Source: Obrimoposthia wandeli (Eukaryota). Taken from it: a DNA stretch of 64,000 nt. This document shows, piece after piece, positions 1-64,000 of this stretch. The DNA is taken from assembly GCA_977020255.1 (NCBI GenBank), contig CDROCS010002367.1, positions 1 to 64,000 on the forward strand, written 5' to 3'. A model generated the notes under the pieces. That model did no database searches and was not told the DNA's origin. It saw nothing but the letters and a program-made list of their open reading frames with translations. The position numbers were made by a program, and so were the translations under genes. Numbering within the stretch: position 1 is the first letter of the stretch; each line of letters opens with the position of its first letter.

Positions 1-1125
1 ATCAACTGGTTCAGTTACGTGGTAACTAGTCGCGGCATATGGGGTAAGAACACCAAACTAAAGCATTCATTGCCCCTAGTTGGCAATTAGGATACATTCA
101 TTGCCTTGCTTATTTGGTAATTGCGAGTGTAATATATTTTAACCATATTCATTGTCCCTAGCTGACAATTAGGATGGCTGTCTCTTTAACAAATCATTGT
201 CCCTAGTTGACAATTAGGATTGTCCATTTTTATTCATTGTCCCCAGTTGACAATTAGAATTGTACGAGTTTTTTCCCGTAAGATTCATTGTCCCCTAGCT
301 GACAATTCGGTTTCACTCATTGTCCCTAGTTGACAATTTCGGTCCACTCATTGTCCCTAGTTGACAATTCAGTCCTCATCCCTAATTTGACAATTCGGAA
401 CAAATACTCATTGTCCCCTAGTTGACAATTCGGTCCACTCATTGTCCCTAGTTGACAATTCCGGTCCCTCATTGTCCTAATGACAATTCAGTTCCTCATT
501 GTCCCTAGTTGACAATTCGGTCCACTCATTGTCCCCTAGTTGACAATTCGGAACTAGCCTCATTGTCTTAGTTGACAATTCGGAGTAAGTTTTTCATTGT
601 CATCGTTGACAATTAGGTTGTTTGGGAATCATTGTCCACAGTGGACAATTCGTGGTTAAATACTCAACAGATAGAGTTACGGACTCAAGAAACTTTATCA
701 CACATAAAGTTGAGTCGAAGAAATTTAAAGGTGCGTTATAGATTAACCAACCTAGGAAAAAATAACCCTAAAATCTCGATCACCGAACGTAAAATCGATA
801 CGTGGTTCATCCCCACTTCTTGTAGAGACTTACAGAAGTCTTAGGAATTTTACCATACTTTTTAGAAATACGTACATAAACGTATTGTTGTGTTTAGTTA
901 CATGTGAATTACCAATAAACAATTTCCTACATTAGAGAACAAGTTGTTTTACCCTTCAGAATAAAGACATCAAATCAAATACCTTCAGATAGTACAACAG
1001 AGATAGGCAACCATAACACTAAGTAGGCCACGACCAACTTTAAGACCTGCTTCTAATCAGAACTCACGTTGGGGCCCTCCGCACATAAGAGGATCTGTAC
1101 CAAGTTTCGTATAGAAACCCCAACA
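1..1125 (+). repeat. 5' LTR (3' part only)
   Basis: Aligns by eye to ~21601-22543 and ends ...GAAACCCCAACA; AATAAA at 914-919 is shared with 22345-22350. Confidence 0.9.
65..652 (+). repeat. Array of palindromic ~21-bp units CATTGTCCC(C)TAGTTGACAATT with short variable spacers, in the 5' LTR
   Basis: About 16-17 units by eye; each has the ATTGTC...GACAAT inverted repeat. Confidence 0.9.
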
Positions 1126-1133
1126 TATTAAAG

Positions 1134-1151
1134 TGGTGCCCCGAGTGAGGA
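1134..1151 (+). promoter_or_regulatory. Primer binding site, complementary to the 3' end of elongator tRNA-Met
   Basis: TGGTGCCCCGAGTGAGGA is the reverse complement of ...TCCTCACTCGGGGCACCA, matching the animal elongator tRNA-Met 3' end as recalled (one position differs from the human form); 8 nt after the LTR end. Confidence 0.75.
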
Positions 1152-1183
1152 TAGCTCGTCGGACACAGCGAATTCACGTGGAC

Positions 1184-1480
1184 AATAAGTTCAGATATTG
1201 AGAATAAGTTTCAGGTAAATAGAATAAGTTTAGATAAGTTTCAGATAATTGAGAATAAGTTTCAGGTAAATAGAATAAGTTCAGATAAGTTTCAGATAAT
1301 TGAGAATAAGTTTCAGGTAAACAGAATAAGTGCAGATATTAGAATAAGTTTCAGATATTGAGAATAAGTTTCAGATAAATTGAGAATAAGTTTCAGCAGA
1401 AGAATATAGACAATTGAGAATAAGTTTCAGAAGAAGATATAACAAATTTAGAATAAGTTTCAGAAGAAGATATAAGTAAA
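1184..1480 (+). repeat. Leader tandem array A (GAGAATAAGTTTCAG-based units, ~20-30 bp)
   Basis: Repeated GAGAATAAGTTTCAG(G/A)TAAAT units. Confidence 0.85.
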
Positions 1481-1481
1481 T

Positions 1482-1925
1482 CCTCGAGTTAAGAATTTGA
1501 TAAGTGTTGAGAAATCGAGTAGATTTGTTCCTCGAAGTTAAGAATTTGATAAGTTTGAGAAATCGGGTAGATTTGTTCCTCGACGTTAAGAATTGATAAG
1601 TGTTGAGAAATCGAGTAGATTTGTTCCTCGAAGTTAAGAATTTGATAAGTGTTGAGAAATCGGGTAGATTTGTTCCTCGACGTTAAAATTTGATAAGTTT
1701 GAGAAATCGAGTAGATTTGTTCCTCGAAGTTAAGAATTTGATAAGTGTTGAGAAATCGGGTAGATTTGTTCCTCGAAGTTAAGAATTTGATAAGTGTTGA
1801 GAAATCGGGTAGATTTGTTCCTCGAAGTTAAGAATTTGATAAGTTTTGAGAAATCGGGTAGATTTGTTCCTCGAAGTAAGAATTCGATAAGTTTTTGAGA
1901 GATCGGGGGGATTTGTTCCTCGAGT
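1482..1925 (+). repeat. Leader tandem array B (~49-bp unit, ~9 copies)
   Basis: CCTCGAAGTTAAGAATTTGATAAGTGTTGAGAAATCGGGTAGATTTGTT repeated; followed by a ~90-100 bp direct duplication (1932-2020 / 2039-2130). Confidence 0.9.
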
Positions 1926-2571
1926 CAGTAAATTTGATAAAGTGAAATCGAGTGGATTGATAATCGAATTAATTAATTGAATAAGTTAAGTCAGGAGACT
2001 CTGTCCTAGAACTAAATAAAAATTTAAAAATCGTAAATAAATTTGATAAAGTGAGAATCGAGTGGATTGATACTCGAAGTAATTAATTGAATAGGTTAAG
2101 TCGGGAGACTCTGTCCTCGAACTAATTAAAGAGATAAATCGTAAAATAAGAATTGTGAAATAAGATAAAAGAGTAATAAGTAAATTGATATCGTAAACGA
2201 ATACATAATTGATAAGACAACGGATAATAGAAAAGGACCCGCGTATAATACTAGAAGACAAAGTCAGATTCCCAAGGAAGAGATAAATAATAATAAAGTT
2301 AACCGAATTGAACAGGTTCCCCAAACAGATAACAAAGTAACAGAAAAAGACTAGAGTCGAAGAAAACGTATCAGACAGAGACGTAAATCAATCAGCAGTT
2401 TCAACCGACAGTTTTGAGCTGACTGAGTTATTTGGTGAAATAAACCCAGAAGAAATTGATAATCTTGAAGTTCAAAACCCAGAAGAATTTGAAATTGCCA
2501 ATCCAGTAGTGATTGAAGAAGTTCAAGTAAATAATATTGAAGAAATAGTTGAAGACGATATAGTTGAAAAT

Positions 2572-4246
2572 ATGGCTCAACAAGGAGCTCCACCAGATAT
2601 TAATGCAGGAAATAATGTAGGTGAAATGAATGCCGAGCAGTTGGAACAAGCTTTAAATGCGACGTTGAGACCCAATTTTTCAGGATCATTGCAGATTACA
2701 AAGTTTAAAGGAGATGAGGAAAGTATTTGTGACTTCCTCGCAGAATATTCGAGTTGTGCAGATGTTCAAGGATGGAACGATAAAGAAAAATGTGTCAGAG
2801 TACAGGCACATTTAACCGGATTAGCACTTGAAGTGTATAAACATTTGACAGAAGCAGAACGCATAGATTGGCCAACGTTGGAAAATGCTTTTATTGGAAA
2901 ATTGGTATTAGGAGACTTAGCCAAAGTAAATAAGCGACTCATGAGAGAACGGAAACAGAAACATGATGAAGGCGTGAATGAATACGCGTATGTTTTGAGA
3001 ACCTTGGCCGCAAGAGCGTACCCATAAATCAGGACGGTAATCCTGTAGCTCCAGAAGCACAAGCAGCGGAAAATGACCGGAACCAAAATGAAATGGCAGA
3101 GGTTTTGTTAGATATATTTAGAGGAGGATTGAAAAGGGACATTAAAGTGTTATTAGCAGTATCGGATACAAATGATTTTGATAACGCCGTGCGAAAGGCG
3201 AGAGAGATTGAGAAAAATATAAAAAATAACGCAGCATTGGCAATTTACGCAATGACTGCAGGTGACGACGATAAGACAAAGGTCTTCGTGAATAAAACAG
3301 AACCGAGTAATTTTCAGAATCGAAATTATGGACAAAATAAGTTTGAAAAAGTAGATGAATCTAGTAACGGAAATAGAGATAATTTCCGAAGTAGGAATCG
3401 AGATGATTCGAGAGGTAGAAATAATAGTGAGTCTTGGAACAGGAATCGAGATGATTCAAGAGGTAGAAATAGTAATGATTCGTGGAATAGAAATAGAGAT
3501 GATTCCAGGAATAGATTTAATAGAGATAATTCAGGAAATCGCCAACCTTGGAGAGGAGACGATAGGAATTATAACCCAAACAGAGGAGAGCGAAGTGACT
3601 CTGGATTTGAAAATAATACAGGAAGTAGTGACGGAAGATTCAATAATCGAGGAAGCGGTTTTAAATCGAATTTCCGAAGAAATGATTTTAGAGGACGATA
3701 TGATAACAGACAGAATAGTCGTCGAGTACAGTTCGAAGATGAACAGAATAAGATAGATATTCGAGGGAGAATAATGTGTTACACGTGTAAACAAATGGGT
3801 CACTATTCGAGAGATTGTACGAGAAGTAAAGAGTTCGGAACTAACAGATTTGGAAATAATAATTTCGGTAATACTAATCTTGGAAATAATTATAGAGGAT
3901 ATAATTCACCCCGCCATGGAATAGAGGTGGTGGATATACTCCACAGCCATGGAGACCGAATAATCAGTATACAGATAGACAACAGTCACCAGGTAGATAC
4001 AATAACTATGCAGACAGACAGCAAGGAGCTGAGAGATACAATAATTATGTAGGACAGCAAGGAGCTGAGAGATATAATAATTCCGGTAGATATAATAATA
4101 ATAATGTTGACAAGACAAATAGTCGCGAGAGTTCGCCGAAACCGAAAGGAAATTTTAGTTATGTAAACGATGACAGCGATAGGAATCGCGAGACCGAACT
4201 TCGACGCGAAATAGATTTTGAAGATAGTGATAGTAAATTTGAACGA
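2572..4246 (+). CDS. gag: Gag: capsid domain, Arg/Asn/Gly-rich repeats, CCHC zinc knuckle (frame breaks at ~3025 and ~3910)
   Basis: ATG in good context at 2572; Ty3-like CA (KFKGDEESICDFL...WNDKEK...LTGLALEVY...W..L...F; FRGGL); CYTCKQMGHYSRDC at 3777-3818; after a -1 correction at ~3910 the frame runs directly into ORF 4247. Confidence 0.9.
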
Positions 4247-5955
4247 ATGTTGGGAATAATTAAAGATTCACCACATACAAAGATGGCGAATTCATCTACG
4301 TTGTCGAAACAAGAAAAAAGTCTACACTCGAGAGAAGAGATGAATGATTTAATGAACCAAATACTAGAAGCGTATGAGACACCAATAGAGAAAACGTGTA
4401 ACGCACAACCTATGACTGATCACATAGAAGCAGCAAGAAATGCTACGAGTATGGAAAATGTAGAAAAGATAATTAGTGAAGCTAAGGAGACGTTGAATCA
4501 ACCGTTAGATGAAACAAGTGAAGCTCCAGAAGTTTTGGCCAAATTGCAAACAATTAAAGTACACAGATTGGAAGAAGTGCGAGCAGAATTGGTTAAACAT
4601 AGTCATGATAACTTGGGTTACAAAGAAGTACCACGAGGATTATTGAAAAGATATGGTCGCTACGTACAGAGATCAAACCAAAAAGGAACGATGAAAATTT
4701 TGCTTCGATTAATTTCCGGACAGATTATACATGAAAAACTTAACGTGTATCAGACAATGAAAACGATTCGAAAAAAGTTGGCAGAAAAACTTGAAATTGA
4801 TGGAATGAATATGTTGTTCCATTATAAAGGAAGATCACTAGATGATGAGGACGTACCAGTCGAGTGTGGATATCCGATAGGAAACGAATTAGAGGAAAAA
4901 ATTGATGTCATCACTGTAGGACGTCAAGAGTTAGTAGATAATGAAGGATTAACAGAGATATTAAACTCTGCGTTAGAAATGATAAAAACGCCTATAGAAA
5001 TTTTAGACAGTTCAAGCGAAAGCGGAGATAATGATGTAGCTGAAGCTTGGAACAAGACATTCACACCAGAACCGTACGTAGCTGAATTACAAGACGTGAA
5101 TTTAGAAAATGAGTTGACGACTCCAGTGGTCGAAGTACCACCAGAACCAGATATAATTCAAATCAGACAAGATGAAGTCACGGATACAGCTAACCAAGTG
5201 AGACAAAACGAAAACGTAACCCAACTAGTAGGAGAAGACGAAATCTCCGAGATTGTAGATTTGGATTCACCAATTTGGCATGCTGCATACAGAGATAGAC
5301 AAGCAGAGCAGATGATGCGACAAAACGAAGAGATTGGCCATGAAGAAGGACCAAGTCAAGAGATACAGTATAATGGTGAACCGTATGATCCAGGCGAGAA
5401 TCAAACTGAGTATCAGTATTTTCGAAGAGGACCTGGAAGACCTAGAAAAGACGGGAGTATATTACGAAATGTTCTAACTGCACCACAGACTGATGAGGAG
5501 AGACATCTAAGCATTGGACAGTTAGCAGCGTCATTAGAGCAATATAGTACAGGAGCGGAATGAAGATATCAGAGGCGATATGAATTGGGAAGTTGCAAGT
5601 TGTACCGATCTACTTACGTGAATTCTAAGGCAAGTGAATCCAAAGTTGTTCAAAATGTACAAAAGATGAAACAACCGATATAACAGACAATTTGACTAAA
5701 GCAGTTAGATCACAAATGTCTGCAGTAAAGAGAATGACTGCGAATCATGTATACCATGCATCAATAGATAGATTTTATGACGGTGAAGTTTTAGCGAGAT
5801 TATGTGGAAACCAGACTACAAATAAAAAGTTAATTACAGCGATCACATATCTATGTTTCCAATTGACGGAACGAACGAGCCAACCTCACGAAGTCAAACA
5901 AGGAATAAATGAAGCGATGTATTTGATCGAGAATGTATTAGCAGAAACGAATTGA
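4247..5955 (+). CDS. Gag C-terminal extension with SUMO/ubiquitin-like domain (4691-4923), acidic linker and AT-hook (5423-5449)
   Basis: MKILLRLISGQII...LFHYKGRSLDDEDVP...EKIDVI resembles Ub/SUMO beta-grasp sequences; RRGPGRPRK is an AT-hook core; in-frame TGA at 5561-63 and a -1 break at ~5662. Confidence 0.6.
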
Positions 5956-6097
5956 CGAAAACGGAGGTTGGGCAAAATTAAGTGACTACGCTAAAACCAT
6001 TGTGGAAATGAACGAAGACGATGACGAACAATGTCATGAGAATAGTCAAAGAGAAAATAAACAATACTGTCCGAAAGAAAGAAATAATCAACCAAAT

Positions 6098-7970
6098 ATG
6101 TCCACAACAATGATGATGATGATGTTAGTAATGTTCATGGGAATGCAACAGGCATCAGGATTGATAGCATACGACTGTAGCATACCAAAGATGGGACAAA
6201 AGTATTCACTGCTTGACAGCGAAGACTGTCCAGAATCACAACCGTCAAAATTAGAAGTTAAAGGTGTTGAAAACTACTTTGTGTATCAGGATGTTGATAA
6301 AGTACAAGTAGAAGTGAAGAATGTGCAATCCATTCAAGTTATCACGAATTCTATTGTGGCCATAAAAGTTTTATGTCGGAAATCACACCTACCACACCGT
6401 ACAAGGCACATAAGGTTTTGCCGAGAGATTGCGAAGACGCATTTCGAACGGGAACGATAGAGGTAGACAAGAATTACAAACCTGAAGTAAAAATTGGAGT
6501 GAGACGATACGAAACAGTCACGAGAGTCGGACAACGATGGGCTGATGGATCTTGTGACGGAGAAACAAAAAACGTGCGTGGAACCAAAGTATCTGAGTTA
6601 GTAATGGACGTAACTTACAAAATCGACTTAAAAACATGGACCGCCAATTTTGATAAAAAGACACAACTAATGATGAAGTATCCAGAATGTAAAATGACAG
6701 ATACATCTTGTTTTACAGGCGAATCCACAATTGTGTATCAAGTGAATCCGAAGCAATGCTCTTTAGTATTTTTGAAAGAGATTAGTTTTAATAAAATAAA
6801 AGGATTCCTGTATAATAAAGATGGAGAAGGGTTCCTGTATAATAAAGTTGGAAAAGGATTGCTAAATGAAACAAGACCAATTCCAATGACAAAGACACCT
6901 ACACTGTTAATGGCAACATCAATAGAAGAAGGATTGATATTTATTAAAAAGAGAAACAAAGCGCGATGCGGAATGACTGTTAGTACTACAAACTATCCAG
7001 GAATAGTTTTGTCCAAAGAAGCAATAGCATTGGCAGAAACCAAGCTAAAACCAAAAGATATGCAGCTACACACGTATTTTAATAATAAAATTGATTTCTA
7101 TTATCATAAAGGATTGATGCAAATGGAACAGTTATATCGGATGATGATCGAAAGAGATTGCCAGCTAAACAAAGAGATCGTAAGAACAAAGTTAGCATTA
7201 GCTATTACGAATCCAGACATGGTAGCACCATTATTACCCTTGGATGAAGGAGTATTTGCTAAAACCATGGGAGAAGTATTGTATACTTACAAGTGTAATA
7301 AAGTAGAGGTACAGTTGAGAAAAACAGATCGATGTACGAGTGAATTAGCAGTAACGTATAATTTAAAAGATCTTTTTGTTGAACCAATCACGAGAATGTT
7401 ACTTCCAAAAGACACTCCAACTAAAGAAATCAGCTGCTCTAATATAATGGCACCTGAATATCAGATGACGAATGATCTATGGATAACGTTACCTGATCGG
7501 AAGCCAACGAAAACCCCAGCGATGATAAGAATGACGAATCTTAAAGGTAAAATGAAATTCCAAGCGGTGGAAAATATGGAGAACGCAGGATTGTACAATG
7601 AAAAAGATTTAAAAGCGGCGTGGAACGAAATAATGTTTCCAGTAAAAAGAGCCAGAGTACTTACGGAGATGGTACATCGAGCATTACCGCCAGGAGCTAG
7701 ATATGCGAATTTCGATATGTTATTATCGCCAAGTCATTTCAAGGAAGCAGCACATCAGACACTTAGAAAGATGTGGGGGAAATTCCTTGTTTTAGGACAA
7801 TTATTTTCGGGTATCATAGGTATTTATGTTATAATTAAATTTGTGCAGGTAATTATAGCCCAGGTGTTGTCTACGTATAGTTTATACAGGATAACCGGAA
7901 TCACCTGGCAACTTATAATTGGATGTTTTCCATTTTTAGCAAAATATCTAATGCACCATCATCACGAGAA
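6098..7970 (+). CDS. env: Envelope glycoprotein, chuvirus-like (class III, gB-like); frame break at ~6318
   Basis: Signal peptide MMMMMLVMFMGMQQASG then LIAYDC; after correction ECAIH...FYCGH; YFNNKIDF..., RDCQL..., GEVLYTYKC.KVEV, C..EL.V, LFVEPITRML, AGLY...IMFP, and two C-terminal hydrophobic segments all follow the chuvirus-like glycoprotein pattern. Confidence 0.85.
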
Positions 7971-8313
7971 CGAGTTAAGAGCCCTCAAGAAGGAACAACA
8001 CCAAACGAGAACCATGATGCGAGAACCAAGAAACTATCGAGACGACAACGACGACGATAATGATAGTCCAGGAGTATATGCAAAGATACCAGGAAAACCA
8101 AAGATTCCGTTACCAGACAAGGAAGAAGTGGCGTTAAACATATATCCAATGAAGGAACTAAAGGAGGAGAAGGAAAAGTTCAAGAGAGGCATCTTAATGG
8201 TAAGATGGCCTAAAGTGAGCTACAGTGAAATTCCACAAGCAGAGGAAAAAGACAAAAAAGATAATTCCAGAAGAATTCTGAAATCTAGGATATCAAATGA
8301 GAATCCAAATGCT

Positions 8314-8612
8314 CCACCACAAGTAGCAGTAACATTGAACGGAAGAGAATATCTTGCCGAGGTTGATACCGGATCTGCAGTATCAGTACTGAGTAAAGAA
8401 ATCTTGTCATCAAAAGAATTAAGAGAAGTATGTCCTAGAAAACAGACATTTGTTAACGTGAATGGTACAGATGTAGTGTCGGAAGGAACACTGAAATGTT
8501 CATTGAATATCGATGGAAGAGCATTGCAGTTAAATGCTAGAATATTCACAGATTGCGGTAGTCCAGTCATGATTGGGATGGACGTAATACGAATGTTTGA
8601 AGGAATAATTAT
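8314..8612 (+). CDS. Retropepsin-like aspartic protease 1, in frame with env
   Basis: LAEVDTGSAVSVL (DTG 8365-8373) and IGMDVI motif within ORF 6373-8931. Confidence 0.9.
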
Positions 8613-8844
8613 ACTACCAAACAACAAGAGTTATAAGAATGACAGTTCAGTGAGAGAGATAAAAATGTTGAGAGGACCCATAGTCGAAAAGGAAAAATGC
8701 ACTACGTTCCGTATGGGAGGTTCGTACCCAGACAGAAAACAGGAAGCGCTAGTAAAGTCGATACTTCACTACAAAAACGTAAACCTCGGACCACAAGAGA
8801 TGACGAGGAGAAAAATAACATATGTGAATCTGTCAGAAAGGGAT

Positions 8845-9840
8845 CCCATGAGATTCGAGAGAAAGAGACGAAATATATTAGAACAGTACTATTCAAAGAA
8901 ATGGCACGTAAAATGGCAAGATCAGGTTTAGAAATGTTAAACGCGACAAGTAGTTATGGTCATGAGGAAGTAGTACGATGCGTATGGTGTAGAGTAAAGT
9001 TTAGAGAGTGGGAAAAGAATGAGAAACCCAATGAGACGTCATAAAGAGATGCACCAAATTGTCCATTTCTTTTGAAACTAAAAACTTCAAACGTACCAGA
9101 AATCCAAACGGGAAAAGCACCCGATTTCGATTACAGTGACGGGATTCCAAAAGGAGAATCAGCTCTAATAACAGGTAGAGTAATAACGAATAGTCGAATT
9201 GAAGATATATTCGAAGTTATGCGAGAAGTGAACGAATGTGACGAACAGTATCGAGAAATAACCTTCGAAGACCCAAGACTTAAAAATTGGCAAAAAGGAC
9301 TTTTGCTATAAAAAAGGATGGTAAAGACGTAATTAAATGCCACAAGTGTAAAAAGAACGAATTATCGACAGATATACTCTTGAGCTACCTAAGAAAATTT
9401 TACATCATGAATTTTGCGAATTTTGTATTTTTAAAAACAAAATAAAGCAAAAAGAACAGAAAACCGAATGTATAATCGAATACCAAATCACACGGAAAGA
9501 GATTTTGGCTCAACAAGACACACCGGTAGTGTCATTCGTGAGAAGGTTATATCCAAAAGAAGCAGAAAGAATCAGAGAATTGGTAGAATTAAAAATAAAA
9601 ACTACGCGAAACGGATACGGATCGATTTTTGAATTACTGCGAGATAAAGATGACAGTACAATTGAAACAAAAGAGAAAGAGTACATAAATGAACTAGAAT
9701 ACGTACTAGAAGATCCGGAATGCGCAGTTTGCATGGTCAACAAAATAGAAGTTGCCTTTCTACCATGCGGACATGTAAGAACATGTCGGAGATGTGCGAA
9801 TGAAATGGTATCATGTCCAATTTGTCGAAGAATAATAGAT
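8845..9840 (+). CDS. Inhibitor-of-apoptosis (IAP) module: BIR, degenerate BIR, UBA-like, RING
   Basis: VRCVWC...W...P..(RH)KRDAPNCPF restores C-x2-C-x16-H-x6-C after a +1/-1 pair at ~9036-9046; second BIR-like D.IKCHKC...HHEFCEF at ~9260-9430; IRELVELKIKTTRNGYGSIFELL resembles the IAP UBA; CAVCM...FLPCGH..TC..CA.....CPICR at 9721-9828 is an IAP-type RING. Confidence 0.88.
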
Positions 9841-9949
9841 CGACAAGTGAGAAACATTAGATTTCACTATCCAAACAAAGGAAGTGGACTGACAGAGTGT
9901 AATAATTCGATAAATACAATATACCATATGGGAAACATAAATGGAGCAC

Positions 9950-12900
9950 AGCGACCAGCAGCTATCATTAGAGTAAATAATTTAAGAGTAAAAGCCTTAA
10001 TTGATACAGGTGCTGTAGCTTCGATAGTAAGTGAAGACTGTTTGACAGAGGAACAGAAACGAACAATGGCAGAACCAGATGAATTCTTGGTATCGGTCAA
10101 TGGAGACCCTGTAAAAGTGACAGGAATATTACCATGTACATTTATAATTGGACGTAATACGATCACTATACCAGTTAGAATCATGAAAGAATGTCCTGAA
10201 CCTACAATTTTAGGAATGGATGTATTATCACAACTCAAAGGGATAAGTATTGATTTACAAGATCCAAGATTGAAGGATAGCACATCAAACAGACAAATAA
10301 ACCAAATTGATGTAATTATAGAGAATCCTATAAAAATCGGTAAAAGATCACAATTTCTCATTCAAGGTCACACATTATCAGAAGATAAAGGACCAGTTGT
10401 GTTCGAACCATCACGAGATTTCATAGAGAAATACGAATTACCAGTTGTGAGTACAGTATGCCTGATCGAAAACCACAAAATACCAGTTAGACTGATGAAT
10501 ACAACCAACAATGACATTCTATTATACAGAGGAATGAGGTTGGGAAAGATAGCACAGATGGAGAATTCCACTGTATGCGCTATGAAACTCGATAAAGATA
10601 CGAATGATTACGAAGAAATAGTAATCCAATCAGAAAGACTGACAACTAGAGAAAAGAAACAATTACTTGATCTAATACATAAATTTCCGAAAGTAATTGC
10701 AAAAAATCCATATGACATAGGAGAAACACCTGTCATAAAACATACAATACCACTGACAGAAGACAAAGTAGTCAGAAGAAGACCATATCGAGTACCATTA
10801 CAATTACAAGATGAAGTAAAAAGTCAGATCGAAGATATGTCTAAAACAGGAGTAATTAGACCGAGTTTTCGCCATTCTCAGCACCTGTGGTGCTGGTAAA
10901 AAAGAAGGATGGGAAAATGAGATTCTGTATAGATTTCAGAGAACTGAACAAGATCACAAGAAAAGATGTGTATCCATTACCTAGAATCGAAGAGATGCTC
11001 GATAAATTGGGTAATTCAGATTATTTTACGACATTAGATTTGCAAAGTGGGTACTGGCAAATCGAGATAGAGGAAGAGGATAAACACAAAACAGCCTTTT
11101 CCTGCGGAGATGGATTATACGAATGCGAAAAGATGCCATTCGGACTGACAGGAGCTCCAGCAACATTTCAGCGTTGCATGAATTTTGTACTCGCATCGTG
11201 TGCAAACACGATGGTTTATATTGATGACATAATAATATTTTCGAAAACGTTCGAAGAACATTTAAAAAATCTGGAAGTTGTATTTAAAAGACTGGAAAAC
11301 GCTAAATTAAAAGTTAAACCTACAAAATGCGAATGGGCTAAAGAGCGAGTAACATTTTTAGGACATATAGTATCGAAAGAAGGCATTCGACCGGATCCAG
11401 CAAAGATCGAGAAAGTAAAAGCGCATTTAGCGCCAAAGACTGTTAAGGAGATACAGAGTTTTTTAGGTCTTGCGAATTATTATAGACGATTTGTTGAACA
11501 TTTTTCAGATATAGCAACACCATTGAGAAAGTTGACGAGGAAAGATGAGAAGTTCATATGGGAGAAGAAGCCCAACAAGCGTTCGAGCATTTAAAAGAAA
11601 GACTGATAAAAGCACCGATATTAGCGTTTCCAGATATAAACCGACAATTCATACTCATGACAGATGCAAGTAACTATGCTGTAGGAGCAGTATTGGGACA
11701 AGAGGATGACGAAGGAAGAGAACACGTCATCGCGTATGCGAGTAGAGGATTAAACAGAGCCGAAAGAGGATACTCTGTTATCGAAAAGGAATGTCTAGCC
11801 ATAGTGTATTCATGTAGACAGTACAGACACTATTTGCTAGGACAAAAAGTATTCCTGTATACAGATCACAAACCACTACAGTTCTTATATAAACATAGAG
11901 ATGAGATGAGTAGATTAAACAGATGGTTTCTAAAATTGGCCGAATTCGATCTAGAAATCCGTTATAGAACCGGAAAGTCGAACGGCAACGCAGATTGTTT
12001 GTCGAGATTGACAAATGTAGACGAGAAAGGAAACATAATTCCAGAAGAAGATGAAACCAATGACCAAAAGGAGAAGCAAATCTACTGACGATTTTGCTAA
12101 AAACGGGTAAAATAGACAAAGAAATCATCAAAGAACAGAAAGAAGATGAAGAGCTGAGTCTAATCAAAGAATTGTTGGTGAAAGGAGATCTAAACGATGA
12201 AATGACGAAAAAATACTCGATAAAAGAAGGAATCTTGTATATTGTCAATAATGTCGGAAAGATAGTAGTAGTAATTCCGAAGTCATTGAAAACAGCAGTG
12301 ATGATCCAGTATCACGACGGAACACTAGGAGGACATCTGTCAGGGCGAAAGACAATAGCCAGAATCAAAGAGAAGTACCATTGGGATGGTATGGAAGACG
12401 ACATAAAACAATGGTGTAAACAATGTAAAGTATGTTTAACCAGAAAAGACACCGGAACTCGTACTAAAGTTCCACTGAAACCAATGCCAGTTCCTTTGGC
12501 ACCAATGGAATTCACAGCGATGGATATATTGGGACCATTGAGAGAATCAAGTAAAGGAAACAAGTACGTCATAGTATTTACAGACTTTATGACGAGATGG
12601 GTAGAAGCATATCCCATGCAGAACCAGAAAGCTGAAACAATAGCGCAGATTTTAGTGGAAGAGATAATATTTCGATACGGAGTGCCTAGAAAGTTGTTAA
12701 CGGATCAAGGTAAGAACTTCACTGGAGAAGTCATAAAAGCAGTATCGAAGATATTCGGAATCATGAAGTTACAAACTTCACCATATCACCCACAGACAGA
12801 TGGTCTGGTAGAAAGGTTTAATAAAACTTTATGTATGATGGTACAATCCTATTGCTCAGACAAGCAAGAGGATTGGGATAAATATTTACCTTCATGTTTA

Positions 12901-13400
12901 TATGCTTACAGGAATTCAGTTCGAGAGGCGACGGGTCACACACCATTCTATCTGATGTATCTCAGACAGAACAATATGCCGATGGATCTGGAGTGGACCG
13001 AGCCAACATCTCAGTACCTAGAAACTGAACAATACATTGTCGTCATGAAGGAAAGATTACAAGATGCTTGGACCAAAGCCGGATTGAAGTTGAAATTCAA
13101 TCAAGAAGGTTACAAGGAACAATACGACAAAAAAGCAAAACCACATGAATTTAGAGTCGGAAATCAAGTGATGATATTTTATCCAGTCATCGAACCAGGT
13201 CTATCGTTTAAACTTCATAGACCATACAAAGGACCATACAAGGTGATCCAGACAACCTCAACAAATTTGAAAGTAATCAACGAAGAGAATCGGAACAAGG
13301 AACCGATGATTGTACATGCAAATCGATGCAAATTAGTACCAAATAAAGATAATGCGTCACGATATGAGTTAAGATCACAGAAATCGAAATCGAATACCAA
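9950..13400 (+). CDS. pol: Pol: aspartic protease 2, reverse transcriptase, RNase H, integrase (breaks at ~10868, ~11560, ~12082)
   Basis: ALIDTGA (DTG 10003); RRRPYRVP; VLVKKKDG.MRFCIDFRELN; YIDD 11217-11228; TDASNYAVGAVL and TDHKPL; IN HHCC, AMDILGP, TDQG, GLVERFN, GPY. Confidence 0.97.
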
Positions 13401-13521
13401 TACCATTAAACTTACACGAATGGTAAGTGATCGGAACTACATAAACATGATGACGAGTGGTAGCGAGAAAAAACCAGCGAGAATTGGTATGCTCAGAATG
13501 AAGTACCAAGAGGAAAAGGAA

Positions 13522-14495
13522 GTAATCCGACACATCGCACCACAAGAGATATTAGAAGAAGACGAAGAGATAATAGTCGTTTTCGAAAAAACACAACCAA
13601 CAGATGTAGCTAAAGAAGTCATTGTGAAAGATGCACTAACAAACGAATTTCTGTGCGAACTTAGAGTGTCATACTATGACGGAAATACACTAGTCGCAGC
13701 GCTTTATCAAAATTCCAATGTGTTTACGACTGAGAAAGTGATAATCGAAATCACATTGACACCAAACATAGTTGCATGGCAGAACTATGACAGTACTGAA
13801 GCAGGACTAGCCAGTCAGGAAGAAAAAGAACCGGCCGGTGGTCACATACTGCATGGTACACCAAAAAGACTCAAACAAGAATACCACGATGTAATAATGG
13901 TATTACGTAATTCACATGGGAAAAGAGATATCATGAGAGTCCATTTAATCGACGCTGACACTGAAAAGATAATTTGTCAGATGGACACCAAATACTTTGA
14001 TGGAAAGACAATTGTATGTTGTATACCAGAATCTCACCGGTTAGACACAGATCAAACGGAAGTATCTGTAAGGTTGAGCGTAATAGAAGGATTCCATTCG
14101 CCAACCCATCCGGAAGTGACTAACAATAAAATCATCAAAGCAACGGCAGAGTTACGCATTGACAGCGGATACCGAAAGTGGGAAGCTAAAATAAAAAACC
14201 ACAAAGAATCAATATGATCCGAGAACAAGTGACCAACTCAATCCAGCCAAAATATCATGCTGAAATAGTATCATCCGCGCCAAGTGTGATCACATCGATA
14301 AACGACGAAATTATAATTTTACTAAAAAATCGATGGCCGTCATCAACCGAAATACGAGTAAATTTAATTAATTATGCGAAAACACCGATATCTAAGCTGA
14401 ATGTTACCTATTTTGATGGATTGTCCATCATGGGTAAATTGGAAACAATTGTCATGTGCTATGGAGCACAGTTCCAAGTTGAGATACTTAAAGAT
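13522..14495 (+). CDS. Three tandem ~80-aa Ig-like (IPT/TIG-like) repeats after integrase
   Basis: Repeats at ~13522, ~13843 and ~14262 share I..xP....(D/E)(I/V)I(V/M/I), a V...D/N segment and Y(Y/F)DG.(T/S)(L/I). The repetition is clear; the IPT fold is inferred. Confidence 0.55.
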
Positions 14496-14951
14496 AGCGT
14501 AATACCATATCCGATTCACAAATACGAAGGGGAAATCAATCCAATTATTCTAACCCCTTCATTAATTTCAGTTCAGACAGACATACCAGAATACCCTTCG
14601 AGCGAGTCTAGTGAAGACAGCGAACCAGAAAGTAACGATACAGAATCAACAGAATCTGAAGATAACATAATAGAGCGATTCGGAAGAACCATGGAGGTTG
14701 AATTCGCTAAAGAGAGCAGAAAAAGACAAAACATAGAATTCGTGAAACAGAATATACAAGAAAGACGAATTAAATCAGCAGAAGAGACCGAGTCGGAAGA
14801 AGACTCAACAAAGGAACAGACACCAGAGACAAAGATGAATATCTCTCCAGCAATACGAATGCTGAGAGGAAAGAAACTGGCGAAACTATCCAACATCGAC
14901 GAACAGATAGAGAAGAGATTAGAAAGACTAAAACTTGAAGAGTCAGAATTA

Positions 14952-15380
14952 ATGCCACCAATGAGTGAGATCATTCCAGGTAAGTTATACCTCGGAAATG
15001 TGGAGGATGCAACAGATGAAAAGAAACTGTTGGAACAAGGGATAACATACGTGATCAACGTTACAATGAATCACAAATCACAATATCAGACAATCAGAGC
15101 TATGACATTAAGAGTAAAAGACTCAATGGACGCTAATCTTCTCGAATGGTTCGTAGAAACAAACGAAATACTTCACAGAGAACTCCGGAACCAAGGAAAA
15201 GTATTGGTACATTGTCAGAAAGGAATTTCTCGATCAGCAACTCTAGTATTAGCATACCTAATAAAGACTAGACGAATGCAGGTACTAGAAGCGCTAAAAT
15301 ACCTACAGGAGAGGAGAAGTATTGCAAACCCAAATCTTAATTTTTTGGGACAGTTGGCAAATTACCAACTTCTGTTGCAA
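14952..15380 (+). CDS. Dual-specificity (MKP/VH1-like) protein phosphatase with intact catalytic motif
   Basis: EIIPGKLYLG...GITYVINVT...VKD...VLVHCQKGISRSATLVLAYL...ANPNLNFLGQL; HCxxGxSRS at 15210-15236. Confidence 0.95.
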
Positions 15381-15477
15381 GAACAAAGACGGATGGATGA
15401 CATTCCTGAGGATCCAAAGGAAAAGAATTTCCTCCAAGCATTATCATTGACCGGGTTATTCTTAGCCGGAGTCGACA

Positions 15478-15900
15478 AAATTACACAGATAATGCCAAAA
15501 GTATTTTTATGTCATCCAGGAGATATAGACACTGCTGGATTAAAGTTCCACAGTATCAACCGAGTAATCAAAATTGTTGAAGTCGGAAACGAGATAATTA
15601 GTCTGTGTCAAAATACTGAAGACGACACCACTCGATACATACATGCTTCCAATCGAGAAATAAACGATGCACAACAACATCTGACGAAATTGACTCAAAC
15701 CATCCAAGCCGAAGTCACAGAAGGAAACGGCGTTCTGATATATCAGAAAAAAGGTACAATGTTAGCGCCAACCATAGGTGTATCCTTGTTGGTAGAGTAC
15801 CATGGTCACACGCCAGAAGAAGCGATGGTCTACATCAAACAGAATAGACCAGATACGGAATTCAAACCGTTACTCGTTCGAGAAATAGAGAAATACACCG
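15478..15900 (+). CDS. Second, catalytically dead DSP-like domain (pseudophosphatase)
   Basis: ITQIMPKVFL...INRVIKI...GNGVLIYQKKGTMLAPTIGVSLL...EEAMVYIKQNRP parallels DSP1 but lacks the catalytic Cys and Arg. Confidence 0.75.
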
Positions 15901-15944
15901 AAAAGAGGAAGCAACAACGAGAAACAAATTAAGCTACAACAACA

Positions 15945-18632
15945 GTGCCCAGCTTTCAATACCAAAGATTGCTAGCGATAGGCTTGTTAAGTTGTCTAAT
16001 GCCGATAACGGGAGCACAGGAGATAGGCTCCAACCACGGAAATAGTTCCTGGTTCAACGAAATCCACAATTACACCATACAGTACCATACGCCGGCACTG
16101 ATGATGCTATTAGTGTTGTTAGGACTAATTGATGTATGGATCATCCGAAAATGTCTTCGATCCGTGAGAACCGACAGTAAAAGATTTCAGTTTGTAAAGA
16201 TGAAAAGACCAAATGGACCAACGAACAAAGTGCTTGTGTATCTAGACGAAAGGATCGAAGACAACATAGTAAATGAAGCGATATTTTACCCACAAAACAG
16301 AATACTGAATCAATTTCGAATAGATTACGAAGCTGACCGACAGCGCACACTTGACCGAATATCAACAACATTCGCCGGATGCAAGCGAAGAAAACTAGTT
16401 GTAAAGGAAATACAAAAAGATGCTGATACAAAAGGACCAACGTATATATTCGACGGCGATGTCATCAAAACACGTGAGTATGGAAGTAAGAGAGTGATAA
16501 TTGAAACAATGGAAGGACATAAAACATGCTTGTCCGCCAAAAATGGATTCGGAAAGTTGACGATACAAGGTAAACCGGTACAGTTGATTATCGGAAGAAA
16601 TGGAATCGAGGAGATGTTAAAACAACGACAGACAACAAAACGATCCAGTCAGAAACAGATATCTCTCAAACGATTGATAATTAAAACCCTTTGCAAAAGG
16701 TCAGTCAAGGCCCTGTGCACCGTTGCACAAGGATTGATTTATGGAGTAGTAATTGGATTGGTACTGCAAGCCATGCCAACCAGTAAAGCCGAATTGATGA
16801 CACTATCCGAATATAATTTACATTTGAGAAATCTAGACAACACCCTAGAAATAATCAAGACATCCCACAGTAAAGCCGTGATGATCATGTGTGTAAAAGG
16901 ATGTCCAGGACGAATGTGTATAGTCCCAGCGACCGAAATGATAACACTTAATGGACATTATGGAATTAGTGTTGTCACATGTGAAGACTACATATTTGGA
17001 CAAACTAAAATAGTACTTCTCAGTGACATGTCCAACCAAAGTGCACACAAATTTAAAATATTAACCATCAAGAGTAAAGGAATACCAGCAGTACGTTACG
17101 GTATTCTAGAATTGGTTAATCCAATACTCGCACTGATCATTGGATTTATAATATTAATATTACTCATCTTGTTTTGTTGTACAAAGATAGAGTTGAGATC
17201 AAAAAAGAAACGTCATGATCTCGCAAGACGAACAGGTCAAATGAACTTACAAAAATTCAACACAATTATACCAAGACCACCATTTCTAGATGAACCAGCA
17301 CCAGAGTACCAGCCAACGATATATGAACATATCGAGGAAAGAACGTACTATATGAGTAATTTGACTTGTTTCATTGAAGTTCCTGAGTTTAGGAATCGAA
17401 CGATCATAGGAATCATGCTGATCATACAAATCACCACTACCAAGGCTAGTTATGAGATCATGATCAGTAAATGGAGACAAGACGTAATACGGGCAGTATA
17501 CATAGAAATCCCCCTTCTAAAAACAAATCACGTAGTAGACATTCATCTACAGATGTCAGCAACCGACAATATCGATCAGAAATTGTATGTCATCCGACAG
17601 GTCAGAATAAAAATCGACCAAAATACACCCGATTACAATTTAATATTATTGTATCATGAAAGAGTGTTATATCTACGGATAACAATATCAAAGAGGAAGC
17701 GGATTATCCAAAGTATCCGAACAAAGTCATTAATATTGCCTAGAGATGAGCGCATCTGGAAAATTGTCGACAGGATTATTATCACAGGTAGACGACGTAA
17801 AGCCGTATGGAATTCCGTTAGGATATTTTTCAGATTGCTAGAAACCGACAGAGTAACAGTAATGTGTTCCAACCCAGATGGCGGAATCAGATTCGAAATC
17901 CAAAGCCAAATGTTAGTACCACATTTTAACACAGAATGTCTGTGTAATCGAATTTCCAGTAATACTACAGAGACCTCGACCATAATCATGATAATAACAG
18001 GTGAAATATTCTACATAACTCTAAGATACCAGAACCGTCGATTTCGTAGATCCGGTATAAGTATCAAACCCAGGAAAATCATTCCCAAAAGGCCAATCCT
18101 AGTCAGAAAGAAGGCAAAAGTAAACGAAAGTAAACGTCATTCCAAAAAACCGACAGTGATCAGAACAAAGACAGAAGCGAAAGAAAAAGAGCTCAATCCC
18201 AGAAACCAAAGTACAATTATTAAGAGGACAAGAGTGAGGGGAACGATCCCACTAGATCCCAAACATCATTTCCAATCCAAAATAATAATACCTGTTCCAT
18301 CAGAAACAAAACACCCAAATCCCCGAATTTTTAGAAAATCGGACATAATACATGGAAACCGATCAAAACCCATGGAAATGTCATTCGAACCGACAAACAA
18401 CAAAATGAAGTATGATTATAAATCATCAGACAGCGGAATAACAGCGGTCAATGCCCTAATTGGAATGGCCGTAGTGTCAACAGCAGTGGTTCTATTGACA
18501 ATCGTGTGCGTGAAAGGCAGTCAAGTATGCCCAAGAATACGACGAAAATGCGAAGGATTGCGATGCTGTGACACACCCACCATGGAGGAAGTGGAATTGC
18601 GACCCTTACCTCCGCCTCCAATCAAGATATGA
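15945..18632 (+). CDS. Unknown multi-membrane-segment protein (signal-peptide / TM / tail units); in frame with the DSP ORF across TAA 15930-32
   Basis: 895-codon open frame with several hydrophobic stretches, signal-like ends (PITGA, PTSKA, TTTKA), Tyr motifs and a Cys- and Pro-rich C-terminal tail. Confidence 0.7.
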   Translation: MPSFQYQRLLAIGLLSCLMPITGAQEIGSNHGNSSWFNEIHNYTIQYHTPALMMLLVLLGLIDVWIIRKCLRSVRTDSKRFQFVKMKRPNGPTNKVLVYLDERIEDNIVNEAIFYPQNRILNQFRIDYEADRQRTLDRISTTFAGCKRRKLVVKEIQKDADTKGPTYIFDGDVIKTREYGSKRVIIETMEGHKTCLSAKNGFGKLTIQGKPVQLIIGRNGIEEMLKQRQTTKRSSQKQISLKRLIIKTLCKRSVKALCTVAQGLIYGVVIGLVLQAMPTSKAELMTLSEYNLHLRNLDNTLEIIKTSHSKAVMIMCVKGCPGRMCIVPATEMITLNGHYGISVVTCEDYIFGQTKIVLLSDMSNQSAHKFKILTIKSKGIPAVRYGILELVNPILALIIGFIILILLILFCCTKIELRSKKKRHDLARRTGQMNLQKFNTIIPRPPFLDEPAPEYQPTIYEHIEERTYYMSNLTCFIEVPEFRNRTIIGIMLIIQITTTKASYEIMISKWRQDVIRAVYIEIPLLKTNHVVDIHLQMSATDNIDQKLYVIRQVRIKIDQNTPDYNLILLYHERVLYLRITISKRKRIIQSIRTKSLILPRDERIWKIVDRIIITGRRRKAVWNSVRIFFRLLETDRVTVMCSNPDGGIRFEIQSQMLVPHFNTECLCNRISSNTTETSTIIMIITGEIFYITLRYQNRRFRRSGISIKPRKIIPKRPILVRKKAKVNESKRHSKKPTVIRTKTEAKEKELNPRNQSTIIKRTRVRGTIPLDPKHHFQSKIIIPVPSETKHPNPRIFRKSDIIHGNRSKPMEMSFEPTNNKMKYDYKSSDSGITAVNALIGMAVVSTAVVLLTIVCVKGSQVCPRIRRKCEGLRCCDTPTMEEVELRPLPPPPIKI

Positions 18633-18755
18633 TAAGTCAGATGAGGTTGTAGATAAATTAGTGTGTGAAATATGTAGAAATGTCTAGAAGCGATTGTACA
18701 AATAGTAGAAATATATAAAACTCATGTAGAAATTAATCATCATCATGTATTTAGA

Positions 18756-19055
18756 ATGTCCGAAGAATGCCCAATATGTTTGGAAGATCTAACCGAACGA
18801 AGAACAAGACCCGAAACCTGCAACCATTTACACCACGAGGAATGTTTATCGACATGGATCAGAACTTATGGACAGTTCGGACATCCAACATACCCTTGTT
18901 GCCCTGTATGCAGAAGACAATTCGCAAGATTCATCATGTTAGAACCCAACCAAGAGGATGTATATGTACAGGTGGTATTCTGTTGGAAGAATTTCGGAGA
19001 GTGTTGGTGTTATTACTGTTTGTCAGAACGACAAAATCCGACCACTTTTGTGTAA
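18756..19055 (+). CDS. RING-H2 protein 1 with extra C-x6-C-x-C-x2-C motif
   Basis: CPIC...CNHLHHEECLSTW...CPVCR; CWKNFGECWCYYC. Confidence 0.88.
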   Translation: MSEECPICLEDLTERRTRPETCNHLHHEECLSTWIRTYGQFGHPTYPCCPVCRRQFARFIMLEPNQEDVYVQVVFCWKNFGECWCYYCLSERQNPTTFV

Positions 19056-19115
19056 ACATCACACAACCACCAGTCCTCAATCGAGCCCAAATTCAACATC
19101 AACCCTCTCACAGTA

Positions 19116-19421
19116 ATGTCTGGAGAATGTTCCATCTGCTACGAGAGCATTGTGGACTTCTACACCAAGCCCAACAACTGCGACCACCTCTTCCACGTCG
19201 AATGCCTCGAGACGTGGATCCCCATTGCCAACAGCAACAATCCCCTCGACTTCCCAACCTGCCCGATGTGCAGAGCGACCTTCTCAGTACACTACGTGTA
19301 CAACCAGGACAGCCTCCAAGCAGTGGTACCCATAGTACACTGCTGGAAAACCATCTGCGATTGCTGGTGCTCGTTCTGCGTGGAGGAGCGAAGCACAGGC
19401 CAGCCCAACTCCCAACAATAA
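19116..19421 (+). CDS. RING-H2 protein 2 with extra C-x6-C-x-C-x2-C motif
   Basis: CSIC...CDHLFHVECLETW...CPMCR; CWKTICDCWCSFC. Confidence 0.9.
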   Translation: MSGECSICYESIVDFYTKPNNCDHLFHVECLETWIPIANSNNPLDFPTCPMCRATFSVHYVYNQDSLQAVVPIVHCWKTICDCWCSFCVEERSTGQPNSQQ

Positions 19422-19760
19422 TCGAAGGTAACTTTCTGACTTGAACGTGACATCATGAACTACCCTGTGTATCGCATACCGCGATAAATTAGCTACCATA
19501 ATTGTAATCATAATTATATAATCTTGTGAACTGTAAATTGACCATTACCATTTTTATGTATGATGTTTAACTGAAAATTGTAATTATTATACTGAAATTC
19601 TAAAAGACAATTTTTATGCTTAGTGTGAATGCGTAAACATGCCTAAAATCGGAACAAAACTCGGTAGGATTAAATAACTAAGGATTCGTTTTGAAATAAA
19701 ATTTAAATTAACGATGAGAACGGTGAACCCCAAATTGAAAGGAGTTATTTTCTTGTGCAG

Positions 19761-20258
19761 ATGAAGTGTACCGTCTGCCTCGAGAAAATTTGGACGGCAT
19801 CGGCATCCCCTGTCGGCTGCCGTCACAAATTCCACGAATCCTGCCTATATACTTGGGCCCGACTTCGACCCGAAGGACACGTCAATTGTCCATTGTGCCG
19901 TACTCCCTTCGCGGAATGGACACTGCAGTGTCGAGGGCGCCACAAGGGCACCCATTCGCTCACCAGCTGTATTGGTGGCGAGCACTGCCATTGCCCCAAT
20001 TGTATCGCGCGCCGTCGCGATGCAAAACTCGCCCTCCGCGAGAAATATCGGTCAACCCGCGACCCTCGCTCATGGCAGCGTGGCCGTCAAATATGGCTCG
20101 GAAATCGCGGAGTACACGGGCGGTACACGACCATTTTTCACCCGAGCCAACATCTCACCATGCACCAGCAGATGATACTGTACAATGGCGGCCCACCATC
20201 GTATCCAGAACTACCACTGGAGCAGGTCTTGCTGTTCCTGAAGGACAGGAACGGTTGA
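19761..20258 (+). CDS. RING-H2 protein 3 with extra C-x5-C-x-C-x2-C motif and basic tail
   Basis: ATG at 19761; CTVC...CRHKFHESCLYTW...CPLCR; CIGGEHCHCPNC. Confidence 0.88.
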   Translation: MKCTVCLEKIWTASASPVGCRHKFHESCLYTWARLRPEGHVNCPLCRTPFAEWTLQCRGRHKGTHSLTSCIGGEHCHCPNCIARRRDAKLALREKYRSTRDPRSWQRGRQIWLGNRGVHGRYTTIFHPSQHLTMHQQMILYNGGPPSYPELPLEQVLLFLKDRNG

Positions 20259-21069
20259 CATATCCCTGACAATCTTGTTGACATATCCCTGACAATCACC
20301 CTTAATCTTTTCTTGTGTGTAAATTTTTAGTTGTGATAAGTAATAGTGTATGGTTTGAGACTTGCTCCAAATTACACATTATGATTTCCACAAAAAACCG
20401 GGATTTTGAAAATTTTGTTTTGGGCTTGTTTGATGAGTTGAATGATTGATTTTGTAGGGATGAACCTAAAATCAACAGCCAGAGGCTAGTATAAGTAAAA
20501 TCGATACGTTCCGGGGACGTAACTTTTTTGGAACCCCCGAGGTATGTTAGGTTTAAGAATTAAGAAATTAAAATAATTTAGTCGATTAAATACTAAAATA
20601 AAAATCCTTGAAAGCAAGGTTGAAAATTAAATTAAATATTAATTTTAGATTCAAAATTGAAATTAGTGGAAGTTAGGATAAAAATTAGGAGGACCACGAA
20701 GGTCGTGTATAGTGTAGGATATATAAGGTTAGATTAATTAACCCAAAAGTGCAACAAAGGCACATTAATTAAAGCAAAAAGAAAAAGGGAACAATTTCGA
20801 ACGTCAATCAAGGTAAGCACATTTTCGTGCAGTTAAATTGGAGTACTTAAATTAATTTTTCAGCTGCCGCCAAAACTCCAGTTGAAACAGCTGTCGACAT
20901 TGCTGATTGACAGCCAAGGTTGAAGAAATCGACTATAAAAGTCGTCGACCAAAAAACAAACAGACACAACAGGAAAAATCAATACTTCAGATCGACTGAA
21001 GAAATCGACCACATATTGGTAAGTGGTGATTTGGTGAAATTTAGATTAAACCATTTTAGATCACAAATT

Positions 21070-21540
21070 GTTAAAGGAATACGAATCTATTGTTAAAGGA
21101 ATACGAATCTATTGTTAAAGGAATACGAATCTATTGTTAAAGGAATACGAATCTATTGTTAAAGGAATACGAATCTATTGTTAAAGGAATACGAATCTAT
21201 TGTAAAAGGAACACGAATCTATTGTTAAAAGAATACAAATCTGTTGTTTAAAGTTAAAAAGAATACAAATCTGTGGCTTAAAGGAATACAAATCTATTGT
21301 TAAAGGAATACGAATCTATTGTTAAAGGAATACGAATCTATTGTAAAAGGAACACGAATCTATTGTTAAAAGAATACAAATCTGTTGTTTAAAGTTAAAA
21401 AGAATACAAATCTGTGGCTTAAAGGAATACAAATCTATTGTTAAAGGAATACGAATCTATTGTTAAAGGAATACACATCTATTGTTAAAAGAATACAAAT
21501 CTGTAGCTTAAAGTTAAAAGAATATCAATCTATTGCTTAA
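21070..21540 (+). repeat. 22-bp tandem array GTTAAAGGAATACGAATCTATT with a ~140-bp higher-order duplication, inside the inferred 3' LTR
   Basis: 22-bp period seen directly; variant block repeated at ~21202 and ~21342. Confidence 0.9.
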
Positions 21541-21636
21541 AAGAAGCCGATCAGCTCAATAATCCCAACTAGACCCAGTACCGGATTGACGCAGTCGCAG
21601 CTAGTCGCAGCATATAGGTAAGAACACCGACTAAAG

Positions 21637-22075
21637 CATTCATTGCCCCTAGTTGGCAATTAGGATACATTCATTGCCCCTTGTTGGTAATTCGAAATTG
21701 TAATATATTTTAACCATATTCATTGTCCCTAGCTGACAATTAGGATTGCTGTCTCTTTAACCAAATCATTGTCCCTAGTTGACAATTAGGATTGTCCATT
21801 TTTATTCATTGTCCCCAGTTGACAATTAGGAATTGTACGAGTTTTTTCCCGTAAGATTCATTGTCCCTAGCTGACAATTCGGTTCACTCATTGTCCCTAG
21901 TTGACAATTCGGAACAAATACTCATTGTCCCTAGTTGACAATTCGGTCCACTCATTGTCCCTAGTTGACAATTCGGAACCAACACTCATTGTCCTAGTTG
22001 ACAATTCGGAGTAAGTTTTCATTGTCATCGTTGACAATTAGGTTGTTTGGGAATCATTGTCCACAGTGGACAATT
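21637..22075 (+). repeat. Palindromic CATTGTCCCTAGTTGACAATT array in the 3' LTR (~12 units)
   Basis: Same unit as 65-652 but fewer copies. Confidence 0.9.
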
Positions 22076-24149
22076 CGTGGTTAAATACTCAACAGATAGA
22101 GTTACGGACTCAAGAAACTTTATCCACACATAAGAAGTTGAGTCGAAGAAATTTAAGAGAGTTGCGTTATAGATTAACCAACCTAGGAAGAAGAATAACC
22201 CTAAAATCTCGATCACCGAACGTAAAATCGATACGTGGTTCATCCCCACTTCTTGTAGAGACTTACAGAAGTCTTAGGAATTTTACCATACTTTTTAGAA
22301 ATACGTACATAAACGTATTGTTGTGTTTAGTTACGTGAATTACCAATAAACAATTTCCTACATTAGAACAAGTTGTTTTTGCACCCTTCAGAATAAGAGA
22401 CATCAAATCAAATACCTTCAGATAGAACAAGAGATAGGCAACCATAACACGACCAACTTTAAGACCTGCTTCTAATCGAACTCACGTTGGGGCCCTCCGC
22501 AAATAAGAGGATCTGTACCAAGTTTCGTATAGAAACCCCAACATATGCACTAATTCTCTTTTTTATGTTTCTTTCAGTTCTATTAATATTATTATTAAAG
22601 ATAATAAAAAGAAAACAAATACAGAATGATACAGCAACAGGAAGATGACTACCCTAAACGAATTGAATTTTGCAGACTCAATTTTAATCATAGAAATTGG
22701 ATAAAAAATAATATTCAATGTAGAAACTGTTATAACCGTTATTATGATTGAATAGAAAAGGAACACCAATTCATAGAAAACCCTCCAAAATTTAATTTCA
22801 TAACAAATATGTGGACAGAATTCGAGATATTGTTATTATTACTCTGTCTACTATGCCTTATATTCATATTTACGAACAAGATGAAGCTTAAGAGCATCGA
22901 TTTGTGGCAGTTTGAGAAATGCTGGATACTGAATTGATAGATCACAGGATTGCCATGTCAGGTCCTATAGAATGACCTCTTCATAATAAGTTTTTCAGCG
23001 CAAAATGAAATATATGAAGAATTCCTTCTAAATATTTCCATTGTCTTGGTAAAACGAGCTATTAATACGATTGACAAGCGTTGTGGAATGAGTGTATAAT
23101 TATAATGGTGGTCAACTTGCATATTAGCACTTAAAATCATAGTATCTTCATTAAAATCCTCGGTCAAAATGGACAGCAACAAAACAGTTTTCTTAGACAA
23201 ATTTATACATCGACAAAAATTCTCACTAAAACCATGGATAATAGCTAGACATTCACACACAGGCAACCACACACACACATTTTAAAGAGCATATTTAACT
23301 TCTTGACATCCTGACCTTCATTTGGCATACTCAGCAATTAGTTACCAACAGTACAAGTTATTGCATTTTGATAAATATATCCACATATCTTCGGGCTTTG
23401 CCTGAACAGTGTCACATCTTAGTAAACATAAAATTTCCATGTGAGACTGTTACACAATAAAGAAAGGATAGCAACATACGAAACCCTACGGACGATAATG
23501 TTATATCACATGTGCTACGAAAGGTAAACAATCAGATCATTAATTTAGGACTGGCGTTTAACCTTCTTGAAGATTATCCCAAAAGAAAATTTTATATATC
23601 ATTATATGAAACTTAAAAATTATTGTTTATAAATTATTGAATCTATTCTTCTTTGAATAAATTCAAGATTTATTCCTGTTTATTTTATCGACCCTTATCT
23701 GTAATCATTCACAAATGTTTAGGTAAAAATGGGAATAACAGTAACAATTCACATTTTCCCAAAAATCCCTATTTAAAGTATAATATAAAATTGCATCATT
23801 ATTAAACATTTGTTGGGGTTTTCTTTTAGAACTTTAAAATCCTCGTATGTATGCTCCCAACGTCAGTTCTGTAGCGATAGGGGTTACAGATGAATGTGAC
23901 CTACCTGTTCTAGTCTCTGAAGGTTTTCGTTATTTGTTAAAGAGTTGTGCACAGAATAACGTAAAATTCCCTAAAGTTATTGTTGCTATGTGTGTAGCAG
24001 TCCTCTGATACGCAGTCTTCTAATACACAGTTCTCTGATACGCAGTCCTCTAATACGCAGTCATCAAATATCCTCCAACAATCTCCATTGAATCTCCAAG
24101 TTCTAATTACTAGTTCGGTCTCGTTCTAAATTATTGTGATATGAAATGA

Positions 24150-24364
24150 CTAAAATTCACCTTTTATACGTTTTACTGCTCGGTCCGGGTGCGACTGGCA
24201 GCGGTGCAGCTTTTGTTCGTGCGGAGACTGATAACTCTTCCGATTAGAATACGATACTGGATGTTGTTGCACAGTTAATTCGTCGAACTGGGCCATAATC
24301 GGTCGGATACCACTGCGACTAATCTTCGATATGTGGGGTTCGCTATTTGTGCGAATTTCAATCA
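24150..24364 (-). other. Possible terminal coding exon of an unidentified host gene
   Basis: GC-richer open frame preceded by an ...TTCACAG acceptor-like site; no recognisable motif. Confidence 0.2.
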
Positions 24365-27300
24365 CTGTGAATTGTTATTGTTACCTCTTTCAATTGCTAT
24401 TTCCCAAGGCCTTTTTTAACGTTTTTCTCCTTTACATATAAACACATTTTCGTGACCTTTTCAAGGTCCAGAATTACTTTGCTTTTTAAGTAAAAATATT
24501 TATTTTACTTGATTTTTTATTCATTTTTAAAAAATTATAATCTTCACTGAGAGGTTATTCTTGGTCTATATTTATTTTAAACTTTCCCTATTCTAACATC
24601 TTTACAATTAAACAAAATTTACTATGCTATTTTTTTATTTAAATATTTTTTTTCTTAAAATTTACAAGATGAAGAATAGCTTTATGATGTTAAACGGACC
24701 TTACATTTTTTCAAATGTAGTTTTAAATTTTAACTAAGCCAATGAGGTATATATATTTTTGCATGACATCTGAAAATTATGTAATTTTTATTTTTTGCTT
24801 GTACTCAAATTGTGTATTGTGAATTGCTAAGAATTGAAGTTGAAACAACTATTTTGATTTACCGTCTATTAAAATTTATTACATGATATCATTAAACACA
24901 CAATATGAAGAGTATACATTTTAGTGGATAAAGAGTTTTCAGGAAAATTGGTTATACATTTATTTGATATATATCAATTTAATTGTTTTAATAATATTAA
25001 TTTTTTTGTTTATACTATTAAAGCACATTTCAAACATTCTCTTTACTCGGATCTCCCTTATGTTAATTAAGATGTTACAATTGAATATTTTTCTAAAACT
25101 ATATAAATGACAAAAAGCCAAATTTTATAGACATATTTGATTTAAGTTTTTATCAATTATAAAAAATTATTTTGTCCTTGAATGCTTATTCCTTAAAATA
25201 ATCAAATATATCATGATTATAATGATGTAATTTAATTATTAATCATATCAATGCATCATATGATCTTTTGAAGACTTTGAAGGAAGAAATATGCGCCTTT
25301 CTTTCAAGAAATAATTGATATTTTTTCAATGCCTTGAAAATCATTGTATGTAAGCAATCTTACACAGAGGGTGTTTAATTGTCACGAAGTTGAGATTTCA
25401 TTAAGAAAAATCCTGTGCAGAAAGGAAACTTAAAGAAAATCGACTTTTCAGAGAAGTTTTGAAGCGTTCACAATACTAGAATGATTAATAAATTTATGTA
25501 ATTTGTTACACAGCGATAAGTTTAGTCGTATTATTGTATTTTGGCCAAAAACAGTAAATTCTACAAAAAACTTAAATAACAAACTTGGCGATTGTAAAAA
25601 GTATGACATAAAGGGTAATGGAAAACCAGGACAAAAAGCGACTAATACAGAAGAAATTGGTCTGAACATATTTTCAATAGAAGAAATCACTCAACATATT
25701 AAAACAATATTTGCTATTTCTACCACCTTTATTTAGAAAATACGAATTTCAATAATGTAAGTCCCTGTTGACACCGACCTGCATGCCCAAATGCAATTGT
25801 ATTACTGAGCCTTTTTAAAATCCGGTTTAAAGCTACTCAACGCAGTTTTTCATTATTAACTCTCTTTAATCATTCTTTCAAATGTAAATAAAATATAATA
25901 GAAATTCAGAAAAAAAAAACTTAATAGTAAATATTAAAATGAAAATTTTAAATGGTTTTATATAATTATGCAAATATTTCCAATATGTTTCTTTAATCTA
26001 AAAATATGGTAAAAGTTATTTTTATAAATATTATAATCAAACATAAATAAGCTCCAATATAGGTCAAAATATATTCGTGTGCGTCAGTCAATTTACAGTT
26101 AAATACATTCTTTTAATCCTGATATAATTAAATATTCATAACCGAATGCAATCAATCAAGAATTTGTGTAATTTGATGTCCTTCAATATCTTTCTTCTTT
26201 AAATTTTGCATTTTCCTCGTCGGTGATATATTAGAATAGCAAACACCATATAACATAAAATACAGAATCTAATTGTAACTCCAATTTATTTAGACAGTAC
26301 ACAACAAAAGCACACAGTGCAGACTTATTAACCATGAATGAATTAATTAGCATATACGCATAATTTAAATTTCAAAAATTCAAATGGTTTGTACTTTAAA
26401 GTCGTTGAGTCATCATGTATAAAACACAAAACTGAGAAAAAAATTTGACCAGAGCGATTTGAAGATGTCACGTAATTTTTCAGAAATAATTTAAAATTCC
26501 CTGTGTTGTATATTTAGCTGTCTTTGAAATTCAGCAAACATTCAAAGTGATTAGGAATATCGAGACTTGTTTATGGCAGTTTATTAATTAACATCTGTTG
26601 CAAATCTGCCGAAGTTTGTCAGTCTTGTTCTAACTGTCAATGTGTTTTAAAACAGAATTTATGCAATTTTGTTTACTATTTCGCGGATATTTGAGACTGA
26701 AATTTTCAAATTCGAGAGCATCCTCATTTCGTACCATTTTATAAAACCTCTCATTTGTCTCCCAATGAAATTTTGTTACGGGGATACGTGAGATGCAATG
26801 TCTACACACCGGTGTCTTCTAGTTTGTGTAATCTTACTTAGGGAAGGCTTCCAAATTGAACACCAGGAATGAAATGAAGTTTTAGGAACTTTGACAAAGG
26901 ATTAATCGTAACTGGCACCTCAAAATATTAAAAATAAAGGCAAATATTTAAAGGATACCATTTTTGTCATTCATAACGACTAATAACGACTATAACTAAC
27001 AAATATTAAAACTTTTAAAATAATTTATTTTATATTCAAACTCAACATTTTATTTTAGATTTTTAAAATCTTATTTTTGAAATATTACTAACTTAAACAC
27101 AACTTTTCCTATTTTAGTTACTTATTTTTTCAATTAAAACCTATATTTGTCGTCAATTCAATATTAAACACTTATAAAATCAAAATGAAATAGATTGAAA
27201 AATTCCGATGTGAATTATTCCCTTGTGAGGTAAATTCAACCTGAATATCTTTAAGAAAACGCAATTTAATATTGAGATATATTTTTGTGGAGTGTTTTAA

Positions 27301-29049
27301 AAGTTAATTTAACAAAAAAGTATTTTATAAAAAAAAATTTCAATACATTCGAAATTTAGATGAGTAACAGTAGTAAATTGATAGTAGTAAAAGCCGCATG
27401 TCACCTTGTTTTCTTCTACATAGACCTCTTTATTGTTAAATGTTTGAAAAGATGGTCTGTGGACATAACCAACCATATTTAAATTCAGCTGTCATTTACT
27501 TATTGTAACCACTGCAATTCCAAAATTCCATATTATTTGAACCATAATTTTGAACAAAATCAATGTTCATTGTATCATTTAAAAAGGTTGATTGGTAGGC
27601 AGTACATTTATTGTAACTTAGTAAGTTAGATTCAGATATTTACTAAGTTAAGAAAAATAATAATTTTACCTAATATGAATTTAGAGTTAATATGGAGTTG
27701 TCAATATGAATTTGTGATCAGTTTTATAGTAATTTCTTAAAATTGAAGTCCAAATGAAAGCAATTTTTAGATTTCATCTTTATTATTTAGTTTTTATTTT
27801 AATTAAAATTTAGGAATAATTGTAAAAAATTATAAATTTCTAATAAGTTCAATCAAAAACTTACTAATTATTATTCGAGAAATCCAGTTGAAATTTCTAT
27901 GTACAAAATGTTGTTTTCTTGTTATAAATAGTTAACTTATTAAGTTTATTTTAACTTAGTAAGTTCATCAAAAATTGTGCACTTCGATGAAGTTTAATTG
28001 GATAATTTTTGTCCCCATCCGTGTAGGTTTATGTAAATTTATTCTTCCATATAATTTAACCTAGTAAATTCAATTTTAACCTACTACTTCTGTATATGGG
28101 CCAGAAATGAGACGATATCCTCTCAGTGATAGGATCGCTAATTGGAATTTAACATCAACTACAGGTATTAATTTAGTAAATTTATCAATCTAACTTATTA
28201 ATGTAAAATAGGTGTACGACATATGCTGAGATTTATTCTCCTACAAATTTAGCATATAGTACTAATGATCTTATTTTTATTGGTATTAGTTTATTCTTAA
28301 TTTAAGTAATATAAAAACACAGATTATTATTCCAATATTTAATTCTTACTTGTTGACAGTAATTTATATTTTTAAATATATGCCACTTAAATATGCTACG
28401 GTAATAATTTGAAACACAATTATAATTTAGATTGATTAAATTATAGTGTTTTTGCACTGACATAGATGCTGAATCAATAATCATTTTCTTTATAAAAATA
28501 ATTTTGTTTATTGTAGTTATTACTTATAAAAGCATTAAATACTGTATTATTGTAATGTTTAAACACCGCTAAATTTGAATATAAAATTATTCAAAGATAA
28601 AAAACATTGGTGAAACGGCTTTTAAATAGATTTACGATATAAGAAAATTCCTTTTAAAGAAAATAAAAATTTTAAAATTTTGTTTAGGAATATGTTGAAC
28701 TAAACATTATATAATTTAAAATTTTACTTAGTGCATTAAGCCTACATTATCTTTAAGCAGAGGTTCTTTACATATGTTCTGCTAAATTAATCATTTACTA
28801 TTTGTATTAAATTATATTCTAAAGGTTTCGATTTTAAAAAAATCAGCCCACATTGGCAGATGGATATAAAAGATGTCATGATTCGGGTCATGAAAAATGA
28901 AAGCTACGAGACTAAAACAATGGAAGGATCTATACTCCAGTATTTTGAAAATCCAACAACTGCTTTTGGAAAAAACAATTCAGAATCAGTTCTAGCTTAT
29001 TTAACTGCGATACAGAAATCGTGTTACCCTCAGAAAATGCTCCAATTCT

Positions 29050-29990
29050 ATACCCAACTGATGTGCCGAATGTGAATTTAAATATATAATGCAGAAATGA
29101 CCCAAGTGGATGGGGTTTGAAAGCTGAAACTATTTTGCAAAAAAATCCTCCATCTCAAAATGTGGAGTCAGTAATTGCTCTAAAAGGCAGAGGATATGGG
29201 AAGCATATAAGATACCCCGAAAGGAATTTTTCATCTGAAAATTAGCAAATCACGATATAATCAGACGAAGATGGCTAATTTATTTTCCTTCAACGTTTAG
29301 TTACGTTTTCAAGTTTTTTTGCTCTCCTGTTCAATGTAGTAATCAATTTAAAACGGGATTTGGTGATTGGAAAAATTCCGTTGTAAGAATAATTGTCCAT
29401 GAAAATTCAAAAGATCACTTAGTTACTCTTCCAGCAATGGTACAGTGTAGAAAGTCTAGTCGCATTGATAATCTGCTTCAAGAATTAAAAGAAAAAAACA
29501 TCCAAGTACTGGATTGAAGTTTTGAAAATAATGGTTACTGAAATGCAATTTCTTGCTGAGCGTAGGCTTGCTTTCCGTGGGGATAATGAGTTGCATTATA
29601 ACAAAAAGGTAATGGGAATTTTCTTGGTTGCATTGAACTTGTGGCTGAATTTGATTATTTACTCAAAGAACATATTCGTAAATACGGCAATCCTGGAAAA
29701 GGAAATGTTTCTTATCTCTCTTTTACAATTTGCAACGAATTTATTGAAATATTCGGGGAGAAAGTATTGCAACTAGTATCGGAGATAAAGGAAGCTAAAT
29801 ATTATAAAGTTAGCTGTCATTTATTATACGATACGAACTTTAGGATGGAAATGTGGTTAAGCGTTTTCTTAAATTTATCCAATTGAACATCCTGATGAAA
29901 AATACCTATTCAACATACTACAAAATACTTTGAATCATTACGGAATTTATATCAATAATTGCAGACCACAATCATGTGACAACGCAACCG
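29050..29990 (+). mobile_element. Decayed hAT transposase (ZMYM1-like/DUF4371 type)
   Basis: Fragments NDPSGW, RRWLIY, GFGDWKN, HENSKDH, YW.EVL...FLAER.LAFRGDNE, NGNFLG.IEL.AEFD..LKEHI, YLS.TICNEFI, CRPQSCDNA across frames with stops. Confidence 0.8.
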
Positions 29991-29994
29991 ACGA

Positions 29995-30330
29995 GCTTTC
30001 CAAACAATTATCTGCTTTACAAATTGACGAATCTACATATATTTGAGTAAAGCACATTTTCTAGGATTCGTTCGCCTTATTATTAAAAAAGTAAATAGTA
30101 TCAATATTTATTCTGTAGAGAACTTGCTGAAAGAACAATGGGACAAGATATTTTTAATTTTGTTACATCGCATTTACACAATTTTACATATCGAGAGTTT
30201 TGCGTAGGAATTTGTAAATGTAGCACTCTATCGATGGTGGACTTTATTACTTGATTCGTTAACATTGCAAAAACAAGAAACCCAAAAATCATATCTACAC
30301 ATTGTTCCACAGTGGCAAACAAATTTCAGG
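29995..30330 (+). mobile_element. Decayed hAT Buster/Charlie-type transposase fragment
   Basis: ALQIDEST, FCRELAERTMGQDIF, CVGIC, NPKIISTHC fragments. Confidence 0.65.
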
Positions 30331-31479
30331 AATCATCAAAATAAATATTAGATTAAATTTTGAATATGGTAATACGTATTTTGAAACAACTATGTGTATC
30401 CATGGAAGCTAATGGAAGTAAAATATCTGAGAAATGATATTTGGTGTGCGACCTATTTAGGAGATATTTTTGAAAATTTAAATGCAGTAAATTCAGGTAT
30501 CCGAGGCAAAAGGTTAACAGTTTGATATCTGCAGACAATTTGTAAGCAGTTAGGACCCAAAGCATACAATGTATAGATAGAAAGAAAAGTAGGAGGAATG
30601 AAAATATTAAATAACTTATACTGACAGAATTGTACTCAATGGCGAATAAAGATAAAATTGTTATATGATATGCAATCAAATTACTTCAGTCTATGATAAT
30701 CTAATTCAAAAATTCATCTAAAATACTCGCATGTTTTCATATTTCATGATATAATATGCGTAGCAAATTTCAATGGCTTCAATTGCCGCCAACATAGATG
30801 CCTTTTCTTACTTCGATTCCATTTAGAAGCAATACATGTTTGATTGTGTGTAACATCTTATAATTTCATTAAAAATTCATTTTGTTTGTAGACAGCTTAT
30901 GTTGATGATTAAATGATTAATTAATTAGCATTTAGTATTATTAAAATAGCTAAAGATTTTTTTTTGCATCTGAGGATAATAAAAACATTATTGATGAAAA
31001 TGAAGTTACACAAATAAAAAACATACGCTGTTTTATAAAGTGATAAGAACATGCAACAGTCATATCATAAAGATTTATTTAGTAGGAAAATATCTTACAA
31101 CAGAGGTAACTGTAATGCTAACATCAAGACTTGGTTTTCAGAATTGTTTACTGTTTCAAATTCCAGATTATCAATTAAAACAAATGCGGAAATTCTAAAC
31201 AAAGCCGTCATAATTATAGTATATTTAAAAAAAAAAATGGAGGATTCAAAAGATGTGTAAGATAACCAAATGCAAACTATTTAAAGAGAAGAAAATAACT
31301 GATATTTACTACTCCCACAGTAATGAATTTATCAGAAAAGTATTTTCATGAACTTTCCCAAAATAAGACTAACTTTATATTAATTTAACATTTTTTACAA
31401 GTAATTTAAAAGAGCTCGTTTTCTCTCGTGTTGTTTGACTTGAAACAATACATTTTTGACGATTCTTTCAACCCATTGA

Positions 31480-31960
31480 CATGGAAAGTTGGGTATTTGA
31501 AAAGTGTGATTGAGCAATTCACCAGATGAAATGTCTTTCAAAATCGGAGGAGCTTTAACTTCCACATAAATCCAATTTTAAATATACAGAATTGAGACTT
31601 ATTTTTAATACTCAGACTTTACTTTCAAGTTCTAATTCTCTGTATTGTACAATTTTTTATATACACAAACGTTTTCTATCAATATCTTCATCCTCCTGTC
31701 TGGAACATATTCGGTAGGTGCGTACACATTTAGAAAATACCTTAACAGTGATAGCAAACCATTTGAGGGTACTCCTGCGACATAATATGTGCACAAAACA
31801 CGATCTGCTCTTGTTAACTAGTGTGTTTGGTGTAAAGTACCCGGAATCGCAATTTTTAAACCGTCGAGCTCATCAGTCTTTGAATGTTCAACTCCCGTTT
31901 GCAAATTAAAACAAACTCTTAACAAATATTGCTGGTCACAGCTTTATTTCTCCATCTTGA
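31480..31960 (-). mobile_element. Non-LTR retrotransposon endonuclease (APE) remnant
   Basis: FLNVYAPTE...EDEDID motif on the minus strand; otherwise degenerate. Confidence 0.35.
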
Positions 31961-32149
31961 CCTTGTACCTGAATATATCCGAATACGCTTCTAAAGTCGA
32001 CTTTTGGTAATTTTCATCGATACAATTTGAAACAGTTTCCTAAATAACCCCCAAAGTCTAGCTGTATCTTCATCAATATATTTAAAAGCAGCTCTAAAAA
32101 GATTTATGGTTATAAATTAGATTGGTAAATTACATTACTCGATACATCC

Positions 32150-32830
32150 AAATCGTCACCTTTAGTAATGCGTTTATTATCTTTGGCCCATCTCGATTAC
32201 TAACACCAGGTCTCTCCATCATCATGCTCATTTCTGGACATCGACTTCGATTTTTGACGTAAAATGGTACGGCCTACATTTTCTGAAATACTTGAATCAG
32301 AAGACTCCTGGAATCTTTCTAAATCTAAAGTTTGATTATTATAATCTTCCTCTGACAAAATCTCTCGACCTTGAGATAAAGAAACATCAATAATGTCATT
32401 ATCTAAGGAAATTCACATTTTGTAGTCATGGATAGCAGCTTGTCTACTATATCTTAAACTTACTTTTCTAGAATGACCGATGTCATATGCTCGAATAGAC
32501 ATCAAACGCTCAGATTTTTATTCTATCTAAAATTTCCATTTTATCAAATTTATACAGCAACAGCATACAGATCTCCTTGCATTTACACAGACAGATGTCC
32601 AAAAGTTCATCGAACAATTCCAGCCTGGATATAAAACTAATTATCGTTTTGCCTGCTTTTTGGATAATTTCACAAGTTCTTACCAATGCCAACGTGACAA
32701 CACAAATAGACTTGTTCTCAATAACAGGAATAAAAGCTGTATTCCATATAAGTATAACTTCTTCAGAAATGTTTTTACAAAATTCTCTAATAGTTGCATT
32801 TGGTACCTCTATTCGTTAAACAAAATAAGA
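32150..32830 (-). mobile_element. Decayed DNA transposase N-terminus (probably hATm-like)
   Basis: EEVILIWNTAFIP...LLDICLCKC...ILD....RLMSI..YD pattern; family assignment from memory. Confidence 0.4.
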
Positions 32831-33501
32831 ACGGAAGATGTCATTTTAGTTGGTAAACGATTAGCATTTAATTTTTTTTCGATACAAATTGACACTTCGA
32901 GCGTGAATTATAATAAACCATTTAAACAAAATTACAGCTCATAAAATCCCAGTAGACATTCTCTAAAAAGAACCAAAATATTCACAGTAAACTTATTATA
33001 GCCAAACACAAATTTTGACATGCAAGCCAAATCAACATAATTTTAGATTCATTAGATATTAGTGCTATATTAAAGGTATTATTGTTAGATATTTTTCTAG
33101 AATTTTATTCAATTCAAATTGGCCAATAGCAGTGGTTTGTTTCGTGTGTTTGTGTTTACATTACTAAATTTTGTTTGGCTAATTGACCATTGTAGCTTTG
33201 ATTGCACACGTGAATGGTGTGTGTCTTTGCTATATATAGTGTTTTGCAACTTTCAACAATTTATTACTCAGTTAGTTATGACGTCTGAGAAGCGTCAAAA
33301 TTAAGGCATAGTTAGAAAGTTTCAAAAACTATAAATTTTCCCTCACATATTTAATTATAAATGTTCGGCAATTTTAAAGTATATAATACTAAAATAAATA
33401 TATGTATAACGGATAAAACATCACATATATGGAGAGAAAAGTTGTTATCAATGTCAGCGACAACTTATTTCAATTAATTATCACGTCCTAATCCTGCCCA
33501 C

Positions 33502-33860
33502 CTGTAGCAGATGAAGAGAGCGGCATCAGACGCGGGGGCAGGACCAGGTGACACACAGACTCTTTCATAACGGAGAAGACAAGGAGCACTGACGAGGAGG
33601 GCCAGGACGAAGATAAAGACGGAGACGATAGTTGCAGTGCGTGCACGGCCCAGAGGGGACATGTGAGGTCGGGGACGAAGGACAAGGTCATGGCGATCAG
33701 CGGAAACGGCTAGAGTGGCCCATGTCGTCACGAGGACTGAGTACTGCGAGAGGAAGTAACCTACCGGGTAGTAGTGCGAATAGAGGGCGGCTCCAGCCCC
33801 GCCGACCAGCTGTAGATGCGGCAGCAACACACTCGGGAAGTACACCAGATCGTTGAGAAC
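33502..33860 (-). CDS. Host rhodopsin-type peptide GPCR (FMRFamide-receptor-like), exon encoding TM2-TM4
   Basis: TCTTCAG acceptor and CAG|GT donor; VLNDLVYFP...YPVGYFLSQYSVLVTTWATLAVSADRH (DRY-like)...IFVLALLVSAPCLL; joins the 36648 exon in phase 0. Confidence 0.8.
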
Positions 33861-34899
33861 CTGAAGACGTCGAATTATATGAATAGAGATAAAGTTCAAG
33901 TTTAAGTGGCTAAATTAATACTAAATGGTTCAGAATACCTTAAATTTCAAAGTTTACATGTTTCAGAGGTTAATATCAAAGGACAAATTTCTTTATTATC
34001 AAAATTTATTCAATTACTAACCAGTAAACTATGGCAAGCAATTAAAATCAAACAATCAGAAATGGCCCTCTAAGTATTCTTAATAAATCGTGTATTTAAA
34101 GTTTTAGGATATGTTGAGGACATTACATCCCTAATACTCATTGTCATTCGTTTAATAAGATACTCAGTCATCCGAACAAGCAACAAGTAATAGAGTTCGA
34201 TAAATTAAATGACAATTTAGGTCAGATTCATGTTACTTATGTTTACCATGTATTTTTAAAGCATTGCATCCAACAGTTCTTAAAGCGTCTTGTACATCAG
34301 TTAATAGATAATAGATAATGTTTTTTCGTATAAATTGTTTATGGAGATGCGAAAAGAAGTTGGTGGTCCCAGAAATGTCATACAGTCAATTGATTAATAC
34401 CTCCATATGCTTGATCTCATCATCTCATCAAATGTAATATGCTCTCAAAGCCAGTTGTCATTGACTCGATAATTACAGAGAATCAATTTTCTGTTTTGTT
34501 AATTTTTAGAGGATGTTCCTGTTAACAGTCATTCAACTATGAAAGTTAATTAATCAAAGATTTTCTTTAAGAAAATAATTTTTTTTAAAATAATTCTTAT
34601 TGAACTATTATTTTTGAACTTTATATATATTTATTAAGTTGATATTTTATTTAGCATTATTGTGCAGTATTAAATTTATTTTTAAAAAATTGTTGTAAAA
34701 ATAGTTTCAATGTTTTGAGAAATTATGCTCAAATACTAATTCTGAAATATAAGCTTTATATGTCAATTCATATAACAATTATTTTCTTTTATATTTAATA
34801 ACTCTTTTTTGTATGAAAGATGGACGGGATTTAAAAGAACGTTCAGAGGCATATATGAAAACTCATTTTGGCGTCAATAAACTGTAGTAGTTCAAAATA

Positions 34900-35484
34900 T
34901 CTGGAAATCATGAGAGAAAGTGTGTTATAGTCAATTGAAAATATTTAAGATATGTTAGCACGAATCAAACTGGGTAAACCTGCGAAATAAGAAAACAAGA
35001 AAACAAAGTATTATAACAATGTCAAAGATAAGTTGTTGGAGTTAAAGGTGATGAACTGACTGGAATGACTCATGAAATCGCATCAGCTGTCCTGGTGAAA
35101 GTTTCCTGAAACCTTAAATAAAGTAGCTACCGAACCAGATGAAGATATAAATTAGAATGAAGAAAGAGTAAATTTGAATATTATTCAATAAATATTACTG
35201 TGTGAAAATGGTCTCGCGGATTTGTTAAATGTATTGAATTCCGCCAATAATCAATTGAATGACGATAATAATAAATGGAATGACGATAATTTCAAATACA
35301 ATAAAAAAATGAAACAAAGTAAAATAACCAGGTATTTTAAACTAGAAAAATTGTTTTAACGGAATTCGGTGTCTTAATTGAATACATTTTTTAGACTTCG
35401 TAGAATTTAGTAGCAGAGACCTCGCATTAACGGACACATTCACTCAGTCTGAGGTGTGTACGTTAATATGAGGTTTCATTGTAG
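34900..35484 (+). mobile_element. pogo/Tigger-like DNA transposon 3' remnant
   Basis: KQSKITRYF C-terminal motif and a terminal sequence whose reverse complement reads CAATGAAACCTCATATTAAC..., typical of pogo TIRs. Confidence 0.45.
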
Positions 35485-36647
35485 CGATTGATGAAAAAAG
35501 TCAATTTCGCGACAATTTGAAAATGGTTTAGTCTTTTTTAAAAAAATGTCGTTTACAAATACGTTGTTCTTGTTTTAGTAAAATCTATAAGATAAATGTT
35601 TAAGCTTATTTTTGTTTAAAAGTTATTTTGCAAGGAACCCAGTTTTTAAACTTTTTGTATTTTCATTTAAAACTTTGCTAATAGAAATTTTTCTTATTTT
35701 ATTGCAATAAATATTTTGTAGGTCTAAAAATATTTTTGAAACTTTGTAAAAGTTAAAGTTACAAATAAATATTAAATATGAAAGTACCCAACAAAAATAA
35801 AATTAAAAAATCGCACGAAGGGATGTGTAAAAAATACCAAAGATTCGAAACACAAACATATCAAATTATACTGCGTCACAAATTATCACTATTATTCTTT
35901 CCATTAATGTTATTTAAAAACTCCCTTATCGAAATAGCTAAAACACATTTTTTATATTAAATAACGAGTTTACATAAATATGAAACTGTGTATTTAGTTA
36001 ACACAATTAATTATCAGGTTATGAAAACATAAAATGCTTGTATTGGTTTCTAATAGATTACATTATTGCATACGTTAATCAGGAAATGTTTGCTTTCATT
36101 TAGAGAGATTAAAATATTTTACTATGTTATTAACTGACACTGACCTATAGATAAAGATTCTTTAGACATCGGCATTTCATAATCTGTACACGTAAAATTA
36201 TTTTCCATAATATTCTCTTCAATATATGACTCCGAACGTTTACAATTTACTGTGAAACTTTAATAAAATAGTCAAAAACTATCCCTGAATAATTTTTTTT
36301 CCTCAAAATAAAACTAAACATGTTTTTCTGTGTTGCCGACGTACACAAACAAACAAATAATGTCACAAATATGTGGCACAATAAAAACGGTAGAAATAAA
36401 GAGAACCTCTTTAAAATAAAGATATCTGAAAACATTCAAGAATCGTGATAGAAGATCATTCTAAAGTTGAATCCAAGAAGACCAAAATAACCCCAAAATG
36501 CATCAAAAAGGTTGTTCTTGAGAAGGTTCTCAAAAGTCTAAAAGGAAGAATCCCAGAATTATTTCAAGGAGAACCCCCAAAGATGCTTTGAAAGGTTATT
36601 TTAGATCCCCAAAGATCCCAGTAGATCCTCAAAAAGAGAAAAGTTAC

Positions 36648-36911
36648 CTTAAGTAGGTCTCCAAGCGCAACTGCCACCAAGTAGCGATTAGTGCTGCAGG
36701 CGGGCATATAAGAGTGTCTGAACACGATGAGACAGCCTGCATTCAAAATGATGCCTAGTGATGCCAAGGTTGGATAGAGAACAAGGCCGCAGGTGAGCTT
36801 TGTGCGTCTGAATAGTCGCTCTTCAGGGCTTTCTGTCGAGCTCAGCAAGATGGCAAGACGAGGAAGAGGCGAGGTTAGCGGCAGCGGCCACAACGAAGAA
36901 GATGAGAACAT
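36648..36911 (-). CDS. Host peptide GPCR, exon encoding N-terminus, TM1 and start of TM2
   Basis: ATG at 36911; LYPTLASLGIILNAGCLIVF...STNRYLVAVALGDLLK then AAG|GTAACT donor. TM5-7 exons were not located with confidence. Confidence 0.8.
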
Positions 36912-37299
36912 TAGAAGACAAATGTGACGGGCATCGCATTCGATGACTAATTCAACCAATCAGACACGAGTATCAAGGTCACAATCAAGAACAACTATTT
37001 GTTGAGGGCCACAGAAAACAGCGCAACAAATTTATGACTTCTTTTTGTTAATTAAATTTTATGTAGCAAACCCTGGTCGAAATTTTACACTGATTTCAAA
37101 TATGTTCATATCTTATCTTCAGTGTGTATAGTTTTTGATATAATTACAATTAAATAATTACTTTTGAACGCTAAAATATACTTCATTCATAAATAATTCA
37201 CAAAAAGAAAAGATTTGCTTAAACAAAAGAAAGAAAAACTATTAAAATACATATTTAATGTCGAAAATTTCTTTTTAATCACTTTCTTGACTAGTTATT

Positions 37300-37720
37300 G
37301 CCTGTACAATCTCGTTGTGAACACCATCAATCCCAGAGAAAGATATTTGATGTTTGTTCCAATATGTGTTTCATAGTTTCATATATTTTACAGAATACAG
37401 AATTGGAATTGATGCTTATTTCTTTCCGTTATGAAGCAATACACATTTCAAACTAGATTTTGATCTGACCTTGGAACGTTTCCAAATGATTAACTACATA
37501 TTTTGAACAGTATCACAAAATGCAAAACTTTCATCATCTTCAAAATATTGTTCAATCTTATTTTCTCTGTCGACAAAAATTAATTTTGACATTAGGTACT
37601 ATCTTGAAGCTTAACATTTCGTAGATTCGTTTGAAAAATTAAAATTTCAACCCCAATCATTCAGTTAAGACAGCTAAATTTTCTGAGTTTTTAAATCTTT
37701 TTCTTCATATTCATTATGAA
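37300..37720 (-). mobile_element. Decayed CMC-superfamily (Chapaev3-like) transposase fragment
   Basis: SSLKCVLLHNG...ASIPILYSV motif and upstream FAFCD segment. Confidence 0.55.
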
Positions 37721-38179
37721 TTTCTTCTGTAGAAAAAGGTAAATCAGGTATTTGAACTTGATAAGAATGAGGAACGGATCTGATAGCTGATATTTACTTG
37801 CTTGGAAATTCGGATAAGTTATTGATTAAGCTTTCTGATTTATTCCATCAACATTAATAATGCAAAATTAACAATCAATTATCGGCGTTTTCAGTCCTCT
37901 TCAAAAGACAAGAATTACAAAACTTAACCTCTTTCTATTTCCTTTACTCAATTTCCTGATATTCTCAGCGCTTGTGTGTTCTTAGATTTATAGATATTTA
38001 CAATTTTTTTATATTTTTGAATTTTATATTTTTCATTTCAATATAAAGGCAATTTAAAATTATAATATCAAGACAATATGTATATGTATAAATGAAAATT
38101 TTGAGAATATAAAGATTTATTTTTAATTCAGTAGTTGGATGTGTCTAGTCTAATCCACCCTCGGGGGTAACACTGTTCT

Positions 38180-38201
38180 TTACCCTTTCGTTACATATTT
38201 T

Positions 38202-38270
<69 letters not shown>

Positions 38271-39250
38271 TATTATACCTATTTTCCTCTTATCAGCGAA
38301 AAAAATAATTATTTCAAAAATATCTCACTTTTATATCTATTTTATGTCGGTATCAAATTTGATAATGTGGTAATCAAGTGTTAGAAAATTAAACCGTCTG
38401 CATACCAAACGAAAACTTTATATTAAAATACATACTCGTAATTAAACCATTGTTTTGTATGATATTCCAAAAAACACTTTCGTTGAGGTCGTTAACACCA
38501 AAAATTTGTACATTTGGTACTTTTTGTCTGTGATAAAGCATTACACAATCTACATTTTCGTCTTCTACATGCCTCAGTCATTTCAGAAAAATGACCAACC
38601 TGATCACACCGGATAATGTCTAATGGTGAATGTTGAATATGAGAATATCTCGGTCGAACTGGAGCTGGTTCATCATTTTCAACATTTTCTCATCTTTCTT
38701 CTTCAACAATCTCATATCATGTTAAGATATGTCCTTATCTTATACAATCAATTGTAACTAGGATTATCTCTGTTTTTGATAATAAATGAATTATTGGCAA
38801 AATGAAGATATCGATTAATTCCAAAAAATCTATTCTGTTCATGAAGTCTGCAATTGCTGATATTCTAAATTCTTCTGACCAGTACATATTATAACGAGGC
38901 ATTCCTATTACATTCATTCTAATTATTATTCCGATCTATCTCTGTAGAATTTGTATAAAATAACGAGTTATTAGATTCAAGCGTGATAAGAATAACTATA
39001 TCATGTGTAAAATACTTTCTAAAATAAGTTATAGGACTATTCATTTCGAGCATTCGACCTTTGAGGTCCACATCATAATCAATTTATGTTGGTGGTGCTC
39101 TGAACGTACGCCATTTAAATTCTTGATTCAGAGTTCCTAATAAATCATATTCATCTTCTGACGGTGCATCTTCTTCAGAACATATTGATGAATGTTCACC
39201 CACCTTCCACAGCTATCTTCATTATATTCCAAATTGATATCAATTCTATA
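38180..39250 (-). mobile_element. Internally deleted piggyBac transposon
   Basis: PITYFRKYF...ESN, MPRYNMYWS, YLHFANN and the C-terminal Cys-rich domain (IRCDQVGH...CRLC...KC...FLEYH); CCCTTTCG end at a TTA(A) site. Confidence 0.7.
38205..38268. repeat. (AT)32 microsatellite
   Basis: Direct inspection. Confidence 0.98.
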
Positions 39251-42200
39251 ATTTTAATCTAAAAATCAATGTATATATAAATAAGTTAAAATTATACTTA
39301 CTTTTGTCAATAAAAGTTGTTAACAAAACTAATTATAAAATGAAATACAGCAAAATTTTATTTTTAAAACTAATTGATTACCACAGTATCATATATGATA
39401 GCAAAATAATAATTGAAATATATATAAAATAGTAATAGCTATAAGTTAAAATATTACTAATACTAACTTAGCACATCTTATAACATAATTACAATTTTTT
39501 TAAACATCATATTTCATAATCTACATTGTTAAAATTAACTTTAACTTCAATAAAAGCTATAAGTCGTAAGTATTAAATTGGAAAAATTATAATGTAATTT
39601 ATTTCAATAAAATGTGTAATAGTACATAAATTGACTTGTAAATTCTATGAAAAATATATTTAAAAATAAGCGTATACAATTCATTTAAAACCTAGGTATC
39701 ATATATAGGTACATGTGTCTCCTGTCTAATTACCCACCTGTCCCGCCTGCAGCGGGGGTGGCGAGAGCTCCCCTCACCCAAAAAAACGCTCCTTCGAGGT
39801 GCCCGGCCATACCCCTCTCTCGGGGACTAAGGTAACTACCAAAAAAAATGTGCCATTCGGCAGCAATAGTAACGTACATTTATATCACACATACTTTAAC
39901 AACCCCTACACTACTCCAACTATACATGTATATAAAAATCTCATTATACATTTTTTCTCAACTTCATCATAAAAATTTTGTCAAGGGTCAAGGCGGCTAA
40001 CTGAAATTCAAAGATTAAGAGCATAGGATCCTTGAATTTAATCAACATCGATTTCGAGCAGGTTCTACGATTCTTGGCTTACCATTTTGCTTTTGAAATC
40101 TCCCAATTTCTCCTCACGTGTACTGCCTGTGCCATACAATTGCCCCTAAATCCCTAGATATGACTTTAAGAATTGTATAAGTGTTTTTAACTCAACACAC
40201 ACTCGATTGTTTTAAAAAAAATTGAACACATACACATAGACGTTGCCAAAATTATTTAAATAACACGCTTACATTGGACGATGAAAGATGGTTAGTCTGT
40301 ATATAAAGCGAGCTCTTTTCATTATTTTTCATTAATCAAAAATGTCATTTTACAACAACGTTGACCTAGACAAAGATATGGAGGTGCAGCTGTATGCAGA
40401 TCTCGCCACCACCGTCGCAGTACATTGACTTACTTAGTCAAGACTCTTCGGTGGTGATCCAAGGAGTAAGTCGAGAGCTGATGAACTATCCTTCATTACT
40501 TCGACTCTGAGAGAAGGGATACATAGTTCCCAATATATTGACCTGATTATTCACGAGTTGATTGAAGATTGTACTCCTCAACAGAATGCGGTAGCTCGTC
40601 CATAAACTTCAGCAGAAGTAGCATGGAGACCGGTGAGGAAGAGGAGCAATATCTTTGATAACATCAAAGCGAACATCAAACGTCCGTGGAAGAGGATACC
40701 GTTGTTTCAGCCGGATACTATCTTCGCTCCAGACTGATGAAAACCGCTTCAAAAAACTGACGACGATTTATACGAGTTTCGCGCTGCCGACGATTCAGGA
40801 GGATTGATTCCTTTCATCGACGAATGGGACCATGTGACTCCTGCTCTCCAATGCAATACTGTAGCACGAGAAATCACCGACAGTATCTCCGAGTTTGACA
40901 AGGACGAGGATCTCACTCTTTTTCTCATCGAGTGGGACGAAGATTAGTGGCGTCTCTTCGCAGACTAATGGGATGGTCTTACCCCTTCTTCTACTCCGAC
41001 TCATACTGCAGACGATACAATGCCTGAAGTATTCCGAAGGCCACCATCTCTTGTGAGACACGTTAGGAGAATAAAAACTACGAATGAGGTTAAATTATGT
41101 ATTTAAATTTTTACAGTAACTTTAACTGGATATGGTACCGTCGATGACTTCAGTGGAGAAGCTACTGTAACCGGGATCATCGCCAGCCAATGTAGCCAGA
41201 GGAGTTGCAAAGGACTCATTTGTGAAATCTGGCGTTCTTCGATAATAGTCACGTAAATTATTTAGAAAAATATAATTAATTATTCTTTTAGGAAGCTGAT
41301 CAGAATTAGTTTAAAAAAGTTTAGCGAAGCAACTACGAAACAACACAAATCGAGTTATTTCAGTAGTAAATTCTATTAATTGGATCATTTGTACAATTCA
41401 ATCACTTAACCGTTATGGCAAAAGGAATTTCTATCAGCAATAAGCTTGTATAATAAATGATTCAAAAATATAAATATTCCACCAAATTTATAATTAAAAA
41501 ATAACTTTTTTAGAAATTGTGGTGCTTAAATGATATTTAATTATCCATGTTATTGAACAAATTCCTCAAATTCCTCAAAGTGATAAAAAGTTGTATATAT
41601 ACTTTTGAGGTCGGATGTGAAATTCATGCACACATGTCTGAAATTCCACTCCAAGTACTACACAAAAAATAAGGAGTACCCTCCACAGGGAAGATTAGAC
41701 TGGACATATGGAAAAAAATTTACTCCACACACATGCACAGTTTTAAAGGACAGTGGTACTCCCTGGGAGAGGGGGTAGATTAGACCAGACACATCCACCT
41801 ACTTACATCGATCGAGTCATCAGAAATCACTTTTTATTTATAGAAAATTAAATTTGTTTTAAAATACCTAAATTACTAATTTATGATTATTTATAGTTGC
41901 TTAAAAATTATCAACACCGGCGATTACAAATTTTAGGAGGTAACATCAAAACCAACAAGGCACAAAAATAGAAATAACATTAGAAAATGCATCAACAATC
42001 ATATGTTTATAAATTTAAAATTCTTCCTTTTAAGTAAAATTAATGCTAACAATTAAATATTTTTTCTAATCAAATTTAAATTGTGTTTTTTAATTTTCCA
42101 AAATTTCTAATCATATTTCTAAGGATGATTTTAATTAATTGCCGCATTTTAATGAATGCCTTCACCACACCTACAAAAAAAACGAGTTCAGAGATATTCA

Positions 42201-43779
42201 CATTATAATATTCATTAATTTTAAAACAAAAAAAATATGTCAAATGTTATTTATATTTTTTTTTTCATAAACACGAATTTTCATATCTGAATTAACATAA
42301 CTATACTATAATATTTTATTAGATCTAAAAGGAAAATCTTCAGCATTTTCCACTACATTTCCCTTGTTTCTGTTATCTCAAAAAGTACACTCCAAATTTT
42401 GGTTATGAAACATTTAATGGAATTTAGAATACATATTTGTAAATTAAATTAGAGACCGTACAATCTTACAAAATATTGGTTGAAGAATAATCTATTGGCT
42501 AGAGAGTAGGATTGTTTACAAATCAAATTAGAATTTCATTTAATTGATATTACAATTTACTTTCAGTAAATAAAATATTATTACAAAATTGACAAATATA
42601 GTTTTCTTGACATTAACAAAATTATTGAAAAGATTATCATAGATAATAACTAACTGAACTTGGTCAGAGTTTTCATTTATTTGTTCAAATTTCTGCACTA
42701 TGTGTTTGCTGATCCAATAAATATGAATAAATATGGCCTCATTTATTGCTTATACGATTTAAAAAATAATTAAGTTTTTAAAAAATTGACAAAACTATCA
42801 AAATATTTACAATTTTTTGTTGTCAACTACGAAAGTGCTCCAATATTGCAAATCAATCATCACCAAACTAAGAAGTCAGAAACTTGGTGATATAATTAAT
42901 GGAATGAAATGTAAAGCAGATTCTTGAAAATAAAGCTCAAAATGAAATGAACATATCTGGAGCTCTTCAATTTATTAAAAAATTGTGTGAACATTTGAAT
43001 GAAAGATTTCTCGAAATGAAGCTTTGGAATGCTCGATTTAAAATATTTATTTCAAGAACATTTAAAAAATGAAAATTCAATGATCTTCTATTGATTCTTT
43101 GTGAAGCTAGTTTGGAAAACATTACAACACTGTTTGATGTTTGCAGATTATATCAGGCCTCGATTGGTTATTGTGAAATAGACTTTAGCATTATGAATTT
43201 TATCAAAAGTAAATATCAGAACCAATTAGAGGTTGATCATTTGGAAATAAAGACAAACATTGTATCTGAAAATTCTATTGACCTGGATAAAATATACCAC
43301 CACTGAAAATACACCAAGAAGCAGCGAGAAAAGAAGCAAGCTAATATGGCGCTAATTTGGCGCTAATTGTTTTCGGCACAAATAAAAAATAAAGTTTTCT
43401 TCTAGGACACTTACATAGATCGTATTGAATGGGTTTCTCAATTAGTTTCACAGACAAAGATTATATAAACTCATTTTTAATAAGCCTGTCAGAATTGTCT
43501 TTACACCGTATTTAATATAGTTTAGCTAAAGTCAACATATAATAAGTGATTCTAAAATATATTGTTTAGGAAAAATTGTATCAGAAATTGTCATCAAGCA
43601 TCAGAAATTCCAGAAATATTGACACATTTAAACAGAATTTGAAAACCTCTTTATTGAAGAAAATCTTATTTTAGGTAATTTTTTTGTGAAAACGTATTTC
43701 ACTATCGATATTAAATGTTTTAAGCGAATGGGTAGGCGAAGAAGATAAATTTTCCCAAGGCTCTAAATTCTAATAACTA

Positions 43780-43980
43780 CTTTCCGGATAATCGATCGGA
43801 ATCTGATTATTAAGTGGTACCATCGAAACACAATCTGCAACAATGCCACGAATGAGGGTTTCAAACACATATTATATACGGTTTAATATCAAAGGATCAA
43901 TAAAATGTTTTGATGGTTTACTGTGGATCCTCAGAGCCCAGGATCCCCCAAACACCGAAACAAAATAAAACATAGACAGC
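43780..43980 (-). mobile_element. Merlin/IS1595-like transposase remnant
   Basis: VFGG and TVNH..(N)FIDP fragments. Confidence 0.35.
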
Positions 43981-46900
43981 ATACAAATATCCATCACACG
44001 CATAAGCTTATTAAATTTCGATAAAAATAAGAATTATTACTACTATATGAGATGTATATATAAAGTCAGTAAACACTTAATTAAATTTAAAGACCTTGTA
44101 AAAGTAAACATGTGATAATTCAAATACGACAAAAATTAGATTTTCAAAATACGCTTCTATAAAATTCTTCAAAACGTTGCTTTAAAATAGCCTCAAATGA
44201 TGCATAACAGAGCTCTTAATTCTTTAAAATTAATACGAAAGTATATATTAACAACAAAAACATCTTGATTAATTATATGTTAGAGAAAGAATACATTTAT
44301 AAAATAAAATAAAGCACTAAATTGTTGTTGTGTGCGACTTCGATTTATGCTCTTAAAATACACGTTTTTTATTTATTTATAAAATTATATTGTAAAATTA
44401 AAATTGTTGTGCGAGTTTTAAATTATATTGTTAAAATATGACAAAAATTGAATTTCAGGACAAAATTTATGGAATAAACGCTAGAACTTCAATTTCAGTA
44501 CCATAATTGATGTTAAGAATTTTTATGTCACATTTACATGTATTTTTAGAATTCATATAAGACTTTCTGAAAGAGCGTAATTAAATCTATTGAAACTTTC
44601 TTGTTATCACATTTATTTTTCCAAAAACAAAATGCCAAACTTAATAGCCACTTTTCTTAAGATTAAGAAACTAAGTTTAAACTCCTTTCCAAACCCATTT
44701 ACAGAAAACGATTGATAATATTGGTTTTTATCATGGAATAACCGGACAAACTAATTTTAAAATGAAAGTGCCAAATTCTTCATATTTAAAATTTAGTGCA
44801 GATATTTAAATAATGACACATTATTCATTTCTCAAATGTACGGCCAGGTTGATTAAAGTTAGTTTTAACTCTACGCATCCATTGTTTTCTGAAATGTTTA
44901 TTCAGAATCTGATTGCGTATTCTAAAATCCATTGGAAATCTCTTTAAAATTATATTCTTCACTATATTATCACACTAAATAACACACTTTTACACGTCAC
45001 CAAATTCACTAAAATATCATTGAACATTCAAAAAACTGTGAAGAATACCAAAAAATGTATGGCTATTATATAACCAGACACACAACAAGCACTTTAAAGT
45101 AGCTCAATTTTATATTTAACTCAACATTGAACTTTACATTGTAGGTGACCTTGAGAATGATTGCAGTATCAAAAGTGTTTATATATTTTTCAATTTTTAT
45201 ATTATTTCATTCTTTAAGTAAGTCTTTAATTTACAGTTTTGGTAACAAACGACCGCAGCATATATACGAAAGTACGTTTAGATTTGGTGTTTGGATTCAA
45301 AATGTCTGGTAAACGTTATATGGACTGAGTTTCTAAGTAGCCATATTTCACAGATATAAAACATTGATTTATAAACTTAAATATTTGGTTTATTGCGAAG
45401 CAGGGTGCAGCAGACACTTCAATCAATGCTCTATTTCATTTGACGAAGATTTGATATTGCGCATTTGTGATTATCTGACAACCTAATATTGCTAATAAAT
45501 AAGGCCACTGCCTAATTTAAGTCGCATGGGTTTTTGTATTGACCAGTGATGCATTTGTAACATTTCTCCATTGAGGGTAAATCATTTTAATCCATATATT
45601 GAAGATGAAACAAAATTGTAGAATATCCATTTTATTTCAAATATTGTACCATACCAGCTCATAGTTTATCCGAAATTTTATTTATTCAATAGTTCATATG
45701 ATATTTGACCTAGATGGGCTTTAGTTTTCCTTGCTCAGACGAAGATTGACTTTCATCCATCTCCAGAATAGTTAATGTTAAATTTTTACAAATACAAAGG
45801 CAATATAAATTAAAACCATAATTTCTCAATTTTTTTGCCTTCTGAGCTAGGTCCTGATAGTATAGAAGGACTTGAAAGGACTTCAAACACCAAGTTAATT
45901 AAATTTTACTGTGTTCAATTCGAAATATGTGGCTTGGAATTAGCGTAGAGCAAAAAAGTATTTATATCCACATATACTCAAAAATGCAAGTTCTTTACAT
46001 CATAATATCTAGCCTCCAATTACACACAGTCGACCAAATCTTAACAAAATACTACGATTCTTCGAATAAAATAATTTTTTATCCAATGATAAACTCACAT
46101 TCAAACGTAGTCAAAAAACAAAAGAAAAGACTATGGATTTTCAAATAAATTATTTGAATAGAACACTCTCATTGGACGATTACTAGTTGAGGAGTGGTTG
46201 ATAGAGACTATCACAATCCCCCCAAGGTGAAAGCAAAGGGTGGTGGTACGCAAAACGAAGCGTTTGAGGAAGGCAATCTCCGGTCTGATCACGTCTGCTG
46301 AGGTATCGATAGAACAGCACGATAATCTTCTTTCTTTTATTGAGGTAAATTTTTAAAATATTTAAAAAAAAATTATTAATGTTTTCTATGCAGGAACCAG
46401 CACTGGTAGTTGAGGAGAGGTTGGAAGAAACGTCTCCTATTCCACCTATACGGAAGCAGCGAGCAGACGAAAAGAACTAGGAAGTCTACCACCACAATGA
46501 TAATATTCTCATAGGCGGTGATTGGTCGACAGGAGATTTTCTCCTCCCCAATGGACGACGGGCCAATTTTGTACTAGAGGATTACTCCACCTTCCAGTCA
46601 ACGTTGACTACAAGAGACTTTGCCTACGCTCCCAACAGCACAATCAAATCTGAGTCAAAATTTGGCGAGAGCTTGAGAGGCTGAATCTCCTCTCCCTGCA
46701 GCATCCCCAAGTCAGAATTTAAAGAGGACAGTTGTGCAGCCGAAGAAAGAAGCCTGTGCCGCTTAAGCCAATACCACTTAGTCGGAGGGATATCGATGAA
46801 GATGATCCCAATGATGACATTGTGAAATTTTTTCGTAAAAATATAATTTATCGAAAATAATCTATTATCTTCCGTTTTATTTTTAACATTATAATTTAAA

Positions 46901-47169
46901 AAATATATTAAACTTTAATTTCTTAAAAATATATATTTAAAATTATTTTAGTAAAAGCTAATATATATTTTTATAAATTTTAGTTAAGATTTTGTAATTT
47001 ATAGATGTTATCTTAAAAATCTTAAATGCGTTGATTAGTTATTGATTTATTAAATAATACTAGAGATATAAACTTATTTGCTAAATAAATAATTTTCTTT
47101 AATTGAATGTAATTGGATTAAAAATAATTCAAATTAATATATAGGTTCAAACTTATTTATCACTCCAGA

Positions 47170-49220
47170 TTTAAAAAATGGAATTTACTCAATTGAAGAA
47201 ACTCGTCACAAGGATAGAGATGAATATCCGGAAAGATATAAAGTCAAGAGAATTACGAAAAAATATTTTAAATCAAAATTTGTATGCTGCTGTCGCGAAG
47301 GAGTGGAATCGAAAGGTGGAGATTCAAAACATGAGACTAGCTGAACGAAGAAGGGTCATCCAGATTCAACATGAAGAGGGTCCATCTTATAAAAAATTAA
47401 TTTTATAAAAATAGGTTTCCTTTTATTTATTTGTTACCATTACTTATATTGTTACATTATTGAATAAATATTTGACATAACCATACTAAATATAAACAAT
47501 TTTATATATAAGGTTTTATTAGATGGATGATAAAATAAATTGGAATAAATTATACATTAAATTATCTCCAGATTTATAGAAAATTATGAAAAACAATTGA
47601 AAAAACGATACTGAAAAAATTGTTGGGGAAAAAATATGCAATTTACTTTCAACATATTTAGGTAGGATTACATTTCATATCATTTATTTTAATATTCATA
47701 GGAGAATTGAAAATATATAGCAAACTCAACAAGAAAAAGTGAATACACAGAATTTTGATAAAAAATTATATTATTTTTATTATTATATTATTATTATTGA
47801 TAGAGATTATATTATAAAATAATTATGTATTATGGATATATGCGACGTTTTTCATCCTTTGCATTTCATATTTAATGTAGATGTTCCGTTTAGGTCTTTG
47901 GATTATAAGAGAAAATTTACTAATTTATATCTCACTAAATATTTTCATTTATTAAAATGGATGGAAGGAAATAAGCCTTTTTGTGAAATTTGTATTTTCA
48001 ATACAATTAAATGTAATTTTGATATTGAAAATGGATTTTTTATGTTTTAGATGTCAGGTATGGCAAACAAGTAAAAGACATTAAAAAAATTTTCCAACAG
48101 TAATATTGAATACATTAAATAATTTGCGTGATCATCTATTAAAAATTCCACAAAATATTTACTGTTCATATCGCGACCATGGTGAACATTGCGCATATAA
48201 AAAGTGTATAAGTCTATCTTACTATTACTTGACATGTAGATAAACAATCCTTCTAATTGGAGGAATAAATTAAATAAAAATCAATATTTTCATCGAATAA
48301 AATAAGACCATGTGTGTAGAAAATTAAGTACATTTTTTCGTTTCAATCTCTGATTTTTAAAATAATGAATATGGTAAAAACCTTTATTTTTATTCTTTAT
48401 TAATATTTATTATTTCAGATTACTTGCAACTTGTTTCCCGCGTATTGTGCTGCTTTGGCTGACCCAATATAACTCAATGTCATGATTTTTTAGATTCAAA
48501 TTGTATTTTAGATTTTATGTTAAAATTAGAGAAATTAGAAACTACTATTGTCAAACCAAATTGGATTGGGATTTTTTAACCTGATTATGTTTACAAAGGA
48601 AATTCTTTCTAGCTTGAAAATGATTCCAGTCTGGCTTTTAGGGATAATGTAGGTTATTTTATTGCTCCGAGAAGATGAATACGAATCAATGGATATTATA
48701 CTGATGGCGGTAAAATACAGCCTCTTTGGACTTTGAGTGAAGCTAATATGGTGTTTTATATTTGATTTGTTTAATAAATGTATTGGAATGAATTAAGTCT
48801 TCTATTTTGTTTTTCTCCTATAAATTATTACAAAATTATATTAATGACCTACATGTTTTGTCCTTTTAATATACATGTAGTAATGTATTAATCTAAAATC
48901 TGTTATTAGATGTCCTTCTTAAAAATAGTAGTCATATATTCATATAAAAGTATTATCTGAAATCTCGTCTACGATAAGTTGACTTGTTTAATATGGATTC
49001 CCGTGGTCTTCTTTAATCACTTTTGAGGTCGGATGTGAAATTCATGTATGCATGAAATTTCAATCCATGTAACATAACAAATTGGAGCCTCCCTCCCTTT
49101 GGGGTAGGGATGGACTAGACCGAACACACATACACGAAATTTCACTCCACATATGCATGATTTTAAAGTACAGTGGTACCCTTCGGGGAGGGGGGATGAC
49201 ACCAGACATATCCACCTACT
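47170..49220. mobile_element. AGTA-terminated TIR element, copy C (right part)
   Basis: Right end ...ACCAGACATATCCACCTACT (49220); 49020-49060 matches 41600-41640; 47170-48250 is homologous to 60200-61330. Confidence 0.5.
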
Positions 49221-50879
49221 GACATATGTTAATTTTCTTTATATGCTTAATCTGCTTCACACCATTAATACGAATGTCTCCTATGTATCTACTTTTTTAT
49301 CAGAAGTTATCAAACGTTCCATAAAACTACATTCATTTTGTCAATAGACAAATGTCTAAAACTGATTGAGAGGTGTATCTGAAACATAATTGAGAGTTCC
49401 CAGCATGTACAATAATAAATTGATTGACAGATTGCTTCAGGTCGTCTCTATCTATGATACTAGAAGATCTGCAACCAACTTTCTATTCTATGTCAATGAA
49501 ACTTTTCAAACTATCTTTGAGTGGTTCTGTCATTAGCACAACATTTACTGAATGATGTATATATATTTCTGAATGCTTCCGTTTTTAGTTCCGATTCTTA
49601 CCAAAGTCTGAGTCATTTTTCTGATATAAAATTTATAAAATTGTTCTACATATTATATAACTTCAATAAATGCACAATAAATGAATAATGCAGATATAAA
49701 CTTTGATTCATTAAAGCAAGTTTAAAGATGTATAGAAATTCTGACATTGAAAACCGACATTATTTATGTAATAACCAAATGTTTAATAGAGTTCTTACAT
49801 CTAAAAGTCTATGATTTATTACTCACAAGTGCTTCATGTTTTCCAAATGTCTTCTTAAAATTTTCTGTATAGTAAAGAAAATTTCAACATTGTTCTAGTT
49901 TAATATATCTACCGGTAAAGTTTTGTATAGCTTCGAAGAATAAATTTCAAATATTCTAACACTATCTTTGTTATTTGAGTATTTCCTAACTAATTTAAAG
50001 TTCTCATCGTTGCTCCTAAGATGTCTATAAATGCTCACTGCACCAGGTTTGAGAATATTTCGATAATATGTAGAATCTTCAATTCAAGTTTGGCATTAAT
50101 CTACAGTCGATGGAGTTTCACTAAATCTTCACTTGTTCTAGCACTTTTCTTTAATTTAAATATAATATTGTATGTTTTTATCACTTTATTATCGTTTCAT
50201 CGAGAACGTAACCAATGTTATTCAACTAAATTGCCTGAATCTTAGAGTGTCATTCTAGTATATCAGTAAAACGTACGAAGTAGAGCTAAAACTGTAGTTA
50301 TCGAAAAGTAACAAAGCCTCGCCCCAAAAGAAAAAAAGAATATACAGCAATTAAGTATAGTTGGAGCAGTCAGTCATTCATCTGGATAAAAATGTAGACC
50401 CATACAGTTAACAAAATTGACTCTAAATGAGGTCGGTTCGTTAACATGTGAATGGTTCCACAAATGGGATAAAAACAGTTGTAAATCACTTTGACACAAT
50501 AACGGTTTGTCTCCGGAATTTGGGTCTTACTCACGTAGTCTATTAGCATTTACTAAATTTAGAGTTGACGCTATCTGGAACACCATGCGTAGTAATTTAC
50601 GACATCACAATCAATTAGATTCTTTAATCGAGTAGATATGTTGAAGCGTATTTATAAATTGTATCCCATAATTTTTTAATAAAAAATAGTAACAAATTCA
50701 TATTTTACAATTCATTTTGAGATATTCTCTATATTATGCTTCATTATGACTTCATTGATTTTCAACATATTTTATTGCAAAATTATTCTGAATAACTAGA
50801 GATTATTTACATTTAGAGACATTTACACTCAGAAAATACACAAAATGGAAATATAAACCAAACACAGCTCCGTATAGGT

Positions 50880-51330
50880 TTATAAATGCGCACATGATCG
50901 GATCTCTTGTTCATAAGTGTTATAGTCAGAACGATCAAGTGACCAGACATAAACTCCCATCATAGCAACATCCCAATTTCCTGCATTATTTATTCCCATC
51001 ATTCTTATGTCTTGGTTAAACCTTCCCCCTTCTTCACTGATGACAACCATATTGGGCTGAAAACACTCCAAATGAGAATGTATGTAATGTAATTTTATGG
51101 ACCTCCGACAGCCATGGATGTTCTCGTCAATCAGTTATCATAAAATCCTCAAGAACTCGCCAAAATGTTTGCGAATCATTCTTTCCAATATGTCATTTTG
51201 CTTTTAAGCTCAGCACTGTCCAAGATCTTTCTAAATTTAGTCCAAATATATATTCTAGATTTTAACTTTGCACCAGACAGTTTCAGCTTGACGTTGAGAA
51301 AGGTTCTCTAGACATCGAAATTTCATAATC
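50880..51330 (-). mobile_element. Decayed Chapaev3-like transposase C-terminus
   Basis: IKLHYIHSHLECFQPNM..ISEEGGRFNQDIRMM....GNWDVAMM..YVWSLDR. Confidence 0.6.
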
Positions 51331-52359
51331 TATGTACATAATGTCATTTTTCAAAATAATCATTTCAGAATATAGCTCCGAAAAACGAAATCATGACTAG
51401 ATGATGCCATAAAAGTATTTTTCTAGCAATGAGTAAAAATGAAAAAATTGGAAATGTTTCATATGCTGTGTAATTGAACAAAAAAAAATTATAAAAAAAA
51501 ATGTATACGCCAAAAAAATAGAACTGATAATTAAATAAATTTCCTCCAGAAAAAAAGTTATATTTTCAGGATTTATCGATGCTAGAAAATTACAAGTATC
51601 AGATTAAAAGTATCAGATTAAATTGTTATCCGGGATAAATTTGAAGGAAGTGTTATTCTTTTTTATAATAAATATGGAACAGAAAAGAAACATTGTAATT
51701 ACTTTTAAAACATTTTTTTGTGTTGGATTAAGAAAGTTTGTTTGTTTCGGTTTTCTTTCTTTTTTTACTTATTGAAAAAATAAATATTGTAATTGTTTGC
51801 AAAAGCAGTTTATATTAAATTGTTACAATAAAATTCTGAAGCTTGGACTTAGGGGACAATCTTAAAAGCTGATCTCTGAATCACGTTCAATTTTTTTTTA
51901 TTAAACATACAGGAACGTTGTTCAAATTTTAATAAATCCTAAGTTCAGAAAATATGAAAATAAAATCAAAATTCCGTTGTTTACATGATATTTTATATAT
52001 TTACTACAGGGCAAAACTCGAGTTTAAATCAATCGCATAAAAAATAAGTAAGGGAGTATTTTATTCAAAATTTTACAATTACTTTAGGTTTTGTATAATT
52101 AGATTATCATTTTTAAAAAAATAATTTTAGTCTAAAACGTTTTCTCATGTGATTTGAAGTATTTAAACAACAATAACCATCGAAAATAATCTTTATTAAA
52201 CATAAAAATGTTCCATTTACAAATTTTAAATTTCCCAAATAGTTTACATTAAAATTCTCAATCTTTCAAAATAAAAACTTTAAATGTTTTACAAAGCAAA
52301 AATTAATTACTGACATTAAATTAAATTTTATTTGATGATATTTAAAATATGTTGAAACA

Positions 52360-52800
52360 ACTTAGATATGGAACAATACATTTGGAACAAACTATACAAA
52401 ACAGGTTCACCACATATGGTTTCCAATGACCAAGGAAGATAATTCATTAGCCAACAATTCAACAAACTATATAAGAAAACTTAAAACACACCACGACTAC
52501 AACCTGTAATCAAACGGAAAGATAGAGAGATTGCAGCATAAAAGAAAGATTCCCATGTTTTGAAACATTGGAAACTCAACTTTTATAACTTTACTATGGG
52601 ATTGAAAAATAACAAATTTAAACGACAACACCAGACCCACATCAATATATTTTCAAAGCACACACACCCAGAATTTACAACAAACGCACAAACAATTTTA
52701 AAACTTATTGCATCATACACATAAACATACTTAAAATACACAATGGACTTTCATTAGAACGAGAGTCCATACAATATCATCCGATACAACACTTTATCAA
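52360..52800 (+). mobile_element. Decayed Gypsy integrase fragment
   Basis: GSPHMVSNDQGR.FISQQF...SNGKIERL. Confidence 0.5.
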
Positions 52801-53999
52801 AATAAGAAAAATCGATCTCTAATAAAAAAAACAGAAACAGAAACCCAACGCTCACTTTGAAAAAACACTCATAAACTTCGTTTCTGAGGGTGGTATTTAA
52901 TGTTGTGTTTCAAATAAGGCTTTGCCGATATAGCTTTATGTGTCAAATTGTTAATTAAAAAAAAATTAATTAAATTTTAAAAAATGGATGTTTTAATGGA
53001 ATTAATCGTACAAATCTTTATGACCAGTCGATCCAAAACAAAATGATTCATTCTGCCAAGGCAAACGTCAGAAACAACAACAGTGTTTCTTTCCAATACA
53101 TGTAATTCTTAGAATCTACAAAAAACTACTCGGCCACAAAAATCATAGAAAAGCACAGTTTATTTTGATTAAATATAATTTCTAACAATAATATTCACCC
53201 ATTAAAAGCAGTCATCCACAACAGCCTTCTATATTTGACCATATTTATCAATAATTTCAGATGTCACTTTTTAGAATATTAACCAATTAAGAAAATAGAA
53301 AATCAAGTTTCGAAATAAAAATTGCAGGCATTAGTATTGTAGTTATCTCAGTTGTAAAATATTTTCTTATCATTATATAACTATTTTCGATGACTGCGTT
53401 TTTTATCACTTTTATAATTTGACAATTCATTTTACTTTTTAATTTAATAATATTTTTGCAGGCTTGTATGAATACAATTTATATTATTCTTAGATCCAAA
53501 TAATAAAATAAAAATAGTTTCATTGTCATTAATTTCATAATTTCTACATCTATATTTAATCTCTATAGCTATTTCATTACTAATATTTTACATTTCAGAA
53601 AATGAGATTTCAGTCTTTAGAATTCAAAGCAACATAAAGTTGTGTGTCATCGGCATACAGGTGGAAATGAATATTGTATTTTTAAAAAATCGCTACATTT
53701 GATGGAGTTTAAATTGAAATGCCATGTAGATTTGTATGAATTGAAGTCTATGGTTGTCGTTCAATCTAATAAAGATTATTGTAGCAAAATTGGATGGAAA
53801 TTGTTATGTATTCCAGTAAATGGCTCATAGTGAGAATAAAACATCACTGGATTTATGTGATTAATTCGTTTATTATGTATTTTTCTCTCAGTTTACAGCC
53901 TGGGCCATAAATATTAATTGTGCTGTCGAGGAGTATCGTAAATTTAGTAGTAAATATATAAATACATGCACAGATATCGATTTTATTGGTATCGAAGAG

Positions 54000-54853
54000 T
54001 ATGGGAAAAATAGTCTCTGGGGACTGGCAGAAATGTAAACATATGTATACACACGCACCACAGTTTTCGGCGAAGATGGGCTAATATTTAGTTTGGTGGG
54101 ATAGTTGAGATTCGGTGTTTCCCTACGTTGCTCACAGGCTACAAGCCTTCTAAGGTTAGCTTAACTGACTTCACGATTAAGATTGTATATATATACCTAT
54201 CAAATCAAATCTAAATAATAATTAGACAGCGAAAATTTAATCTAAAATATAAAAAATTGCAAACAATTAAAAATAAATGTCTTTGGCTGGATACGGCCTC
54301 GGGAAAGTATAAATGATAAAATTATGATCATTGTAGAAAAGTGTTTATTGATGAAAAATCAACACATTTATTTTGATTTGATAAAAATACTTAAACGAAC
54401 AAAATAAAATTAAGAAAACATTGCTTTAATACAAATAAAATAAGGATTTGCTTAAAAGCATCTGAAGAAGACAGAATGCATTTAATTTTTGTTGTTGCAC
54501 TGTATTAAAAAATGATCATGTCAGTTTCAAAGACAAGTAAAATAATCTACAGACATGCGATTACTTTCTAAATTAAAGCATATACTTAAAAGAAAGAAGC
54601 ATTTAAGAGGAAATAAGTTTACTTCTAAAGATGAACTAAAAGAAACTGTTGACAATTTTCTTGTTCAAAAAGACGATATTTTCTTTAAAAGGTTTTTTGA
54701 AATGCTAGTTGAACTGTGAAAAAAGTGTGTATTTGGGGGAAGGTGGTTACATGGAAAAATAAACCTAACCTATAATGTATTTATAAATATAAAATCTTAT
54801 TGTTATAACACTTTTTATTCATGTCGAGTCTCGATACCTTTTATCCATACTAT
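54000..54853 (+). mobile_element. mariner remnant
   Basis: HLRGNKFTSKDELKE.V..FL....FF...EMLVEL*KKCV...GGYMEK C-terminus and degenerate inverted ends. Confidence 0.5.
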
Positions 54854-55057
54854 GTATGTACACCATTCTCTAAACTTAACAAGTAAACCAAAATTAGTTC
54901 GTTGAAATAAAATTTAAATATATAAGACGATTATTGTATAAAATAAAGGTTTAAAGGTCACACCGAGATGAAAACTTCAAACATATTTGCAGCAATATAG
55001 TGAAAATAATATAACTTCATTTAAAGAAGGTCTTGAGGGATTTATTGAATGCTTTTG

Positions 55058-58000
55058 AGTAAGTGGATGTCTCCAGTCAAATCCAACTCCTTCATCCTAG
55101 AGGAGGGACACATATGTCCTTTAAAACTGTACATGTTTAATTTTTTTAATACTGAGATATACATACACTTTTCAACTGCACAAGAGCATTTTACTGGGGC
55201 AGATAGTACAATGGTCAAGGTGGCGGACTGAAGTTAGAAGATTAAGCACAATGGATACTTGAATTTAATCAACAGATAGTTCAAGCATGTGCTTACTATT
55301 CTCGGCCTACCATTTCGGTTAGTTTCTGAAATTCCCAATATTTCATGACGAAACGTTCTCGTGTTTACTTACTGTACTATACCACGACTAGTAAAGCACT
55401 ATACGATACTTTATTAAAATGAATTATATGCAAAAGTAAAGTGTAAGTGCTTTTAACATAAAATTATCACTCACCCTGAGCGCAAAATGTATTGTGAACC
55501 AATTTGAGAGTCTCACATGCTTTCAAATGCCAAAAATCCACGCGAACTCCTCGCGCTAAAAAATTCCTCCTGACTTTGGGCTTTCTGAGCGTAGCGATAT
55601 ATGATGATAAGGGTCACAAAAATGTTTGGGCACTAAAAATTTATGTGTACGTTTTTATATCCATTTACAAAGTTGATATTATTTTTTTGTCTTCAAGACA
55701 CACAAATTTCTCTTCCCTTAATTTCATACATGCAATTGTTCTACCCTTATATGCCATATACAGACAATGATGGTCAAAGAATTTATGCAAATACTATAAA
55801 TTTTAGAAAAAAGTTATATTTGAATATCATGCTCCTAATGAACGATCAATAATTAATATCTTAATTCTCATTCGTTTTCCGTTAGATGCTAGTTTATATA
55901 AAGAAAGCTCTCATCATTGCTTTCCATTATTAATATTTAAAATGCCTCATTACAACAACGTTGATATGGTAACGAAGTTCAAGGAACAGTTGTACCATCA
56001 CAGTATATTGACTTACTTAGTCAAACCTCAATGGACGAAAATGAACCTCTCCCCACATTTACCCCAATAGAAGCAACATCAGTAGTACCACCAGCAGCAA
56101 CATAGAAGGGGTACATAGAGCGTAATATGTCGACCTGATTAATCAGGAGTCACTAGAAGACTGTACTACCCAGCGAACTCTGCTCAAGTTGCTTACCCTT
56201 CAACTTCGGCGGAAGCAACTATGAGATCTGTAAGGAGGGAGTGAAGAATGTAATTTTTGATAATTAAACTTTAAATATATAAAAATTATTCACATGACAT
56301 TTTAATTAGAGATTATAATATATGTGGGCAAGAATATTCCAAGTGGAAGTTTCTCAAAATTTGTTTAAATATTGTAAATAACAATTTAAGAGACAGAAAA
56401 GAGCAGTGATATTAATGCAGATTTCTGAAGATTTCTTGGAATATGTAGCTACTATCGCAGATTCATAGAAGGATATGCACGGAAAGCAAAAGCTCTAGAA
56501 AGAATGTGTGGGTTGAACAAAGACAAGCTAATATGGACAGATTCATGCGAAGAAGCTTTTCAGGAAATGAAAGATGCATTAACTAGAATCCCGGTATTAG
56601 CATTCCCATATTTCACAAAGGAATTCATTCTGGACACCGATGCTTGTTTTGACACAATTGGAGCGGTGTTGTCTCAAGTCGGAGAAATATGCAAAGAACA
56701 TGTCATAGCATACAGATCCCATACAATGACTGCACATGAAAAGGGATACTGCATTACAAGAACAGAGCTATTAGCAATTTACTATTTCTGTCAGCATTTC
56801 AACCACTCTTTATATGGAAAGATATTCAAACTAAGAACTGATCACAAGCCATAACGTTCATGCTTAGAACAACAAAACTTCCCAATTCCAGACTTGGATA
56901 AATTATTTAAGTTGCTTGGACATTCAGATGGAATATAGAAGAGGTGTTTTGCATAGTAATCCTGACATGATGTCAAGAAGAACGTGCAGAATTTGCACCC
57001 AATGTTTAACGACACATAAAGAAGCTAAAACAGAAAAGATAAAAACCAGAATACTGGCGGTGACAACTCGAAGTCAGACCAAGGAATTAAGAAAAGAAAG
57101 GGTCATGAAAGAAAAGAGAATTGATCACGCAAACACATAGACTACTATGACCACTATAGACTACTATAGACCACATGAAAACATAAAAGATAAATTTGAC
57201 ATGGAAGAATGTAAGAAGACAGTAAAATACATAATTTTGGAATGCATAGAATGCCAGGAGACAAAAACAATGACGACCAGAACAAAAGAGAAAATGATAA
57301 AAATTACCATCAGTGAATTGTACGAAAAAATATACATAGATATTTATGGTCCATGGAAAGAGCCAGTAAAAAGAGAAAAATATATTATGGCAATGATAGA
57401 CCACTATAGCAAATATATAGTGCTAACAGCTATCAAACGACAAGACGAAGAGACAGTTATAGAAACGATACTAAAAGGTTGGATTCTTAAATTTGGCGCA
57501 CCAAGGAAGATTCACGTTGACTGCGAAAAATGTTTTGAGGTAAAAAACGTAAGAGATCTGATGAAAGAAAAAGGTATCAATTTAATTTTCTCAGGCCCGT
57601 ATCACCACAATACAAACGAAATGGTAGAAAGACAGTTTAGGACGATAAGATATTTTATGCACGCAAGTATGAAAGAAAGAAACTTTCACAAGTTGGGCAG
57701 AGATATTACCGGACGTGAAATTTACGATTAACGCAACGAAGCAAAAGACAATAGGAGTCAACCCGACAGAAGTAGTTTTGGGAGAAAAAAATTGATAGAA
57801 TAAAATGGTACAATGATGATGATACAGATCGACATAAAATAAAAGACAGATTAAAGGATGGGAGCAACGAAAAGGAAGAAGAGACTCGGAGAACATTTCA
57901 GATATGCGAAGATGTCTGGGTTAAGTAAGAAGTTCGAAACAAAGATGAAGACCGTTACGAAGGACCTTTCAAAATTATTGAAAAACTCCATGATAGGAGT

Positions 58001-61000
58001 TACAAGCTAAAAGACAAAGGAAAAAAAAATTATACGGAATGTGGAAAAGATCAAAAATCTTAAAAAAGAGGGTGGATGTAAGGAGGTTAAGAAGAATGTA
58101 ATTTTTGATAACTAAAATTTAAATATATAAAAATTATTCACGTGACATTTGAATAAGAGATTATAATATATGTGGGCTAGAATATACAAAGTGGAAGTTT
58201 CTCAAAATTTGTTTAAATATTGTAAATGAAAAAATAATTTTTTGAATTTTGAAAAGTATTTTAATTAATGGAAACGACTAATATAGATAGTCCAATCGCG
58301 GTTAACAAAATCAGTGGTACCCCCGAGAAAGAGGAGCAAATCCTTTGACTTCTACAAGGCTTCGATCAAATGTAAATGTCACTGGAAATTGATCCTATTG
58401 TCTCAACCGGAGAAAGGTATTACTCAAGACTCTGACGTAGACCTGTTCAGTAACCACGAAACTGACAAAACTGGGAATGTCACTACGTTCATACTGGCAA
58501 CACAGGAAAATTCCAAGGAGGGCGAGAACAAGGATTTGACTATGTTCCATAATGAATGGGATGGAGTTACACCAACTCTGACATCAAATTCAGTCACACG
58601 GCCGACCAGTGACAGCATTGTGGTTTAATTAGATGAGAACGAAGACTTACATCACTTCCTAGATGAATAAGATGATATCAAATCATCAACTCCTGCTATC
58701 CTGATAGGCTGTGAGTCCCTTGCTTCAAGTGAATCCCTCGTCGAGGAGTTGGGTGATGACGAGTGGCACATGTACGACGAATGATACAGACTTACATCAT
58801 CGCCTGCTGCAGATGCTCCAACTCCTACAGTCAACGATACAGTGTAACTGCAAGAGTCTGTATTGCAAAGGTCACGGTCATCTGTTAGATGGGCTAAGAT
58901 AATTCAGGTGACGAATGAAGTTGATTTATTTATTTAAATCATATGTTATTAATTTATTTTTTCAATAAACTCAACTTAACATTGTGTCATCGGTGATTTT
59001 GATGGAGAGGTAGCTTGAACCAAAAGTCATTGCAAACCAAAGCAGTCAAGATCTTCTACGAATTCACCTGTGATATCTGGTTTGCTCTGGATTGTGACAG
59101 GTAAAATGATTTTGTATTTGAGAAAAAAATATTAGCTTTAATTCATGTAGGAACCCGATCAGGTACAGTACGAGCGAGAAGAGCTGGGAGAGATGACCAA
59201 GTAGATGCTCACGACAAAGGAGGAGACATTCATATCGCAAGAGAAACTGGCTTCACCAACAGACGATGGCTAAATCTTGTATGAGAGGATTCCCGTGGCG
59301 CAAATTGAGCAGTCTCCAACACTGAGTCAACTGCGTCTGGAACGGTCTACTGAGGCGGTTCATCTCTAATTCAACGACTACCAGCACTAGAGTCATCCGA
59401 GTAAACTACAACAACTCTTAGCCCTAATTCGGGAAGATACTGATACCACTTATAAAGCTGCAGCATCAACCAGTCAAAATTTACACATTGGCGGAATTTG
59501 TAACTCCTCAACCGCAACCGCAGTCTTGGTTCAGTATCCTCTTTTTCAATGGCAACATTATGCGATGGTACGGCAGCTGGTGTGCGAGAAGGAGCAGAAG
59601 GAGAAAAAGAAGGGGAAATAAGCAGTTTCTCGAAAAGAAGGTGGCTACTTCTTCAACTTCTATTTTTTTGCGGTATCAAAACATCCTCCTTGTCGTGGGG
59701 CTTTAACATCGGCTGCAGCACATCCCAGGAAGACTAGGCCAATCCAGCTAAAGCCAGGAACGGAAACTGGAACGCAACAACCAGTAGTTGTGCCAACATA
59801 AAAGAAGTCAGGTCGGCCGAATAAACCAAAACAGCCAAAGAAATCAACATCACGATCACAACAAAGTCAGAGGGATTACTTTCGTAAAGAATTAAGTATA
59901 ATTTTTAAAAATTAAACTATAACAATAACAAAAGCGCATGATTGTATTAAATTGTATTTATTTGAAAATAATTTCGTCTAAAAATTTATATATATTTTTT
60001 CATAAGATAACTAAAGATTTATATGCATACATATTCCAAATAGGTTATTTTAGCTCATATCAAAAAACTTTATTATTTAAGTTTACTTTTATTGTATATA
60101 AAAGATAAAAATAGTTAAAATAACTGTTTTTATTTAATTCTTTTCAATTGAATTAAAATTAGTTAGAAATTTATATTAGTATGTTCTACATTATTTTATT
60201 TCATTATTTACGTATAATGAAATTCGAATAAATAAAGTAACTGATGGCATGAATCAGAAAAACCGTGAGAAAAAAATATCAAACAAGTAGAGATGCCTAA
60301 GAAAGTCTTATTCCAGCAGATGTATGCAGCTGTCACGTTGGAATGGAACAAGAATGCGAAGTTGCAGAACATGCGATGAGCGGAACCAAAAACGGCCCAG
60401 CGGCATTCATTGGATAAAAACCGTTTTCCAAAAAGTAATATTACTGCAATGTATTTTTATAATACATGTTACTAAAAGAATTGCAATAATTTATTTAATC
60501 TAAAATTAAATTAATAGTTATTAATAAATTATATTTGTGCGTTTCTAAAAAATGAGTGATAAATATAATTGGAATAGATTACAAATTAAATTGTCTCCAG
60601 ATTTAATCGAAGAATAAAAAAAAATTATTGATACTCCAGAAATCGTTGGCGATAAATGATGAAATTTTCTTGCAAAATATTTAGGTAGAATTTTCTTTAT
60701 TTTTGCTTTTTAATAGGGAATGTGAAAATGATAATAAACATTAATGAGAAAAAAATGAACACGGTAAAATATATATTTTTAATATTTTCATATTTTTAAA
60801 AATTTATTTATTTATTTGATTCCTGAAAATATTATTAGCAAACGTATTTAGGATTTTTTTTTGTTAATTATGTATGAATAATTTATTGAATCTGAGACTT
60901 TCATTAAAAAAGACAGCTGATATTATAAAGCAATTATATGTCATGGATTTACACAAGGTTTTTTCATAATTTACACTATATTTCATGTAGATATTTTGTT

Positions 61001-61330
61001 TAAGTCTGTAGATGATAAAAAATAAAATTACTACTACATTTCTAACAGATTAAATTTATTTGTTAAAATGGAAAGAAGTGAAGAAAATATTTTGTGAAAT
61101 TTGTATTTCTGATGAAATAAATTCTAAATTTAATATTGAAAATTTTATTTTTTATGTTTTAGATGAAATGAGTTAGAAGACATTGAAAATGTATTTTCCA
61201 AAATTAAGATACTTTTTTAATAATATATTTCACATAATTAATTATTAAAAATTTCAAATAATATTTGCTGTCCATATCGTGATCATGGTGAACATTGTGC
61301 ATATAATAAGTGTATACATCTATCTTATTA
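55058..61330. mobile_element. AGTA-terminated TIR element, copy B, interrupted by a Gypsy element
   Basis: Left end AGTAAGTGGATGTCTCCAGTCAAATCC...GTCCTTTAAAACTGTACATG; shares blocks with copies A and C. Confidence 0.5.
56229..58227 (+). mobile_element. Internally deleted, decayed Gypsy LTR retrotransposon
   Basis: ~150-bp direct repeats starting TGTAAGG at 56229 and 58077; PPT AAAAAAGAGGGTGGA 58062-76; RNase H (FILDTDAC, TDHKP), IN core (YIDIYGP, VERQFRT) and GPF remnants. Confidence 0.88.
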
Positions 61331-62749
61331 TTATATGTTATGTAAATAAACCATTATAAACAAAAGTTGGGAGCAAAAGTCACTCGAATTCATCGATCTT
61401 TAAGCTTCAGTCAAAACTTTCTATTTAACAATTATATTGCGAAGAATGCAGGAAAACTTATTATGGCTACTAGCAACTTTAATCAAGATTTTTATAAATT
61501 AAAAAGTAATAATATTCTTGGAAAAACTGTACAGCACTTCTAAAAACATATTTTTGTATGGTTTTGCAATGATGGTATATCTGCTAAATTGGAACCATCG
61601 CAGTTTGTTATTTTTAGTTTTAACATAAAGCCATGTATGATTCTAAATAATCAATATTAGAACCATTAATAATATATTTTAAATCGGTTAAGGTGACTCC
61701 TGATACTGAATTAACGAGAATAATTTGTTCAAATAAATAATAAACTACAACAACTTGCGGAAGTGGTTTATCAAAAATACACAATTCAGTTTAGGCGCAA
61801 CTCATTTTGCAAATATTATTCCTTCAACTTTCTTATGTTTGTTTATAGCAATATTTATCTTTTTTAAAATTTAAATTCTTTATTTTCTTCTTTTGCTTTT
61901 TTTAAAATTTCTAATTAAATTAAAAACGTTTGGCAGAACATTTTCAAGTTCATTAAGTACATACTTTTTTGAAATTAAATAATTACTTATTGTCCTTAAA
62001 TGATAGATAGTTATTTCATAACTTTGAGATAAATCGTCCAAATCTATGCAAACGTGGAAAGAAACATCTAACCAATGTTCTAAGCCAACTGGACCCATAT
62101 TGTTTACCAACAAAATATGATAATTCACCACCTTATAAGCGTCAATTATTTCTGGAATCACCATTTCGTTTACTGAAATATATTTTTCAACTTAATTTGG
62201 CTCTGTATGTGACATTTATTAATTATCCGAAAACAACTCTCATATTTACTTCAATATTGTTTATAGATAAGAGAGCAATTGGAAGATACATTGGTTGATT
62301 TATACGAATACCAAGAACCAATTTTAATTTCACTTTCAGATATCCATATTGTTCTTAAAAGTGGTACATCTACAAGCGTTAGTATATAAATATATAACTG
62401 ATTAATAACATTTAAAAATTTAGTTAGCGTGATAGTACAGTGAAGAATATTTATTAAGAATTTAATTTAAGAATTTTTAATAGCTTTTGATAGACACCAT
62501 CATATTCAAATGCTTTAGATGAAACTAACTTTGATCTAACTTTGCATCTTGATAAAAATCAAATGATAATGAGTGATGGAATATTTTAATTTTTTGATCG
62601 GGATATTAACAACAATTCCCTGATGTATATTAAAAACAATGTAACAATGTAAATTTTTTTTAAATTAGATGGAGACTTTACAGAAAATATTACGAAGAAT
62701 AATAGAAAACAGAAAAAGCTTTTAATAATAAATTTTAGAATAATTATAT

Positions 62750-63058
62750 CAGGGGTTCTCAAAATATTTTGGATGTCGAACTCTGTGATAATATTAAAAA
62801 AATATGGGAACCTCTCCCTATTTAAAAATCCTTAAAACCATAAAGTAAATAATAAAAATAAAACTTATTTATATTGAAAAATGATTAAAAATTTAAAGTT
62901 TTACTAATGAAGGATTTATTAAGTAGCTATAGTAGGCCCATAACCTGGCAGGTATAGGCGAGTAACGTTAATGCCAATTTTAGTATATTCATTTTTTATT
63001 AAATGTCGGCTTTTGGAACTCCTGATTTTTTCGACGGAACCCACTTTGGGAACCCCTG
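62750..63058. mobile_element. hAT (Buster-type) MITE, 309 bp
   Basis: TIRs CAGGGGTTCTCAAA / TTTGGGAACCCCTG; near-TSD AATTATAT / TATTAGAT with central TA. Confidence 0.75.
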
Positions 63059-64000
63059 TATTAGATAATAGTATTAGTTAAACATATTGTTGTAATTGTT
63101 ATTGTATCATATAAACCAAAAACAATTCGAAACAGAACTATGTGATACAAATTCAAACGAGATATGAACTGTTTCATTGATTCTGACAGTTTGACAACAT
63201 TGTCTATAGATTGCTTATTTTAATTATGTAATAAATATATCATACATTTATTAGTAAAATGTTGTTTTAGATTTCAAAACATAAATACTGATGAGGATGA
63301 CTTAAATAAATTTATATATATATTCTCTGCGTCATCTCGCAAAGTATATTAAAAGTGAAATTGAAAAAAATGTGAAAATTAATAACAAATTAAAAAAAGT
63401 TAAAAGAAGCGTAATATATATATATATTTAATTTTATAACTAAGTAGCATTTGGAAGAAATACTGCTACACTAGTTCAAACTTTCCTATTTCATGACAGT
63501 TTTATCATTTAGATTATATTTTCCTCCCTTTTCCACATTTTCATCATTTTTGTCCTCTTTTTAATATCTTCTTTGCTTTTGATGTGCAGTTAATTATTAA
63601 GTGGCCATGAAGTTAGTTATTAAATTTTTTTAAAAAATTTTGTCTAATTATTTTAATCAAACTTTTTGAATAAAATTAAAGTTTATAATCTTTTCCTAAA
63701 CAGTATTTTTAGTTTTGAAAAAGGTTTTAAAAACGTAGCATATGATACTAGCAAACATTACCTGCTCTTAGTGTACATTTTACTTATAATTATACGGAAA
63801 TCGTTTAAAAATTAAATAACCCAATATGAAGTAAAAATCACAAATCACAAAGCCTGTTATGCTTTTAAATTGTTTTCTTTATGTAATATTTCATCAGATT
63901 GATCAGATTCATTTAAGAATTTTAACGTATTTAGCAATTCAGTTGGTAGCAGCCTCCGCCCGACAAGCCTGGCCTAAAAAACGTGCATAGTTATTATAAA

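Follow-up and report, generated by a model that had tools for sequence, protein, structure and literature searches.

A Burro-like giant env-carrying Ty3/gypsy element in Obrimoposthia wandeli, probably a young single-ORF copy whose frame changes are mostly consensus errors

Results

Domain order and element identity

Judged from its domains and their order, the coding region at 2572..18632 on the plus strand of the window (the whole 64,000-nucleotide stretch of Obrimoposthia wandeli DNA that we analysed) belongs to a single copy of a Burro-like giant env-carrying Ty3/gypsy LTR element, about 23 kb in total. We consider it probable that this is a young copy of a GAG-ENV-POL element with a single ORF, in which most frame changes are consensus errors. 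The domains follow each other as Gag, ubiquitin-like, Bcl-2-like, class III fusion glycoprotein (Env), protease, BIR-RING and a second protease, and then reverse transcriptase (RT), RNase H (RH), integrase (IN), two phosphatase domains and a membrane tail. The Ty3/gypsy (Metaviridae-type) assignment comes from the intact PR-RT-RH-IN order and motifs, and from two LTRs with TG...CA ends plus a primer-binding site (PBS), the 5' LTR being cut at the window start. The Burro likeness comes from a mononegavirus-type fusion protein (PF24664) between Gag and protease, and from apoptosis/ubiquitin cargo: BIR (with RING), ubiquitin-like and Bcl-2-like domains, the last recognised via the relative P0070 only. 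An earlier note on this DNA had described the catalytic motifs as intact. This holds for DTG in both proteases, YIDD in RT, RNase H, HHCC and D-D-35-E in integrase, the CCHC knuckle and HCxxGxxR in the first phosphatase; the BIR is interrupted and the second phosphatase domain has lost its catalytic cysteine.

The 3' part of the 5' LTR (1..1125, +), with a ~31-bp tandem array and an AACA end, was delimited by aligning 26-1128 with 21601-22546; the first 25 nt of the window do not align with the 3' LTR. The latter (20545..22543, +) is ~2.0 kb long with TGTT...AACA termini and 22-bp/141-bp and ~31-bp arrays, its start being placed from the terminal repeat only. A PBS-like 18-mer beginning with TGG (1134..1151, +) lies 8 nt past the 5' LTR end and may resemble the 3' end of an elongator tRNA-Met. 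The 5' leader (1184..2130, +) contains 51-, 49- and 110-bp tandem arrays, and in the 49-bp one, four of nine units lack 1-2 nt. A search for tRNA genes found none. The flank has a GC content of 29.7%, in agreement with the >70% AT quoted as a planarian host trait in PMC11410931; this composition does not by itself identify the host, which is most likely a triclad flatworm with a very AT-rich genome. A Pfam scan of 59 flank ORFs (of 65 listed), in search of a host gene to use as a control for the error rate, returned one match, a short 7TM fragment, which was unusable.

Gag (2572..4052, +; breaks near 3025 and 3910) comprises a capsid-like region, RD/N-rich repeats and one CCHC knuckle; its Retrotrans_gag match is weak (E=0.0065), and it matches the relatives P0023, P0070 and P0032. 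A tight match of P0027 at 3910 was discounted as low-complexity. The weak ubiquitin-like domain (4649..4870, +; Pfam ubiquitin, E=0.0011) is collinear with P0070, which was equalled in 4 of 500 shuffles. A putative Bcl-2-like domain (5665..5977, +) follows TGA 5561 and the ~5662 break and is split by a +1 change near 5950, on both sides of which P0019 aligns. It matches P0070 649-710 (E=5e-7), and P0070 651-748 in turn matches Pfam Bcl-2 at E=0.055. Pfam, a PDB sequence search and the Atlas gave no direct Bcl-2 evidence, and a single-sequence model (pLDDT 54) had no Foldseek match. Env (6100..8050, +; break near 6318) is a class III (chuvirus/mononegavirus-like, gB-type) fusion glycoprotein with PF24664 matches on its two pieces (E=4e-6 and 2e-83) and a hydrophobic segment at the C-terminal transmembrane helix. 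Two aspartic proteases with 28% identity to each other, one at 8323..8600 (+) and one together with the PR-RT spacer at 9950..10860 (+), surround an IAP-like module (8850..9850, +) consisting of a BIR (Pfam E=4e-4; interrupted near 8895 and 9042), a linker (breaks near 9295 and 9370) and a C3HC4 RING (E=4e-12). No alignment to P0020 was obtained with the BIR pieces, and the RING-protease piece had four weak matches in the protein search, at 23-25% identity. RT, RNase H and integrase (10860..13450, +; breaks near 10868, 11560 and 12082) were assigned by Pfam.

Beyond the integrase, a piece from the ~14212 break to TAA 15930 (14190..15932, +) holds two dual-specificity phosphatase domains (PF00782, E=8e-40, two stretches), the first of which keeps CX5R. 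Its best named match is a Slingshot phosphatase (37% identity over 24% of the query). An 899-codon open frame with six hydrophobic segments follows (15933..18632, +), the first segment lying upstream of the first Met. This tail had no Pfam match below E=0.04, did not align to P0016 and gave weak Atlas leads to viral glycoproteins (at most 0.82). Three short accessory RING-finger ORFs (99, 101 and 165 aa; 46% GC) are located at 18756..20258 (+).

Relatives support one frame from Gag to integrase

The earlier note had proposed a single polyprotein of ~5,300 aa. We compared the element with 21 relatives, whose identity to it is ~20-63% by domain (RT 53-63%, Env 27-43%, with no env relative above ~43% among the database matches). 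P0032 carries gag-env-PR-RT-RH-IN in one ORF; P0016, P0020 and P0031 run from env to integrase in one ORF; and P0070 joins gag, ubiquitin, Bcl-2 and env. The env is thus in frame in relatives and broken in the present copy. The Env break (~6318) is spanned by 10 of the 21 relatives, and those near 10868, 11560 and 12082 by 5, 5 and 4. Because relatives are continuous through the breaks in Env, before RT, between RT and RNase H and between RNase H and integrase, these breaks are defects rather than borders of separate genes. For gag-env continuity we used matches with E<1e-4 and Pfam, leaving out rows classed as collinear at distance, which include weak matches. Together with the published Burro ORF1, the single-ORF relatives support the predicted polyprotein from Gag to integrase.

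The final ~1,470 codons differ in this respect: none of the 21 relatives spans 14212 or 15930, so that their fusion to the rest is only inferred. No relative joins integrase to phosphatases or tail, and the phosphatase motif was carried by 0 of 12 checked relatives. Several relatives have 2-5 protease motifs. A long-protein search for a post-integrase relative returned 15 matches, all cellular phosphatases and none a close relative. In a second search none of 1,745 candidates was related to this part; their length range ended at 5,000 aa, and therefore a 5,300-aa relative could not have appeared. In P0016 the ORF continues past the integrase into an extension that has hydrophobic segments. Overall, the phosphatase pair and the membrane tail probably belong to the same ORF as the rest.

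The same continuity bears on the idea that the element is naturally divided into separate ORFs or is expressed through several programmed frameshifts. Programmed frameshifting usually goes in the -1 direction, as do most breaks here. Nevertheless, breaks fall within Env, the Bcl-2-like domain, the BIR and the RT/RNase H region, all of them uninterrupted in relatives; a slippery-type heptamer occurs in 2 of 11 overlaps (the 14212 overlap included), leaving nine without one; and no Rfam element was found in 1-23000. We regard this idea as largely refuted by the continuous relatives and highly improbable.

Frame changes, stops and indels

The ~5,350 codons of 2572-18632 are distributed over 15 plus-strand ORF pieces. 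As claimed earlier, nearly all junctions are -1 shifts: the frame table of the natural ORF pieces has 11 of 12 frame changes in this direction (near 3025, 3910, 5662, 6318, 8895, 9295, 9370, 10868, 11560, 12082 and 14212), and the single +1, previously placed at ~5952, was recovered near 5950. The in-frame stops TGA 5561 and TAA 15930 were also confirmed. A third, TAA 9042, is what the plain ORF listing gives where a +1/-1 pair had been proposed (~9040); the pair is compatible with it and not needed. The direction bias has P=0.003 under 50:50 and P=0.04 if decay gave 65% -1 shifts. Indels become scarcer with distance from the window start: the last 4.4 kb of the coding chain has no frame change (P=0.02). 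The positional gradient was not significant by KS test (P=0.13).

The claim that junctions can be fixed by adding a base to a short run fared less well. Runs of at least 2 are present in 84-99% of all stretches of junction size, so that this threshold is uninformative and was rejected. Runs of at least 4 lie within 3 nt of 4 of the 11 junction positions given earlier, versus 0.8 expected, a count that is circular since the positions had been chosen at runs. In a selection-free test, six of seven narrow ORF overlaps held a run of at least 4 versus 3.0 expected (P=0.025), a mild enrichment; only one of three intervals placed by the relatives' alignments did.

The LTR pair differs by 21 indels versus 10 substitutions in 761 columns, with 7 of the 10 substitutions adjoining a gap, a ratio far off mutation ratios (P<2e-7). 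The indels go in both directions (11 versus 10), are 1 bp long in 12 of 21 cases, are not homopolymer-dominated and, per kb of the pair, are ~37-fold denser than the coding breaks. They may therefore stem from the presence of two different LTR variants or from chimeric assembly, and not from the same error. In the repeats we counted 4 indels in 289 columns of the 5' leader versus 0 in 288 columns of the 3' LTR.

Discussion

Cause of the breaks and extent of the main ORF

On sequence evidence, long-read consensus error, the cause suggested by the earlier note, is likely to explain the breaks: the direction bias, the mild run enrichment and the LTR indel excess all point this way. Against this, decay would fit the frameshift-to-stop ratio as well, and the LTR indels are of a different error type. 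The ratio was rejected as a discriminator of error from decay, since neutral decay with 0.1-0.2 indels for each substitution could also yield the observed mix (P=0.08-0.6; expected frameshift share 0.65-0.79). The same single-ORF element could instead be a dead copy that has collected some twelve small indels and two or three nonsense mutations since it inserted. A per-copy divergence of 0.65% predicts ~4 stops and 8 shifts, substitutions explain in-frame stops more easily, and decaying Burro fragments with stops and frameshifts are described from Dugesia japonica in PMC6431247. What makes this account unlikely is that 11 of 12 shifts go in one direction (P=0.02-0.085 for a 60-70% bias towards -1), that indels are in excess between the LTRs, and that the 3' LTR repeats have none while the 5' leader has several. 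Recent activity, also proposed earlier, is plausible from the few isolated LTR substitutions and the intact motifs, although the stops may be real.

Where the main ORF ends is a separate matter. It might stop behind the integrase, near 14212, or at TAA 15930, behind the phosphatases, with the remainder expressed separately via splicing, programmed -1 frameshifting or readthrough, which would give a polyprotein of ~3,900-4,450 aa. Consistent with an early end are the two breaks that no relative spans, the heptamer in the 14212 overlap, the separate RING ORFs downstream and the published placement of Burro cargo either in the main ORF or as accessory ORFs (PMC6431247). However, no stable stimulatory fold was found after 14212 or 15930, nor after 5561, 9042 or 9370 (z -1.4 to +1.8), the tail has no Met ahead of its first hydrophobic segment, the P0016 extension stays in its ORF, and the published 4,873- and 5,140-aa ORFs need a long extension. 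We hold an early end to be rather doubtful.

Under the single-ORF reading with consensus errors, full-length RNA would be translated as one polyprotein, as known LTR-element biology suggests. Env would enter the ER by means of an internal signal, and the chain would return to the cytosol through the Env transmembrane helix. Gag, Env, Pol and cargo would be cut free by host signal peptidase together with the element's own two proteases. RT and RNase H would copy the RNA from a tRNA primer, integrase would insert the copy, and the Bcl-2-like and BIR-RING cargo would protect the host cell from dying. Of the 12 frame changes, most would be consensus errors of one base each, made by a long-read assembly within a repeat that was not spanned, and one to three stops may be true mutations of this copy.

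Comparison with known giant elements

Planarian Burro elements were already known to have a giant single ORF, an in-frame env and cargo that counters apoptosis, and the headline is therefore not new. The earlier note had not recognised the likeness to Burro. When an assembly is noisy, elements of this kind can appear dead, and their ORFs can go missing from protein databases. Among the cargo, the paired phosphatases and the membrane tail may be undescribed; we found no description of tandem phosphatases, membrane tail or RING ORFs in the portions of the Burro/errantivirus literature available to us. Planarian stem cells are reportedly protected by the BIR-RING part of Burro1 (cited in PMC13465017), so further captured regulators could be of interest. 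Only tentatively do we entertain an undescribed Burro-like family with three RING ORFs and a single ~5,350-aa polyprotein, longer than the printed 4,873 and 5,140 aa, in which the integrase is followed by a captured active-plus-pseudo dual-specificity phosphatase pair and by a membrane cassette of ~900 aa that crosses the membrane several times and might be a second surface protein; such a family would be recently active, enveloped and manipulating host apoptosis, ubiquitination and phosphorylation.

Flatworms have GAG-ENV-POL elements (PMC13524379). Among them, Smed_errantivirus_1-6 (Platyhelminthes GAG-ENV-POL with HSV/gB-type env) share the gene order, the env class and, by eye, the cysteine pattern, with listed spans of 14.5-18 kb; by eye none of their six env segments is the element's Env, and they are probably another family. 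The relatives P0016, P0020, P0031, P0032, P0070 and P0019 have single-ORF env-PR-RT-RH-IN or gag-Bcl-2-env, with no match to the tail.

The closest parallels, drawn from published descriptions rather than from sequence comparison with Burro1-4, are Burro1-4/GYPSM1 of Schmidtea mediterranea and a Burro-like element of Dugesia tigrina. According to the part of PMC6431247 available, the common features are Gag-CCHC, ubiquitin-like and Bcl-2-like domains, PR, BIR and RT-RH-IN, probably a single giant ORF, an in-frame env with mononegavirus-type fusion-protein matches, accessory ORFs, tandem repeats and a ~19 kb internal region. Differences include one CCHC knuckle here versus three and two in the published elements, and ~23 kb in total versus >30 kb. 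Two proteases, two phosphatase domains, the 899-aa membrane tail and three RING ORFs go unmentioned in that account. The dUTPase-like PR-RT spacer published for Burro, a call that used HHpred, has no Pfam match here (10261-10641). The MATH/TRAF and ankyrin motifs of Burro1/GYPSM1 likewise had no Pfam match in the element; as MATH also lies outside ORF1 in the D. tigrina element, this absence argues against Burro1 itself and not against the Burro-like group. Burro ORF1 is described as a single frame of 4,873-5,140 aa with env between gag and pol, and the ~5,350 codons of the present element were counted as matching it in total length.

Architecture of the element

Pfam was run on the natural ORF pieces (19 in the main scan) of the giant Burro-like Ty3/gypsy LTR retrotransposon. 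All domains lie on the plus strand. The chain begins with a weakly matched Retrotrans_gag, a CCHC knuckle and a weak ubiquitin-like domain, followed by a Monjiviricetes fusion glycoprotein (Env; E=2e-83). Next come an aspartic protease, BIR, RING and a second protease, then RT, RNase H and integrase, whose catalytic motifs are intact. Two dual-specificity phosphatase domains follow, and after them an 899-codon frame (15933-18632; hereafter the tail) that carries six hydrophobic segments and no family match. Three short plus-strand RING ORFs lie downstream of it, at 18756-20258. These ORFs are paralogous (28-39% identical pairwise) and higher in GC than the rest of the element. The single ORFs of the relatives P0018, P0019 and P0016 carry five, three and three D[TS]G motifs, suggesting that protease duplication is a trait of the group.

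Positions 26-1128 match 21601-22546, and TGTT...AACA termini suggest a 3' LTR at 20545-22543. A PBS-like 18-mer follows the 5' LTR. The whole element would be about 23.4 kb, with its left end and target-site duplication beyond the window. Positions 1-25 fail to align with the 3' LTR, and divergence over the following 100 nt exceeds that of the LTR core; this start is possibly an LTR variant, a recombinant or a low-quality contig end.

By analogy with established LTR-element biology, the polyprotein would be made as a single chain. Translocation of Env across the membrane would start at a Met-rich hydrophobic stretch, which is below the hydropathy threshold used, and the Env transmembrane helix would bring the chain back to the cytosolic side. 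Signal peptidase and the two proteases would cleave it, and tRNA-primed reverse transcription would precede integration. The domain names suggest cargo roles in anti-apoptosis, ubiquitination and dephosphorylation.

A long frame with twelve shifts

Fifteen open pieces tile 2341-18632 on the plus strand, with eleven frame changes of -1 and one of +1 between them. In-frame stops are TGA 5561, TAA 9042 and TAA 15930, and the stretch from ATG 2572 to 18632 amounts to about 5,350 codons. The earlier note had proposed one polyprotein hidden by homopolymer deletion errors, and every break position it gave fell inside the matching ORF overlap. Codon-position bias backed the chosen frame in 15 of the 16 segments tested. 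The lone exception, 8643-8931, was scored in the downstream frame, although the upstream frame is probably the right one for most of its length. The coding region is strongly A-skewed and has a GC content of 38%, versus 30% in the flank right of the 3' LTR. No A-run of at least 7 occurs in the coding pieces tested (2572-18632), versus 11.7 in codon-order shuffles (0/500), while many occur in the flank. This absence fits selection to keep a very long frame open, and run-shortening errors could contribute as well.

Relatives read through several of the breaks

Searching the whole library with the Env-protease piece brought up 1,201 matches; 150 of these were listed, and 21 of the 150 were aligned to the window. 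Single-ORF relatives spanned the break at 6318 tightly on both sides in 10 of 21 cases, and those at 10868, 11560 and 12082 in 5, 5 and 4 of 21. The break at 3025 was spanned by P0023 and, weakly, by P0070, and P0019 aligned at the right spacing across the +1 break near 5950 (0 and 11 of 500 shuffles). P0032 holds gag, env, PR, RT, RH and IN in an unbroken 2,146 aa. Env and pol form one ORF in P0016, P0020, P0024, P0031 and P0032, and the BIR-linker breaks (8895-9370) sit between the two; none of the relatives aligned matched that region locally. P0070 has a single frame running through gag, CCHC, ubiquitin-like, Bcl-2-like (Pfam E=0.055) and env, and it aligns collinearly up- and downstream of TGA 5561 (48 vs 17 residues between anchors), which argues that this stop is not a natural Gag end, though it may be a true stop in this copy.

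The proposed single polyprotein is thus supported by continuous relatives at 6318, 10868, 11560 and 12082, while fusion across 14212 and 15930 is inferred. None of the 21 relatives spans either position, and long-protein searches, one covering lengths to 5,000 aa, returned no close long relative of the post-integrase part. Fusion at these positions is suggested by the first hydrophobic segment of the tail, which lies upstream of the tail's first Met, by the in-frame post-integrase extension of P0016, and by published lengths that require such an extension. A slippery-type heptamer inside the 14212 overlap counts against fusion there; no stable fold was found downstream of it.

Consensus error versus decay

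We hold, with moderate confidence, that consensus error is the main cause of the frame changes. The direction bias (P=0.003 at 50%, 0.04 at 65%, 0.085 at 70%) and the runs of at least 4 in six of seven narrow ORF overlaps (3.0 expected, P=0.025) support the long-read error proposed earlier; the run criterion used for that proposal proved circular or uninformative. The LTR pair also counts for error, with 21 indels versus 10 substitutions, seven of which adjoin gaps; tested against assumed mutation ratios as high as 0.3, the indel excess has P<2e-7. No shift lies downstream of 14212 (P=0.02; KS P=0.13), and the leader repeats hold 4 indels in 289 columns versus 0 in 288 columns of the 3' LTR repeats. 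This thinning-out with distance from the start of the window would be compatible with a contig that ends in an unspanned repeat.

Against error, only one of three homolog-placed windows contains a run of at least 4, and the shift-to-stop ratio is compatible with decay under indel ratios that are themselves assumptions. The LTR indels run in both directions, are often 2-3 bp and reach 28 per kb of the pair versus 0.75 coding breaks per kb, so they stem from a process other than that behind the coding breaks. Two LTR variants or a chimeric assembly may account for some of them; the first 25 nt of the window are unaligned. Even with error as the main cause of the shifts, a divergence of 0.2-0.65% per copy leads us to expect 1-4 true stops, so the copy may be dead. 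The intact motifs agree with the recent activity suggested earlier, but true stops may have ended it in this copy.

Other features of the window

In DNA of 28% GC, a 58% GC island at 33495-33870 codes on the minus strand for part of a rhodopsin-family 7TM protein (Pfam E=3e-4). The abrupt change of composition at the island's edges suggests that it is a transferred fragment, a foreign insert or the product of a chimeric read. A small decayed second gypsy element (56229-58237, plus strand) retains RNase H and integrase remnants between direct repeats of 151-161 bp (90-92% identity). The flank also carries old dispersed repeats at 72-79% identity (47528-48248 with 60557-61354; 36150-36236 with 51296-51382), an (AT)32 microsatellite at 38205-38268 and a 15-bp tandem array at 23997-24070.

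Comparison with known elements

The Burro section of PMC6431247 makes no mention of a phosphatase pair, a tail or RING ORFs, the main text of PMC13524379 never uses the word phosphatase, and dual specificity phosphatase was not found among the matches listed of a literature search whose coverage stopped short of the primary Burro descriptions. We claim no novelty for these three features. The giant polyprotein itself is not new, being familiar from an established kind of element. As that Burro section describes them, planarian Burro/GYPSM1 elements have one main ORF, 4,873 aa long in S. mediterranea and 5,140 aa long in D. tigrina, that encodes Gag, ubiquitin/SUMO-like, BCL2-like, env, PR, BIR, RT, RH and IN, and they also carry accessory ORFs; env is in frame (gag-env-pol) with mononegavirus fusion-protein matches, and provirus status has been proposed (PMC6431247). 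BURRO1 is described as abundant and active in PMC8532177, and stem-cell protection by its BIR-RING region is reported in a study cited in PMC13465017. Flatworm GAG-ENV-POL elements with gB-type env, six of them from S. mediterranea, are listed in PMC13524379. Compared by eye, none of these six env segments is identical in sequence to the Env of the window, and they have a cysteine pattern in common with it (PMC13524379).

Follow-up and report, generated by a model that had tools for sequence, protein, structure and literature searches.

Giant gypsy-like elements known as Burro or GYPSM1 have been described from planarians (Jurka, 2007; Grohme, 2018; both as cited in PMC6431247, 2019). According to the text of PMC6431247, the env of Burro lies in frame between a BCL2 domain and the protease, was the first such env found between gag and pol, and matches glycoproteins of arthropod and fish mononegaviruses, while the review likened it to gypsy Env. 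Additional domains resembling MATH, ankyrin, SMC, and dUTPase vary among Burro elements, and some of them were found by HHpred alone (PMC6431247). An env ahead of pol is also characteristic of the gB-type errantiviruses (Sacco, 2022, as cited in PMC13524379), for which PMC13524379 (2026) reports Ty3/gypsy elements of the order GAG-ENV-POL in Nematoda, Bryozoa, and Platyhelminthes whose pol sequences do not form a single group, and makes the case for an ancient origin. In 114 arthropod elements, the same paper reports a gypsy pol accompanied by an Anakin-like glycoprotein; its main text does not discuss how env is released, and the words 'polyprotein', 'fused', and 'frameshift' do not occur there.

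In the Chuviridae (Jingchuvirales), the glycoprotein G of Pfam family PF24664 is the product of a stand-alone gene of about 650 residues, whereas the env analyzed here is placed inside a retroelement polyprotein, on a separate long branch, with 18-20% identity to these proteins and 14 cysteines in common. LTR elements with a PF24664 glycoprotein are likewise known from Anakin and other BEL/Pao elements (10.1101/2020.02.15.950899; PMC10084718), but as described there env follows pol, in contrast to the gypsy element studied here, in which it precedes pol. As of 2023, no clear Gypsy capture in arthropods was reported in the text of PMC10084718. Both gag, env, and pol in one frame and a chuvirus-like env in a Gypsy element have, however, already been published, as the texts on Burro (PMC6431247) and on the GAG-ENV-POL errantiviruses (PMC13524379) make clear, so that the arrangement is not new.

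The window element and its family

The window, that is, the whole stretch of 64,000 nt that was analyzed, opens with a retroelement whose domain order was obtained from a Pfam search of 16 ORFs:

1..22543 (+): LTR retroelement, Ty3/gypsy, 22.5 kb (LTRs, Pfam domain order)
1..1125 (+): 5' LTR, truncated by the contig start (matches the 3' LTR; its end is defined from three other copies)
1134..1151 (+): primer-binding-site candidate, 8 nt past the LTR end (same stretch in three other copies)
2806..3821 (+): gag, a capsid-like stretch (Retrotrans_gag E 0.0065, below cut-off) and one CCHC knuckle (zf-CCHC E 3.1e-6) with a frame switch between them
4700..4870 (+): ubiquitin-like domain (Pfam ubiquitin E 0.014, in another copy 0.003; below cut-off)
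5653..5975 (+): Bcl-2-like helical domain directly 5' of env, frame switch near 5941 (weak Pfam Bcl-2 match)
6098..6160 (+): predicted internal signal sequence of env, cleavage predicted after 6160 (hydropathy, -3/-1 residues)
6161..7812 (+): ectodomain of env with its membrane-proximal helices, of class III and gB/chuvirus-G-like (Pfam, structure model)
7813..7869 (+): predicted env transmembrane helix (KD19 2.32; inside model helix 524-579)
7897..8322 (+): amphipathic helix containing a cysteine (KD19 1.26), followed by the charged cytoplasmic tail and a linker
8323..8592 (+): aspartic protease 1 in the env frame, catalytic triad at 8365 (Asp_protease_2 E 1.3e-5, over cut-off)
8901..9843 (+): IAP-like pair of a BIR-like and a RING domain, interrupted by frame switches (zf-C3HC4_3 E 4.1e-12; BIR below cut-off, E 3.7e-4)
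9949..10242 (+): aspartic protease 2 with an intact catalytic triad and 28% identity with protease 1 (Pfam, protease profile)
10896..13332 (+): RT, RNase H, and integrase with C-terminal domain, in Ty3/gypsy order (Pfam)
14985..15368 (+): dual-specificity phosphatase domain (DSPc E 8.3e-40)
15969..18632 (+): three predicted signal-peptide/TM modules at the polyprotein end (signals near 15969, 16710, 17400; TMs near 16089, 17124, 18456)
18678..20258 (+): three short ORFs, each with a RING finger, past the polyprotein stop and ahead of the 3' LTR (zf-RING_2 E 5e-9, 8e-9, 2e-8)
20545..22543 (+): 3' LTR, about 2.0 kb (TG...CA ends, internal tandem arrays)

The protease-RT-RNase H-integrase order between the LTRs identifies the host element as Ty3/gypsy (Metaviridae), and its RT is nearest to Ty3 RT (best PDB match E 2.9e-84; next family E 1.8e-49). 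The Pfam markers of BEL/Pao elements, Peptidase_A17, DUF1758/1759, and DUF5641, were absent from the matches of the 16 ORFs at E up to 0.1, and env lies 5' of pol; with a Ty3-type RT and none of these markers, the element had rightly been assigned to Gypsy rather than to BEL/Pao. The primer-binding-site candidate, which we take to resemble elongator tRNA-Met, was matched by no primer tRNA among the tRNAs from 30 loci, and the 30 nt just 5' of the 3' LTR (20515-20544) are not a plain polypurine tract. A strong A and G skew runs along the element and ends near 20 kb. Tandem arrays of 51-nt and 49-nt units occupy part of the 5' leader (within window 1197-1943), and 22-nt units are repeated inside the LTR (window 21027-21559). 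The best-scoring tRNAs of the assembly (L081-L110) have their terminal CCA encoded in the DNA and resemble bacterial tRNAs, so that some contigs of the assembly may be bacterial. Elsewhere in the window, exons of a host 7-TM receptor were found on the - strand (33474-33914 and 36564-36959; 7tm_1 E 3e-4, Srw E 0.026), together with decayed RNase H and integrase remnants of another gypsy-type pol, accompanied by a direct repeat of 151 nt, at 56229-58237 and dispersed repeats about 73% alike (47809-48248 / 60920-61354 and 41601-41808 / 49019-49225).

The likeness to Burro, as the text of PMC6431247 describes it, comprises the giant size, one ORF of about 5,000 residues, thousands of copies, a gag with CCHC, an env in frame between BCL2 and protease with matches to mononegavirus glycoproteins, and the presence of BIR and RING; the ubiquitin-like and BCL2-like domains ahead of env are placed as in Burro, with matches below cut-off. 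Burro elements exceed 20 kb and have one ORF near 5,000 residues, and the corresponding values here are 22.5 kb and a frame of 5,497 codons. The window element differs in having one CCHC knuckle instead of two or three, and by Pfam search it has no match to the MATH, ankyrin, SMC, and dUTPase of Burro, while its two proteases, post-integrase phosphatase, three signal/TM modules, and three RING ORFs are not named in the text of PMC6431247. Furthermore, the env fold is class III here, whereas PMC6431247 compared the Burro env to gypsy Env. Likened to Burro by description, the element is almost certainly a Burro-type giant Ty3/gypsy element of the order GAG-ENV-POL with a gB-type env. It also shares with the gB-type errantiviruses, as presented in PMC13524379, the Ty3/gypsy pol, an env before pol, the gB-type fold, multiple copies, flanking signal and TM, conserved cysteines, and the absence of a furin site, and in the domain I-II segment eight cysteines and flanking motifs align by eye with six Smed C1a rows of that paper. 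The nine flatworm rows given there are 12-18 kb long with 1-215 near-identical copies, compared to 22.5 kb and thousands of looser matches here.

With up to 3 mismatches allowed, a 30-mer from env had 6,877 matches in the genome and a 30-mer from RT 6,663 (control patterns, 0), and this ratio near 1:1 places env in nearly every copy. An apparent excess of env over RT among exact 30-mers (4,673 vs 822) was dismissed, the difference being gone at 3 mismatches. As an upper bound, the family could total about 150 Mb, or 11% of the assembly, if every match were full length. The family has multiplied recently: the LTR pairs are 97.3-99.8% alike in all three copies compared, and 4-bp target duplications are present in each of the two copies whose ends are both visible. 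Signal peptide, env, and protease 1 lie in one frame in 10 of 11 other copies, which were the best env matches and are accordingly biased to intact env, and the Bcl-2-like domain shares this frame with env and protease 1 in nine of the 11 as well as in all six copies picked for long frames. These six are open from the Bcl-2-like domain through RNase H, two of them already from the start of gag, and their other frame breaks vary from copy to copy. A single one of 150 RT matches sits in a frame of 5,497 codons, which is as long as a frame reaching from gag to the stop at 18632 should be, and the membrane modules are in frame with the phosphatase in five of six other copies. The fusion of env to protease 1 is hence wider than had been noted, since sister copies have env in frame with gag and all of pol as well. 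Of 30 older copies examined, 14 have env together with protease 1 in a single ORF, and the domain order is constant wherever visible. Loci L025-L054, considered as a second family, were rejected as such, being 85-100% identical older copies of the same one. Copy L018 (4698-8195) is 98.5% like the window to about 16426 and just 88% past that point; the 3' membrane cassette thus exists in two or more subfamily versions, which suggests recombination.

The window copy itself contains about 14 frame switches and one in-frame stop along the element, and as assembled it cannot make the polyprotein; a stop at 15930 separates the phosphatase from the membrane modules. Comparison of the window with short-read contigs of three runs shows one-base indels at five sites within 5600-9100, three of which coincide with frame switches of the window copy; since these contigs pool all copies, assembly error and decay of the window copy are not separable from them. 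The position at a contig end and the LTRs of this copy, whose gapped match is 84-89% though blocks are 99-100% alike, favour assembly error over decay as the source of the breaks. Run X5, labelled as a marine metagenome, yielded 10 low-depth contigs on 5600-9100, eight of them 95-99% like the element, which would be simply explained by host DNA in that sample.

Anatomy and fold of the envelope protein

Signal peptides and TM segments were predicted from Kyte-Doolittle windows and the -3/-1 rule. The signal-peptide-like stretch of env opens at Met 6098 with a run of Met codons (6098-6124), and has a hydrophobic core at 6110-6166, a hydropathy score of only 1.45 (Kyte-Doolittle), and small residues at -3 and -1. 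The predicted mature env starts at 6161 with the six residues LIAYDC (6161-6178), so that the signal peptide upstream of pol and the LIAYDC motif were both correctly recognized from the sequence. Several TM segments had been proposed as well, but just one clear TM helix is present (KD19 2.32); the next hydrophobic stretch peaks at 1.26, and amphipathic helices adjoin the TM, of which the one following it is common to relatives. Because the hydrophobic stretch after the TM is weak, protease 1 is expected to be cytosolic. From 6301 a single frame spans the membrane helix (7813-7869), the tail, and protease 1 (Pfam 8323-8592), which bears out the fusion of env to the protease for this part, whereas a frame switch near 6316-6319 sets the rest of env in the window copy off from its signal peptide and the initial ~50 residues of the mature protein (ORF 5942-6460). 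Both parts match the same Pfam family, PF24664 Monjiviricetes_fusion (E 1.8e-83 for ORF 6301-8931 and E 4.4e-6 for the N-terminal piece). Env has 14 conserved cysteines, which are common to stand-alone G-like proteins, as well as one N-glycan sequon, and no furin site was found in its sequence. Purifying selection on env is indicated by a dN/dS of 0.167 in 30 of 30 copies against one reference copy, the pairs not being independent of each other as they share this reference.

The env of a natural copy (L013) was modelled as a monomer with AlphaFold from a 100-row alignment. The model (pLDDT 90.6) has strand-rich N-terminal domains and a 48-residue central helix, and its best match among solved structures is herpesvirus gB (Foldseek E 5e-13; Z 11.0, rmsd 9.0, 430 aligned). 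The best predicted viral matches are G proteins of chu-like viruses (E 5.6e-43, TM 0.58; E 2.4e-40, TM 0.70), and the six best chu-like G models have TM-scores of 0.49-0.70 at 18-20% identity with env. In searches of the PDB by sequence, a single-sequence query gave no match under E 0.16 and a profile reached gB at only E 0.04. Together with the PF24664 match, the predicted structure indicates that env is a class III (gB-type), chuvirus-G-like fusogen, and the earlier proposal of such a fusogen is sustained by the class III fold of the model.

Origin, release and use of env

A full protein search with env returned 1,216 proteins at E up to 0.001 (a word-index search was less sensitive, with 1 match among 5,939 candidates), and there was no env match in phage records. 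The top relatives are long polyproteins with 27-44% identity in env, followed by stand-alone proteins of ~650 residues. Of the 30 relatives looked up, five bear the name of a chuvirus or chu-like glycoprotein (by protein id, four: P0089, P0041, P0108, and P0141); the remaining named relatives comprise hypothetical proteins, one wasp gene, and a MAG protein with a wrong label. P0007, a relative of the gag-env-pol type, is recorded as coming from a Flavobacteriaceae MAG and is probably eukaryotic DNA in a bacterial bin. In unrooted trees, env and its 15 top matches form one clade on a long stem (FastTree 0.993, with 115 of 121 rows, six having been dropped for coverage under 70%; SH-aLRT 97, in a quick tree of 52 of the 115 rows), which lies outside the four named chuvirus G rows. 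In 11 of the 15 matches the protein includes a protease or RT as well; three more are fragmentary, and the last one stops at env. P0022, the sole row with a BEL/Pao marker (DUF5641 upstream), is sister to a Drosophila chuvirus G and distant from the env clade, and a clade uniting it with this env group was rejected (p-AU 1.7e-56), the tested group having been named after the tree was seen and P0022 not being Anakin itself.

Since env forms a single clade with the envs of other gag-env-pol polyproteins and is under selection, we take it to be inherited and of long standing among these polyproteins; at least one BEL/Pao env belongs to another lineage. Relatives whose RT-RNase H is just 51-61% identical keep env at the same place, and env and RT trees of seven elements have two splits in common at 100/100, differing elsewhere, where RT support is 71-76. 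Of the independent capture by a Gypsy lineage that an earlier note on this DNA put forward, the separateness of the env lineage from a BEL/Pao-type env is supported; a capture by this lineage does not follow, given that env is common to a deep polyprotein clade. A fairly recent capture from a chuvirus by this lineage alone would fit the fact that the nearest named relatives in both sequence and fold are chu-like virus G proteins, as well as the rejected clade with P0022, yet it is very unlikely in view of the long stem shared with the 15 top matches outside the named chuvirus G rows and of the constant place of env next to such diverged RT-RNase H; the trees are unrooted, and the test of a clade with P0022 involved a group chosen post hoc and a protein other than Anakin. 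That env is a passenger or an unrelated insertion in the window copy alone is hardly conceivable: the env of this copy is broken, but env and RT matches are about equal in the genome, the order is constant wherever visible in 30 older copies, and dN/dS is 0.17.

On the whole, it is probable that env is a fixed part of a Burro-type element that encodes one polyprotein of about 5,400-5,500 residues. For its processing, the sequence points to a route that we consider reasonably probable. The Gag, ubiquitin-like, and Bcl-2-like parts would be made in the cytosol, and the internal signal (6098-6160) would direct the ectodomain co-translationally into the ER, where signal peptidase would free the N-terminus of env, with the cleaved signal then anchoring the Bcl-2-like part in the membrane. 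Transfer would end at the single env TM, so that tail, protease 1, and all of pol would remain cytosolic, and protease 1, held at the membrane, would cut env from pol on the cytosolic side; release of env by signal peptidase and the adjacent protease thus appears likely. By the same route the three later signal/TM pairs would yield more small type I membrane proteins. In the structural polyproteins of flaviviruses, hepaciviruses, and alphaviruses, internal signals and stop-transfer helices likewise place signal peptidase on the lumenal and the encoded protease on the cytosolic side; if the model holds, these would offer a working likeness, with no homology claimed, as both the fusogen class and the replication are different. 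Consistent with this route, an internal signal-like stretch is present 5' of env in all 12 relatives with upstream sequence, and 11 of the 12 have a small -1 residue. In P0152 an extra signal before RT is followed within ~15 residues by a TM and basic residues, and this immediate pairing would keep RT cytosolic, as the polyprotein model requires.

Drosophila gypsy env is made from a spliced message, and foamy-virus pol likewise has a message of its own. It is rather unlikely that env or pol is here, too, mostly produced from a spliced or internally started message, with polyprotein release as a minor route. The run of Met codons at the signal start speaks for such a message, and half of the 12 relatives have an in-frame Met before the hydrophobic core, but the other six have none within 45 residues before it; besides, the frame is open on both sides of env in this family and even in relatives 27-44% identical in env, for which a separate message has no need. 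As a single polyprotein gives equal amounts of Gag, Env, and Pol, a ratio ill suited to the assembly of particles, a message that is spliced or shortened may coexist with the polyprotein. In the polyprotein model, env trimers would enable Gag particles to bud and then to fuse with further cells within the same host, and for a use of env in such cell-to-cell spread we see an even chance. The fusogen might instead act inside the host cell or between touching cells, either anchoring particle assembly at the membrane or fusing cells with each other, with no free infectious particle, in line with the missing furin site, the one N-glycan sequon, a cargo (Bcl-2-like, BIR, RING, phosphatase) that points to host-cell control, and a spread route of errantiviruses that the text of PMC13524379 gives as unknown outside Drosophila. 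We regard this as unlikely, however, because selection maintains the full class III architecture, including the 14 cysteines common to viral G proteins, and this exceeds what a plain anchor requires.

Proteases, membrane modules and further cargo

The Bcl-2-like domain (Pfam Bcl-2 E 0.033; viral Bcl-2 1k3k at E 0.13, not the top match) has a dN/dS of 0.116 and protease 1 one of 0.025 (29 of 30 copies), each against one reference copy. The Bcl-2, ubiquitin, BIR, and capsid matches are all below the Pfam cut-offs, and the BIR match falls in a broken ORF. In this family and 12 relatives, a protease profile detected 1-7 domains per polyprotein, all 29 with the catalytic triad, namely seven in P0152, which also has ankyrin, four in P0004, three each in P0003 and P0005, and two in the window element; P0002 and P0011 were among the clade polyproteins scanned, and some clade proteases are located 3' of the integrase. 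Between integrase and phosphatase of the window element (13423-14600), three similar strand-rich units were seen by eye, though self-BLAST and Pfam of this stretch did not confirm repeats.

The membrane modules at 15969-18632 are under purifying selection (dN/dS 0.17-0.52) and have tails with tyrosine and proline-rich motifs. Their best Pfam match has E 0.08, no homolog was found among 2,206 candidates, the best Atlas values of 0.82 and 0.78 are leads only, and the structure model has a pLDDT of 37. Signal-then-TM patterns after the integrase occur in the window element (three), P0003, P0007, P0016, and P0152, and three other long proteins that were scanned, which end earlier, show no such pattern. 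These modules resemble one another weakly, the best E being 6e-5 when six sequences were compared. The C-terminal type I membrane modules of P0003 (2486-2740), P0007 (2259-2561), and P0152 (4363-4726) have a short motif in common, which presumably recalls fibronectin type III but has no Pfam match, and is followed by a Thr-rich stalk in two of them. Neither repeated proteases nor membrane modules after the integrase were found in the literature searched on such elements, although the figures of Grohme (2018) and Sacco (2022), Figure 2A of PMC6431247, and the supplements might show them.

Taken further, these features would allow the tentative and rather doubtful idea that the Burro-clade elements are infectious viruses with a membrane polyprotein in the style of RNA viruses, in which signal peptidase would cut at several internal signal/TM pairs, one to seven active aspartic proteases would free the individual cargo domains, and one or more accessory membrane glycoproteins encoded after the integrase, serving attachment or as receptor decoys, would act beside the class III fusogen. 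Repeated proteases and post-integrase membrane modules bear on how a membrane polyprotein of 5,500 residues is processed, and a young family of ~6,700-6,900 copies, nearly all with an env under selection, is well suited for asking whether gB-type errantiviruses move between cells.

Follow-up and report, generated by a model that had tools for sequence, protein, structure and literature searches.

Two retropepsins within a giant retrotransposon polyprotein flank a BIR-BIR-UBA-RING module of the IAP type, and we consider it probable, with some reserve, that this module occupies the cargo slot of a Burro-type Gypsy polyprotein and is freed by the flanking proteases as a putative anti-death E3. 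The module lies in the window, a stretch of 64,000 nucleotides from Obrimoposthia wandeli (contig CDROCS010002367.1, GenBank assembly GCA_977020255.1), of which positions 1-22546 are a 22.5-kb Gypsy LTR element. The domains of this element run in the order Gag, ubiquitin-like, BCL2-like (weak), Env, PR1, BIR, BIR-like, UBA-like, RING, PR2, RT, RNase H (RH), integrase (IN) and phosphatase, with the following positions:

1..1128, + strand: 5' LTR, direct repeat of about 21600-22546; the window starts at or just inside the LTR
2341..5563, + strand: Gag with CCHC knuckle and ubiquitin-like domain, in three frames in the window copy
5719..5990, + strand: BCL2-like stretch (weak; Pfam Bcl-2 E 0.044 on a sister copy)
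6100..8050, + strand: Env-like fusion glycoprotein, in frame with PR1 (Pfam Monjiviricetes_fusion, PF24664, E 1.4e-83)
8314..8625, + strand: PR1, retropepsin, catalytic Asp codon at 8365 (Pfam)
8659..8670, + strand: candidate cleavage linker IKML after PR1, an I-x-M-L-type word
8713..8844, + strand: IAP leader with in-frame Met at 8713 and an ILHY / RRK motif common to free relatives (alignment)
8845..9077, + strand: BIR1, ligand codons near 8979, 8988, 9040 and 9060, with frame breaks in the window copy (Pfam, fold)
9243..9438, + strand: BIR2-like zinc site C-x2-C-x18-H-x3-C, with frame breaks in the window copy (Pfam BIR E 0.0055, below cut-off)
9505..9675, + strand: UBA-like helical domain (model and weak alignment)
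9706..9864, + strand: IAP-type RING (Pfam zf-C3HC4_3 E 4.1e-12)
9910..9921, + strand: candidate cleavage linker INTI in the RING-PR2 gap, 31 codons before the PR2 Asp
9949..10254, + strand: PR2, retropepsin, catalytic Asp codon at 10003 (Pfam)
10860..13400, + strand: RT, RNase H and integrase in Gypsy order (Pfam RVT_1, RT_RNaseH, Integrase_H2C2, rve)
14980..15370, + strand: dual-specificity phosphatase cargo, 3' of the integrase (Pfam DSPc E 7.6e-40)
21600..22546, + strand: 3' LTR, direct repeat of the 5' LTR

By its architecture, this element is a damaged copy of a giant Burro retrotransposon of the flatworm type. The planarian Burro (GYPSM1) elements have been described as giant Gypsy elements of more than 20 kb, with an ORF1 of 4,873 and 5,140 aa that encodes Gag, CCHC, ubiquitin-like and BCL2-like domains, an in-frame mononegaviral-type Env, PR, BIR and RT-RH-IN (PMC6431247). 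Our element has the PR-RT-RH-IN order, exceeds 20 kb, and carries a mononegaviral-type Env in frame between Gag and PR and a BIR cargo inside the polyprotein (Pfam); frames of more than 5,000 codons occur in 4 of 130 scored copies, the window copy itself being broken. Set against the published description of Burro, the likeness covers the length, the single ORF of about 5,000 aa and the Gag, CCHC, Env, PR, BIR and RT-RH-IN domains, with the ubiquitin-like and BCL2-like stretches as weak candidates. The text of that description (its figure aside) names a single PR and none of two flanking an IAP, whereas two are present here; our element also differs in having no MATH or ankyrin match, a phosphatase after the integrase, and one detected CCHC knuckle as against two or three (PMC6431247). 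The two LTRs show 12 mismatches in 931 ungapped columns. In the Gag region, Pfam matches Retrotrans_gag (E 0.0064), zf-CCHC (E 3.1e-06) and ubiquitin (E 0.014). Both the ubiquitin and the Bcl-2 match fall under the Pfam cut-off, and their order before Env is the published Burro order; the model of the BCL2-like stretch is of low confidence, with BCL-2 proteins only among the rows at Z 4.4-4.9. About 120 residues between PR and RT, where Burro has a dUTPase-like domain, are under selection and have no Pfam or PDB match. Besides the phosphatase, a second RING is present in the element (Pfam). The original prediction rightly read the locus as a retroelement with an IAP between proteases but missed the Burro identity, and with it the published BIR cargo (PMC6431247, PMC13465017).

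Env, PR1, the IAP module, PR2 and Pol form one reading frame in sister copies; Gag and Env share a frame in several of them, and Gag to PR1 is one frame too. Among the 30 copies ranked by protein identity, which include the window and its near twin, a single frame with both protease motifs runs from PR1 to PR2 in 14, and in a further 2 with one motif altered. Pfam finds two protease and two BIR stretches in a one-frame sister copy. The IAP had been called complete, which fits the 14 one-frame copies but not the window copy, where the frame changes seven times (near 8894, 9022, 9042, 9281, 9296, 9300 and 9349). At three of these breaks (near 8894, 9281 and 9349), contigs from a different study's run, X5, do not agree with the window. 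A programmed -1 frameshift inside BIR2 was considered for the break near 9349, which is found in 29 of 30 copies ranked by DNA identity and is absent in 29 of the 30 protein-ranked ones; we rejected it because the shared break is an artefact of ranking copies by DNA identity. Deletion derivatives on four contigs retain Env-PR1-BIR-BIR and have lost PR2-Pol.

Both retropepsins are present where they were predicted, with DTG at 8365 and 10003 and a Pfam aspartyl protease match at each. The D-T-G and the C-terminal hydrophobic-Gly motif are conserved in PR1 and PR2; the PR1 Asp is kept in 56 of 58 copies (the other 2 are unaligned) and the PR2 DTG in all 58. Shared variants in PR1 comprise 17 synonymous changes and 1 replacement, and pN/pS from shared variants is 0.02 for PR1 and 0.01 for RT; the UBA, RING and PR2 values from this 58-copy set are biased low, since half of the copies there were ranked by protein identity. 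A set of 15 more diverged copies, skewed by its ranking by likeness to P0002, gives a pN/pS of 0.04 for each protease. Judged by these ratios, PR1 is under strong purifying selection rather than inactive and non-conserved, an outcome that would have counted against the original prediction, and both proteases look functional.

Within the module, the predicted C2HC BIR with restorable ligands is borne out: BIR1 matches Pfam over the cut-off (E 1.9e-07 in the window, the stop read as X), and its zinc ligands, far from being lost in all copies, are kept in 56, 58, 57 and 58 of 58. The BIR1 model fits the BIR of BIRC6 (Z 12.7, rmsd 2.0, 86 aligned). The second BIR, originally called degenerate, does have a non-canonical spacing, but it shows no decay and is better described as a fixed variant, which 13 of the 15 more diverged copies keep and which 7 of 8 related IAP rows show at a similar spacing. 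A UBA-like domain is suggested by a fold match to the XIAP UBA (Z 5.2, rmsd 2.2, 56 aligned) and by a weak alignment to cIAP1 in the right order (c-E 0.001), although Pfam finds no match there in the one-frame sister copy. The RING, predicted between the BIRs and PR2 with RT next downstream, is confirmed by Pfam; seven of its eight ligands are kept in 58 of 58 copies and the remaining one in 57, its best solved relative is cIAP1, and the closest solved structures are cIAP1 and cIAP2. Shared variants give pN/pS of 0.08 for BIR1 and 0.10 for BIR2, and the skewed set of 15 gives 0.11 for the RING, 0.51 for BIR1 and 0.69 for the leader, the RING and UBA being the most constrained IAP parts in that set. 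On this substitution pattern the IAP, like both proteases, is under purifying selection. The module shares the BIR-(BIR)-UBA-RING order of cellular XIAP, cIAP and DIAP1, but differs from them in being embedded in a polyprotein, with a non-terminal RING, an altered BIR2 spacing and an altered BIR1 groove.

The position of the RING bears on its release. Of 105 IAP-type RINGs, 80 stop exactly 13 residues past the last Cys; a RING with a protease and Pol downstream of it is therefore unusually placed unless cleavage releases it. Here the frame continues into PR2, and the RING would become C-terminal only after the predicted cut, with a tail of about 31 residues past its last Cys, compared with 18-29 in free kin. 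I-x-M-L-type words recur at domain joints in the window element and in its relatives P0029 and P0038. Such a word lies 26-36 residues ahead of 6 of 8 other proteases, where chance would give about 0.1, for a pattern picked after inspection of the sequences; the word ahead of PR2 falls within this range, and none lies at the expected distance upstream of PR1 itself. We regard release as a free RING E3 ligase through a putative cleavage as the best and most likely reading. We propose that the stretch serves as a cargo slot in the one giant polyprotein that a Burro-type Gypsy element encodes. Retropepsins work as dimers, and as dimers these proteases would cut I-x-x-L/I linkers after PR1 (8659) and before PR2 (9910), freeing a leader-BIR-BIR-like-UBA-RING protein of ~410 residues with the RING near its free C-terminus. 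Once free, the module would work as an E3 ligase of the IAP type and reduce caspase-driven death of the element-expressing cell, and this may help the element to persist. PR1 would belong with the Gag-Env half, and PR2 with Pol.

Alternatively, the IAP could have a translation start of its own: IAP-PR2-Pol would be read from Met 8713 on a spliced or subgenomic RNA, so that PR2 alone frees the IAP and PR1 serves Gag-Env only. Met 8713 is kept in 78 of 84 copies and lies near the first Met of the free Maverick and P0007 IAPs, ahead of the same motif. General purifying selection, however, also predicts conservation of this Met, no recurrent splice-like joint was found among the contigs, and the joins of upstream sequence to the IAP seen in two copies each occur once among the scored matches (1 of 20 and 1 of 40); we hold this route to be unlikely. 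Distinctly unlikely, in our judgement, is that the module is released but acts mainly on targets other than caspases, as an E3 or scaffold that, in the manner of type I BIR-RING proteins, is aimed at restriction or signalling factors. Glu and Trp of cIAP1 BIR3 line its peptide groove, and where cIAP1 BIR3 has E-H-A-K-W, BIR1 has R-H-K-R-D; with both groove residues replaced, direct caspase or Smac binding by BIR1 is doubtful. This replacement tempers the predicted anti-apoptotic role; the predicted excision, with the module placed between two functional-looking proteases, stays the best reading. The BIR2 spacing, the constraint on RING and UBA, and the additional phosphatase and second RING would fit a non-caspase role as well. 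On the other side, DIAP1 BIR1 and XIAP BIR2, both solved with caspases, are among the best fold matches, and the Burro1 IAP is reported, at second hand, to protect against caspase-mediated death (PMC13465017).

The doubled protease had also been attributed to recombination between two elements, with the two proteases as its scar and the IAP carried along at the junction. Identity between PR1 and PR2 is only 30%, the nearest sampled protease to PR1 is the third one of P0038 (34% identical), and the PR1-versus-PR2 phylogeny called for originally has not a single resolved branch (one of its rows, P0029 at 483, is a false motif match). Yet recombination is not needed, since the multi-protease layout occurs without the IAP: P0038 reads Env-PR-(zinc-finger-like insert)-PR-RT-RH-IN-PR, P0029 has Gag-Env and then four proteases, and neither contains a BIR or RING. 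Within P0029, two proteases share 50% identity, as would be expected from duplication in place, and the IAP is under selection; we consider a recombination scar very improbable. These relatives keep the Env-PR-cargo-PR-Pol layout, with other cargo and a total of three or four proteases, so the slot does not depend on the IAP, which suggests a general design of the clade. Word-indexed protein searches, which are weak evidence, returned no other protease-flanked IAP polyprotein and one unrelated match, and no second Env-bearing family was found in the genome (10 loci examined of 89 matches, all of this element's own family). A more speculative extension, which we put forward tentatively and rate as rather unlikely, is that the repeated proteases form a modular cargo bay in which PR1 and PR2 of one chain pair and cut looped-out cargo free in the cytoplasm before particle assembly, while the IAP lineage moves between the retroelement and Maverick DNA viruses of the same host. 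A PR1-PR2 pairing model lends this weak support, with a score of 0.48 (best control 0.00), a partner pLDDT of 77 and at least 93% of contacts agreeing between runs. This score may show likeness only, because retropepsin dimers are already solved and passes at or below 0.60 include 5 of 78 solved complexes and 4 of 4 passing mismatches. If true, this would be a new way of making an accessory protein from a polyprotein, combined with gene trade between two viral realms.

Two Maverick-like families of this genome carry the IAP as a free gene, in frames of 341 and 301 codons, and these genes, together with unplaced IAPs, are the nearest kin of the module. Module and kin lie apart from 45 sampled cellular-type IAPs, a set without a labelled flatworm host IAP; the composition of the IAP clade is skewed, and a RING-only tree needs 2 changes. 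The predicted capture of a host IAP is weakened by this kinship. In a search for a host orthologue, all 88 scored P0002 matches were 31-33% identical and the 15 examined belonged to the element's own family, with two singletons and Mavericks as the top BIR matches; this is no evidence of absence, since intron-split host genes would be hidden. Both Maverick-like families carry an integrase and an A32-type ATPase, one has PolB and a weak capsid match (E 0.023), and BIR2 is lost in the IAP of one. Bcl2 and IAP homologues have been observed in Mavericks/adintoviruses (PMC8502044). The IAP of the Maverick-like families is a close relative of the module, but it is a free gene ending 18 residues past the last RING Cys, whereas here the module stands in frame between proteases. 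The IAP may have arrived through a mobile-element IAP lineage common with Mavericks, to which we assign no direction. The phosphatases of element and Maverick are 31% identical and the Maverick motif is degenerate, so we do not take them as an exchange.

IAP cargo as such is already known; what looks new is the slot with two proteases and the close relation to Maverick IAPs of the same genome. The Burro1 B-IAP is a BIR and RING cargo in a planarian LTR element (Dev Cell 2026, doi 10.1016/j.devcel.2026.03.001, as cited in PMC13465017), reported second-hand to act against caspase-mediated apoptosis and to protect planarian stem cells (PMC13465017). Compared by description, our module shares the BIR plus RING cargo but holds two BIR-type sites as well as a UBA-like domain and sits between two proteases (PMC13465017). 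In the literature we found no account of two proteases flanking an IAP or of a Burro-Maverick IAP link, both of which may be present in the primary Burro studies with their figures and supplements. Inside a polyprotein of 5,000 residues a RING needs an exit, and two conserved proteases with candidate cut sites offer a concrete, testable route. The kinship with Maverick IAPs poses the question of whether such a gene comes straight from the host or is passed between mobile elements.

At 1-22546 we found a single Burro-type Gypsy LTR retrotransposon, bounded by repeats at 1-1128 and about 21600-22546 with 12 mismatches over 931 ungapped columns. Its Pfam domains run in the order Gag, CCHC knuckle, ubiquitin-like (weak), mononegaviral-type fusion glycoprotein, protease, BIR, RING, protease, RT, RNase H, integrase, dual-specificity phosphatase and second RING, which is the order given for planarian Burro elements in PMC6431247 and points to a probable planarian host. 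The family is very abundant, with 31,308 first-look candidates in the genome, of which 130 were scored.

Further features of the window (forward-strand coordinates)
From 1134: primer-binding-site-like stretch
1448-1943 and 21027-21559: tandem arrays adjoining each LTR inside the element, with ~48-base and ~22-base units
5719-5990: BCL2-like stretch upstream of Env; weak match, possible second anti-apoptotic cargo
13480-15930: 3' of the integrase, ~250 residues without a Pfam match, then the dual-specificity phosphatase, whose HCxxGxxRS motif looks intact; a second copy is degenerate
15933-20270: ORF of 899 codons, several of its segments hydrophobic, without a firm Pfam match; cysteine-rich stretch near 18755-19444, RING near 19760-19900
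57141-57731: remnant integrase-like frame, unrelated, with a 161-base direct repeat either side (56229, 58077)

The original prediction described a complete IAP between two intact retropepsins, PR1 and PR2. The protease-flanked IAP is real, and both DTG motifs lie where they had been placed (8365 and 10003). Completeness holds for those sister copies in which the module lies in one frame, but not for the window copy, which has seven frame changes at 8894-9349. PR1 to PR2 forms a single frame with both motifs in 14 of 30 protein-ranked copies, and frames of >5,000 codons occur in 4 of the 130 scored. Contigs from another study's run depart from the window at three frame breaks. We rejected a programmed frameshift near 9349: 29 of 30 DNA-ranked copies share the break, but 29 of 30 protein-ranked copies are without it, so its prevalence in the former is a ranking artefact. 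The best solved relative of the module is cIAP1, with BIR, UBA and RING matches in order, and the predicted model (mean pLDDT 67.5) has structural counterparts in BIR domains (Z 12.7, rmsd 2.0, 86 aligned), in the XIAP UBA (Z 5.2) and in the RINGs of IAPs. The C-x2-C-x18-H-x3-C site of BIR2 is a fixed variant, which 7 of 8 related rows have as well.

Selection by domain: synonymous:replacement variants shared by at least three of 58 copies (two duplicate loci removed; half ranked by protein identity over UBA to PR2, which biases UBA-like, RING and PR2 low and leaves PR1 and BIR1 free of that bias); then pN/pS in 15 more diverged copies (picked by likeness to the IAP-related protein P0002, which skews IAP values)
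PR1: 17:1; 0.04
BIR1: 14:5; 0.51
BIR2: 9:4; 0.29
UBA-like: 11:0; 0.17
RING: 2:0; 0.11
PR2: 8:0; 0.04
RT: 36:1

Thus neither outcome that was to count against the original prediction, loss of the BIR ligands in all copies or a non-conserved PR1, is what we found.

Domain joints repeatedly carry words of the form I-x-M-L or I-N-x-I. With this pattern, picked after inspection of the sequences, linker words lie 26-36 residues upstream of 6 of 8 proteases other than PR2 (about 0.1 expected by chance); PR2, which falls outside that count, has INTI 31 residues upstream. Candidate linkers, IKML (8659) and INTI (9910), bracket the IAP. The predicted cut at INTI would leave ~31 residues past the last RING cysteine; two free kin have 27 and 29, and the RING ends 13 residues past that cysteine in 80 of 105 IAP-type RINGs. 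Release by cleavage competes with translation from an internal start at Met 8713, which is conserved in 78 of 84 copies. The target might also be other than caspases. Whereas cIAP1 BIR3 has a Glu and a Trp, the element's BIR1 lacks both. These residues have a role in the peptide groove, and because of their absence direct caspase binding by BIR1 appears uncertain.

The two proteases could instead mark an old recombination seam, but several proteases already characterize relatives without an IAP. Among 1.84 billion representatives we found two polyproteins with the same Env. One, P0038, reads Env-PR-insert-PR-RT-RH-IN-PR, with three proteases and an insert that, judged by eye, resembles two C2H2 fingers; the other, P0029, has four proteases after Gag-Env, and two of these share 50% identity. 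BIR and RING are absent from both. These layouts argue that multiple proteases are a clade trait, that the contents between the first two differ, and that the protease-flanked slot is independent of its IAP cargo. The P0029 record stops without Pol, and one of its linker words is almost identical to window 5503-5530. The protease tree gave no resolved branch and so speaks neither for nor against an ancient recombination. A PR1:PR2 pair is weakly predicted (score 0.48 against 0.00 for the best control; 5 of 78 solved complexes passed at so low a score, as did all 4 of the mismatches that got through), a score that may reflect resemblance to dimers of known structure.

Four contigs carry a deletion derivative that joins ~9447 to ~18396, keeping Env-PR1-BIR1-BIR2 and losing UBA-RING-PR2-Pol, which fits PR1 belonging to the Gag-Env half. 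In three copies BIR2 is in frame with the hydrophobic segment at the C-terminus of the last long ORF, so that a non-autonomous subfamily may encode an IAP that is anchored in the membrane and has no RING. Another derivative (L155 and L156, both on one contig) joins ~9885 to ~18085, keeping PR1 and the whole IAP and losing PR2 and Pol.

We fetched the best 30 of 150 scored BIR loci from this genome. Two repeat families account for 10 and 18 of them and carry free IAP frames of 341 and 301 codons, respectively; the other 2 loci are singletons. In the flanks of three loci per family, an A32-type ATPase and rve integrase adjoin the IAP in both, with PolB and a weak capsid match in one, gene content that suggests Maverick-like elements. 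Both families (loci L111-L122) are high-copy; one also carries a phosphatase-like gene, its motif degenerate, and the other has lost BIR2. In a 52-row tree, in which the IAP clade is skewed in composition and no row is a labelled flatworm host IAP, a branch with SH-aLRT 100 separates the module, both Maverick IAPs and four IAP-related proteins without assigned context (P0002, P0003, P0005 and P0007) from 45 cellular-type IAPs, drawn from 77 eligible ones. A BIR-only tree gives the same grouping (support 81); in a RING-only tree it needs two changes, with Maverick RINGs still nearest (58% identity). Maverick-type viruses are known to carry homologues of IAP and Bcl2 (PMC8502044), and in planarians both Burro and Polintons are piRNA targets (PMC8532177). 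Our literature search found no report of two proteases around an IAP or of the link to Maverick IAPs, and the figures or supplements of the Burro1 B-IAP study (Dev Cell 2026) and of Grohme 2018 may already show the two proteases.

Taken with the element's anatomy, the open frames of sister copies, selection and the relatives, release of the IAP from a single self-cut polyprotein is the reading we find rather probable. The polyprotein would be translated as one chain and cut at IKML and INTI by the element's own proteases, between which labour may be divided, and the freed IAP-type E3 would dampen apoptosis of the cell expressing it.

Follow-up and report, generated by a model that had tools for sequence, protein, structure and literature searches.

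Two dual-specificity phosphatase (DSP) domains in tandem, the first (DSP1) active-looking and the second (DSP2) a homologue that, judged from its sequence, is devoid of all three catalytic residues, lie between the LTRs of a gag-env-pol Gypsy element of at least 22.5 kb in the 64,000-nucleotide stretch of DNA analysed here (the window). Such carriers are known, as are, each on its own, viral phosphatases and tandems of an active and a dead phosphatase; the DSP pair would thus be a new cargo of a known giant element. The pair is unusual, and it rests on one broken copy. The features of the element are, by position:

26 to 1128, plus strand: 5' LTR, with a start possibly before the window start (aligned with 21601 to 22546)
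1134 to 1145, plus strand: primer-binding site, with a TGG start (sequence)
2341 to 4052, plus strand: gag in two frames, a Retrotrans_gag-like region (Pfam PF03732 E 0.0065, below cut-off) and a CCHC knuckle (zf-CCHC E 3e-6)
4700 to 4870, plus strand: weak ubiquitin/SUMO-like domain (Pfam ubiquitin E 0.014, below cut-off)
5728 to 6010, plus strand: candidate BCL2-like domain (BH2-like GGW motif found by eye; frame break near 5950)
6107 to 8049, plus strand: env, located between gag and pol and split over two frames, a fusion glycoprotein of Monjiviricetes type (Pfam PF24664 E 1.8e-83 and 4e-6)
8323 to 8592, plus strand: first aspartic protease, DTGS (Pfam E 6e-6; motif at 8365)
8901 to 9843, plus strand: IAP-like region with a broken BIR at 8901 to 9035 (Pfam BIR E 4e-4) and a RING at 9712 to 9843 (zf-C3HC4_3 E 4e-12)
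9967 to 10233, plus strand: second aspartic protease, DTGA (Pfam E 5e-8; motif at 10003)
10860 to 13332, plus strand: RT, RNase H and integrase in Gypsy order (RVT_1 E 5e-40; RT_RNaseH E 6e-40; Integrase_H2C2 E 3e-19; rve E 2e-12)
13516 to 13776, 13843 to 14097 and 14253 to 14516, plus strand: three repeats with a Y[FY]DG motif, each about 90 aa long, possibly IPT/TIG (sequence comparison)
14590 to 14951, plus strand: acidic/charged linker with two weak MAPK-docking-like motifs (sequence; motif scan against shuffles)
14952 to 15398, plus strand: DSP1, a dual-specificity phosphatase with intact D, C and R (Pfam, PDB search, alignment)
15471 to 15929, plus strand: DSP2, a DSP-fold pseudophosphatase with N, Q and L at the acid, nucleophile and phosphate-binding positions (Pfam, HMM, hhalign, ESM, PDB, model)
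15933 to 18632, plus strand: 899-codon frame with no assigned function, in the frame of the DSP ORF with one stop between
18678 to 19055, 19056 to 19421 and 19707 to 20258, plus strand: three short RING-H2 ORFs (zf-RING_2 E 5e-9, 8e-9 and 2e-8)
21027 to 21559, no strand: 22-nt tandem array adjoining the 5' side of the aligned part of the 3' LTR (repeat family D1)
21601 to 22546, plus strand: 3' LTR (repeat detection and LTR alignment)

The carrier displays all the features by which a Ty3/Gypsy LTR retrotransposon is recognized, namely LTRs, a primer-binding site, gag and the order PR-RT-RH-IN, in agreement with an earlier note on this DNA that had called it Gypsy-type. The primer-binding site has one mismatch to tRNA ends listed as Met_CAU and also to ends listed as 'others' in the available part of PMC13524379 (supplement 1). 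Alignment of the LTR pair gives 920 matches, 10 mismatches and 31 gaps, most of the latter being of 1-3 bases. Tandem arrays of short repeats at 130-610 and 21700-22030 occur in both LTRs in unequal copy numbers, and the leader holds a further array of 48-51-nt repeats (1197-1943). RT carries YIDD at 11217, and hydropathy indicates a transmembrane segment of env near 7780. Both aspartic proteases have an intact D-T-G, with the BIR/RING region between them; the BIR match falls just below the Pfam cut-off. Directly before env, at the place occupied by BCL2 in Burro, stands the BH2-like GGW motif of 5728-6010; Pfam and PDB searches of that place returned no match to a BCL2-like domain, and the same searches between PR and RT returned none to a dUTPase-like domain.

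Many frame breaks run through this copy, including three in the RT-RNase H-integrase stretch (near 10880, 11570 and 12075), and the copy may be dead. Since the LTR pair differs mainly by small gaps and not by substitutions, the breaks may be assembly noise; core enzyme genes that are also broken, yet flanked by LTRs nearly identical in substitutions, make the pattern expected of gap-rich assembly error. On the 3' side of integrase, the order is three Y[FY]DG repeats, acidic linker, DSP1, DSP2, the 899-codon frame and the three RING-H2 ORFs. Pfam assigns no family to the 899-codon frame, which has some four segments that are hydrophobic by a hydropathy scan, contains a basic stretch of low complexity and may comprise several consecutive membrane proteins. 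The element's flanks are mostly 22-36% GC. Within this AT-rich DNA lie two GC-richer exons on the minus strand (33477-33914 and 36567-36959) from a host GPCR of the rhodopsin family (weak matches to Pfam 7tm_1 and Srw), and a fragment of a second Gypsy element (RNase H and integrase) occupies 56229-58237, with a 161-nt direct repeat whose copies lie 1848 bases apart. The low GC of the flanks and the GPCR exons are compatible with a flatworm host, without being proof of one.

Among known elements, planarian Burro/GYPSM1, as described in the available text of a review (PMC6431247), shares gag-CCHC, ubiquitin/SUMO-like, BIR and RING domains, the order PR-RT-RH-IN, accessory ORFs, tandem repeats and a mononegavirus-type fusion glycoprotein between gag and pol. 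Of the features that define Burro, those found here are an env between gag and protease (PF24664 E 2e-83) together with BIR, RING and ubiquitin/SUMO-like domains, the BIR and ubiquitin part resting on matches below Pfam cut-offs. The coding span of about 5,430 codons is near Burro's polyproteins of 4,873-5,140 aa (PMC6431247, same text) and fits a single polyprotein of about 5,000 aa, though this copy is frame-broken. Measured against the same description, the present element is shorter (about 22.5 kb versus more than 30 kb), MATH and ankyrin were not found in it, it has two proteases, and a DSP, a pseudo-DSP, a triple repeat and three RING-H2 ORFs follow its integrase. The same gag-env-pol order with a class III-type env is reported for GAG-ENV-POL errantiviruses of flatworms, nematodes and bryozoans; nine flatworm elements are listed, six of them from Schmidtea (PMC13524379, available part).

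DSP1 is, to all appearance, an active dual-specificity phosphatase. Its match to Pfam DSPc scores 121.7 bits (E 2.4e-35; the cut-off is 33.5), and its catalytic set comprises a general acid D at 15120 and the C (15213) and R (15231) of a Cx5R loop, which reads HCQKGISRS (15210-15236). Among the 60 best of 76 PDB matches, its closest relatives are the catalytic domains of MKPs, with DUSP10 at 89 bits and DUSP4, 1 and 2 at 81-82 bits, followed by STYX (77 bits) and atypical DUSPs (60-73 bits). The top database matches are rhodanese-bearing MKPs with 39-43% identity. Compared with MKPs as a group (DUSP10/MKP5, DUSP1/2/4 and DUSP8/16, 89-76 bits), DSP1 has in common the D-C-R set and a C-terminal signature; it differs in being borne by a mobile element, in the dead second DSP that follows it, in an identity of at most 43% and in having neither a CDC25-homology domain nor a KIM. 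The N-terminal CDC25-homology (rhodanese) domain and the KIM define typical MKPs (PMC12428424, available part). Pfam detects neither in the 580-aa ORF or the integrase ORF, and the upstream side of DSP1 is instead made up of Y[FY]DG repeats and the acidic linker. DSP1 therefore appears to resemble an MKP catalytic domain, yet is not a typical MKP, so that the term 'MKP-type' used in the earlier note applies to its best PDB relatives and not to its architecture. A DSP tree was run on 39 rows, drawing on 36 of 147 DSP matches, with DUSP1/4/10 absent and a single flatworm row; it leaves DSP1 in an open fork, not grouped with MKPs, the bootstrap not being settled. A role as RNA 5'-phosphatase was considered and rejected, PIR1 and baculovirus BVP being absent from the 60 best of 76 PDB matches. 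The loop motif of PIR1 and BVP differs from that of the DSP pair.

DSP2 has the layout of a DSP, as the earlier note had observed, and five sequence tests support its homology. The Pfam DSPc match (E 1e-5, 25.8 bits) is below the cut-off of 33.5. Against 1.84 billion representatives, all four matches are canonical DSPs (23-28% identity), and all 23 PDB sequence matches at E<=10 are of PTP/DSP type, the best with E 5e-4. Comparison by hhalign with a 24-row DSP alignment that excluded DSP2 gives a probability of 94.5% (E 8e-8, 140 columns), and ESM features place DSP2 at 0.95 to DSPc clusters. On a family HMM built without either element domain it scores 49.0 bits, against 9.7 for the best of 1000 shuffles (980 reported) and 3.2 for the reversed sequence; a chance motif was rejected, given how far below DSP2 the shuffles score. 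An AlphaFold2 model, which was built on a DSP alignment of 25 rows and leans on it, shows good confidence along most of the domain (pLDDT 82), and its top 50 structural matches are all PTP/DSP-superfamily folds, led by STYX (Z 15.2, rmsd 2.8, 135 residues) with many active DSPs within 1 Z unit. A single-sequence model of the DSP1-DSP2 tandem reaches a pLDDT of only 35.5.

At the catalytic positions, DSP2 has N (15651) in place of D, Q (15744) in place of C and L (15762) in place of R, the loop reading YQKKGTMLA (15741-15767); the serine after the invariant arginine position is lost too, and two lysines stand in the loop. The search of 1.84 billion representatives gave no relative sharing this dead site. 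DSP2 should not be able to hold phosphate, because the P-loop arginine has been lost in addition to the cysteine and the acid.

Both loop motifs lie in one stop-free frame of 580 codons (14190-15932). The region marked out in the earlier note, 14952 to 15900, begins exactly at DSP1, whereas DSP2 extends slightly further, to 15929; the pair is correctly placed downstream of integrase, but in a different frame from it. The integrase frame runs from 12064 to 14217, and the two overlap at 14190-14217. Several observations suggest a single polyprotein. The Y[FY]DG repeats form one family spanning the frame break, the first two sharing the frame of integrase and the third that of the DSP pair (23-25% identity; between-frame pairwise E 0.001-0.004). 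The core enzymes are broken in the same way while the LTRs are nearly free of substitutions, the assembly-error pattern noted above, and 7 of the 9 closest integrase relatives continue in frame past integrase. Fusion of the DSP pair to the pol polyprotein is accordingly likely, but the earlier note's description as pol cargo is too firm as worded, the pair and integrase being in separate frames in this copy. Translation as an ORF of its own is also possible, given an ATG that overlaps the stop of integrase (14214-14217). A host gene beside the element was rejected, as the pair is intron-free, lies between the LTRs and has the element's base make-up.

Base composition at third codon positions indicates long residence. 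Third-position A amounts to 45% in DSP1 and 41% in DSP2, which matches gag, env, RT and IN (39-43%), so the DSPs appear to be old residents of the element. The RING-H2 ORFs RING2 and RING3 have 17% and 19% A and 57% and 37% C, unlike the A-rich element; because their third positions are C-rich and A-poor, they are probably recent captures from host genes. DSP1 and DSP2 share 16% identity, no DSP in the tree is more than 24% identical to DSP2, and the branch of DSP2 measures 8.4 changes per column; with so low an identity and so long a branch, duplication and double capture are not separable.

As a proxy for drift, 37 non-element DSP domains were drifted stop-free to DSP2's distance from the family in 1110 simulations. 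DSP2 keeps 31 of 36 hydrophobic core columns, against a fraction of 0.65 +/- 0.08 under stop-free drift, and 8 of the 1110 runs equal it, in a control biased toward DSP2, whose alignment was fitted, with no re-alignment of the simulated rows. Conservation of the polar columns of DSP2 does not exceed drift (31 of 44, equalled by 972 of 1110 runs), and only 1 of the 1110 runs would have escaped a stop.

Searches for a sibling of the pair covered proteins up to 2000 aa, a range in which a whole Burro polyprotein could not appear. Among proteins of 572-2000 aa, 61 matches from 3612 candidates were all of ordinary DUSP type (at most 39% identity and 54% coverage), and among those of 179-571 aa, 82 matches from 2759 candidates reached 43% at best; no sibling pair was found in either range. 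Another tandem-DSP architecture is seen in P0146, a 484-aa protein whose C2HC zinc finger is flanked by two DSP domains, both intact. Of 331 integrase matches, the 120 listed include no named Burro sequence, none with PF00782, none passing the DSP family HMM and none with a BLASTP match to the post-integrase cargo. The nine closest of these 120, with 46-55% identity, lie on contigs of 1.9-8.4 kb, on which ORFs further downstream are not visible. Seven of the nine run in frame for 85-422 aa beyond the common post-integrase motif, and their tails vary, two (P0151 and P0153) having extra aspartic proteases and two looking membrane-anchored by eye. Because these tails differ and none of the 120 has a DSP, the post-integrase position appears to be a slot in which this clade carries varying cargo, the DSP pair being one filling of it. 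One relative, P0149 (55% identical in integrase), is labelled as coming from a Turicibacter MAG and is probably eukaryotic retroelement DNA binned with a bacterium.

Taken as a whole, our preferred reading, a tentative one to which we assign a probability of about 0.42, is that DSP1 dephosphorylates a host JNK/p38-type kinase after release from the polyprotein, with DSP2 as a phosphate-independent docking or stabilising partner. The pair would be long-held accessory cargo of a Burro-like element, belonging to a host-steering kit with the IAP-like, ubiquitin-like and RING modules. It would be synthesized as an extension at the C-terminus of the polyprotein and freed by an element protease. DSP1 would then act on a host protein of stress or immune signalling, for which a MAP kinase of the JNK/p38 type is the likeliest candidate, and the cell would come to tolerate expression of the element. 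DSP2, presumably unable to bind phosphate, may serve as a phosphorylation-independent docking or stabilising domain that compensates for the absent CDC25-homology/KIM domain, much as the dead D2 does in receptor PTPs. In the D1-D2 tandems of receptor PTPs (PTPRK, LAR, CD45) an active phosphatase is followed by a dead fold-mate in the same order as here; those are classical PTPs, most of whose D2 domains retain the cysteine, and the likeness is one of analogy and not of membership. The same holds for Cdc14, in which an active phosphatase is also joined to a dead fold-mate and the dead domain comes first. In PTPRK, D2 recruits substrate without need for phosphotyrosine (PMC6440744, available part). 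The direction of the effect of DSP1 could go either way, since a viral DSP that bears the MAPK-phosphatase signature, PTP2 of baculovirus, promotes apoptosis and does not block it (PMC5923475, available part). Prediction of a DSP1-DSP2 complex without alignments scored 0.00, which is no evidence either way, and the docking-like motifs of the linker are common by chance, 768 of 2000 shuffles giving at least one start and 65 at least three.

It seems unlikely that DSP1 instead acts on proteins of the element itself (Gag, the Env tail or integrase) or as a particle component, with DSP2 as a partner in structure or dimerisation. With an env in the element, particles are possible, into which the likely polyprotein fusion would carry the domains, and among the ESM and Foldseek (BFVD) neighbours of DSP2 small viral DSPs predominate. 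A parallel is given by poxvirus VH1 and baculovirus PTP, both of which are particle components. However, DSP1 is most like cellular MKP catalytic domains, no poxvirus or baculovirus chain is found in the 60 best of 76 PDB matches, and the adjoining cargo is host-directed.

The upstream repeats bear on a further and more doubtful proposal, in which DSP1 targets a non-MAPK host immune regulator of the STAT or Rel/NF-kB/NFAT type and is aimed by the repeats as IPT/TIG decoys. IPT domains are the dimerisation domains of Rel and NFAT, and the repeats could be Rel/NFAT-like decoys, one of them lying within the DSP frame; by ESM features, all 30 of 30 matches carry TIG (0.90-0.91). Yet the ESM recognition value (1585) is below the mark of 2300, neither Pfam nor PDB profile searches find IPT/TIG in the repeats, and TIG domains are present in many unrelated surface proteins.

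Slightly less credible again is that DSP2 has no function and is left over from an old duplication or from a second capture, stop-free merely as a spacer. Its long branch and low identities, a Pfam score under the cut-off and a dead site shared by no relative would all suit such a relic, but its hydrophobic core is kept beyond drift, its model is confident across most of its length, and the stop directly after it means that no downstream frame is seen to depend on it. That DSP2 is a STYX-type substrate trap or anti-phosphatase gripping phospho-substrates is the most improbable of these alternatives: the nucleophile is replaced, the two loop lysines could bind an anion and STYX is the top fold match (with active DSPs close behind), but substrate traps retain the phosphate-binding P-loop arginine, as in the PTP mechanism and in STYX's loop, and DSP2 has L at 15762 and has lost the next serine as well. 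Of the substrate trap or scaffold offered by the earlier note, a docking scaffold is thus judged likelier from the missing phosphate-binding arginine.

A bolder version of the preferred reading, in our view as unlikely as the particle role, is that an enveloped retroelement evolved its own MAP-kinase off-switch, in which the docking domain of a captured MKP was replaced by a dead DSP and the pair was fused behind Rel/NFAT-like IPT decoys at the end of the polyprotein. This would make a combined anti-JNK/p38 and anti-NF-kB module, conserved across the Burro-like family and, if true, otherwise known only from large DNA viruses.

The earlier note knew of no DSP as Gypsy pol cargo, and the literature searched contains no precedent. 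No paper among the literature matches listed describes a DSP in an LTR retrotransposon, in a coverage without the original Burro paper, its supplement and Repbase, where some Burro phosphatase could already be listed. The available text of the Burro review has no mention of 'phosphatase' (PMC6431247), nor has the available part of PMC6338049; the main text of PMC13524379, as far as available, mentions neither phosphatase nor Burro and contains no discussion of accessory cargo. The viral DSPs and PTPs (baculovirus PTP2, polydnavirus PTPs, poxvirus VH1 and giant-virus DSPs) are, like the present pair, parasite-borne phosphatases. The viral enzymes alter host signalling and appear among the BFVD fold matches; they differ in being single-domain genes of DNA viruses, whereas here a reverse-transcribing element carries an active-plus-dead tandem.

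In Burro, the additional domains relate mainly to apoptosis and ubiquitination (PMC6431247, available text). Burro-type elements have been suspected of meddling in these host processes only via binding and ligase domains, and a signalling enzyme, being simple to assay, permits a direct test. If the preferred reading is true, phosphatase-based host manipulation reaches from DNA viruses to LTR retroelements. An active-then-dead DSP tandem would also add to the few known pseudophosphatase architectures and bear on the role of a phosphate-blind dead DSP. In planarians, stem cells and regeneration are under the control of JNK, p38 and ERK; should the host be a planarian, a MAPK phosphatase carried by the element could influence the stem-cell and regeneration pathways that depend on these kinases.

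Follow-up and report, generated by a model that had tools for sequence, protein, structure and literature searches.

Three RING-H2 genes at the 3′ end of a giant Burro-like retrotransposon: candidate accessory ubiquitin ligases, one with a SUMO-interacting-type tail in most lineages

In a 64,000-nucleotide stretch of DNA from Obrimoposthia wandeli (assembly GCA_977020255.1, contig CDROCS010002367.1, positions 1 to 64,000; hereafter the window), three short ORFs with RING-H2 domains follow one another at the 3′ end of a retrotransposon. Are these genes, here called A, B and C, accessory functions that the element maintains, or are they passengers? The original prediction, made from the letters of the sequence, described them as a family of small E3 ligases with a shared zinc-binding substrate module, possibly degrading restriction or silencing factors. 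The alternative set against it was a host gene cluster that had been captured once and was decaying neutrally. We examined the element, its copies and the three ORFs with these two accounts in mind.

The element and its 3′ genes

Window positions 1–22545 form a single LTR retroelement of ∼23 kb, with an internal region of ∼19.4 kb and two LTRs of ∼2 kb (Table 1). The 5′ and 3′ LTRs differ by 20 mismatches and 24 gaps over 935 aligned bases, and the primer-binding site presumably matches the 3′ end of a tRNA. The polyprotein region carries, in order, gag, a CCHC knuckle, a ubiquitin-like domain (E 0.009), a weak Bcl-2-like stretch, a Monjiviricetes-type fusion glycoprotein (env; PF24664, E 5e-79) that lies between gag and pol and is followed in frame by a protease, then a BIR domain (21.7 bits against a cut-off of 22.9, in a piece broken by the frame), a RING-HC domain, a second protease, reverse transcriptase, RNase H and an integrase with a long C-terminal extension. 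In other copies the polyprotein frame is open for up to 5301 aa. The Bcl-2-like stretch, scored on the matching stretch of locus L066, is far below the Pfam cut-off (E 0.071) and had no PDB sequence match.

Burro elements and the Burro IAP are already known. The planarian elements Burro1/GYPSM1 and Burro2-4 are described as exceeding 20 kb, reaching very high copy numbers and having one long polyprotein frame, with a CCHC-knuckle gag, a ubiquitin/SUMO-like domain, a weak Bcl-2-like stretch, an env of mononegavirus type that continues the reading frame from gag into pol, and BIR plus RING domains (PMC6431247). The element studied here resembles them in these features, the Bcl-2-like stretch being a tentative parallel. 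Its domain order, compared with this description, places it as a Burro-like, env-bearing giant Gypsy LTR retrotransposon. There was no Pfam match in the element to MATH, ankyrin or dUTPase-like domains; the lack of a MATH or ankyrin match and the LTR length of ∼2 kb may set it apart from Burro. A MATH domain in ORF1 is reported not to be universal among Burro-like elements (PMC6431247). The available text of that source mentions neither a phosphatase ORF nor a 3′ RING-H2 trio, either of which may appear in the primary papers (Grohme 2018, Lee 2026).

Table 1. Positions of the features of the element in the window.
Feature	Position	Strand	Basis
5′ LTR, truncated at the start of the window, with CCCAACATA at its end	1..1127	+	direct repeat with 21594-22545
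Primer-binding site TGGTGCCCC..., just 3′ of the 5′ LTR	1134..1151	+	sequence
Polyprotein region, in several frame pieces in the window copy	2341..14217	+	Pfam
ORF of 572 aa for a dual-specificity phosphatase, its start sharing ATGA with the integrase stop	14214..15932	+	Pfam DSPc, E 7e-40
877-aa ORF with hydrophobic segments, no family match	15999..18632	+	ORF read, Pfam
AG as candidate 3′ splice acceptor, with one base between it and the ORF A ATG	18753..18754	+	YAG in 70/73 intact-frame copies, 11/13 non-redundant
ORF A, 99 aa: RING-H2, predicted hairpin, C-x6-C-x-C-x2-C	18756..19055	+	ORF read, Pfam, dN/dS
AG as candidate 3′ splice acceptor, with two bases between it and the ORF B ATG	19112..19113	+	CAG in 73/75 copies, 11/13 non-redundant
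ORF B, 101 aa: RING-H2, beta-hairpin (58-72), C-x6-C-x-C-x2-C	19116..19421	+	ORF read, Pfam, AlphaFold2 model, dN/dS
Candidate 3′ splice acceptor AG, immediately before the ORF C ATG	19759..19760	+	CAG-ATG in 73/73 copies
ORF C, short allele of 165 aa: RING-H2, C-x5-C-x-C-x2-C, a run of basic residues and the conserved LPLEQVxxFL box; no terminal IDLT	19761..20258	+	
3′ LTR, ∼2.0 kb, TATGTT...AACATA	20543..22545	+	direct repeat; start boundary alike in 34 other loci

The original description of three uninterrupted C3H2C3 ORFs, each followed by C-x5/6-C-x-C-x2-C and together forming a cluster before the LTR, was borne out, with the 3′ LTR starting downstream of ORF C. A fourth RING had been assigned to an IAP; an IAP-type RING was indeed found (zf-C3HC4_3, E 1.8e-9), but it belongs to the polyprotein region, where a protease domain follows it immediately. 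The BIR-RING module is flanked by two aspartic-protease-like domains (8250–8600, DTGS; 9950–10250, DTGA). Two SIM-like hydrophobic-acidic stretches were seen directly after the ubiquitin-like domain (window 4990–5260 region).

A shared four-cysteine motif after the RING

All three ORFs scored above the Pfam zf-RING_2 cut-off of 27.3 bits (A 37.5, B 36.7 and C 34.9), and in each the C3H2C3 ligands are present with RING spacing. A, B and C all retain these ligands, as well as the Trp of the helix and the P-x-C-R signature, which is usual in E2-binding RINGs. A gap of ∼23 residues separates the RING from the four-Cys motif in each ORF. When the 47 post-RING residues of each ORF were shuffled 20,000 times, the motif arose by chance in 0.02%, 0.15% and 0.19% of cases, and it did not occur in 81,996 residues of six-frame translation from window positions 23001–64000. 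Across 38 rows of A, B and C, the only columns after the RING conserved at ≥90% were R53, F56, the four cysteines and R92. The four cysteines are kept in 82–98% of older copies, as are the RING ligands, and many other residues are kept likewise. We rejected the idea that ORF C has a larger His/Cys site, because C57, H61, H65 and H77 are kept in 65, 0, 48 and 0% of 30 older copies.

An AlphaFold2 model of ORF B from the 38 natural rows had a mean pLDDT of 83.5, with a confident RING (82–96 over residues 1–60) and beta-hairpin and values of 60–70 for the four-Cys part and a helix; an earlier fold prediction from four sequences had a pLDDT of 45. In a Foldseek search of the viral models in BFVD the best named rows were the baculovirus proteins PE38 (E 9e-5), IE2 and CG30, and numerous ICP0 orthologues of herpesviruses ranked lower; these matches are to the common RING fold, with E values only near 1e-4. 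Residues 1–70 matched ordinary RING and U-box chains in a PDB fold search (Z 6–7), and the PDB sequence matches include Arkadia-family RING-H2 domains. The nearest Atlas clusters were mostly small viral RING proteins, which we treat as a lead only.

A word-index protein search found no homologue for ORF B or for the 38-row alignment. A full HMMER search gave 4808 matches at E ≤0.001, and the four-Cys motif was present in none of the best 150. The post-RING parts matched no Pfam family and had no Atlas match at 0.9, and PHROGs and NCBIfam gave no useful match. The four-Cys motif would most likely bind an additional zinc ion, either to complete the small fold or to support a binding surface. Its more specific role as a substrate module is putative; the motif lies in the low-confidence part of the model and had no homologue in the databases searched.

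A conserved YAG stands before the start codon of each of the three ORFs (Table 1), and there is no such YAG before the starts of the gag, phosphatase and 877-aa ORFs. The 3′ LTR contains TATAAAA (20934), a candidate donor G/GTAAGT (21018/21019) and AATAAA (22345), with the donor and TATA region alignable in two loci only. Three alternative 3′ splice acceptors, one per ORF, would be the simplest reading of the conserved YAG and are likely. On the simplest reading, their donor would be either the LTR candidate or a spliced leader added in trans; spliced-leader trans-splicing occurs in flatworms. A, B and C would then probably be made as separate small proteins from spliced subgenomic RNAs. Four sequencing runs, all from one sample, covered the stretch evenly in a DNA-like manner, with no splice joint among the rows listed. 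At locus L053 a deletion fuses part of the 877-aa ORF to ORF A, and at locus L104 the A and B frames are continuous, with no stop between them.

Copies, selection and descent

ORF B had at least 150 matches that were 100% identical (150 of 150 scored), and the long allele of ORF C, described below, had at least 150 that were 98–100% identical (150 of 150 scored). Older subfamilies, recovered with a degenerate pattern and a divergent query, keep the A-B-C order at ∼60–90% protein identity. Sister families were sought with the env profile, and the same family was found in all 12 loci examined.

Selection was measured between the window and the oldest group by pairwise Nei-Gojobori estimates, from which half the within-group distance was subtracted, with a codon bootstrap. 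The net dN/dS values were 0.32 for A (bootstrap 0.15–0.61; 25 of 30 loci usable), 0.28 for B (0.14–0.54; 30 of 30) and 0.32 for C (0.16–0.64; 13 of 30). In-frame stops were present in 16 of 25 old copies of A, 23 of 30 of B and 10 of 13 of C; that many old copies are broken is expected after insertion, and such stops push the dN/dS estimates up, not down. With all upper bootstrap limits at 0.54–0.64, the comparison of copies that had been proposed as a check on the original prediction shows that A, B and C diverged between subfamilies under purifying selection. Among 29 young copies chosen on ORF C (∼58 synonymous and 220–230 replacement sites), 16 variants in ORF B were synonymous and 3 were replacements (from 23 copies, after 6 with broken frames had been set aside), and ORF A had 7 and 10 (27 kept, 2 dropped), a weaker constraint on A in these copies.

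Two questions of descent bear on how the cluster is read: whether the three ORFs are one family, and whether they came from the host. Protein identity is 37% between A and B and 29% between A and C. The score for post-RING similarity between A and B was reached by none of 2000 shuffles, which points strongly to paralogy and upholds this part of the claim of three paralogues. For C the case is weaker, its similarity to A and B being reached by 51 and 238 of 2000 shuffles and its profile–profile score by 2 of 100 column shuffles, although C too is likely to be a paralogue. One could instead take the four-Cys motif as purely structural or a product of chance, with C acquired separately and converging on A and B, and cite this marginal similarity together with a quick, mostly unresolved RING tree that sets C apart without support. 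We think this improbable: C shares with A and B the distance between RING and motif, the C-x-C-x2-C-x3-R ending and the acceptor-ATG layout, and a single clade of all three was not rejected (p-AU 0.73), the constrained tree scoring higher. As for the host, intronless RING-H2 genes in tandem arrays, a tree test that did not reject their grouping with the element RINGs (p-AU 0.68) and the many broken old copies could all be accommodated by a cluster that was captured once, carried passively and left to decay. That account is nevertheless very improbable in our view. The dN/dS values of ∼0.3 between subfamilies are well below 1 for all three ORFs, and purifying divergence of this kind means that they are not a once-captured, decaying cluster; gene order, acceptors and the four-Cys motif are also kept at ∼60% protein identity. 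The host RING ORFs score only 17–35 bits, and the motif was found in none of 23 of them, read from the best 30 of 150 loci listed (intronless ORFs only, so that intron-split genes would escape).

For the RINGs of the element we judge a cellular source, such as a TOPORS/PHRF1-like host protein, to be as likely as a viral one. The intronless host family is large, with proteins of 300–335 aa in which a helical part separates the N-terminal RING-H2 from a RING-like Cys/His cluster at the C-terminus (loci L155–L180, e.g. C736, C6761 and C1222; the array on C289 has a period of ∼3.28 kb). It looks like an expanded family of immune-type ligases.

ORF C alleles and a proposed function

ORF C occurs in two allele classes that are ∼62% identical, in elements otherwise 98–99% alike. 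The allele in the window is of the short class, and the long alleles encode 175–178 aa; among 30 loci chosen on ORF B, 22 had the short class and 8 the longer. Copies with the long allele differ from the window by 0.1–2.0% over positions 18700–19699, by 24–44% over 19800–20299 and by 4–9% over 20400–20699. This mosaic means that ORF C was exchanged between lineages or that the A-B block swept through several C backgrounds. ORF C is a cassette that is exchangeable between lineages, and its exchange by recombination fits a gene facing changing host targets. Between the short and long alleles dN was 0.30 and dS 1.10 (dN/dS 0.27). No sign of positive selection on ORF C was seen, dN/dS being 0.08–0.28 in every part, values that are averages from which single sites could escape.

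Most ORF C lineages, the oldest included, end in (T/I/V)IDLT, a motif of the SUMO-interacting type (SIM). Of the 66 C frames extending as far as the conserved LEQV box, 44 had the ending (T/I)IDLT-x-x-N. This count includes 28 loci that had been selected by their long allele; for the loci selected by ORF B the figure was 7 of 23. IDLT-bearing ORFs fall into six lineages that are 55–84% identical, with synonymous changes in the motif codons, and only 15 of the 83 columns before the motif are invariant. In the oldest group, [IV]DLT stands directly before the stop in 13 of the 27 loci with a C match (two being the same place), 380–480 bases past the C start, where it follows the same helix box, often with acidic residues in front; four of these are in the frame of the C match, whereas the rest are in copies that are broken, with the frame shifted. 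[IV]DLT was absent from all of 150 other RING proteins and from all 23 host RING ORFs. SIMs are loose motifs (PMC12751080). TIDL is reported as the most critical SIM of the RING protein ORF61 of VZV (PMC3161977), and a VIDLT peptide has been used as a SIM competitor (PMC3526273).

No SIM-like pattern was found in A, B or the C of the window, so that a RING and a SIM-type sequence motif occur together in the long ORF C alleles and not in A, B or short C. The 30 loci selected by ORF B include 23 with a full-frame C ORF, and in 16 of these the SIM is likewise absent. It is therefore dispensable for recent spread.

We consider it probable that A, B and C are selected accessory E3 ligases acting on host proteins. 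Each would be a RING-H2 E3 ubiquitin ligase with the RING-plus-hairpin build of viral immediate-early ligases, the fold being predicted by the model and the activity inferred. The retained RING ligands, helix Trp and P-x-C-R signature, together with the purifying selection, are in line with the small E3 ligase family of the original prediction as far as sequence can speak for ligase activity. In the long form of ORF C, the SIM would bind SUMOylated host proteins and the RING would ubiquitinate them for removal, in the manner of ICP0 and ORF61; ICP0 is reported to have SUMO-targeted ligase activity (PMC3174244). That the long alleles encode a SUMO-targeted ligase seems to us an evenly balanced proposition, against which stand the single SIM, the looseness of such motifs and the wide spread of alleles that lack it. 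RING plus SIM need not mean degradation, since ORF61 disperses PML bodies without degrading PML (PMC3161977).

The likely targets of long ORF C would be factors that act on the element, either in SUMO-dependent chromatin silencing or as nuclear restriction factors; A and B, without a SIM, would have other targets. Silencing factors are favoured because SUMO is reported to be needed in Drosophila for H3K9me3 silencing guided by piRNAs (10.1101/533091) and in mammals for the silencing of ERVs (PMC10144533), and because Burro RNA rises on loss of the planarian nuclear PIWI (PMC8532177). Their identification as the targets is tentative. The original idea that restriction or silencing factors are degraded thus draws some support by another route, through the C-terminal SIM-type motif on the ORF C of most other lineages, which is a better candidate for the targeting part than the four-Cys motif. 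In its fullest form the proposal would be that an animal LTR retrotransposon encodes an ICP0-like SUMO-targeted ligase that strips SUMOylated piRNA/H3K9me3 factors, in a three-gene spliced cassette with an undescribed four-Cys zinc module, and that recombination trades SIM+ and SIM− alleles among lineages circulating together. We offer this combination as speculative.

The same proteins can be read as ligases or E2-binding decoys directed at cell-death or innate-immune signalling, which with the BIR-RING module, the Bcl-2-like stretch and the phosphatase would keep host cells alive. The element does carry a BIR, an IAP-type RING, a dual-specificity phosphatase and a weak Bcl-2-like stretch; the Burro1 IAP has been reported to protect stem cells (cited in PMC13465017), and of the four RING-H2 genes of WSSV one degrades a tumour suppressor and one is reported to sequester an E2 (PMC4093003). 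This reading leaves the terminal SIM-type motif of ORF C, kept across lineages, unexplained, and we hold it to be possible but doubtful; for A and B, alongside a SUMO-targeted C, it may well hold. Self-regulation is a further account, in which Gag or polyprotein products are ubiquitinated for budding, or SUMOylated integrase or Gag is cleared, and host silencing is not the target. It could draw on the ubiquitin-like domain of the polyprotein with the SIM-like stretches near it, and on the modification of retroviral proteins by ubiquitin and SUMO (PMC10144533), but the deep allelic exchange of ORF C beside a near-identical A-B block would better fit a host-facing gene, and we judge self-regulation unlikely.

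Several known systems resemble the SUMO-targeted ligase that we propose for long ORF C. ICP0 and ORF61 are RING-HC proteins of alphaherpesviruses, which are DNA viruses; they are several hundred residues long and have several SIMs, whereas ORF C is a RING-H2 protein of 165–178 aa from a retroelement, in which a single terminal motif is joined by the additional four-Cys motif; sequence homology between them is shown for the RING only. In RNF4 and Arkadia the SIMs lie N-terminal to the RING, and RNF4-type ligases have several, whereas ORF C has one, at its C-terminus. What is shared is, in the case of ICP0 and ORF61, an N-terminal RING with a hairpin, as in the Foldseek matches, and a distal SIM (PMC3161977), and the combination of RING and SIM in the case of the cellular ligases RNF4 and RNF111/Arkadia (PMC12751080). 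Baculoviruses (PE38, IE2 and CG30) and WSSV (WSSV199, 222, 249 and 403) likewise have several small RING E3 genes per genome beside IAP-type genes, and E3 activity is reported for such proteins (PMC4376880, PMC4093003). These viruses belong to a different class, the matches cover the RING region, and the four-Cys motif is present in none of the best 150 sequence matches.

In the open-access literature, with the main Burro papers and their supplements outside this scope, no account of these features came up: neither the three RING-H2 genes and their acceptors, nor the four-Cys module, nor an LTR element with a ligase that bears a SIM. To our knowledge, few animal transposons are known to encode a suppressor of silencing. 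If the proposal is true, a retroelement ligase acting on SUMO conjugates would be a direct counter-move to silencing and could help to explain the abundance of the family. Giant LTR elements would then also carry the same kind of accessory kit (an IAP, a phosphatase and several RING ligases) as large DNA viruses. The existence of natural alleles with and without the motif, in genes of 100–180 aa, makes the SUMO question directly testable.

Some minor features of the element were also recorded. Three beta-rich segments of ∼100 aa, judged alike by eye, lie at the C-terminus of the integrase (two) and the N-terminus of the phosphatase (one; window 13480–14217 and 14214–14550); they had no Pfam match or homologue, and the N-terminal domain of the phosphatase had none in the word-index protein search. 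The phosphatase ORF contains two DSP-like stretches, the second apparently without the catalytic Cys motif, and the overlap of its start with the integrase stop suggests termination-reinitiation. The 877-aa ORF has a long basic stretch and varies between copies more than the integrase or the phosphatase. Outside the element, window positions 56229–58237 hold a separate, ordinary Gypsy-like fragment, in which direct repeats of 161 bases enclose pieces of RNase H and integrase. Tandem arrays with units of ∼51, 49, 22 and 31 bases are present in the leader and LTR (1197–1943, 21027–21559 and 21630–22015), and the LTR interior past ∼20810 is polymorphic between copies.
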